Source: a virus
Taxonomy: Duplodnaviria > Caudoviricetes
Length of the DNA stretch: 32,860 nucleotides
Reading direction: 5' to 3' (one strand)
Virus record (IMG/VR): IMGVR_UViG_3300017774_002720
Coordinates: 1 to 32,860 of that record
Below are positions 1 through 32,860 of this stretch, piece after piece. The position numbers were made by a program, and so were the translations under genes. The first letter of the stretch is position 1. Each line of letters starts with the position of its first letter. Under the pieces are notes generated by a model that saw only the letters and a program-made list of their open reading frames with translations, searched no databases and was not told the DNA's origin.

Positions 1-3000
1 CTAAGTGGGGAAACAATTGAGAAGTATGAAGGGGAAGTGCCAAGAAACAAACAAGATGTCTTAGCTCAACAATTAAGACCTGCATTAGAAAGAGGTGTAG
101 ACATAATTGAGAAAGCAAAGAAATTATTTGGCGATAAGTACGTAGAAAGTTTACTACAATATGTAGAAAAAGAAAACTTGCCTCCAGCAAACAAGGCTTT
201 GATTTATGTTAGTTTAGAAAACGAGGTAGCAAAGCAAAAGCTAGAGAACCCAAGTGAGGCTGCTAAAATAGAAAAAATGCAAGACTTGGTAAGAGCAAAG
301 TCGCAGGCTTTTTTAAGAAGCAATTCCCTAGCAATAAACATGGGTAGACTTAGAAGATTTGCAGAAGTAGGATACGATGTAAATAAACTTACTGATAGAT
401 TCTTTTCTTCAAGAGAAATGGAAGACAAGAAGAAAATAGAAGACGCTGTACAAGCTACTGCTGATGACATAAACAAAGAGGCTGAAAGGATAATAACAGA
501 CGAAGAAAATATAAAGGCTAAAGTAGACGAGGGTGTTAGGGAAGAAATTCAAAAGATATACGACAATTTATCTACAGATAAAAAGAAAACTGTAGACAAG
601 AGACTGTCTGTTTTAGATAAAATAAAACAAAACATCTTTAATAAGTATACCTTCAAATCTAAGCCTCAACTTTCTCAAGAAAGCATGAAGTCTAAGTCTA
701 GCGTAAACGACATAATTGAGTCTGGATACAATAAGATATTTAATGCGATGAAGGCAGGGGTTGACATTAACAAGGCGATAGAGATTGGTATTGATTATAT
801 AAAAGCAGAGACAGAAAAAAGTACAGGGGCTAAATGGAAAGACGAAGCTGATTTCAGAAATGATATAACTCAAGAGTTTGCATCTCAAGGATTAATTGAT
901 ACTAAAACTCCAACAAAGGCTAAGACCCCAGTAGATAGATTAAAGTTAGCAAAGCAAAAAGTTAGGGCTCAAATAGAATCATTAAAACAGCAAATAGCTG
1001 ACAAAGAAAGAACTAAGCCAAAGGATAAATTAAAGCCAGATGCAGAACTAGAAGCGTTAATAAAGCAAAAGAATGCCTTGACTTCCCTTCTAGATAAATA
1101 TGTACCAAAAGTAGACGCTTATGCAGATGAAAAAAATGCAAAAGCAGCAAAAGCAAAACTAGAAAAGGAAATATTAGAACTTAACAGACAAATACAAAAA
1201 GGGCAAAAGGATAAGTTTGATAAAAAAGAAAGCCAAGAGAATTCTGATTTAGATGTTTTAAGAGCAGAGAAGGAAGCTAGACAAGCTATATTGGAGGCAC
1301 TAGACCCAACTCCCAAACTATTTATAGAAAACGCATTAATAGAGCAAGGCTTCGGAAGAAAAATTAATGTAAAGACAAAAAATGGAATAGAGCAAAGAGA
1401 TGTATTAGATTGGAAGAAACTTGCTGGGGAAGAGGGAAGTGTAGACAACATTAGAGAAAGAGTTGAAGCTGCTTTAAGAGATAAGGGTTATACAGATGAG
1501 CAAATGCTTAGAATGCAGGATGCGTTTGTAGAAGAGTACATTAACCTTAGCGAGTCAATTGCTGAAAAGGCTCTAAACGAAATAAACGAAAGGAATAAGC
1601 AGGCAACAACTCCCGAACAAAAAAGCGCAGTAAGGAAACTTGTTGAAATGTACAACTATGGACTATTTGACAAAGACCCTAATGCATACGAAACAGCCTT
1701 AGCAAAAACAGTAGGTCTTTCTGGACTAAGTTTAAAAAACTTTGAAAGAGTAAAAGAACTAGGAGAAGCACTTTCTAACTTATTCAACAGCAACTTTGAA
1801 GGTAAGCCTTTAAATGAAAGCCAATTAAGAAGTGCTATTCAGGTTATAGAAGAAAGAATGAGAATAATTCTTAATTCAGAAGCTATGCAACAGGGCGGTA
1901 CTGCTTTTAAACTAAGTGAAATAGTAAAGGGGTACATGGATGCATCTCAAAGAATGTTACTTAACACAGTAAAGCAGGGTATTGAAAACCCTATTTCAGG
2001 GTTACTTGAGAGGTTCTACTCTTCTCTAGGATATTCGGGAACAATTCCCGAACAATTAAATGCCCAGCAAAGAAAGATGGCTAGAGACATTTATAAAGAG
2101 ATGGTTTTGCAAAAAGGATTAGGTTATGGCAACGTAGGTAATGCTTTTATTAGTAAGGGAAGTTTAGACGCATACGTGCATAATATGTCTGACAATGAAC
2201 TAGTACAAGCTATAATGTCTGTAGCAATGGGTAAAACGATATTAGACGCAGTAGATAGTGCTTATAAGGCTAAGATAACTCAACAAAAGTTTACCTTCAA
2301 CCTTATAAAAATACTTACGCAAGACAGGATGGTAAACGGTAAGTTAGAAAAAGGAATGTCTAAGGATGAAGCAAAGAAGTATGTAGCGGAAAAGATATCT
2401 GGACAGTCTTTTGAAGATGCAAAACAAACTGCTAAAAATATAATTCAAAATGCAAACACACAGGCTGGGAAAAAGATTTTTAATGATAGCCCAGAGTTTA
2501 TTAGTAGATTGGCAACAGATATCGTTAATGCCGCATTAGTAAACGGTGAAAAGATAACAGAAGAAATGGTTACAGCCTCATACAATGCCGCATACAGAGC
2601 AGCAGGAAGGGGATTGGGTCACGTTGCTAATAATCCTATATCAGAACAAATTAATACAGTTTCTGGTAAAATAGAAAGTAGAATATCTGATGCCATAAAA
2701 GAAAAGAAATTTGCTAAGGCTACATATTTAAATTTGTATTCTATATTTTATAGAAACATAGCAAATCCATTTGTAGGAGGAGGTACTAACTGGATTGTTT
2801 TAAAGGCGGAAAAGTCAGGTCTAGGATTAATAAGTGGATTGATTTCTATGTATAAGGATAGAGGCTCTAAGATGGACTTGATGACAGAAACAGGGATGAA
2901 AGAGTTGGAGGATGCTATGTATAATAGTATGAAAACTAAGGACAAATTTATTAGAGGTGCTGTAGGTGGAGCTGTTACTGCGTTAGCATTTATGTTAATT

Positions 3001-3876
3001 AAAGCTACGGCAGCAGATGATGAGTATGAGAAATGGATAAAAAAGAACCAATGGGCTAAAAAATACTTAACCATACTTACCCCAGAAATAATGTTGGCTA
3101 TGTTAGCTGCAAAAGAGTCAGGTGCAACTAAAAAGTACTTAGAGTCTTCTTTTAATAAAAATGAAGCATTTGATAAGGGTAGGATGGCTATAAAGGCAGC
3201 TACATATTTAGCTGCTGGGGAAAAAGAGAAAGCAGCAGGTCAAGCAGGTCAATTAGTAGGGGCATCTATAGGGAATCCGATTCCTTGGAGATTAGTAAGA
3301 GATGGGCAGCAAATATGGGTAGGTGCTACAGGGGGCGAGCCATATGCTATAAATCCTGTTTCGCCCAATACGTTTATGGAAGGTTATTTAAAAGGAGGGT
3401 TTGTTGATTATTTGGGATATGCTCCAACATCAGAAGATAAGTCAACTATTGTAGACAAAGAAATTTTTGATTCCCCAGAATACAAAGTCTATAAAGATAA
3501 AGAAATAAAAATGCCTAAATTGCGTAGCAAAGATTCTTACGGGATTCCTGAAGAAATAAGAAAAGACAAAAAGATGACGGATGAGGAATTTGATAAATTT
3601 TCAAAGTCTGTAAAAGAGTATGAATTAAATGGATGGATAGAAGTAGATGATATTGGTAGGGAAAAAGAATATTATGGGTTAAAGAGAATATTGACTGAAG
3701 AATGGAGAATAAAAGAAAAAGGGATGATGGCTGAATATTTTTTAGGTAAGGATTTATCAAAAGAAGATTTACAAAACAAGGTAAACCAATTGCATAGCGA
3801 TGCTGTTGAAAAGGCAAAAAAGGACTTAGGATTAACAGGGGATGAAAAACCTAGAAGAACAATAACTAATCAATAA
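1..3876 (+). CDS. Giant alpha-helical probable internal virion/ejection (cargo) protein, 5'-truncated by the window edge
   Basis: Frame 1 is open from base 1, so GTG37 is probably not the true start. More than 1290 aa, with a K/E-rich coiled-coil N-half and a Gly/Ala-rich hydrophobic stretch (FIRGAVGGAVTALAFMLIKA). Lies upstream of the head genes. Function inferred from size, composition and context. Confidence 0.55.
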   Translation, partial: LSGETIEKYEGEVPRNKQDVLAQQLRPALERGVDIIEKAKKLFGDKYVESLLQYVEKENLPPANKALIYVSLENEVAKQKLENPSEAAKIEKMQDLVRAKSQAFLRSNSLAINMGRLRRFAEVGYDVNKLTDRFFSSREMEDKKKIEDAVQATADDINKEAERIITDEENIKAKVDEGVREEIQKIYDNLSTDKKKTVDKRLSVLDKIKQNIFNKYTFKSKPQLSQESMKSKSSVNDIIESGYNKIFNAMKAGVDINKAIEIGIDYIKAETEKSTGAKWKDEADFRNDITQEFASQGLIDTKTPTKAKTPVDRLKLAKQKVRAQIESLKQQIADKERTKPKDKLKPDAELEALIKQKNALTSLLDKYVPKVDAYADEKNAKAAKAKLEKEILELNRQIQKGQKDKFDKKESQENSDLDVLRAEKEARQAILEALDPTPKLFIENALIEQGFGRKINVKTKNGIEQRDVLDWKKLAGEEGSVDNIRERVEAALRDKGYTDEQMLRMQDAFVEEYINLSESIAEKALNEINERNKQATTPEQKSAVRKLVEMYNYGLFDKDPNAYETALAKTVGLSGLSLKNFERVKELGEALSNLFNSNFEGKPLNESQLRSAIQVIEERMRIILNSEAMQQGGTAFKLSEIVKGYMDASQRMLLNTVKQGIENPISGLLERFYSSLGYSGTIPEQLNAQQRKMARDIYKEMVLQKGLGYGNVGNAFISKGSLDAYVHNMSDNELVQAIMSVAMGKTILDAVDSAYKAKITQQKFTFNLIKILTQDRMVNGKLEKGMSKDEAKKYVAEKISGQSFEDAKQTAKNIIQNANTQAGKKIFNDSPEFISRLATDIVNAALVNGEKITEEMVTASYNAAYRAAGRGLGHVANNPISEQINTVSGKIESRISDAIKEKKFAKATYLNLYSIFYRNIANPFVGGGTNWIVLKAEKSGLGLISGLISMYKDRGSKMDLMTETGMKELEDAMYNSMKTKDKFIRGAVGGAVTALAFMLIKATAADDEYEKWIKKNQWAKKYLTILTPEIMLAMLAAKESGATKKYLESSFNKNEAFDKGRMAIKAATYLAAGEKEKAAGQAGQLVGASIGNPIPWRLVRDGQQIWVGATGGEPYAINPVSPNTFMEGYLKGGFVDYLGYAPTSEDKSTIVDKEIFDSPEYKVYKDKEIKMPKLRSKDSYGIPEEIRKDKKMTDEEFDKFSKSVKEYELNGWIEVDDIGREKEYYGLKRILTEEWRIKEKGMMAEYFLGKDLSKEDLQNKVNQLHSDAVEKAKKDLGLTGDEKPRRTITNQ

Positions 3877-3887
3877 AAATAAAAAAA

Positions 3888-4382
3888 ATGACACCAGTAA
3901 AATTGCCGCAAGAAATTGCAAGTCTTTTAAATGAAAGAATAAAAGATGAATATGCAGCACACTATTATTACAGACAAGTTGCAAACTATTGTGACAATGT
4001 AGGGTATTTGAAAGCTGCTGAATACTTTAAAGGTGAATCTGAAGACGAGCTTAAGCACGCAGAAGGGTTACAAAAGTATTTAACAGACTGGAATGTACAA
4101 CCAGCACTGTCTACTATAGAACCCCCTAAGAAAGTAATGGGTCTTGTGGAAGCTATAGAAAAGGCATATCAAATGGAGTATGACTTGTACGAAGCGTATG
4201 AAGAAATAAGCGCAGAAATTTTTAAAAAAGATTTATGTACTTTTGATTTTCTTCAACAATACAGAACAACACAAAGAATGGCTGTAGCTGAGTATTCGAC
4301 ATTTTTAAATCAATTAGAAACAATAGACCAGAAAGATAAAAACTGGGTTTATGAATTTGAAAAAAGAGCATTTAAGAAGTAA
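3888..4382 (+). CDS. Ferritin (non-heme FtnA-like four-helix bundle)
   Basis: 164 aa. Ferroxidase-centre-like motifs LNERIKDEYAAHYYY, SEDELKHA, AYQME and FLQQYRTTQ occur with FtnA-like spacing. Confidence 0.85.
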   Translation: MTPVKLPQEIASLLNERIKDEYAAHYYYRQVANYCDNVGYLKAAEYFKGESEDELKHAEGLQKYLTDWNVQPALSTIEPPKKVMGLVEAIEKAYQMEYDLYEAYEEISAEIFKKDLCTFDFLQQYRTTQRMAVAEYSTFLNQLETIDQKDKNWVYEFEKRAFKK

Positions 4383-4413
4383 TCACCAATTCCCAAACCA
4401 AAATCAAAAAAAA

Positions 4414-4860
4414 ATGACAGAAGAACAATTACATGAGTTAATCGAAAAAAGAAAAAAAGTCCATGCTAAACAAGCTGCAAAAGTAGAGGAAGTAATTATA
4501 GACGAGCCTGTACTAGTAGAAGAAGAGATAGACGAAGTAGAAAGATTAAAAAGAAAGATTGAGAAATTAGAAACTAATCTTGAAAAGTACGAGCAGAATG
4601 GTATGGCAAAATTGTACTATAGCTTGAATCGCAAAGCCAATGAAATGGCTGACCTGATGAATGCAATAAGTTTGAAAGACCTTGACATTGATGACCCAAA
4701 GAGTAAGTCATTTGACAGGCTAAAAGTAATCTGGCAGGGCGCATCGGAAATCGGAGTTTCCCTAACACAGTTAGGACAAATGGCAGGAGTATTAAAGCCT
4801 GATAAGAAAACAGAGGAGTCTAAACCATTTGTTGACTTAATAGCTCAAGAAAGAAGATAA
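4414..4860 (+). CDS. Hypothetical coiled-coil protein, candidate terminase small subunit
   Basis: Start reassigned from 4351 to ATG4414 after an A/C-rich leader (CCAAACCAAAATCAAAAAAAA). The stop overlaps the terL start (TAATG). TerS call is positional only. Confidence 0.45.
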   Translation: MTEEQLHELIEKRKKVHAKQAAKVEEVIIDEPVLVEEEIDEVERLKRKIEKLETNLEKYEQNGMAKLYYSLNRKANEMADLMNAISLKDLDIDDPKSKSFDRLKVIWQGASEIGVSLTQLGQMAGVLKPDKKTEESKPFVDLIAQERR

Positions 4861-6929
4861 TGCAAATAGAAGTATACGATACCGATATAGAGTTGCCAGA
4901 CGTTTCTGAAGTTGAATCTTGGGGAACTGATAACGCTGAAGACCAATTTTGGAGACGTAAAGAGCTTCCAAGTTTTTTTGAATTAGTAGAGTTTGACAAG
5001 GAAGGTAATGCATTGCTGACATCTCAGCAAATGGAGTATGCCTTTGAAGAAGTAAGAAGATGTAAGGAAGGTTTTTGGTTTATGAACAATGGCATAAAAA
5101 CTTTTATCACAGGGAAGCACTACTTCTACATGACCTATTGGAAGTTGGAGAATGACATATTCCCAGACTACAGAGATACAGACAGGAGATACTTTTTATT
5201 CTTAGACCACTGGGAAAGAACACCTTGGTGTTTAGGAGTGGTAAGGGGTAAGAAAAGAAGAGAGGGTGCAACTTCCCAAGCAACATCAAACCTAGTGTAC
5301 GAGTGTATATTCTATAGAAATAGTTTCTGTGGTTTAACAAGTAAGACACAGACGGATGCTAAGAATGCTTTTACTAATATGGTTGCATTTGGTTATCGCC
5401 AATTGCCTGTGTTTTTAAAGCCTAAGCAGTTAAACAATAAGGATTCAGTTACTGAATTGGTGTTTGCGCATAAGTCTGTTACTGTAAAGGGAAGTAAAGG
5501 AAGTACTATAGATACTGACACAGGGCATAGAAGTAAAGTGGATTACCGAGCACCAGGCAAGAATGCTTATGACTCTGGTCGTATTAGTAGACTATTAGCC
5601 GATGAGTTGGGGAAGTTCCCACCAGAAGTCCCTGCATCTGAATTTATATCAATTGTAAGTAAAACACTTGTGCAGGGGGTAAAGAAGGTTGGGTTCATGG
5701 AATGTCCATCCACAGTCAACGAAATGACAAAGGGTGGTGGTGCTGAGTTTAAAAAGATATGGGAGAATGCAGACCATACTAAGAAGCAAAGAACCCCAAA
5801 CAGAATGGTGAGATATTTTTCACCAGCATTTGATGGCTATGTTGGTTTTATTGACAAATATGGGATGAGTGTTATAGACGAACCAACTCCCCAACAATAT
5901 GATTTTTTAGTAGAAAGCTATGTAGGTATAGGTGACCTTACAGAAGAAGATGTAAGAGGGGGAGCAAGACAATATCTAATAAATAAAAGAGCATCGTTAG
6001 AAGGAGTTTTGCTTGAAGAAGAAATTCGTATGAACCCTTTTGATGAAAAAGAAATGTTCATGTCAGCCCTTCAAGGGAGCATATATAACTCATTTAAATT
6101 AAACGAACAAATTGATTGGTTAAATTTTAATAAAAATTGCGTAGAAAGAGGTAATTTAGTGTGGGAAAACGGGGATGAGTTTTATAAGGAGATAATCAAC
6201 GGGAATGGGAGTAGAGAAATGAAAATAAACAAGTTGATTTGGGTATCAAATCCTAATGGGCTTTACGAAAAAGTAGTGGGGTGGATGCCTAAAGAACCTA
6301 ACAATGTTTATCAAAGAGGAGGATATTTTTCTCCGAATGGGAACTACTCATTGAGAATCGGATGTGACCCGTTTAAGTATGATAAGACAAAAGACAACAG
6401 GAAGTCAAACTGTGCGACATATGTGTATCAGATGGAGGACTTGGAGAATGAATCAAACCCATACAATGATATGTTTGTCATGAGGTATGTAGACAGGGCG
6501 AATACAACTGACTTGCAATATGACCATGTATTAAAGATAGCATGGTTTTGTGGTAGCCAAGTGTTGTTTGAGAGAAACGTAAACGGATGGAAGAAGTACT
6601 TTGAAGACAAGTTGTGTAGTGGGTTTTTAATGTGGATGCCTGGGGAAGTTGAGCCTGGTATCTATACAGATGGGAACGGGAAAACTGTACAGAAAATATG
6701 CGACTACACAGAAGCGTACATAGAAAAAAACGCTGGCAAGGTCTACTTCCCAAGCCTACTAGGAGACAAATCAGGATGGCTAGGGTTTGAGGTAGACAAT
6801 ACACAGAAATATGATGATGCAATGGCGGCAGGGTTTGCACTTATAGCAGCTAAGGCAAAAAGATATTATAAACCACAAGAGTCGACACAGAAAATAGAAT
6901 CAATTATGCCATATAGAGTGGCGAATTAA
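4860..6929 (+). CDS. terL: Terminase large subunit
   Basis: Walker A-like GKKRREGATS, Walker B LLADELGK, coupling motif PST, RNase H-like nuclease motifs IGCDPF and YDDAMAAGFAL. Followed directly by the portal gene. Confidence 0.92.
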   Translation: MQIEVYDTDIELPDVSEVESWGTDNAEDQFWRRKELPSFFELVEFDKEGNALLTSQQMEYAFEEVRRCKEGFWFMNNGIKTFITGKHYFYMTYWKLENDIFPDYRDTDRRYFLFLDHWERTPWCLGVVRGKKRREGATSQATSNLVYECIFYRNSFCGLTSKTQTDAKNAFTNMVAFGYRQLPVFLKPKQLNNKDSVTELVFAHKSVTVKGSKGSTIDTDTGHRSKVDYRAPGKNAYDSGRISRLLADELGKFPPEVPASEFISIVSKTLVQGVKKVGFMECPSTVNEMTKGGGAEFKKIWENADHTKKQRTPNRMVRYFSPAFDGYVGFIDKYGMSVIDEPTPQQYDFLVESYVGIGDLTEEDVRGGARQYLINKRASLEGVLLEEEIRMNPFDEKEMFMSALQGSIYNSFKLNEQIDWLNFNKNCVERGNLVWENGDEFYKEIINGNGSREMKINKLIWVSNPNGLYEKVVGWMPKEPNNVYQRGGYFSPNGNYSLRIGCDPFKYDKTKDNRKSNCATYVYQMEDLENESNPYNDMFVMRYVDRANTTDLQYDHVLKIAWFCGSQVLFERNVNGWKKYFEDKLCSGFLMWMPGEVEPGIYTDGNGKTVQKICDYTEAYIEKNAGKVYFPSLLGDKSGWLGFEVDNTQKYDDAMAAGFALIAAKAKRYYKPQESTQKIESIMPYRVAN

Positions 6930-6941
6930 ATATAAAGAAAA

Positions 6942-9287
6942 ATGCAATATCAACAAATCAGTAGCGCAGGACAGCATCCCTACCCAAACCATGACATAGA
7001 CCCATCGAAGAAGGGAAAAGAATGGTGCATGGAATATGCAAGAGCAGCATATTATGACTGGCAATTTGTGTATCCTAAAGGTATATTCTCTGGTAACGGA
7101 GGGGACTACTCTAAGTTTAGATTATATGCGTTAGGGAAGCAGCCAAATTCGCAATATAAGAAATGGCTAGGGGTGAACGAAACTACCAACAATACTTGGT
7201 TAAGTTTGGACTGGAGCATTAGGGCAATTGTTTCTGGGTACAGAGACAAGGCTATATCAAGACTGATGGCTACTGATTATAACATAGTTGCAACTCCCGT
7301 AGACCAATTAGCTAAGTCAGAAATGAGTCAATATTATGCTGGCTTAAAAGCTAAGTTAGCTGTTAGACAGTTGATGATGAAGCAGAATCCTGAACTAGCA
7401 GAACATCCATTAATTTCTATGCAGTCTGGAGAGCCATTAGATATGGAAGAGTTAGAGATGAGAATGGAGATGGGTGAGCAGTTCAATAGAAGTAAGGATG
7501 CCGAGATGGCAATTCAACTTGCATTGTATCAAAATGATTATAAAACAAAGAGAAGAAGAATATACGAAGACTTATTTGACTTAGGAGTAGCAGGTGTAAA
7601 GGATTGGTTAGGTGATGACAACAAGCCATACTTTAGAGTAGTAGACCCTGAGTGTGTAATAACATCGTTTGATAAGAATGGAGATTTTTCTAATATTGTT
7701 CATGCTGGGGAAATTATAGACGTTCCTTTAATTGAATTGGCTACTGTAAAAGATGACGAGGGTAACATAATGTTTACCGAAGATGATTTGACACAATTTG
7801 CGTCAACAATAGCAGGTCAGTTTGGTAACCCTAGACTATTAGGTTTGGGAACTGGATGGATGAAGCCATACGATAAGTTTAAGTGTAAGGTACTTGACAT
7901 TGAGTTTTATACGTACAATGACAGAGTTTATCGTGATGCAGTAGATGAGCAAGGCAATCCTGACTTTAGAAAGGCAGACTTTTCAAGAGGCAAGAAGTCG
8001 GAAAAGTATACAAGAAAGAAAATACAGTACGTATATAAATGTAAGTGGGTTATAGGGACAGACAAGGTATATGACTTTGGAATGTGTTACGACCAAAAAA
8101 GAGAAAACGAGTTAAGAAATAAGGCTAAAACAAAGTTGTCTTATACTTTTTATGCTTATAATTTCTATCAAATGAAGGCTCAGGGGATGATGGAAAGATT
8201 AATCCCTTACGTTGATGATTATCAACTAACAATGTTGAAGATACAAAACTTTAAGAATAGGGCAGTGCCTTCAGGATGGTGGATAGACTTATCAGCATTA
8301 GAGAAAGTAGCTATGACAAAGGGAGGTCAGGATATGCAGCCTCAAGAGTTATTGCAAATGTTCTTTGATACAGGGGTGTTGTTGGGAAGAAGTGATACAG
8401 ATGGGGGTACACCTCAGAGTGCAAATTGGAGACCAGTAATTCCCATAGAAAATACAGCAGCTAGTGAACTATCAATGTTCTACAATGACTTAGTAAGCAC
8501 ACTGTCTGCAATAGAAAGAATTACAGGTTACAATGATGTTACACTTGGTCAAGCGTCATCAAAGACACTTGTGCCTGGATACGAGAGTGGTCAACAAAGC
8601 ACAAACGAAGCTCTTTATCCCTTAGCATTTGCAGAAGAAAATATAATGTTACGACTTGCAGAAGGATTATTGTGTAGGACACAGCAGGGATTGAAATATG
8701 GGGGAATAAGTGGGTATGCTCCAGCATTAAATTCCAATACACTAAGATTTATGGAGATTTCCCCAAGCATAACATTAAGAGACTATGGGATAGAGTTAGA
8801 AAAGCGTACCACTCAAGACCAAAAGGCATGGTTAATGCAAATGATGCAACAAGATATTGCCAACGGGTTATTAAACACATCAGATGCTGTACTTCTTGTA
8901 AACACAAAAAATGTTAAAGAGGCTCAGATGATTTGGGCATACAGATGCAAGAAAGAAAAAGAAAGACAAGCGGAGCAAAGAATGCAAGAAATACAAGCAC
9001 AGCAACAAGGCAATATGCAGGCTGCACAGATTGCACAGCAAGCAGAAATGCAAAAGTTCCAAATGGAATCGCAATTTGAATTACAAAAAGAACAAATGAG
9101 GATTCAAGGTGAACTAGAAAAAGAAAGAATGAGAATTGAATCAGCGGAAAGAATTGCGATGGCTAGTAACCAAACTAAGTTACAGATATCTAGCGAAACG
9201 GGTAACGCAAAAGAAAACTCATCACATATAACTGGTCAGTCATCTATATTAAAACAACAAATAGCAAATGAAAAAAGAAATAAATAA
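6942..9287 (+). CDS. Portal protein (large, crAss-like type)
   Basis: 781 aa immediately after terL. Portal-like segments DLFDLGVAGVK and ERITGYNDVTLG, plus a Q/E/M-rich C-terminal coiled-coil barrel typical of podovirus portals. Confidence 0.85.
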   Translation: MQYQQISSAGQHPYPNHDIDPSKKGKEWCMEYARAAYYDWQFVYPKGIFSGNGGDYSKFRLYALGKQPNSQYKKWLGVNETTNNTWLSLDWSIRAIVSGYRDKAISRLMATDYNIVATPVDQLAKSEMSQYYAGLKAKLAVRQLMMKQNPELAEHPLISMQSGEPLDMEELEMRMEMGEQFNRSKDAEMAIQLALYQNDYKTKRRRIYEDLFDLGVAGVKDWLGDDNKPYFRVVDPECVITSFDKNGDFSNIVHAGEIIDVPLIELATVKDDEGNIMFTEDDLTQFASTIAGQFGNPRLLGLGTGWMKPYDKFKCKVLDIEFYTYNDRVYRDAVDEQGNPDFRKADFSRGKKSEKYTRKKIQYVYKCKWVIGTDKVYDFGMCYDQKRENELRNKAKTKLSYTFYAYNFYQMKAQGMMERLIPYVDDYQLTMLKIQNFKNRAVPSGWWIDLSALEKVAMTKGGQDMQPQELLQMFFDTGVLLGRSDTDGGTPQSANWRPVIPIENTAASELSMFYNDLVSTLSAIERITGYNDVTLGQASSKTLVPGYESGQQSTNEALYPLAFAEENIMLRLAEGLLCRTQQGLKYGGISGYAPALNSNTLRFMEISPSITLRDYGIELEKRTTQDQKAWLMQMMQQDIANGLLNTSDAVLLVNTKNVKEAQMIWAYRCKKEKERQAEQRMQEIQAQQQGNMQAAQIAQQAEMQKFQMESQFELQKEQMRIQGELEKERMRIESAERIAMASNQTKLQISSETGNAKENSSHITGQSSILKQQIANEKRNK

Positions 9288-9426
9288 GGAGTTGCAAGAG
9301 GTACTAAACTCGATAAAAGACTGGGATGTGCCTGATGGGGAAGATTGTTCTGTGATAAATATAAAGAATGATGAATTCCCAGACAAAAAAAGTAATAATA
9401 TATTTTTTTATTCCGAAAACTGTTAA
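9268..9426 (+). CDS. Small 52-aa hypothetical protein missing from the ORF track (MKKEINKELQEVLNSIKDWDVPDGEDCSV...ENC)
   Basis: Manually translated. The ATG overlaps the portal 3' end and the ORF fills the portal-scaffold gap. Confidence 0.5.
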   Translation: MKKEINKELQEVLNSIKDWDVPDGEDCSVINIKNDEFPDKKSNNIFFYSENC

Positions 9427-9456
9427 TATTTTTACTACACCAAATTCAATTCAAAT

Positions 9457-10653
9457 ATGTATATTAAAAAGTTCTATGACATGGAGGCTTCTGAAGCAGG
9501 GGCATCCACCGAAGAAACCCCAAGTATAGCCGCATTGATGGCTAGAGAGGGAACTAAATCAAGTGCAGAAGGAGCAGACTATGAGCCTGTTCGTTTAAAT
9601 AATAGTGGTTGGGAATCTAAGCCAGTCAAAGAAGAATCTCCCGTTGAGACAACGACAGATGAATCTAACGACAAGCCTAGCTATTCAGAGCCATCGCCAG
9701 AAGAAGAAAATGTTTCTACACCTCAAACAGCAGGCGAAACAGAATCAACCAATTGGCAAGATGCAATAAAAACTCAAACTCCTGATGAAGTATTAAGAGC
9801 ACTAGGGTTTGATGACAAAGCAGTTTCTTTCATAAAGGAATTAAAAGAGGTTGACCCTAAAATGGTAGGCTTCTTAAACACTTGGAAAGAAAAAGGGAAT
9901 GTATCAGATTATTTAAAAGAGCTAAACACCAACTATGCTGAAATGCCAGCCGAAGATGTGATGAGACATCAACTTCGTGCAGAGTATCCTAAAGCATCAG
10001 AAGCTCAATTGGGTATCTTATACAAAAAAGAGATAGTCGAAAAGTACGGCTTGAATTCTTACGATGAAGACGAAGTAAATGAAGGCAAACTTCTTTTAGA
10101 AGCAAAAGCCGAAAAGTACAGAGATGACCTTGTAAGACAGCAACAAGACAGACTACTTCCCCAAGCCCCAGACAAAACTGAGGCAATGTTACAGGAAGAA
10201 CAACGATTAGCTACTATCTCTCAGAACATCGTAAAAGATTTTAACGAGAATCCGTACACAAAAGAAGTTCTTTCAAAAAATGCAATAACTATCGGAGAAG
10301 GAGCAGACAAGTTCAGCTTCCCAATAGATGCAAAAGAAATAACAGACCTTGTTTTAAATGGTGACAAAACAGGAGAGTTGATGTTTGAAATTAAAAAAGG
10401 TGCAAATGGCGAAGAGTCATATGTTCCCAAGACACAACATCAATTACTTGTAGCTACCGTAAACAAGTATGGCGAAAAATTTATTACAGAACTTGCCAAA
10501 CATTATAAATCAATAGGAGGCAGGGCTGCAATAGACCCAATAGACAACGCAAAACCAAGAGAAACCAGAACACCTTCTTCTTCCAATGAAGAACCAAAAA
10601 CAATAGCAGGTGCAATGGCGAAATATGGTAGAGTGAACTCTGGAGGATGGTAA
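9457..10653 (+). CDS. Putative capsid scaffolding protein
   Basis: Acidic, low-complexity N-terminus followed by a helical body. Located between portal and major capsid protein. Confidence 0.65.
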   Translation: MYIKKFYDMEASEAGASTEETPSIAALMAREGTKSSAEGADYEPVRLNNSGWESKPVKEESPVETTTDESNDKPSYSEPSPEEENVSTPQTAGETESTNWQDAIKTQTPDEVLRALGFDDKAVSFIKELKEVDPKMVGFLNTWKEKGNVSDYLKELNTNYAEMPAEDVMRHQLRAEYPKASEAQLGILYKKEIVEKYGLNSYDEDEVNEGKLLLEAKAEKYRDDLVRQQQDRLLPQAPDKTEAMLQEEQRLATISQNIVKDFNENPYTKEVLSKNAITIGEGADKFSFPIDAKEITDLVLNGDKTGELMFEIKKGANGEESYVPKTQHQLLVATVNKYGEKFITELAKHYKSIGGRAAIDPIDNAKPRETRTPSSSNEEPKTIAGAMAKYGRVNSGGW

Positions 10654-10688
10654 AAAACAATATTTAAAAATTATTAAAATTAATAAAA

Positions 10689-12059
10689 ATGCCAGTATCA
10701 TCAGGAACAATGGTGAAATCCTTCGTATCTGCGATTGATTTCTTAGACCAAAGGGACATCGACCCTAACATTTACGACCAAAGTCGTGACAGAGCTTTTA
10801 CCGATATTATGAAAATCGTTAATCGCACAAAACCAGCTAAAATGTTTTTCTACAATAACTTCGTTAACAACGATGTTTATGAAGTAGCAACAATTTCGGC
10901 TGTTACAACTACAGGAGCAGTAACTGTTGTATTTACAATTACAGGTGGAGCATATCTTTTCCCAAGAGTTGGAGATTTGATTAAAACTTCAAACACTTCT
11001 AACGTAGGTAAGCAAGCATTAGTTACTATAGTAGACACTACAACAACTGCTGGTTCTGCAATTATTACTGCAAAATCTGTTGACAACACAAACTTTGCAG
11101 TTGTAGTTAACGATAGAGTTCAATTTGGTTCAAATGCATTCTCAGAACAATCTGGTGCACCAACAAATCGTAGATATGGTTTAACTAAATACTACAATAA
11201 CATTCAAATATTTCGTGAAGTTGATGAGATTTCAGATGTACAGAAAGTTGCTAAAATTGAAGTTAATGTAGGTGGTGATTATCATATCTTACCTTACCAA
11301 ACAGTTCAGAAAGTTATCAAGTTAAATGGTGATATTTCTGTACAAATGTTAGCTGGTACTCAATCAACAACAGGGTTTACAAATGCATCTCCATTTGCTA
11401 CAACTCCAGTTCTTACTGGTTCAAATGGTTTGCCTATTCAAACAACTGGTGGTCTTGATTGGTATGTAACTAACTACGGTATTTCTGATAGTGCTACTAC
11501 ATTAGGTACATTCGGTTTTGTTGAGTTAGATGAAATCATTGACAACTTTATTGCTAATAAAGCACCTACAGATATGATGGTGTTTATGGGAAGTCGTGCT
11601 TATCGTTTGATTTCTAAATTCTTAAAGCAATTAGGTTCATCTTCAGTAGATTCAAGACGTTTGAACGTAGATGGTAAAGACTTTGATTTCAACGTAGAGC
11701 ACCTTTCTTATGGTGGTTACGAATTTGATTTCTGTCATGTTCCTATCTTTGACCATCCACAATTATTTTCTGCTACATTAGTTGCTGATGTTAACGGTTC
11801 TTTGTACTTTGTACCAAAAGACCAAGTTGATACAGTAGACAATGGTCGTCAACCAAGAATGCAGATTCGTTATACTCCTACTCCATTTATGGGTAGCGCA
11901 GCTAACAAGTCTTCTAATGGTATGATTACTGAGTGGAGAACAGGTGCTTTGGCTGAAATTCCAACATCATCAACTATGCAATTGCATACTGACTGGGAAA
12001 CAGCACAAGGTCTTGAGTGTTTAGCAGTTAAACATTTCCAAAAGTTCAGAGTTATCTAA
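10689..12059 (+). CDS. Major capsid protein
   Basis: 456 aa after the scaffold. HK97-like segment YYNNIQIFREVDEIS and a beta-rich T/V insertion. Codon usage looks like a highly expressed gene (CGT, GGT, TTC, AAC). Followed by a terminator. Confidence 0.85.
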   Translation: MPVSSGTMVKSFVSAIDFLDQRDIDPNIYDQSRDRAFTDIMKIVNRTKPAKMFFYNNFVNNDVYEVATISAVTTTGAVTVVFTITGGAYLFPRVGDLIKTSNTSNVGKQALVTIVDTTTTAGSAIITAKSVDNTNFAVVVNDRVQFGSNAFSEQSGAPTNRRYGLTKYYNNIQIFREVDEISDVQKVAKIEVNVGGDYHILPYQTVQKVIKLNGDISVQMLAGTQSTTGFTNASPFATTPVLTGSNGLPIQTTGGLDWYVTNYGISDSATTLGTFGFVELDEIIDNFIANKAPTDMMVFMGSRAYRLISKFLKQLGSSSVDSRRLNVDGKDFDFNVEHLSYGGYEFDFCHVPIFDHPQLFSATLVADVNGSLYFVPKDQVDTVDNGRQPRMQIRYTPTPFMGSAANKSSNGMITEWRTGALAEIPTSSTMQLHTDWETAQGLECLAVKHFQKFRVI

Positions 12060-12073
12060 TTAGTAAACAATAG

Positions 12074-12104
12074 TGTGGGGGAAGAAATTCCCCTACATAT
12101 TTTT
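12074..12104 (+). terminator. Intrinsic terminator after the major capsid gene
   Basis: TGTGGGGGAA-GAAA-TTCCCCTACA stem with a GNRA loop, followed by TATTTTT. Confidence 0.75.
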
Positions 12105-12125
12105 AAAAATATAAAATAATATAAA

Positions 12126-12368
12126 ATGGCAAATTCAGTAAGTGTTTCCGTAACTGGACAAAATAATATAGCATATCCAGCTGCAAGAGTAATGGGATTT
12201 CCTACACAAGGGGTTTTAATAGAAGCAGTAACATTCCCTGCTACATTACCAAGTGGATTACCTAATCCTTTAGCTTCTTGTGTTACTCAATTAACGCTTT
12301 TAGCAACAGCTACTAAATATTACAGTGTCACTGCAACAGCGACTGTAATTACAGCAGCAAATGCTTAA
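12126..12368 (+). CDS. Small A/T/V-rich protein, candidate capsid decoration protein
   Basis: 80 aa directly after the capsid gene, nearly uncharged and beta-prone. Call is positional. Confidence 0.45.
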   Translation: MANSVSVSVTGQNNIAYPAARVMGFPTQGVLIEAVTFPATLPSGLPNPLASCVTQLTLLATATKYYSVTATATVITAANA

Positions 12369-12382
12369 TAAGTTTTTTTAAA

Positions 12383-12409
12383 AGTTGGGGGAGTTTTACT
12401 TCCCCAACT
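12383..12409. terminator. Hairpin (terminator or RNA-stability/processing element)
   Basis: AGTTGGGGGAGT-TTT-ACTTCCCCAACT 12-bp stem. The U-tract is weak on + and only a short T run on -. Confidence 0.55.
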
Positions 12410-12446
12410 AATTTAACCAATTCAACCAATTTAAAATCAAATAATA

Positions 12447-13358
12447 ATGTCATTAGAAAATTTTGCGCATTTTAACGACCTATCTCCTGAGTTGAGATTA
12501 GAGTTAGAACAAAAAGTAGAATCATTTGGTAAAAGAGTAAGGTATAAGTTTGATATAACAAAACCTAACCCTGACCCAGAAAAATACAATGGTGCTTTTG
12601 TGTATCCTAATATGTATACCTTAGACCCGACAAAGTTTACTATTCAAGACCCATATGAAACTAGGGCTGATAAAAGTAAAACAAAAAATATTGGACTTGT
12701 AGATGATAACTTTTTAAGTGACAATGGAATTCCTGAAAGATTTAAAAAAGTTAGAGTTTCGGGTTCTCAAAAATCAATATTGACATTGAATCTTGAAGAC
12801 AATAGAGACGATTTTTACATGGCAATGATGTTAGAATTGCATCCTAAAAACAAGGATAGCAAATTTGCAAGTAAAACAATGCATCACATGATTTCAAGAA
12901 TAGATGAAAATGCTGCTGCAAGAGAAGCTAGAACAGAAAGAAGTGAAAGATTAAAAGCGTTAAATGTTGCACAAGGTATGTCTGATAGCGAATTGATAGA
13001 TTTCGCAGATGCAATGCAATGGGATAGCTCTGATAATATTGAAATATTAAGAAATAGAACAGAAGAATTAGCTGATTCTAATCCAGTATATTTCAATGAT
13101 TTTGTTCAGGGTAAAACTATTGAATATCAGTCAATGATAAAACAAGCAATTAATAAAGGTCTAATCTCTTTTGATAACGCTGAATACAAATTTGTTTGGT
13201 CTGGGAATCAGCAAACGATAGCTGTACTTCCCCCAACAGGACAAAAGACAAACATTGAAAAAATGTCTGAGTGGATGCAAACAAGTGGTAACAAAGGAGA
13301 TGATTTCTATAAAAAAATTAAGGCATTAGTAAGAGGTATTAAAAAGACTTCTGAATAA
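12447..13358 (+). CDS. Head-module protein (positional equivalent of crAss-like gene 75)
   Basis: 303 aa downstream of the capsid gene, with MLELHPKN and a helical C-half. Call rests on gene order. Confidence 0.5.
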   Translation: MSLENFAHFNDLSPELRLELEQKVESFGKRVRYKFDITKPNPDPEKYNGAFVYPNMYTLDPTKFTIQDPYETRADKSKTKNIGLVDDNFLSDNGIPERFKKVRVSGSQKSILTLNLEDNRDDFYMAMMLELHPKNKDSKFASKTMHHMISRIDENAAAREARTERSERLKALNVAQGMSDSELIDFADAMQWDSSDNIEILRNRTEELADSNPVYFNDFVQGKTIEYQSMIKQAINKGLISFDNAEYKFVWSGNQQTIAVLPPTGQKTNIEKMSEWMQTSGNKGDDFYKKIKALVRGIKKTSE

Positions 13359-13391
13359 TTTTTGATTTTGAATTGGTATATCGGCTAAGTT

Positions 13392-13419
13392 GGGTACATT
13401 TGTACTACTGCCCTTTTTT
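13392..13419 (+). terminator. Weak putative terminator
   Basis: GGGTA...TGCCC stem followed by TTTTTT. Confidence 0.35.
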
Positions 13420-13454
13420 ATGTTAGGGAATTTTTAAAATTTAAATAAAATAAA

Positions 13455-13718
13455 ATGGCTACAGTTATTACTAAGACCACAAATCTTATAAAAATAAAAA
13501 CAGATACAAGTTTAGAGAAGTGTTACTCTCTAACTATTGGGTATAAATTTGCACCTAGGCATAATGTTTTAGATACAGCCCTTGAAAATGATGCAATAAT
13601 ATTTACAATAGGTGGTGAGAGTTTTGATATGATGTGTGCCAATGGTATAACTGTAGGAGCTACAAATTATACAACTTTAGCAACTGCATATCCAGCATTA
13701 ATTACGTATCTTACATAA
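13455..13718 (+). CDS. Hypothetical structural protein
   Basis: 87 aa, Thr-rich, with an A-rich leader, inside the structural module. Confidence 0.6.
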   Translation: MATVITKTTNLIKIKTDTSLEKCYSLTIGYKFAPRHNVLDTALENDAIIFTIGGESFDMMCANGITVGATNYTTLATAYPALITYLT

Positions 13719-13728
13719 AATATAAGAG

Positions 13729-14256
13729 ATGAGTTTAACAGCCAATTTCACAACTTCCCAAACATACGGAGTACCTAATTCAATAAACTTTTTAGATACC
13801 TCTACAGGTACAGACAATACTATTACTAGCCGCAGGATTTACATGAAAACTGCGGCTAATACTTATTTAGTACAGAAGGGAACACCTAATATTTATGAAG
13901 TTTGGGGAATTAATAATTCATCAATAACATTAAACGTGTTGCCAAAGGATTATGCTTTAGAGGTTACAGTTGAATGGGTGGCAGGGAATACTGTGGTAAC
14001 TAGCAAGGTGTATAATTTAGGATTTACTTTATACAACGAAACATTTGATTACCAACTTACGCAGGTTTTATCTGCGAACCCATTGGTTATAAACGACAAC
14101 AATTTCTTCCCAAACAAAAGCGATTTAAGAGTAAACATAGACAGTGGTAACCAAGCCATATTCTTTGCAACAGACTTATTTGCAGCACAACAATGTTACG
14201 ACAGGGCTACTAATTTAAGATTAAATTCACAGTATTATTTTAATGCCAATAGTTAA
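13729..14256 (+). CDS. Structural protein with a PKD/Ig-like N-terminal domain
   Basis: ANFTTSQTYGVPNSINFLDTSTG resembles the start of a PKD domain. Helical C-terminus. TAATG-coupled to the next gene. Confidence 0.55.
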   Translation: MSLTANFTTSQTYGVPNSINFLDTSTGTDNTITSRRIYMKTAANTYLVQKGTPNIYEVWGINNSSITLNVLPKDYALEVTVEWVAGNTVVTSKVYNLGFTLYNETFDYQLTQVLSANPLVINDNNFFPNKSDLRVNIDSGNQAIFFATDLFAAQQCYDRATNLRLNSQYYFNANS

Positions 14257-14765
14257 TGTATACAATAGAGGAAATAATAGAAATAGCTAAGATAAGCCAA
14301 TACTTAAGTGCGAATGATATCGCACAGAAGGGCTTATTTGGTGGGGGAGTTGACAACGAACTCCCTAACAAGTTGTATAACATACGCAAGAGTGTAGAAT
14401 GGGCTCACACTTATTCCCAAAACATCACAGAAGTAAACGCAATAGGTTCAATAAACATAATAGACACAGGGCGAATAGGACAAACATTACAGGTCTTTGT
14501 AGATGACCCAGTGTTAGGGTATATATTCTTAGGGCAGTATCAGATACAGCCTGGTGACTCTTCCCCAACAGCAGTAGCTGTATTAGTAGCTAACGCATTA
14601 AATACAAATACGTATGGTTACGTAGCTTCTTCTACAGGGGCAGTGGTTTCGATTACTGCAAGACCTGGCTTGGGAAGTAGTATAAACGGGGGTTTACATT
14701 TATTTGTAAACATTGCTGAATTTCTTGGTATATTTGATGAAACATTTGACAACACTTTTAACTAG
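14256..14765 (+). CDS. Structural adaptor/fibre-docking protein
   Basis: Helical N-terminus, then a beta-rich domain, ending in the repeat IFDETFDNTFN just before a fibre gene. Confidence 0.5.
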   Translation: MYTIEEIIEIAKISQYLSANDIAQKGLFGGGVDNELPNKLYNIRKSVEWAHTYSQNITEVNAIGSINIIDTGRIGQTLQVFVDDPVLGYIFLGQYQIQPGDSSPTAVAVLVANALNTNTYGYVASSTGAVVSITARPGLGSSINGGLHLFVNIAEFLGIFDETFDNTFN

Positions 14766-14771
14766 TAATAT

Positions 14772-16103
14772 ATGTCACAAAAAACGGATGCTCAATTAAT
14801 AACGGAAGCAACAGTCATAAGAACAGAAACGGCTTTAGGTGCTAATACAGCAAATAGAGTAGGAACAATGTTTGTTGATAGCATTGACAGTAAAATCAAT
14901 ACAGATGTAATTGATGCTAATATCGCCTTGGGAAGTAGTGACGCATTAATTCCCACACAAAATGCAGTAAAAACATATGCAGATGGACTTGTGGTAGGTC
15001 TTGTAGATGATAGGGGGAGTTTTACGCCTAGTGTTACATCTCCTGGAGCTTACCCTTCAACAGGAGGAAGTGGGGCAGGAGGTGCTATTAAAAAAGGAGA
15101 TTTATGGTTTATGAGTGCAGCAGGATTCTTGTCTACAACTGCTGTTGTAGCTGGAACTAGTGTTAGGGCATTAGCAGATAATCCAGGACAAACAAACGCG
15201 AATTGGAATATATTAAATTCGGGATTAGGATTTACTCCAGAAAATGTACTTAACAAGTCTACAGATATTACATTAGGTGGAGGGACACCAAGTGATATAT
15301 TGTATCCATCTCAAAAAGCAGCAAAGTCGTACATTGATGATAATGCAGCGTTAGTAGATAGTCAAAATACTTTTTCAAGTTTAAATTTCTTTGATGCAGG
15401 GATTGATGTTGATGGGGAATCTGATATAAATAACGAAATGCGTGTAAGAAATATTGGTATTTCTTTTTTAGATGATGCTAGATTATATATGGGAACAGAC
15501 CCAGGGACTGTTGGTCAAGTGTTAACAAGTCAGGGAGGTACAGTTACACCTACATGGGAAACTCCGACTCCTGGCATTTCCCTAGCAGGAGACAATACTT
15601 TTACAGGAGATAATACATTTACTCAAAGTACACAGTTTACTGCTGGTATATTAAGTCCAGTTGGAGGTACATCTACATTTAATGGAACTCTAGATATAAA
15701 CGGTTTTTTAAGAGTAGGAGGACAACAAGGAACTGCTGGTCAGGTATTAAAACAAGGAGCAAGTGGCATCCCAGCTTGGGGTGATGCTGGGGTATTGCCA
15801 TACAAGGTTTATACTGTATTGTTAAATGATACATTTAATTCGGGATTTACTCAATTTGTATTACAAGATACAATTACGTCTGTAGGGACAACTTTAAATT
15901 GGTTTAGTCAGGGAAATGGAGTTTATCGCTTAGATGCTACAGGGTCTAGCCCATTTACTGAAAATAAAACATGGGTTGTAATTGGTCAGGTTATCGCTGT
16001 TAATACATATTTGCTATCTATGTTGACTAATAGAATTTCTATCAAAACTCAGGCTGGGCAATATTTCCAAAATTTAGCAATAGAAATAAGAGTTTATCCA
16101 TAA
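14772..16103 (+). CDS. Tail or head fibre protein without signal peptide
   Basis: N-terminal ANTANRVG motif. Repeats P[TS]QxAxK[TS]YxD x2, GTxGQVL..G..PxW x2 and GDNTFT x2. C-terminal domain PYKVYT...IEIRVYP. Rich in G/T/S. Confidence 0.75.
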   Translation: MSQKTDAQLITEATVIRTETALGANTANRVGTMFVDSIDSKINTDVIDANIALGSSDALIPTQNAVKTYADGLVVGLVDDRGSFTPSVTSPGAYPSTGGSGAGGAIKKGDLWFMSAAGFLSTTAVVAGTSVRALADNPGQTNANWNILNSGLGFTPENVLNKSTDITLGGGTPSDILYPSQKAAKSYIDDNAALVDSQNTFSSLNFFDAGIDVDGESDINNEMRVRNIGISFLDDARLYMGTDPGTVGQVLTSQGGTVTPTWETPTPGISLAGDNTFTGDNTFTQSTQFTAGILSPVGGTSTFNGTLDINGFLRVGGQQGTAGQVLKQGASGIPAWGDAGVLPYKVYTVLLNDTFNSGFTQFVLQDTITSVGTTLNWFSQGNGVYRLDATGSSPFTENKTWVVIGQVIAVNTYLLSMLTNRISIKTQAGQYFQNLAIEIRVYP

Positions 16104-16107
16104 TAAT

Positions 16108-16527
16108 ATGCAAGTACAAGTAACACAATTTGCTGGGGGAGTAACGGGTCAAGTAGAAGACCCAAGTATAAGAACTACGTCAAGGTATTTGTATGCTTTG
16201 TGTGCCCCTTATAGTTTAAAGGCTTCGTACATTATAAATAATTTTTCAAATGGGGGAACTTCCCCTACATCAGGACTAACTACTATAGTTTCTCCTCTAA
16301 GAATAACACAAGATGACTTTGCTACTGCTACTCAATGGAATGGGGCTAATAGCATAAATCAGGTAATATATGCTTCTTATAGATTGCAAGTTTTTGCTAA
16401 CTTTATAGCTAGGTACTTAACACAGGGTACGGAGTGGGTTAGGACACCTAATGGTATAAATATACTATTGGATGGGTTTGATGCTACTGTTAATGATTAC
16501 GAATTTTATATTGACATAAGTTTATAG
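16108..16527 (+). CDS. Hypothetical structural protein
   Basis: 139 aa in the fibre module, containing YLYALC and a beta-rich C-terminal domain. Confidence 0.6.
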   Translation: MQVQVTQFAGGVTGQVEDPSIRTTSRYLYALCAPYSLKASYIINNFSNGGTSPTSGLTTIVSPLRITQDDFATATQWNGANSINQVIYASYRLQVFANFIARYLTQGTEWVRTPNGINILLDGFDATVNDYEFYIDISL

Positions 16528-16530
16528 TTT

Positions 16531-17613
16531 ATGAATAAAATAATATTATTGGTTTTATTTGTTTTTTCTTATTGTGTGGGAACTTCCCAGTCAATATCAC
16601 AAAGAAGCCAGCCTGTAATAACTGTACAAGATGCTAGACTATTTGCTCAATACAACTTTAGACCTCCTGTATTTGCAGATACCATACAAGCTAACCTTCA
16701 AATAGGGTTAGATAGCTGTGGGGCTTTGATTTTCTCTAGAAGCATAAACTCGTACTACTACAGGGCTTGCAGTCCTAAGAGATGGGTCGCAATAACTTCT
16801 GGAGGTGGCGGAGGGACATTTCAGAATAATATAACAATGAATGCTACTACAGCAAATAGGTTAGGGTATTGGGTGAATGGGGAAACAATTCCCGTTGCAG
16901 GAAAAACATTAGATGAAGCCTTTGAAATAATTACTCAAAAAGCAGTACCTCCAACATACACAGCTCCTACAACAACTATCTCATCTTCCCCAACATCAGG
17001 AAATGTAGAAATAGGTTCATCAATTAATGTTACCTTATCAAGTACATTTACTCAAAACGATGGGGGAGTATTAACATCTACTACTTATTTTAGAGGAGCA
17101 ACGTCATTAGGTGGTAATACAGACGTTATCACTAGTATAACTACACCGATTTCCTACACAGTTCAAAAAGCGTATGCTCAAGGGAATTGTAAAAATAACA
17201 ATTTAGGACAGCAAGATTGTACAGGTAGAATCAATGCTGGCACAGTTACTAGTTCCCCTACAACATTTACTCCATTATCAAAAAGATATTGGGGATATTT
17301 AGATGCAAACACTACTCCTAATAGTGCGCAAATATTAGCCACACAAGGAGGTGGGTCAGAATTAAGTTCATCAAGGGCAGGTACTTTTACAGTAGCAGTA
17401 GCAGGAAGTGATAAGTTTTTATATTATGCTTATCCAGCATCACAATCAAATTTGACATCTTTAACAATAAATGGTTTTCAAACATTGCCTGCTTTCTCTC
17501 CGCCTGTAACAGTTTCGGTAACAAATGCAAGTGGGTATTCGCAAAATTATTTGGTTTATATAAATAGAGGGAATCCTCAAAATGCAGGGTCGGTAACTTT
17601 TATTACACAATAG
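16531..17613 (+). CDS. Signal-peptide-bearing fibre/adaptor-like protein
   Basis: MNKIILLVLFVFSYCVGTS|Q looks like an SPI signal. Ig-like T/S-rich middle (PTYTAPT...), C-terminal YYAYPAS...YLVY domain, and two Cys pairs in the mature part. Confidence 0.7.
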   Translation: MNKIILLVLFVFSYCVGTSQSISQRSQPVITVQDARLFAQYNFRPPVFADTIQANLQIGLDSCGALIFSRSINSYYYRACSPKRWVAITSGGGGGTFQNNITMNATTANRLGYWVNGETIPVAGKTLDEAFEIITQKAVPPTYTAPTTTISSSPTSGNVEIGSSINVTLSSTFTQNDGGVLTSTTYFRGATSLGGNTDVITSITTPISYTVQKAYAQGNCKNNNLGQQDCTGRINAGTVTSSPTTFTPLSKRYWGYLDANTTPNSAQILATQGGGSELSSSRAGTFTVAVAGSDKFLYYAYPASQSNLTSLTINGFQTLPAFSPPVTVSVTNASGYSQNYLVYINRGNPQNAGSVTFITQ

Positions 17614-17616
17614 ATT

Positions 17617-20388
17617 ATGAAAAGAATATTATTTTTATTATTTAGTTTAATTGCTATTACTTCCCAAGCACAAGTAAGTCTAGGAGGTTACATTCAACCA
17701 TTAAACAATTCATCTTATCCTGTTCAAATAGATAGTTTGGGAAAAGGTGGCTATATGGTAGCAAGAGATACTATTGAAAGAGATGCTATACCTTGTCTTA
17801 GAAAAAAATACGGGATGGCTGTTTATGTTCAATCAGTACAAAAACTCTACATTTTAAAGGATTCTACTTGTGTAAACACTTGGGTTGAATTTAGTGGCGG
17901 TAGTGGAGTATTCGACACCGTATATACTCAAAGCCCTATAATGTCCATAACAAGAGGGGATTCTAACATTATTTTTTTCAATGCGGATACAGCTAATGCT
18001 TGGAGGGGGAATGACACAAGCGGAGTAGAGGGAAATGGGACTCAAAATTTAGTTGCTAAATGGCTAATAACAGGCTCTATTCTTACTAATTCTCAAATAT
18101 ATGATAAAGATAATGTAGGTATAAATACAACCCTTCCAGAGTACAAATTAGATGTTGATGGTACAGGTAGATACAGAGATACATTATTTGCTGATAGTAA
18201 TTTAGTAATAAAAAAATTAGCTACAGGCATTGGTAACGAAGATAAAATGGTCACAATAAACTCTTCAGGGTTACTTAAAACACAAGTTATACCATCAGGT
18301 GGTGTTGCAGTAGATACAATTTTTAGAATATTAGGGAAGGATAGTATTTTTTATAAAAAGAACAATATCACTTATGCCATTAAAGATAGTGTTGGTGGTA
18401 GTGGAGTATTGGATACCGTATATACTCAAAGCCCTATAATGTCTAGAACAAGTGGGGATTCTAACATTATTTTTTTCAATGCGGATACTGCTAATGTATG
18501 GAGAGGTGGGGGAGGTGTTGCTGGTAGTGGTACACAATACTTTGTTCCTAAATGGTCAAATAGTACAACACTTCAAAATTCTCAAATCTTTGATTCGGTA
18601 AATGTTGGAATTAACACAACTTCCCCAGCTTATAAATTAGATGTAAAAGGTACAACAAGAATAAAAGCAGAGAGAAGTGGAGAATTATTTTTAATAGAAG
18701 ATTCACTTGGTAATGATAGGATAAAAGTAAGTAATGATAGTACATTTATAACTGGTGGAACAATACCTTTAACGATTATAGGTAGTGGGGGAGTTCAAGC
18801 AAGAATTGGGAATTCTAGTTTTGAATCACCACAAAGAATTTATAGATACAATGGGGATGTATTGGAATTTTATGCTGGGAATAATGATAATATTGGATTT
18901 GATTATAAATTTAATAATCAACAACTATCTACATCTACAAATTCGGCAATGATTAATTTAGGAGGTATATACAACAATCAACAATCATTTGCGTTTTCAA
19001 ATTTATTAATTTCCCCAACATACAATTTTGATTCTACAAATGTAACATCAAGTGCCATTGCAAGGGGAATATATTACAATCCGAATATACCTTTAAATGG
19101 ATTGAGAAGTGCAAAACACATTGCATTTCAAAGTAATTCTGGAAATGTAGTTATGAAGGGTTTAAAAAAATCATCTTCAACTACGGATAGCATTGCAATT
19201 TGGATTAATGACACATTAAGCAAAGCACCTTATCCATCAGGGGGTGAAGGCGGTGTTGCTGTAGATACTATTTTTAGGACTTTAGGTAAGGATAGTATTT
19301 TTTATAAAAAGAATAACATTACTTATGCTATTAAAGATAGTGTGGGAACTAATCCTCCACCTTTAGGATATTATGGAGCATTTTCAGACACTGTTACTCA
19401 AAATGTAGATATATTTTTCCCTTTAATTGGTGTCCCAATAAAGTTTAGAATAAATGACATAACACCCAATGGTATATCTATAGTAAGCAATTCAAGAATA
19501 ACTATTGCAAATGCAGGTGTTTACAATTTACAATGGTCAGCGCAATTTTTAAATCCAAATACATCTGAGGCAGATGTAAGCGTTTGGCTTAGAAAAAATG
19601 GTAGCGATGTGCCAGGTAGCCGAGGACTAGTAGGAGTTCCAAAAAGAGTTGGTGGAACAAATGGTCATATTTTACCATCATGGAACTTCGTAGTAAATGC
19701 TTCTAGTAACGATTATTACGAATTTGTTTGGAACGCAGCCAACGGAGATATTACAATGCCATACCTTGCGGCAGATGCAAATTCCCCAGCAACAGCAAGT
19801 GCAGTATTAACTGTTACTCAACAATCAGGTATAATGGCAGGTACGGGAATTTCCCCTTTAGATACAGCAAATATGCTTCTGCCTTACTTACGCAAAGCAG
19901 ATACAACAGCATTTCAACGCAAATCAATTCCGTCTTATACATTCTTAGCTAACAATACACCTGCAACGGCAAACGCGCAAGCTTTACCATTTAAAGATAC
20001 ATCGGGGGTGTATACACTTTCTCCAGTTTGGAGTACATCAGCTCCAACAGGTGCTACAAATCATACTTATAGATGGACAAGAATAGGCAACATGGTAACG
20101 CTTAACATATCACTTGTCTATGGTACAGTAAGTTCTAATAATACAACCTTAACAATTCCATTACCTACAGATTGCCCAACACCTGTAAAGCCAACAGGAT
20201 TAACAGCAGCAAGCAACTTTTTATATCCTGGTAGTTGCAATGGTGGTAATGCCTTAACAACGGCTGGTAATTTATCTGCTAGAGGTGGCTTAAGAAGTAA
20301 CGCAACAACTGGATTTGAAATTGCATTTTCATTTACACCTAATCCTTTTATATTTTTTCAAACAACAGTAACTTATTATACTAATTAA
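17617..20388 (+). CDS. Signal-peptide-bearing fibre/receptor-binding-like protein with internal repeats
   Basis: MKRILFLLFSLIAITSQA|Q signal. N-terminal ERDAIP..RKKYGMAVYV domain, NVGINTTxPxYKLDVxG shaft motif x2, C1q/BclA-like domain (GVYNLQWSAQF...WLRKNG...DYYEFVW), and terminal head domain (YRWTRIGNMVTL). Confidence 0.8.
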   Translation: MKRILFLLFSLIAITSQAQVSLGGYIQPLNNSSYPVQIDSLGKGGYMVARDTIERDAIPCLRKKYGMAVYVQSVQKLYILKDSTCVNTWVEFSGGSGVFDTVYTQSPIMSITRGDSNIIFFNADTANAWRGNDTSGVEGNGTQNLVAKWLITGSILTNSQIYDKDNVGINTTLPEYKLDVDGTGRYRDTLFADSNLVIKKLATGIGNEDKMVTINSSGLLKTQVIPSGGVAVDTIFRILGKDSIFYKKNNITYAIKDSVGGSGVLDTVYTQSPIMSRTSGDSNIIFFNADTANVWRGGGGVAGSGTQYFVPKWSNSTTLQNSQIFDSVNVGINTTSPAYKLDVKGTTRIKAERSGELFLIEDSLGNDRIKVSNDSTFITGGTIPLTIIGSGGVQARIGNSSFESPQRIYRYNGDVLEFYAGNNDNIGFDYKFNNQQLSTSTNSAMINLGGIYNNQQSFAFSNLLISPTYNFDSTNVTSSAIARGIYYNPNIPLNGLRSAKHIAFQSNSGNVVMKGLKKSSSTTDSIAIWINDTLSKAPYPSGGEGGVAVDTIFRTLGKDSIFYKKNNITYAIKDSVGTNPPPLGYYGAFSDTVTQNVDIFFPLIGVPIKFRINDITPNGISIVSNSRITIANAGVYNLQWSAQFLNPNTSEADVSVWLRKNGSDVPGSRGLVGVPKRVGGTNGHILPSWNFVVNASSNDYYEFVWNAANGDITMPYLAADANSPATASAVLTVTQQSGIMAGTGISPLDTANMLLPYLRKADTTAFQRKSIPSYTFLANNTPATANAQALPFKDTSGVYTLSPVWSTSAPTGATNHTYRWTRIGNMVTLNISLVYGTVSSNNTTLTIPLPTDCPTPVKPTGLTAASNFLYPGSCNGGNALTTAGNLSARGGLRSNATTGFEIAFSFTPNPFIFFQTTVTYYTN
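17899..18008 (+). repeat. Intragenic direct repeat A, copy 1
   Basis: 110 nt with 9 mismatches to 18397-18506 (manual alignment). Confidence 0.95.
18301..18395 (+). repeat. Intragenic direct repeat B, copy 1
   Basis: 95 nt with 11 mismatches to 19252-19346, mostly synonymous. Confidence 0.95.
18397..18506 (+). repeat. Intragenic direct repeat A, copy 2
   Basis: Encodes GSGVLDTVYTQSPIMSRTSGDSNIIFFNADTANVWRG. Confidence 0.95.
19252..19346 (+). repeat. Intragenic direct repeat B, copy 2
   Basis: Encodes GVAVDTIFRTLGKDSIFYKKNNITYAIKDSVG. Confidence 0.95.
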
Positions 20389-20389
20389 T

Positions 20390-20590
20390 ATGAGTCACAT
20401 ACGCAGAAAAATAACAGATACACCATCAGAAAATAATAGATTAGTTTATGTTGTTGTTAATACAAATAATTGGAATGATACATTAGAGAACCATCCTAAA
20501 ATAGTTAATGAATCTGATTTGTATGAGATAACAGACGAACCAATACCTACTGATATTGAATTATGGTCTATTGAATTTGAAGGCAATTAA
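20390..20590 (+). CDS. Small acidic protein, candidate fibre assembly chaperone
   Basis: 66 aa immediately after the fibre gene. Call is positional. Confidence 0.45.
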   Translation: MSHIRRKITDTPSENNRLVYVVVNTNNWNDTLENHPKIVNESDLYEITDEPIPTDIELWSIEFEGN

Positions 20591-20600
20591 ATAATAAACT

Positions 20601-21971
20601 ATGAAGTTATTTTTTATAATATTACTACTTCCATTTTATTCCTTTGCGAATACATACTATGTGTCTCAAAATGGCAATAATGATAGTAGCGGATTGTTTG
20701 TAAACAAAGCATGGCGAACACTTTCCAAAGTGGAAAGTGTTGTAGCTAGTGGCGATTCTGTTTTGTTTGAAAGAGGTAGCAGATTTGCTGATTCATTAGC
20801 CATCTCTAACAAATCAAACATTTATTTTGGTGCTTACGGCACTGGTGCTAATCCTTTATTTTGGGGTAAAGGAAGTACCATAAATGAATTAGTATTACTT
20901 TCAAATTGTTCCAACATAACTTTTTATGGTTGGACAATATCAGATACAACAATATCACCTACAGATAGAACTGTACAAGCTAAAATACAAATAGTATTTC
21001 AGTTTGGTAGTAACAGCACAAACAATGTAATTAGAAAATGTACAATGGATAGAATCGGATATGGTGCTTATTTTCGACCATTTTCAAATTCAAATACAAT
21101 GGATTCGTGCGATATTGGCAACTTAAGAATGATAAGAAATACTCAAGGTGGTGATGATGATTTTGGCGGTGTTCCTGTTCAGCTGTCTAGTAGAAATAAT
21201 ATAGTAAGCAACAATTACTTTCACGATTGTTATTCAACTAGTTTTGATTATGGTAATGATGGTGGAGGTGTAGAGTTTTTCTTGGAAACAGACACCGTTA
21301 AAGGCAATAGAGTAATGTACAATACTTTTTATGATGGTAATGGTACATTTGAGTTTGGGAGTAATAGTGGAGCATTAAGACCATTTACAGACAATATGAT
21401 TTATTACAACAAGATTATAAACTCTTCATCATTACTTTACATCAATAACAATCCAAATGCGAGTTATGAGACAAAAGTAAGAGGTTTGCAAATCTTTAAT
21501 AATATCATTGTTCAAACAGTTCCTAGTCGTAATTTAACTGATAGGATGATTAATATGCACACCGCTGACCCTACTGCTGGTATTCTTGTTATGCGTAATA
21601 ATATATTTGAGGTAACCAATGGTGCTAACGTTGCAAGACCTGACAGATTTAACACAGGGCAGATGATTAACAGCAATAATATCTATAAGTTATCAGGTGG
21701 CGGTGTGTTAAATTTTCCTACAAATTCTACAGAGATTGAAACAAATGGGGTTATTTGGGTTGATACAACAAATGCAAATCCTTTGTTTTGGAATTATAAT
21801 TTAACAGCAACATCACCAGGAATTAACAATGGTGTAAATGTAGGGCTTACAAGAGATTTTATTGGCAATCCTGTTGGTTCTATTCCTGATATTGGAGTGT
21901 TACAATTTGTAACAACACAGCCGACTAATAAATTTGTTACTAGAAAAAAATTCGTGAATTCATTGCCATAA
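20601..21971 (+). CDS. Secreted right-handed parallel beta-helix (pectate-lyase-like) protein, candidate tailspike/depolymerase
   Basis: Signal MKLFFIILLLPFYSFA|N. TYYVSQNGNNDSSG..AWRTL and GDSVLFERG N-cap, Asn ladders, and a C-terminal DFIGNP...PDIG choice-of-anchor-Q-like motif. Confidence 0.8.
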   Translation: MKLFFIILLLPFYSFANTYYVSQNGNNDSSGLFVNKAWRTLSKVESVVASGDSVLFERGSRFADSLAISNKSNIYFGAYGTGANPLFWGKGSTINELVLLSNCSNITFYGWTISDTTISPTDRTVQAKIQIVFQFGSNSTNNVIRKCTMDRIGYGAYFRPFSNSNTMDSCDIGNLRMIRNTQGGDDDFGGVPVQLSSRNNIVSNNYFHDCYSTSFDYGNDGGGVEFFLETDTVKGNRVMYNTFYDGNGTFEFGSNSGALRPFTDNMIYYNKIINSSSLLYINNNPNASYETKVRGLQIFNNIIVQTVPSRNLTDRMINMHTADPTAGILVMRNNIFEVTNGANVARPDRFNTGQMINSNNIYKLSGGGVLNFPTNSTEIETNGVIWVDTTNANPLFWNYNLTATSPGINNGVNVGLTRDFIGNPVGSIPDIGVLQFVTTQPTNKFVTRKKFVNSLP

Positions 21972-22030
21972 AACACTAATAAGAATAATAATTACTTATC
22001 TTTATAACGCAAAATATAAAAAAATAGACA

Positions 22031-22243
22031 ATGGATAATGCACAATTGACAAATGTATTAATGACCTGCATACTTGGTTTAATTGCTTTTGTATCGAACA
22101 TTTTTATTAAAAAAATGGATAGATTTGAAAAGAAAATAGAACAAATACTAATGTCTGACGTTGCTATGAATAAAGATATTGAGGTGATAAAGTCTGATAT
22201 TGATAACCACGAAATTCGCATCACTAATTTAGAAACAAAATAA
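22031..22243 (+). CDS. Single-TM plus coiled-coil membrane protein (holin/antiholin-like)
   Basis: TM segment VLMTCILGLIAFVSNIFI, then a heptad coiled coil ending HEIRITNLE. First gene of the lysis cassette. Confidence 0.6.
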   Translation: MDNAQLTNVLMTCILGLIAFVSNIFIKKMDRFEKKIEQILMSDVAMNKDIEVIKSDIDNHEIRITNLETK

Positions 22244-22249
22244 AAAAAT

Positions 22250-22477
22250 ATGGAACAAAGTACATTGTTTACGTTAAACACGTCAGATTTTATTAAAGGT
22301 TTATTAATGGCTGTTTTATCTACAGTTATAACAATTGTGTATCAAACTGTTGAAGCAGGCTCATTGGTGTTTGATTGGACAGCAATCGGCACTATGGCAT
22401 TAACTTCAGCACTTGCATACATCATGAAGAATTTATTTACTAATTCGCAAGGGTTATTGTTTAAAAAAGAAAAGTAA
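22250..22477 (+). CDS. Putative holin (two TM helices)
   Basis: 75 aa, two hydrophobic helices, basic C-terminus KKEK, upstream of spanin and endolysin. Confidence 0.7.
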   Translation: MEQSTLFTLNTSDFIKGLLMAVLSTVITIVYQTVEAGSLVFDWTAIGTMALTSALAYIMKNLFTNSQGLLFKKEK

Positions 22478-22516
22478 TTTTCTTGTCTTGGGAATTTATA
22501 ACTGATAAAAAAAATA

Positions 22517-23257
22517 ATGCAAAAAATCAGAACCCAAAGAAGACGACTGTTTTTTGATATAGAGGTTAGCCCGAATATAGGTATGTTCTGGGAGGCTGGA
22601 TATAAGAAAAACATAAGTCACGAAAATATAATAAAAGAAAGAGCAATAATTTGCATTTGTTATAAATGGGAAGATGATAAAGATGTCATGTTTTTGCAAT
22701 GGGATTCTAAGCAATCTGACAAAAAAATGTTAGAGCAATTTGTTAAAATTACTCAAGAAGCAAATGAATTAGTAGGGCACAATGGGGACAAATTTGATTT
22801 GTCATGGATAAGGACAAGATGCCTATTTCATAAGATTCAGATGTTCCCAAACTACACAACAATAGATACATTAAAAATCAGCCGAAGTAAGTTTAGATTC
22901 AATTCTAATAAATTAGATTACATAGCACAATTTTTAGGTATGGGGAAGAAAATCCATACTAATTTTTCATTGTGGAGGGATATTCTTTTGGATAAGAATA
23001 AAATTGCAATGGCTAAAATGATAAAGTATTGCAAGATGGATGTGGTTTTATTAGAAAAGGTTTACAAGCAATTATCAACTCACGTCATGCCGAAAACTCA
23101 TTATGGAGTAATATTTGGCAGTGATAGAAGTGATTGTCCAGAATGTGGTTCAGATGATTGTAAAAAATCTGGAATTAGGGTTACTGCATCTGGCACTAAA
23201 TACCAAAGGTTTCAATGTAATACTTGCTTTAAATACTATCAAAAATTAGTAAGATAA
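22517..23257 (+). CDS. DEDDy 3'-5' exonuclease (PolB-exo/YprB RNase H-like) with C-terminal Zn ribbon
   Basis: ExoI FFDIE, ExoII GHNGDKFDL, ExoIII YCKMDV, and CPECGS...FQCNTC. Confidence 0.85.
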   Translation: MQKIRTQRRRLFFDIEVSPNIGMFWEAGYKKNISHENIIKERAIICICYKWEDDKDVMFLQWDSKQSDKKMLEQFVKITQEANELVGHNGDKFDLSWIRTRCLFHKIQMFPNYTTIDTLKISRSKFRFNSNKLDYIAQFLGMGKKIHTNFSLWRDILLDKNKIAMAKMIKYCKMDVVLLEKVYKQLSTHVMPKTHYGVIFGSDRSDCPECGSDDCKKSGIRVTASGTKYQRFQCNTCFKYYQKLVR

Positions 23258-23427
23258 TGCACAAAAATAGAATATTAGCAATACTAGGGGATGTGCAAGT
23301 ACACGAAGCCATTGCGATTATAGAGTCGATAGGCAAAGAATTAAGAAGAAAAAATTCAATTAGAATTAATAATAAAGTTGGGCAAGAATCATTAAATTTG
23401 AGTAGGACTATAAAACCAAAAAAATGA
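23257..23427 (+). CDS. 56-aa hypothetical protein missing from the ORF track (MHKNRILAILGDVQVHEAIAIIESIGKELRRK...PKK)
   Basis: TAATG overlap with the upstream gene and ATGA overlap with the downstream gene. Confidence 0.7.
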   Translation: MHKNRILAILGDVQVHEAIAIIESIGKELRRKNSIRINNKVGQESLNLSRTIKPKK

Positions 23428-23705
23428 ATGAAAAAGACCTTAAAGAGCCATCCGTTCCCGAACAAGAAGAAATAGAAGAGTATGTATACGAGGAATCTAC
23501 TCCATGGAGTGAAGTAATACACTCGGTTTTTGCAGCGTTTTCTGCCATTGAAGATATAGACATGGCGATGTCATCTAATCAGGACAGGGTAAGAATAAAA
23601 AGGATACGGAGAAAAGGATTGGTTTTACTGGATATGGGAATAAGCGAGATTTATCAAGATAAAATAGAAGAATATGGAATTGAAGAAAGTACTGAAGATA
23701 TATAG
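23424..23705 (+). CDS. Acidic hypothetical protein
   Basis: 93 aa, overlapping both neighbours in the operon. Confidence 0.65.
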   Translation: MNEKDLKEPSVPEQEEIEEYVYEESTPWSEVIHSVFAAFSAIEDIDMAMSSNQDRVRIKRIRRKGLVLLDMGISEIYQDKIEEYGIEESTEDI

Positions 23706-24171
23706 TTTGTTAGCATTGTTGCTCACAGGATGCTATAAGCCTATGGATGCATTAAGAGATATCTATAAGGCAGAAATGCGTTATCCTAAAGTTGTTTCTG
23801 ATTATGTGGGGGAACACTTCCCATGCAATCCAAGAACAGATAGCTTAATAAAAATAGACACCTTATACAAGGACATAGAAGTGATATGTCCCCCTAGCGA
23901 TACGTTATACGATACTATTAACCAAATCGCAACCAAGATAATAACAAGACCTGTAAAGAAATATATATCTATTCCATCTAAAACTATCACCATTACTAAG
24001 TACGTGCAGGACTCAGCTAAGATTAGGTCATTATCATTAGCCAATTCCCAAACACAACTAGAATTAAAAAAATGTTCAGAGCAAAAGGAAAAGAAATCTA
24101 ACTGGATACTTTGGTTAGTTATCGCATTGTTTTGTAGCCTTTTGCTTAACGTGATTCAAATAAAGAAATAG
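23674..24171 (+). CDS. Putative unimolecular spanin (N-terminal lipoprotein signal plus C-terminal TM)
   Basis: Lipobox LLLTG|C and C-terminal TM WILWLVIALFCSLLLNVI. Adjacent to the endolysin. Confidence 0.7.
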   Translation: MELKKVLKIYSLLALLLTGCYKPMDALRDIYKAEMRYPKVVSDYVGEHFPCNPRTDSLIKIDTLYKDIEVICPPSDTLYDTINQIATKIITRPVKKYISIPSKTITITKYVQDSAKIRSLSLANSQTQLELKKCSEQKEKKSNWILWLVIALFCSLLLNVIQIKK

Positions 24172-24173
24172 CC

Positions 24174-24638
24174 ATGCAAACAAGTAATAACTTTGTAAAA
24201 TCAATAATAGCTTCAGAAGGATTAGAATTGGATGCGTATAGAGATTCTAAAGGAATTCCTACAATTGGTATTGGAACAATTAAATACCCTAATGGGGTAA
24301 AAGTTAAGATGGGTGATAAGTGTACTGAGGAACAGGCTTATTTTTATTTGAATGATTATGTAAAAAAAATGGTTATTGCTATAAATAAATTAATAAAAGG
24401 TATAGATATAAACCAGAATCAATTCGATGCTATTTGTTCCCTGACCTATAATATAGGAACGACAGGATTTACCGATTCTACAGTATTGAAATTAATGAAA
24501 AAGAATCCTAAAGACCCATTAATAGAGGGGGCTTGGTTAGCTTGGAACAAAGAAACAAAAAATGGTATCAAAGTCCCCAGCAAAGGGTTGACTAATAGAA
24601 GAAAAAGAGAATACCAGTTGTATATCACTCCTATGTAA
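24174..24638 (+). CDS. Endolysin, GH24 phage lysozyme
   Basis: Catalytic E-x8-D-x5-T (EGLELDAYRDSKGIPTIG), plus QNQFDAICSLTYNIG and GLTNRRKRE. Confidence 0.93.
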   Translation: MQTSNNFVKSIIASEGLELDAYRDSKGIPTIGIGTIKYPNGVKVKMGDKCTEEQAYFYLNDYVKKMVIAINKLIKGIDINQNQFDAICSLTYNIGTTGFTDSTVLKLMKKNPKDPLIEGAWLAWNKETKNGIKVPSKGLTNRRKREYQLYITPM

Positions 24639-25136
24639 TTACAAGGTAACATTTACAGAGTAGATGTATCCTAGTGCATCCTTAACCCTGAAGGTGTAGT
24701 TGGTATTTCTTCCCAAACCATTCCAAAAAACCTTATTTAGAATATAACTTGATGTAGAATTTCTGCTGAATTTGTAAGGAGGTTTTCCCCCACTTGCTTC
24801 TAGTTTTATAGATAAGAATAGATTAGGTGATGGAACATATTGTTCAATAGGTACATACCTTGTGCCATTCCATGCAAACAACTTCATAGTAACATTGTCG
24901 TACAGCGTACATACAGACGTTTTAACGCAGTCTTTTGAGTCTTTTGCATAGATTGTATGCCGACCTGCAATTACGTTAAAAAACGTATCGTTTACTTGGT
25001 ATGGATTACCATCTATGGAATAAGTATACGGAGCAGTTCCCCCACTTCCATTTGCCTTAATAAAATTACCTTCCAACTCTTGAGAATAACATTTAGTTGA
25101 CATCAACAAAAAGGTCGCAATGATTATTTTGTTCAT
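24639..25136 (-). CDS. Secreted protein with two SprB-like repeats
   Basis: Start reassigned to MNKIIIATFLLMSTKCYS|Q. Repeats SGGTAPYTYSIDG...HTIYAKDSKDC and SGGKPPYKFS...YTFRVKDALG. Confidence 0.7.
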   Translation of the reverse strand: MNKIIIATFLLMSTKCYSQELEGNFIKANGSGGTAPYTYSIDGNPYQVNDTFFNVIAGRHTIYAKDSKDCVKTSVCTLYDNVTMKLFAWNGTRYVPIEQYVPSPNLFLSIKLEASGGKPPYKFSRNSTSSYILNKVFWNGLGRNTNYTFRVKDALGYIYSVNVTL

Positions 25137-25147
25137 AATATTTTTTA

Positions 25148-25390
25148 TTACCAATTATAAATATTAATTACGCAATACTTTTCTCCAACATTAATTATTT
25201 CGTATACTGATGTTGGTATTATATCAAAATGTCTTTCATTACCACTACAATCGTTTTTGACTACAATAGTTTGATATGGATAAATGGCAGTTGTATTACC
25301 ATAATCCCATGTAATTACACCACAGTTACAAATTTTTTCTTTTTTGCAACTCGTTAAAAATAACAACATTATTATTATTATTTTCTTCAT
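25148..25390 (-). CDS. Small lipoprotein
   Basis: Start reassigned to MKKIIIIMLLFLTS|CKKEK. Cys-rich mature part (CNCG...C...C). Confidence 0.7.
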   Translation of the reverse strand: MKKIIIIMLLFLTSCKKEKICNCGVITWDYGNTTAIYPYQTIVVKNDCSGNERHFDIIPTSVYEIINVGEKYCVINIYNW

Positions 25391-25562
25391 AGGGGTTTTT
25401 ACATTTTTCGCAATATTGAGGGGGTAATTTACCTTTCTCAAAAACAAATTTAAGTTCTTTTTCTGTAAAATCCTTGCCAGTTTTTATAATAGTTCTGCAT
25501 TTGCTACAAAGTAGTGCTATATTGCCCCCATTAAATTTTATAATAGCTTTATCATTACTCAT
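25326..25562 (-). CDS. Small Zn-finger-like protein
   Basis: Start reassigned to MSNDK. CSKC...CEKC motif. Confidence 0.6.
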   Translation of the reverse strand: MSNDKAIIKFNGGNIALLCSKCRTIIKTGKDFTEKELKFVFEKGKLPPQYCEKCKNPYEENNNNNVVIFNELQKRKNL

Positions 25563-25755
25563 TGTCTTCGGTTTTAGTTTCTTCGTCATCAGGTCGTTCC
25601 CAGTGCCTGCAATAGAAATGGTCACCTAGTTCATCTATTAGTTTTTCAGGGTAGCCATTTTGTATCAGCCATTCCCTTACATCCTTTGTATCTTTTGGTA
25701 TAGGTTTGGGAAATCCAAACATCCATCCTGATGGGGGGTCTATGTATCTTGTCAT
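25555..25755 (-). CDS. Hypothetical protein (IDPPSGWMFGFPK motif)
   Basis: 66 aa, ATGA-coupled to the upstream gene. Confidence 0.7.
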   Translation of the reverse strand: MTRYIDPPSGWMFGFPKPIPKDTKDVREWLIQNGYPEKLIDELGDHFYCRHWERPDDEETKTEDNE

Positions 25756-26273
25756 AATTCTTGTTTTAATTGTTCTCTATACCATCTTGCACCAGCTATG
25801 AAAAACATTCTGTGCATTCCTGAATCAATAACATCTGCTTGTTTTTCTATCTCATCATCGGATACTTCGCCAGAACTTGTTTTACTTTCTACTTTTGGCG
25901 AGTTATGTTGTGTTGGGGAAGATGTATCATGTGCGGTATCACTTCCCTTACTATCAGAATTAAATTTTTCAGTATAATAATGTTCATGGTTATCGTATTG
26001 AAATTCATGTCCTTCATTCTTTCTATCCCATACATTTTCTTCTCCATCAATAAATGCTCTCATTATCTCTTGCTTATGCATTTCTTTGCCTTGGTCAAAA
26101 CTCATTTTAACAACTTCCAATAAATCTCCATCATGTTCAAAGTGTGATTTCAAGTTGTTATACAACCATTCTATTGATGTCATTTGTTTGTTTTCTTGTT
26201 CTTCTTTCCATTTTTTTGCTTGTTCAATTATATCTGCTTGACGCTGATATTCGTTGTATTGTGCTGGGGTCAT
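25752..26273 (-). CDS. Modular hypothetical protein
   Basis: 173 aa with an A-rich leader. Modules TSIEWL...EMHKQEI...YYTEKF and SDDEIEK...GARWYREQLK. Confidence 0.75.
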   Translation of the reverse strand: MTPAQYNEYQRQADIIEQAKKWKEEQENKQMTSIEWLYNNLKSHFEHDGDLLEVVKMSFDQGKEMHKQEIMRAFIDGEENVWDRKNEGHEFQYDNHEHYYTEKFNSDSKGSDTAHDTSSPTQHNSPKVESKTSSGEVSDDEIEKQADVIDSGMHRMFFIAGARWYREQLKQEL

Positions 26274-26304
26274 AATTTATTGTTTTTGTTTATTTTTTTA
26301 TATT

Positions 26305-26397
26305 GTTTACGTTTTCGTAAACGTCAGGGAATATGTAGGACTTCCCTGACGTAAAGATATTTTTTGCACAAAGTGTGCAATAACGACACTTATTGCA
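26305..26397. repeat. Chain of four inverted repeats in two overlapping pairs
   Basis: GTTTACG/CGTAAAC 26305-26322; ACGTCAGGGAA/TTCCCTGACGT 26321-26352; TTGCACA/TGTGCAA 26364-26380; TGCAATAA/TTATTGCA 26376-26397. Confidence 0.9.
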
Positions 26398-26629
26398 AAG
26401 TTTCACTTTCGAATGTGATTAAGTAATACCTTTCGGCAGAGAACTTCGACATTTTTATTTCTAGCCTTTCATCAAGGTCATATGATTCCCAGCCATCTAT
26501 CCACGCATCCTTAATCATTTCTTTTTCTTCTCGCAATAATGTTTTCTCTTGGTTAAGCATATACTCATCAAACTCTAATCTTGATAAGTTCTTCCAGTTT
26601 TCGAATATTACCTGTGTTGTTGTCGGCAT
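26390..26629 (-). CDS. Hypothetical protein sharing a module with 25752-26273
   Basis: EEKEMIKDAWIDG...AERYYLITF. Confidence 0.7.
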   Translation of the reverse strand: MPTTTQVIFENWKNLSRLEFDEYMLNQEKTLLREEKEMIKDAWIDGWESYDLDERLEIKMSKFSAERYYLITFESETLQ

Positions 26630-26648
26630 ATGTTTGGGAATTTATGAA

Positions 26649-27200
26649 TTAATAAATTGTTTTATCAACGACCTTTTTTTCTTCTTCGTTTAAATCTGCA
26701 TTAATACTATTTTCATATTTTATACATACCTGTTTCCATTCAGATATGCTTAATGAAATGCTTTTCCAAAAAGCAGCATAAACTACTTTGTTATTAACAA
26801 TTGCAGACATCTCATAGCCATCGCCCTCGTAATATGGCTTTTTAAAAAAATCAAATGATGAATAAGGCGCACCATATTTTTCTGTGAGTAGATTCAAATA
26901 AGATTCGTACCTATGTTTTATATCACTCCAAGACAAATCTTTAGGCAAGTAAACTTGAACCTGCCAGACTTTATGTGTTATGGGAGTTGATACGATTAGC
27001 ACTTCGACCTTGTTGTTATCAACTATGCCATCCATTGTTGTGACATTGTCGCTAGGAGGTATTGACACCTTGAATCCTTTTGCCTTGTATTTTGCAACTA
27101 CCGATTCTCTGCTCCCTTCTACTTTTATGCCTATAAACTCTTGGCAATAAGATGCAAACGAGGTTATAATTAACGCTAATAAAATTGTTGTTTTTTTCAT
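26649..27200 (-). CDS. Exported protein of unknown function
   Basis: Signal MKKTTILLALIITSFASYC|Q, and an LTEKYGAP motif. Confidence 0.75.
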   Translation of the reverse strand: MKKTTILLALIITSFASYCQEFIGIKVEGSRESVVAKYKAKGFKVSIPPSDNVTTMDGIVDNNKVEVLIVSTPITHKVWQVQVYLPKDLSWSDIKHRYESYLNLLTEKYGAPYSSFDFFKKPYYEGDGYEMSAIVNNKVVYAAFWKSISLSISEWKQVCIKYENSINADLNEEEKKVVDKTIY

Positions 27201-27210
27201 GTTTTTTAAT

Positions 27211-27525
27211 TTATAATTTGTGAATAGTTTTTTTTACCTCAGCATCGTGCTGATGTCTTATTTTATAATTGTTGCCTCTTAACTCTGGCTCTGTTTGTTG
27301 TAGTTTTCTCCTTACCCTTGTTATTGTGTCGGGGAACGGGAACTTTCTATGTGCCAAATCAGTAAGGAATTGCATAGCAGTTTTGCTTTCGAAAACCTTT
27401 TTGCCTCCATACTTGAGGTAATAGAAAGCAGATACTAATTTAGAATCGCTGTCTTTGTATTGGGGATACTTTATTAGTAATTCCCGAACATCATTCTTGA
27501 TTGACTTCATTTTGTTAACTATCAT
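27211..27525 (-). CDS. Small basic protein, possibly winged-helix DNA-binding
   Basis: PDTITRVRRKLQ...PELRG helix-turn-helix-like motif. Confidence 0.6.
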   Translation of the reverse strand: MIVNKMKSIKNDVRELLIKYPQYKDSDSKLVSAFYYLKYGGKKVFESKTAMQFLTDLAHRKFPFPDTITRVRRKLQQTEPELRGNNYKIRHQHDAEVKKTIHKL

Positions 27526-27538
27526 GGTATATGTTTTT

Positions 27539-27844
27539 TTAATTAGCAGATTGCTCGTACACTTCTAGCGTAGGATATTTTATCTCTTCCAGTAGTTCTA
27601 TTTCAAGTAAGCATTCGCCCTCTTGGTCTATAATTAAATGATGCTTGTCTATCCTAGACATTACTATCCCCCTGTTTATAAAAGGATAAATAAGGCTATT
27701 GCAATAGACGTACCCTTCTATAGAATCCAATGGGACTGCTTCCCCTTCATACCCATTACTTTTTACACATAGTAGTGCTACTTCATCTGCTAGTTGAGAT
27801 GACTTTGGAAATCTCGTTACCTTGTAAATTTGCTTTAGTTTCAT
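27539..27844 (-). CDS. Hypothetical protein
   Basis: 101 aa with an A/C-rich leader, in the operon. Confidence 0.65.
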   Translation of the reverse strand: MKLKQIYKVTRFPKSSQLADEVALLCVKSNGYEGEAVPLDSIEGYVYCNSLIYPFINRGIVMSRIDKHHLIIDQEGECLLEIELLEEIKYPTLEVYEQSAN

Positions 27845-27965
27845 GTTGATTTGTTTTATGGTTTATGATTGTTTTTTTTACTAACACTCCGTCTTTGTTT
27901 GTATACATATCTCCATCAGGTTTGCACCTGAACAATGGGATTCTTTTCTTAAATGGCTTATTCAT
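27783..27965 (-). CDS. Small basic hypothetical protein
   Basis: 60 aa. Overlaps the upstream stop and fills the gap. Confidence 0.5.
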   Translation of the reverse strand: MNKPFKKRIPLFRCKPDGDMYTNKDGVLVKKTIINHKTNQHETKANLQGNEISKVISTSR

Positions 27966-28203
27966 ATATGCTTAGTTGGTCAATTATTGAATGGAGTTGT
28001 CTTTGGCTTAGTAGGGGAAGTAGTTCTATTGACTGGTTGTCAATGATAAGTTCTACGTGACTTATTTCTACGTGGTGACCTCCCCCAACATCATGGTAAC
28101 CATGCCCCTCTTCTATTTGAGAAGATAGTTTTTCGTAGTAGTACGTGACCATTAGTTCTATTGAGCAATGGTCGAAAAGAACCTCCGTTAGTTTTTGTTT
28201 CAT
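27958..28203 (-). CDS. Hypothetical protein
   Basis: 81 aa, preceded by a CTAAACTAAGC leader motif. Confidence 0.65.
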   Translation of the reverse strand: MKQKLTEVLFDHCSIELMVTYYYEKLSSQIEEGHGYHDVGGGHHVEISHVELIIDNQSIELLPLLSQRQLHSIIDQLSIYE

Positions 28204-28227
28204 CTTGCTTAGTTTAGTTGTTTAAAA

Positions 28228-28425
28228 TTAAATTTGTACGTGCAGTAAATTATAGTAACTATTACCCCCTACTTTTTCAATTTTAATTACTTGGGGTAAT
28301 GGCTTACCATCCTTTATCATTTTGCGTATTCTTTGTTGTGATGCAGTGTTTGTTTTAGAATATTTGCAATAAATCTCCTTGGCATACTGCTCGGTTGTCA
28401 TAATTGTTGTTAATGTATTTTCCAT
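28228..28425 (-). CDS. Small protein, possibly excisionase/HTH-like
   Basis: Start reassigned to ATG28425. MTTEQYAKE...QQRIRKMIKDGK pattern resembles MerR/Xis-type HTH proteins. Confidence 0.5.
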   Translation of the reverse strand: MENTLTTIMTTEQYAKEIYCKYSKTNTASQQRIRKMIKDGKPLPQVIKIEKVGGNSYYNLLHVQI

Positions 28426-28429
28426 AATG

Positions 28430-28437
28430 CAAATATA
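28430..28437 (-). promoter_or_regulatory. Bacteroidota primary-sigma -7 element TAnnTTTG
   Basis: Minus strand reads TATATTTG-CATT-ATG, matching the established consensus. No clear -33 TTTG element. Confidence 0.6.
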
Positions 28438-28452
28438 GTATTTAAATCGCAA

Positions 28453-28761
28453 TTAGTTAAATTTGTTATTTCTCTTTGTCATTTTTTCCCATGACTGATT
28501 GCCATGGCATCCGTACCCAGTTTTGCATGATGCTAGGGAAATGATGATTGCTAGTGCACCAATAATAAATAAGGTTAGGCTGTGGCTTATTTTCTCGTTC
28601 ATTGTAGATTGTTTTAAATTGTTTTTGAATTGGTTTTGATTCCATTGGGACATCATAAGATTTGCCCTTTCAATTCCCTCACGCTTCTGTACTCGACTGC
28701 TAACTTTGAATTCTTTGCACCACTCGTTATATGGTGGCTTGTTGATAGGTAATGTTTTCAT
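28453..28761 (-). CDS. Hypothetical protein with an internal lipoprotein-like C-half (alternative start 28602)
   Basis: Start reassigned to MKTLP after a CAAACTAAAACTAAAAAA leader. Internal MNEKISHSLTLFIIGALAIIISLAS|C. Confidence 0.55.
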   Translation of the reverse strand: MKTLPINKPPYNEWCKEFKVSSRVQKREGIERANLMMSQWNQNQFKNNLKQSTMNEKISHSLTLFIIGALAIIISLASCKTGYGCHGNQSWEKMTKRNNKFN

Positions 28762-28771
28762 TTTTTTAGTT

Positions 28772-29416
28772 TTAGTTTGATAAATAAAGTAGTGTTGTGT
28801 CAGCACCATTGTTATAGTGTTCTTTTATTAATTCCCTAGCAGTATCTATATACTTAGGTGGGACTATTAAATAACGTCTGATACAAAATACATTACTAGA
28901 TTGGCAAGTAATTTTCTTGCTGGGGATTTTGTTCTTTTTTAGCACAGCTACCATTTCTGCTAATTCCCTAGCACCTACATCGCTTTTACAAGGTGAGTCG
29001 TCCCACATCCCCGTATCATTAACCCCACATACTGCGTAGATAGGTTCTTCGTACCCTCTCCACCCGTCAGATTGTACCCATTTCTTGGATGTGATAAACT
29101 TGCTACCTACTTTATCCTCATCCACTGCTGGAGGAGGATTATTGTTGACCTTAATCCATTCGCCATCCCAAACTTCCCCGTTCAGATACCATTTCTTTTT
29201 TAATTGGTTAATTCTGACATTTGGTAACCCGTTTAGCCTTTCTTTTGTTGTCACGGATTCCCATCCACAATTGGTGATGTATAACCCGTCATCCTTGTGC
29301 TCTGCTATTTTGTTATCGAATAGAAATAGTGATTTGCCATCGGTATACGAGTTGCTGATTCTTTTTGCTTCTCCTTTCAAAAAAGCACTAGTAATGTTTG
29401 ACGTTATGTTACTCAT
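28772..29416 (-). CDS. Hypothetical early protein, probably two domains
   Basis: 214 aa. Motifs GWESVTTKERLN and WVQSDGWRGY separated by an NNNPPP linker. Confidence 0.75.
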   Translation of the reverse strand: MSNITSNITSAFLKGEAKRISNSYTDGKSLFLFDNKIAEHKDDGLYITNCGWESVTTKERLNGLPNVRINQLKKKWYLNGEVWDGEWIKVNNNPPPAVDEDKVGSKFITSKKWVQSDGWRGYEEPIYAVCGVNDTGMWDDSPCKSDVGARELAEMVAVLKKNKIPSKKITCQSSNVFCIRRYLIVPPKYIDTARELIKEHYNNGADTTLLYLSN

Positions 29417-29421
29417 TGTAA

Positions 29422-29691
29422 TTAATTTTCGGTTTTTAAATATTGTTTGTATACGTTGCCAGTCTCTTTAGATGTTCTGAGCACATAGAGTTTCCCGTTT
29501 GCACTTTCATACACGGGGAATTGTTCGCCTTTGGCATTCGTGTACGTTTTGCCCGTAGGTTTGTCCTCAGACGCTTTCCTAGGGGTTGTTTTTGTCACAA
29601 AATTACCATCGGCATCTCTTACTACCTTTGACTGGCTAAAGGCTAATGACGAGGCTAAAAATAAGCCTACAATTAATGTTATTTTTTTCAT
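29422..29691 (-). CDS. Small exported basic protein
   Basis: Signal MKKITLIVGLFLASSLAFS|Q. C-terminal PTGKTYT...VYESANGKLYV...YKQYL loosely resembles the PBCV basic adaptor domain. Confidence 0.7.
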   Translation of the reverse strand: MKKITLIVGLFLASSLAFSQSKVVRDADGNFVTKTTPRKASEDKPTGKTYTNAKGEQFPVYESANGKLYVLRTSKETGNVYKQYLKTEN

Positions 29692-29714
29692 TGTTTAGTT
29701 TGTTTTAATGGTTA

Positions 29715-29888
29715 TTAATTATTAATCAATACGTACTTTACTTTAGATTTCTTGTCAAGGTTTGGCTTTAATTGGCTAACCCTAGAGAATCCGTAATGCC
29801 ATTCAAATAGGTGTTCCCCTACCCACGTAATTTTACGTAGATATTTCTCATCGCCTTGTATAAGGTAGAATCTTGTTCCTTTAGTCAT
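29715..29888 (-). CDS. Small hypothetical protein
   Basis: Start reassigned to MTKGT after an A/C-rich leader. Confidence 0.55.
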   Translation of the reverse strand: MTKGTRFYLIQGDEKYLRKITWVGEHLFEWHYGFSRVSQLKPNLDKKSKVKYVLINN

Positions 29889-29895
29889 AGTGTGG

Positions 29896-30171
29896 TTATT
29901 TAGATTGTGATAAATTATGTGTGACCCCTGCAATTTTCATTGTGTTAATTGTCTTCAGATTGACCATCCTAAACTCTTTCTTCCCCGTATCCCATACTAC
30001 CATTAAATCTCTTTCGCTGGGGTTGAATGCCAAACCTTTGCCATTAACTCCCTTACGTACACCTAATCTAGCAGTCATCTTCCTTACACTGCCATCCTTC
30101 TTAACGAAGGTTACACTAAAGAATTTACCTTTAGTGCTCTTAATCATTTCGGTAATTGTTTTTGTTTCCAT
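29896..30171 (-). CDS. Sm-like/SH3 beta-barrel protein (WYL_2/DUF2693-like)
   Basis: FSVTFVKKDGSVRKM...VWDTGKKEFRMVNL signature. Confidence 0.75.
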   Translation of the reverse strand: METKTITEMIKSTKGKFFSVTFVKKDGSVRKMTARLGVRKGVNGKGLAFNPSERDLMVVWDTGKKEFRMVNLKTINTMKIAGVTHNLSQSK

Positions 30172-30182
30172 TGTCGTTTAGT

Positions 30183-30416
30183 TTATATTTTTTTAATAAT
30201 AGTGTGTGCGTATAAATTATTTTCAAACAAACCAGCTACCTTCATTGCTTCTTCCTTCTCAAAAAAACCTCTAGCTAATTTTATGTCAGTGGTTAGCGAT
30301 TCTACATAGGTGCTGATGGTATCTTTGATGGTATTTATTATTATTGATTCATGGTAAAGTACCACGTCATCAATGCCATCAACTTTCGTTTTGTATTTGA
30401 TTATGTAATTCGGCAT
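30183..30416 (-). CDS. Hypothetical protein
   Basis: 77 aa with a CAACTAAAACTATACACC leader. Confidence 0.65.
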   Translation of the reverse strand: MPNYIIKYKTKVDGIDDVVLYHESIIINTIKDTISTYVESLTTDIKLARGFFEKEEAMKVAGLFENNLYAHTIIKKI

Positions 30417-30437
30417 GGTGTATAGTTTTAGTTGTTA

Positions 30438-30680
30438 TTAAATAGAGATTAGGTCAATGTTGTTAGGGATGTAGTGAATTATTGTGTCGTGTGGGTATGC
30501 TTTTTCTAATGCATAAACTAATGCATCGTTGTCGTATGCTATGTCATTTTCCCTTTCATCATTAACAATAGGTTGAATTACTTTTGTTATTTGTTCGGGA
30601 GTTAGTGAGGTTAGAAGTAAAAAATCTTCTTCGTCCCAAGCAGTTGTGTTGATTTGGTAGATGTCTAAGTTGTTAGTCAT
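30438..30680 (-). CDS. Acidic hypothetical protein
   Basis: 80 aa with an A/C-rich leader. Confidence 0.7.
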   Translation of the reverse strand: MTNNLDIYQINTTAWDEEDFLLLTSLTPEQITKVIQPIVNDERENDIAYDNDALVYALEKAYPHDTIIHYIPNNIDLISI

Positions 30681-30712
30681 TGTGATTGATTTTAAGGTGG
30701 TAAATTTGGTTT

Positions 30713-30744
30713 AAAAGAAGGGAAGTAGTGCAATACTACTTCCC
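30713..30744 (-). terminator. Intrinsic terminator after the DUF932 gene
   Basis: Minus strand GGGAAGTAGT-ATTGC-ACTACTTCCC (10-bp perfect stem), then TTCTTTT. Confidence 0.8.
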
Positions 30745-30770
30745 GTACAATATAACGTCTAGAATCGCCT

Positions 30771-31727
30771 CTAATTAACTCTAGCGAAATCTAATATCAT
30801 TGCAAATGCATCGTTATCTACACTAGCACCCGTTCCAACGTACTTACTTTCTAATCTAGCATTATCTCTCTTAGGTACGGGTAATACGTGTGATGTGTAA
30901 TGCGTCACACCACTGAACAAACCCCATAATGTTTCACCCTTACTGCTCATCTCGCTAGAGATTGATTGCAATAACTCTGCTGAACGATTGATGCTATATT
31001 GAGATGCCTCATTTTTAGCTCTTGAAGGTGGCAATGAGATATCTACATTTGTAACCCCACGTACAATCTTAGCAATGTTATCTTGTGTTACGGGAATCTC
31101 TGACAACTTAATGAACGTATCAAATATGCTTTTCTCAGCAGTAGCAATACCCGTAATTTCCCTGATAGATACCTCTACCTTGTCGTGAATTGATGCAGTA
31201 TGTCTAGCCGATTGTTTGAGCACTCTACTAGCACTAGCAAAGGTATTTCGACAGCAGATGGTAAAATTAACCTCACCCCATTTCAACGATGTAGTACCAT
31301 CGTGACCATTAATTCCCGTTACGTACCCTTTTACCTTTGTTCTATTCTTACCGATACCATTAATCTCATTACCCGTTGATAGTTGTAGGTATACCTTACC
31401 ACCACCATTGAACATACCACCTGAATGAATCTCATAGCCAGTTTTCTCACTAATACGATGTAGCAGTTCGGCTAGTTCTGAGTTCTGATAAGGAACGTAG
31501 CCATCTTTACACGTTGCAAAAGTGGTTTGTGTATCTTCCCTGACAATACCAAAGAATCCCGTATCACTTCCACTAGGAAGTAGTAATGGTTGTTTACTTA
31601 CCGACCATCTTAACCCGTACTTATCTAGCAATGTGGCTACTGCATCACTATTTTCTGAGTTATTAACTTGGATACCTTCGAATGCTGAGTTCAAAATGTT
31701 GTCAGCAGAAAAAATGTTGTTGTTCAT
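30771..31727 (-). CDS. DUF932 family (phage/plasmid TIGR03299-like) protein
   Basis: Motifs GLRWSVSKQPL, YVPYQNSE, GGMFNGGGKVY, NGHDGT, ICCRNT, RHT and GETLWGLFSGVTHY. Confidence 0.85.
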   Translation of the reverse strand: MNNNIFSADNILNSAFEGIQVNNSENSDAVATLLDKYGLRWSVSKQPLLLPSGSDTGFFGIVREDTQTTFATCKDGYVPYQNSELAELLHRISEKTGYEIHSGGMFNGGGKVYLQLSTGNEINGIGKNRTKVKGYVTGINGHDGTTSLKWGEVNFTICCRNTFASASRVLKQSARHTASIHDKVEVSIREITGIATAEKSIFDTFIKLSEIPVTQDNIAKIVRGVTNVDISLPPSRAKNEASQYSINRSAELLQSISSEMSSKGETLWGLFSGVTHYTSHVLPVPKRDNARLESKYVGTGASVDNDAFAMILDFARVN

Positions 31728-31773
31728 AATTGTTTAGTTTAGTTGATTTAAAAATGATTATTGATTGTTATAC

Positions 31774-32196
31774 TTATACTGATTCGCTGATTCTATTTGC
31801 AACCTTGTTTAGTTGCAGGTTATTAGCCCATTTCGTTAGTTCCCTTACATTTTCATACACGTGACTAACCTTACCTTCAGTCCATTTACTATAGTACTTA
31901 TCATTATCTGATTGTGCGAATTTAATTTCACCATAGCTATTTGTAAACCTTACTGAATGTACTTCTTTAGGGTACGTAGTGTACTCTAAATCATCAGTTA
32001 ATCTTATCGTAAGCATATTCCATCCTTTTAGTAATTTGATGGCATTTTTAACCTCTTTAATCAGTTCTTCTGCATCCATTAATTTGTGGCTAGATTCTGA
32101 GAAAAGCATATCCGTAATATACATTTCACCTCTAGTGAGATAACCTACTTTTGAAGACTCAATTGCAATAGTTAATTTGATAGTTGTTTTACTCAT
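31774..32196 (-). CDS. Hypothetical protein
   Basis: 140 aa with a CTAAACTAAAC leader. Confidence 0.7.
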   Translation of the reverse strand: MSKTTIKLTIAIESSKVGYLTRGEMYITDMLFSESSHKLMDAEELIKEVKNAIKLLKGWNMLTIRLTDDLEYTTYPKEVHSVRFTNSYGEIKFAQSDNDKYYSKWTEGKVSHVYENVRELTKWANNLQLNKVANRISESV

Positions 32197-32215
32197 TGTG
32201 TTTAGTTTAGATGGT

Positions 32216-32536
32216 TTATATTTTGTTGTTATCGACTTTCTTAATTGTGTTGTAGAACCTTATATCTTGATGAATAAAGGCATCGCAAAACAATTCAATT
32301 GCCTCGTTAATTAAATTATAGGAGTCAACATTAGGATAGTTTAATGTTAACCTCCTCCAAATTTCAGTTAAGTGAGGATTACTTTCTGAATATTCCCATA
32401 AGACAACATCCAATCCCTGATGGAAACTGATGCCATATATACCATCAGCATAATCTTTAGATTTGCTTTTGTCAATATGCAAAAATATATACCTATCAAA
32501 ATCTTCGTTTTTTAATATCTCAATAATTTTTTTCAT
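32216..32536 (-). CDS. Hypothetical protein
   Basis: Start reassigned to MKKIIE after CTAAATTAAAAACA. Confidence 0.65.
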   Translation of the reverse strand: MKKIIEILKNEDFDRYIFLHIDKSKSKDYADGIYGISFHQGLDVVLWEYSESNPHLTEIWRRLTLNYPNVDSYNLINEAIELFCDAFIHQDIRFYNTIKKVDNNKI

Positions 32537-32556
32537 TGTTTTTAATTTAGATGTGA

Positions 32557-32766
32557 TTAATCTTTGTTTATTTGCTTTATTATTTCTTTGTGCCAATGCA
32601 AAGGGAGGTCTGTGCATTTTATTGCTTCTTCATTACTATTTGGTAAGCAATCAGCATCTGCCTCTTCTTTGTTGCCATATATGGCAACATCTCCATTATT
32701 TAAAAGTAAAATCTCATCTTCAAGTTTGTCATAAACGACATAATTGGTTTCAAATAATTGTTTCAT
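32557..32766 (-). CDS. Hypothetical protein
   Basis: Start reassigned to MKQLF after an A-rich leader. Confidence 0.6.
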   Translation of the reverse strand: MKQLFETNYVVYDKLEDEILLLNNGDVAIYGNKEEADADCLPNSNEEAIKCTDLPLHWHKEIIKQINKD

Positions 32767-32860
32767 TTTGTTTATTTTAAATTTAATTAATATTGTTACC
32801 ATTACTTCCCTTACATATTCCATAAGTTATCAGCAAAGCATACAGCAATAGCCAATAACA

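Follow-up and report, generated by a model that had tools for sequence, protein, structure and literature searches.

The 923-residue fibre-like protein encoded in the 32,860-nucleotide viral DNA stretch analysed here (the window) is probably exported through Sec, O-glycosylated by the host and docked on the virion at lysis. The sequence evidence for export and for O-glycosylation by the host is strong and comprises a Q-rule signal, a sequon enrichment linked to the signal, the residue profile at position +2 and the conservation of the sites. The preliminary description had proposed that the phage routes this fibre through Sec so that the host glycosylates it; export and glycosylation remain likely, and the purpose clause was too strong, because the signal-bearing proteins of Cellulophaga phage phi18:3 and several of those in the clade show no sequon excess. 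Glycosylation would be an add-on to export and not the cause of it.

In the proposed mechanism the predicted Bacteroidota-type signal would likely direct a receptor-binding fibre to Sec export, the host periplasmic system would likely O-glycosylate the stalk, and the fibre would likely dock on the finished particle once lysis mixes periplasm with cytoplasm, possibly through the 139-aa and 360-aa neighbours. The phage is lytic and tailed and shows nothing that suggests an envelope, so an exported fibre must meet the particle after export. Cleavage between A18 and Q19, a Cys60-Cys85 disulfide, trimer formation and glycan occupancy would belong to the same route. The glycans would most likely serve as a hydrophilic coat, keeping the waiting stalk soluble, protease-resistant and non-sticking in the periplasm and leaving the binding tip bare. 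The features are listed in Table 1.

Table 1. Coordinates of the fibre-like gene, its predicted parts and its neighbours in the window.
Feature	Position	Strand	Remarks
Anchor-like 169-aa protein and signal-less 443-aa fibre	14256..16103	+	443-aa fibre used as internal negative control
139-aa cytoplasmic protein	16108..16527	+	Second half of conserved anchor domain plus small C-terminal beta domain
360-aa signal-bearing protein	16531..17613	+	Candidate intermediate adaptor
Fibre-like protein, 923 aa	17617..20388	+	Predicted Sec/SPI signal; 23 canonical O-glycosylation sequons
Predicted signal peptide, residues 1-18	17617..17670	+	Q19 would become the N-terminus on cleavage after S-Q-A (Bacteroidetes Q-rule)
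N-terminal domain, residues 19-98	17671..17910	+	Likely docking domain; 3 sequons; Cys60/Cys85 pair
Mosaic stalk, residues 99-582	17911..19362	+	17 sequons among 31 Asp
Stalk internal repeats	17899-18003/18397-18501; 18292-18396/19243-19347	+	Read by eye from the sequence
C1q/TNF/BclA-type jelly-roll domain, residues 583-737	19363..19827	+	1 sequon among 8 Asp
Helical linker, residues 738-800	19828..20016	+	2 canonical sequons plus DTS; differs in signal-less homologues
Distal beta-sandwich head, residues 801-923	20017..20388	+	No sequon; confident beta model; likely receptor-binding tip
456-aa signal-bearing, probable beta-helix protein	20601..21971	+	5 sequons vs 1.4 expected (p 0.008)
165-aa lipoprotein-like, spanin-like protein, before endolysin	23674..24171	+	5 sequons vs 0.54 expected

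Signal peptides were called with our own heuristic (n/h/c pattern plus Q-rule), and the calls are predictions only; [AGS]-Q was present at the expected place in 92 of 93 distinct signal-bearing homologue N-termini. The Q-rule has been described for Bacteroidetes (PMC5837995). A Pfam scan of the 923-aa protein gave no match, and no S74 chaperone was found in it. AlphaFold modelling of the C-terminal part with a 38-row alignment (an earlier single-sequence model of residues 576-923, pLDDT 42, was discarded) gave a C1q-type domain with a mean pLDDT of 83, which matched F-BclA CTD and BxpB (Z 16.3, rmsd 2.0-2.5 over 133-135 residues) and the CBD of the cyanophage A-1(L) short tail fibre (Z 13.8). 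This domain took up the lists of structural matches, which gave no fold name for the distal head. C1q/TNF/BclA domains are trimeric. The C-terminal region is 43-50% identical to the C-termini of signal-less fibres, whole stalk modules are skipped in contigs of other strains, and an atlas search with residues 19-360 gave a best score of 0.90, in viral clusters. Contigs of two runs, both possibly the source of the window, copy the gene letter for letter wherever they cover it, one of them from end to end.

The protein contains 47 Asp residues, 28 of which are followed by Ser or Thr; 23 (49%) begin a canonical D-[ST]-[AILVMT] sequon, and three DSN and two DTS were found in addition. These manual counts of the preliminary description were exact on recount, and those for the neighbours (five each in the 456-aa and 165-aa proteins, two in the 443-aa fibre, one in the 360-aa protein) were also confirmed. 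The canonical sequons amount to about six times chance (shuffle mean 3.6), their number being reached in none of 5000 shuffles. When the second repeat copies were masked, a control proposed in that description, the excess persisted (17 vs 2.9, maximum 13 in 20,000 shuffles); local 30-residue shuffles gave 3.4 (maximum 11), and codon shuffles forbidding GATC gave a mean of 4.0 (maximum 12 of 3000). The excess survives all four nulls, so that neither chance nor the repeats, the local composition or the avoidance of GATC accounts for it. Among control motifs in the same protein, the reverse motif was found once, E-[ST]-h not at all and N-[ST]-h five times. GATC itself is absent from the window, where about 80 would be expected.

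Only three of the 41 ORFs tested had a sequon p value below 0.05, namely those of the 923-aa, 456-aa and 165-aa proteins; the signal-less 443-aa fibre (2 vs 2.6 expected) and the exported 360-aa protein (1 vs 0.9) were unenriched. The 165-aa lipoprotein-like protein, whose spanin label is suggested by position and shape, may serve as a periplasmic positive control. The 456-aa protein itself had no Pfam match, and a 453-aa protein in the same slot of the related genome G406 matches PF22842. Within the 923-aa protein the sequons are concentrated in the stalk and missing from the tip, a pattern that favours a stalk coat; in the distal head none of the 97 Asp residues from 89 homologues lies in a sequon.

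Among the best 120 homologues, 105 signal-bearing proteins contain 1350 sequons vs 306 expected and six intact signal-less ones 14 vs 25, counts which are not independent of one another; 37 intact signal-less homologues together contain 154 vs 177. Enrichment is about fourfold in signal-bearing homologues and absent from intact signal-less ones with the same tip domains. The signal is kept in 135 of 193 homologues. In viral proteins with the C1q domain, 103 sequons vs 24 were counted in nine signal-bearing proteins and 46 vs 77 in 24 signal-less ones; this domain moves between the two classes at least six times in a 49-row tree, and enrichment mostly tracks the signal. Some signal-bearing relatives are unenriched (990 aa, 1 vs 3.9; 706 aa, 2 vs 1.8). 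A comparison of residues at the first sequon of the C1q domain was unusable, the signal-less comparison set having contained truncated proteins, and a direct pattern search for the fibre in genome contigs gave nothing confirmed.

In the position that follows D-S/T (+2), L/I/V/T/A/S account for 87.7% of residues, M, F, C and G for 0.8-2.9% each and K, R, Y, W, P and E for at most 0.3% each; in signal-less controls L/I/V/T/A/S reach 51.7% vs a background of 49.8%. Before S/T-hydrophobic, Asp is enriched 3.1-fold, with values of 0.96 for Asn and 0.54 for Glu. The +2 profile is close to the figures measured for Bacteroidota glycoproteomes (PMC12871550, Fig. 1A legend). The system described there modifies D-S/T-(L/I/V/T/A/S/M) in non-cytoplasmic proteins only and refuses Glu, in agreement with what is seen here; the substrates described are bacterial, whereas here a phage protein has 49% of its Asp in sequons. 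According to a 2025 review, motif sites in non-cytoplasmic proteins are generally almost fully substituted, and the purpose and transferase of the system are listed there as unknown.

The phage is from freshwater and its host likely belongs to the Bacteroidota. Its nearest isolates infect Flavobacterium, Cellulophaga, Tenacibaculum and Maribacter, with terminase and portal just 20-29% identical, an identity at which the phage is left unassigned to Pachyviridae, Pervagoviridae and Elemovirus; no host name was obtained from the cluster members. Exported proteins of a Sediminibacterium MAG showed a 1.66-fold sequon enrichment and those of an Aquirufa genome none (0.76-fold), and the O-glycosylation signature is therefore uneven across Bacteroidota.

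Gene position and shared tip domains support a virion role, as does, by analogy, the proteomics annotation of phi18:3. The gene sits in the virion module, in a slot filled by fibres in relatives; a signal-bearing fibre was found in 18 of 23 clade loci, with no other long gene between it and the anchor in 15 of them, and signal-bearing and signal-less fibres alternate in one slot. Phage phi18:3 (NC_021794.1; Pachyviridae) has related podophage packaging genes, and its adjacent gp085-087, before the lysis genes, bear Sec-type Q-rule N-termini, unmentioned in a record that annotates all three as virion proteins from MS/MS proteomics. Such MS-based annotation may stem from co-purification. These proteins and the signal-bearing ones of phi13:2 differ from the 923-aa fibre in being sequon-poor (1 vs 2.9-4.8 each), and glycosylation is therefore optional; gp085 is not detectably homologous to the fibre (best E 1.3).

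Tail fibres are, as a textbook rule, synthesized in the cytoplasm without a signal peptide. The 923-aa protein departs from this rule in its predicted signal and shares with ordinary fibres a mosaic stalk and C-terminal adhesive domains; it would work like a tail fibre and yet is not a conventional member of the class. The 139-aa protein is a candidate dock for exported fibres, co-occurrence having been judged by eye, and the C-terminal domain of the 360-aa protein stands before this fibre type in four of four loci. This co-occurrence suggests candidate docking partners for the N-terminal segment; a profile comparison with N-terminal domains found downstream of the same domain in unrelated phages was not significant (hhalign E 0.84, 0.37 and 0.28) and the relationship is unsupported. 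A complex prediction with one copy each of the fibre N-domain and the 360-aa C-domain scored 0.00 and was counted neither for nor against.

The protein might instead be exported and host-glycosylated without being part of the virion, acting in the infected cell's envelope or being freed at lysis, where it would mask or soak up receptors so that progeny escape debris, or else blocking superinfection. Export does lead to another compartment than that of capsid assembly, and Q-rule genes of Porphyromonas phages have been interpreted as envelope modifiers (PMC10367356). Moreover, because the window encodes a separate ordinary fibre of 443 aa, and the related G407, G413 and G414 similarly have signal-less S/T/G-rich genes, nothing compels the exported protein to serve as the virion fibre in this phage. 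This explanation is nevertheless rather unlikely, since no long signal-less fibre-like gene was seen beside the signal-bearing ones in G411 (100% complete), G412 (95%) or G406 (85%), the two fibre types alternate in one slot and swap tip domains, the signal-bearing proteins of phi18:3 are annotated from virion MS/MS, and neither a membrane anchor nor a lipobox is evident in the 923-aa sequence.

It is improbable that the fibre is made and assembled in the cytoplasm, with the signal bypassed or left uncleaved on a fraction of the molecules, and any sugars added by phage glycosyltransferase-like enzymes. The preliminary description had stated that no phage glycosyltransferase is present in the window, which held in Pfam and PHROGs scans of its 27 ORFs; the window covers less than half of a 69-76 kb genome, and the statement applies to the window only, seven of nine relatives carrying a glycosyltransferase-like trio elsewhere in the genome, some with a nucleotide-sugar epimerase adjoining tail genes. 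However, the trio is also present in G408 (78% complete), where no signal-bearing fibre was seen, and the motif fits the host periplasmic system and marks the spanin-like lipoprotein too. The clade's cytoplasmic virion proteins have no motif excess (183 sequons vs 174 in 283 signal-less ORFs), and the Cys pair and the Q-rule indicate the periplasm.

A shade less credible still is the idea that D-S/T-hydrophobic merely forms turns or caps in the structure of the stalk modules and is unrelated to sugars. Most sites lie in modules absent from signal-less fibres, and module and signal are therefore confounded. Asn, which usually accompanies Asp in turns of this kind, is however unenriched, and the +2 profile fits the enzyme. 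In the shared N-terminal domain D-S-L/M and the Cys pair occur in 11 of 11 signal-bearing and none of three signal-less versions, one of the latter beginning directly with the domain, and Ala replaces the sequon Asp in the signal-less versions. Chromosomal fibres with related repeats are also sequon-poor (five seen, 5 vs 6.0). These signal-bearing chromosomal fibres, weakly matched in 7 of 401 Bacteroidota genomes, could suggest that the gene is a relic of a host surface fibre with signal and sequons as inherited baggage, which is very improbable given that the host proteins are sequon-poor, that the signal is kept in 18 of the 23 clade loci at 57-100% capsid identity, that aligned places keep the sequon better than their surroundings (81% vs 47% for control triplets), and that the share of Asp in sequons exceeds that of all 103 comparable exported proteins sampled from the Sediminibacterium MAG (maximum 30%).

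Exported and host-glycosylated docking fibres, as proposed here, have partial parallels in known systems. In the crassvirus PhicrAss001, likewise a short-tailed Bacteroidota phage, a trimeric fibre docks N-terminally on hubs and binds further fibres, as in the chain proposed here, and the main text of that report contains neither 'signal peptide' nor 'glycosyl' (PMC10172136); neither the 175-aa gene nor profile A1 gave a significant match to the PDB sequences of solved structures. The enveloped archaeal viruses HRPV-1 and HFPV-1 have an attachment protein glycosylated by the host's outside-facing oligosaccharyltransferase, which aids particle stability, but with N-glycans, on membrane-bound spikes and with budding (PMC10384203). 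Bdellovibrio MAT fibres also combine a signal peptide, a conserved N-domain, a mosaic stalk and a variable adhesive tip (PMC10769870), and BclA-type fibres share the C1q-type domain; both are bacterial cell- or spore-surface parts and not virion parts. Tailed-phage particles of mycobacteriophages carry glycans made by phage-encoded glycosyltransferases (PMC11256854). A literature search, mostly at title and abstract level and covering papers outside subscription and supplements, found no report of exported or host-O-glycosylated tailed-phage fibres; the phi18:3 peptide tables may bear on this claim. The assembly of tailed phages is held to be an entirely cytoplasmic process. In mycobacteriophage glycosylation the phage enzymes act in the cytoplasm, with no export and no such sequon.

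If receptor-binding fibres do undergo periplasmic maturation and glycosylation by the host, this would be a second assembly route with post-lysis docking, unusual for a tailed phage, and a bacteriophage would be following a eukaryote-like 'viral glycoprotein' strategy. The export half is checkable in the cultured phage phi18:3, a testable function is offered for Bacteroidota O-glycosylation, and a protein with 23 selected sites would be a strong reporter for finding the transferase. More tentatively, and with the balance somewhat against it, virion assembly in a large clade of Bacteroidota phages that are lytic and short-tailed may occupy two compartments, with head and tail cytoplasmic and the whole host-recognition apparatus exported, disulfide-bonded, pyroglutamate-capped, coated with the species-specific O-glycan of the last host and joined to dedicated hub domains at lysis. 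Each particle would then be imprinted with its previous host's glycans, perhaps after remodelling by the phage glycosyltransferase trio, and host range or adsorption could be tuned in this way.

The best matches to the 32,860-base window were in freshwater metagenomes, and its closest isolates, at 20-29% identity, are podophages that infect Flavobacterium, Cellulophaga, Tenacibaculum and Maribacter; we infer a Bacteroidota host. Since near-complete relatives span 69-76 kb, the window is less than half a genome. A ferritin-like gene (PF00210, 3888-4382), kept in many relatives, separates the large virion gene from the packaging genes. GATC occurs 0 times versus about 80 expected, and five of nine relatives likewise lack it in their first stretch, which suggests that these phages avoid a restriction or methylation system of the host that acts on GATC.

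Features of the window and domains of the 923-aa fibre
Feature	Position	Match or basis	Sequons/Asp
Terminase	4860-6929	phrog_6681	
Portal	6942-9287	phrog_6547	
Major capsid protein	10689-12059	PF17236	
Endolysin	24174-24638	PF00959	
Fibre, signal peptide	residues 1-18	predicted	
Fibre, N-domain	residues 19-98		3/4
Fibre, mosaic stalk	residues 99-582		17/31
Fibre, C1q/TNF/BclA jelly roll	residues 583-737	model pLDDT about 90	1/8
Fibre, helical linker	after jelly roll		2/3
Fibre, beta-sandwich head	C-terminal		0/1

The counts in the preliminary description of the fibre were all exact (47 Asp, 28 followed by Ser or Thr, 23 canonical D-[ST]-[AILVMT] sequons, three DSN and two DTS). The 23 sequons compare with means of 3.6 after shuffling, 3.4 after local shuffling and 4.0 (maximum 12 in 3000 shuffles) after GATC-free codon shuffling of the gene, and with second repeat copies masked 17 remained versus 2.9 (maximum 13 in 20,000 shuffles). 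Enrichment was confined to three of the 41 window ORFs tested (the fibre, the 165-aa lipoprotein and the 456-aa protein), all with predicted signal peptides; the exported 360-aa protein, for which the preliminary description gave one canonical site, showed no enrichment. Small lipoprotein-like genes of two relatives (L370:19100-20608 in G413, L365:15843-16472 in G411) carry 3-7 sequons each; dense tagging also extends to short periplasmic phage proteins.

Signal peptides were called with a custom charge and hydrophobicity rule, not SignalP. Gln comes directly after 92 of 93 distinct signals, in keeping with the Bacteroidetes Q-rule (PMC5837995). In the comparison of signal-positive and signal-negative proteins that had been proposed, enrichment followed the signal peptide across homologues, viral C1q-domain proteins and near-complete relatives. 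Among the best 120 of 386 homologues, the 105 with a signal held 1350 sequons versus 306 expected and the 15 without held 136 versus 52; on visual inspection nine of the latter appear N-truncated, and the other six, whose ordinary N-termini are intact, held 14 versus 25. Across all 193 homologues, 135 bear signals, and 37 signal-less homologues (58 minus 21 dropped as truncated) held 154 versus 177. For complete proteins of at least 300 aa having the C1q domain, the viral counts were 103 versus 24 with a signal (nine proteins) and 46 versus 77 without (24 proteins), and those from genome contigs were 22 versus 26 with a signal (11 proteins, actinobacterial, Aquirufa-like and others) and 39 versus 40 without (20 proteins). 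The tree of this domain (49 rows, 18 suspected truncations left out by name) requires at least six switches between the two classes, which shows that modules have been swapped with ordinary fibres but not that the stalk arose independently. In four near-complete relatives, 34 signal-bearing ORFs held 110 versus 31 and 283 signal-less ORFs 183 versus 174, the latter including one signal-bearing G412 fibre cut by region limits, which biases against the enrichment. Three small minus-strand genes of the window (24639-25154, 26649-27200 and 29422-29691) encode signal-bearing Q-rule proteins, one with a SprB repeat (PF13573); they have 0 canonical sequons and represent predicted export without the motif.

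Host background was sampled from 800 kb of a 3.8 Mb Sediminibacterium MAG and 400 kb of an Aquirufa genome. Sequons were 1.66-fold enriched in the 186 signal-bearing ORFs of the former and not enriched (0.76) in the latter, and neither genome is known to be that of the host. Of 103 comparable MAG proteins, the most sequon-rich has 0.30 of its Asp residues in sequons, versus 0.49 in the window fibre, and one of the 186 ORFs (a 160-aa protein) exceeds the fibre in sequons per residue. Weak chromosomal relatives occur in seven of 401 genomes of the family of genome G001; the five available whole are sequon-poor (5 versus 6.0).

In 89 homologues, sequons take up 1030 of 1974 Asp residues outside the tip domains, 122 of 557 in the C1q domain and 0 of 97 in the head. 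The jelly-roll model (583-737) gave Z 16.3 to F-BclA and BxpB and 13.8 to a cyanophage short-fibre domain, and the C-terminal region including the head is 43-50% identical to signal-less fibre tips. In contigs of other strains the C1q domain or entire stalk modules are missing (joints 18399-19900, 19243-19900 and 18641-19112), apparently by ongoing module exchange.

Of 44 de-duplicated clade loci, 23 reach at least 4 kb beyond the conserved 175-aa gene; 18 of these encode a signal-bearing fibre, which in 15 loci is the first long gene past the anchor gene, and five encode signal-less fibres only. Long signal-less fibre-like genes are present in G407, G413, G414 and the window; none was seen in relatives G411 (100% complete), G412 (95%) and G406 (85%). 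Judged by eye, the anchor C-end co-varies with the next fibre, signal-bearing fibres being preceded by a small beta domain like that in the window's 139-aa protein; ordinary fibres are preceded by short motifs or fused with the anchor (G408). This exchangeable end, co-varying with the next fibre's N-terminus, would resemble a plug-and-socket code. The anchor-like protein is a single gene in some relatives and two parts flanking the 443-aa fibre gene in the window (variants compared: window 14256-16527; L003, L010, L019, L021, L007). In 4/4 loci the exported fibre type has the 360-aa protein's C-domain upstream of it, and a related domain also terminates chained genes in unrelated phages: in the three-gene chains L261:3453-7235, L262:92-2764 and L263:3483-7109, genes 1-2 end in it and the next gene begins with a shared N-terminal domain. 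This gene placement suggests a putative branched fibre, as in crAss001 (PMC10172136). That the 923-aa protein belongs instead to the envelope or acts as a decoy appears unlikely.

In the cultured phage phi18:3, gp085-087, annotated as virion proteins from MS/MS proteomics, have Sec-type Q-rule N-termini but are sequon-poor (1 each versus 2.9-3.7 expected); virion-protein export thus has indirect precedent, with glycosylation optional. Cultured Pachyviridae have, at L023:2892-8584 (phi18:3) and L022:1865-7844 (phi13:2), three structural genes with Q-rule signals and sequons below chance, and the records are silent on the signals. Signal-bearing fibres were absent from the regions examined of elemoA and phi38:1. 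The literature searched gave no description of an exported, host-O-glycosylated tailed-phage fibre; nearest are Porphyromonas phage Q-rule genes of unknown function (PMC10367356), host-glycosylated archaeal virus spikes (PMC10384203) and Bdellovibrio MAT fibres (PMC10769870).

Assembly in the cytoplasm with phage enzymes involved is improbable. The earlier statement that no phage glycosyltransferase is present stands for the window but not for the clade: three glycosyltransferase-like genes (Atlas score 0.98; no Pfam or PHROG match) occur outside the corresponding part in seven of nine relatives, directly upstream of the tail genes (L364:14687-17640 in G411, matching places in G406-G408 and G412-G414), and the two relatives lacking them are the least complete genomes. 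The window phage may have the trio in the stretch of its genome beyond the window. Since it also occurs in G408, where the exported fibre was not seen, it probably serves another purpose; candidate targets are the capsid, DNA or a host glycan. A nucleotide-sugar epimerase accompanies it in some genomes, and in G414 the region holds phrog_8858 and an epimerase.

Still less probable is D-S/T-hydrophobic as a structural motif. When unique 7-mers from the signal-bearing proteins were counted, X-[ST]-hydrophobic was enriched 3.1-fold with D as X, against ratios of 0.96 with N and 0.54 with E. The residue after D-S/T was L/I/V/T/A/S in 753/859 (87.7%), M, F, C or G in 0.8-2.9% each, N in 2.3% and K, R, Y, W, P or E in at most 0.3%; in glycoproteomes the corresponding classes make up about 90%, around 2% per residue and less than 1% (PMC12871550). 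Signal-less controls gave 51.7% for the first class (background 49.8%), and Ser at +2 is enriched like the others, though outside the counting motif. At the motif level, the sequons carry what would be the glycosylation enzyme's fingerprint. A relic signal with relic sequons is very improbable: sequon retention was 81% versus 47% for N/G-[ST]-hydrophobic triplets (4255 non-independent alignments, 40-75% identity), and 81% versus 27% for control triplets in the window fibre. In the N-terminal domain, D-S-L/M and a Cys pair occur in 11/11 signal-bearing versions; the three signal-less versions have Ala at that place and lack the Cys pair.

Export followed by host glycosylation is the course we consider most likely, with reasonable though not high confidence. 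The fibre would leave the cytoplasm by Sec export, cleavage would make Q19 its first residue, the disulfide and trimer would form, the host would O-glycosylate the stalk, and the fibre would dock on the particle at lysis. The most likely role of the glycans would be a coat that keeps the fibre soluble and shields it from proteases, with the tip kept free.
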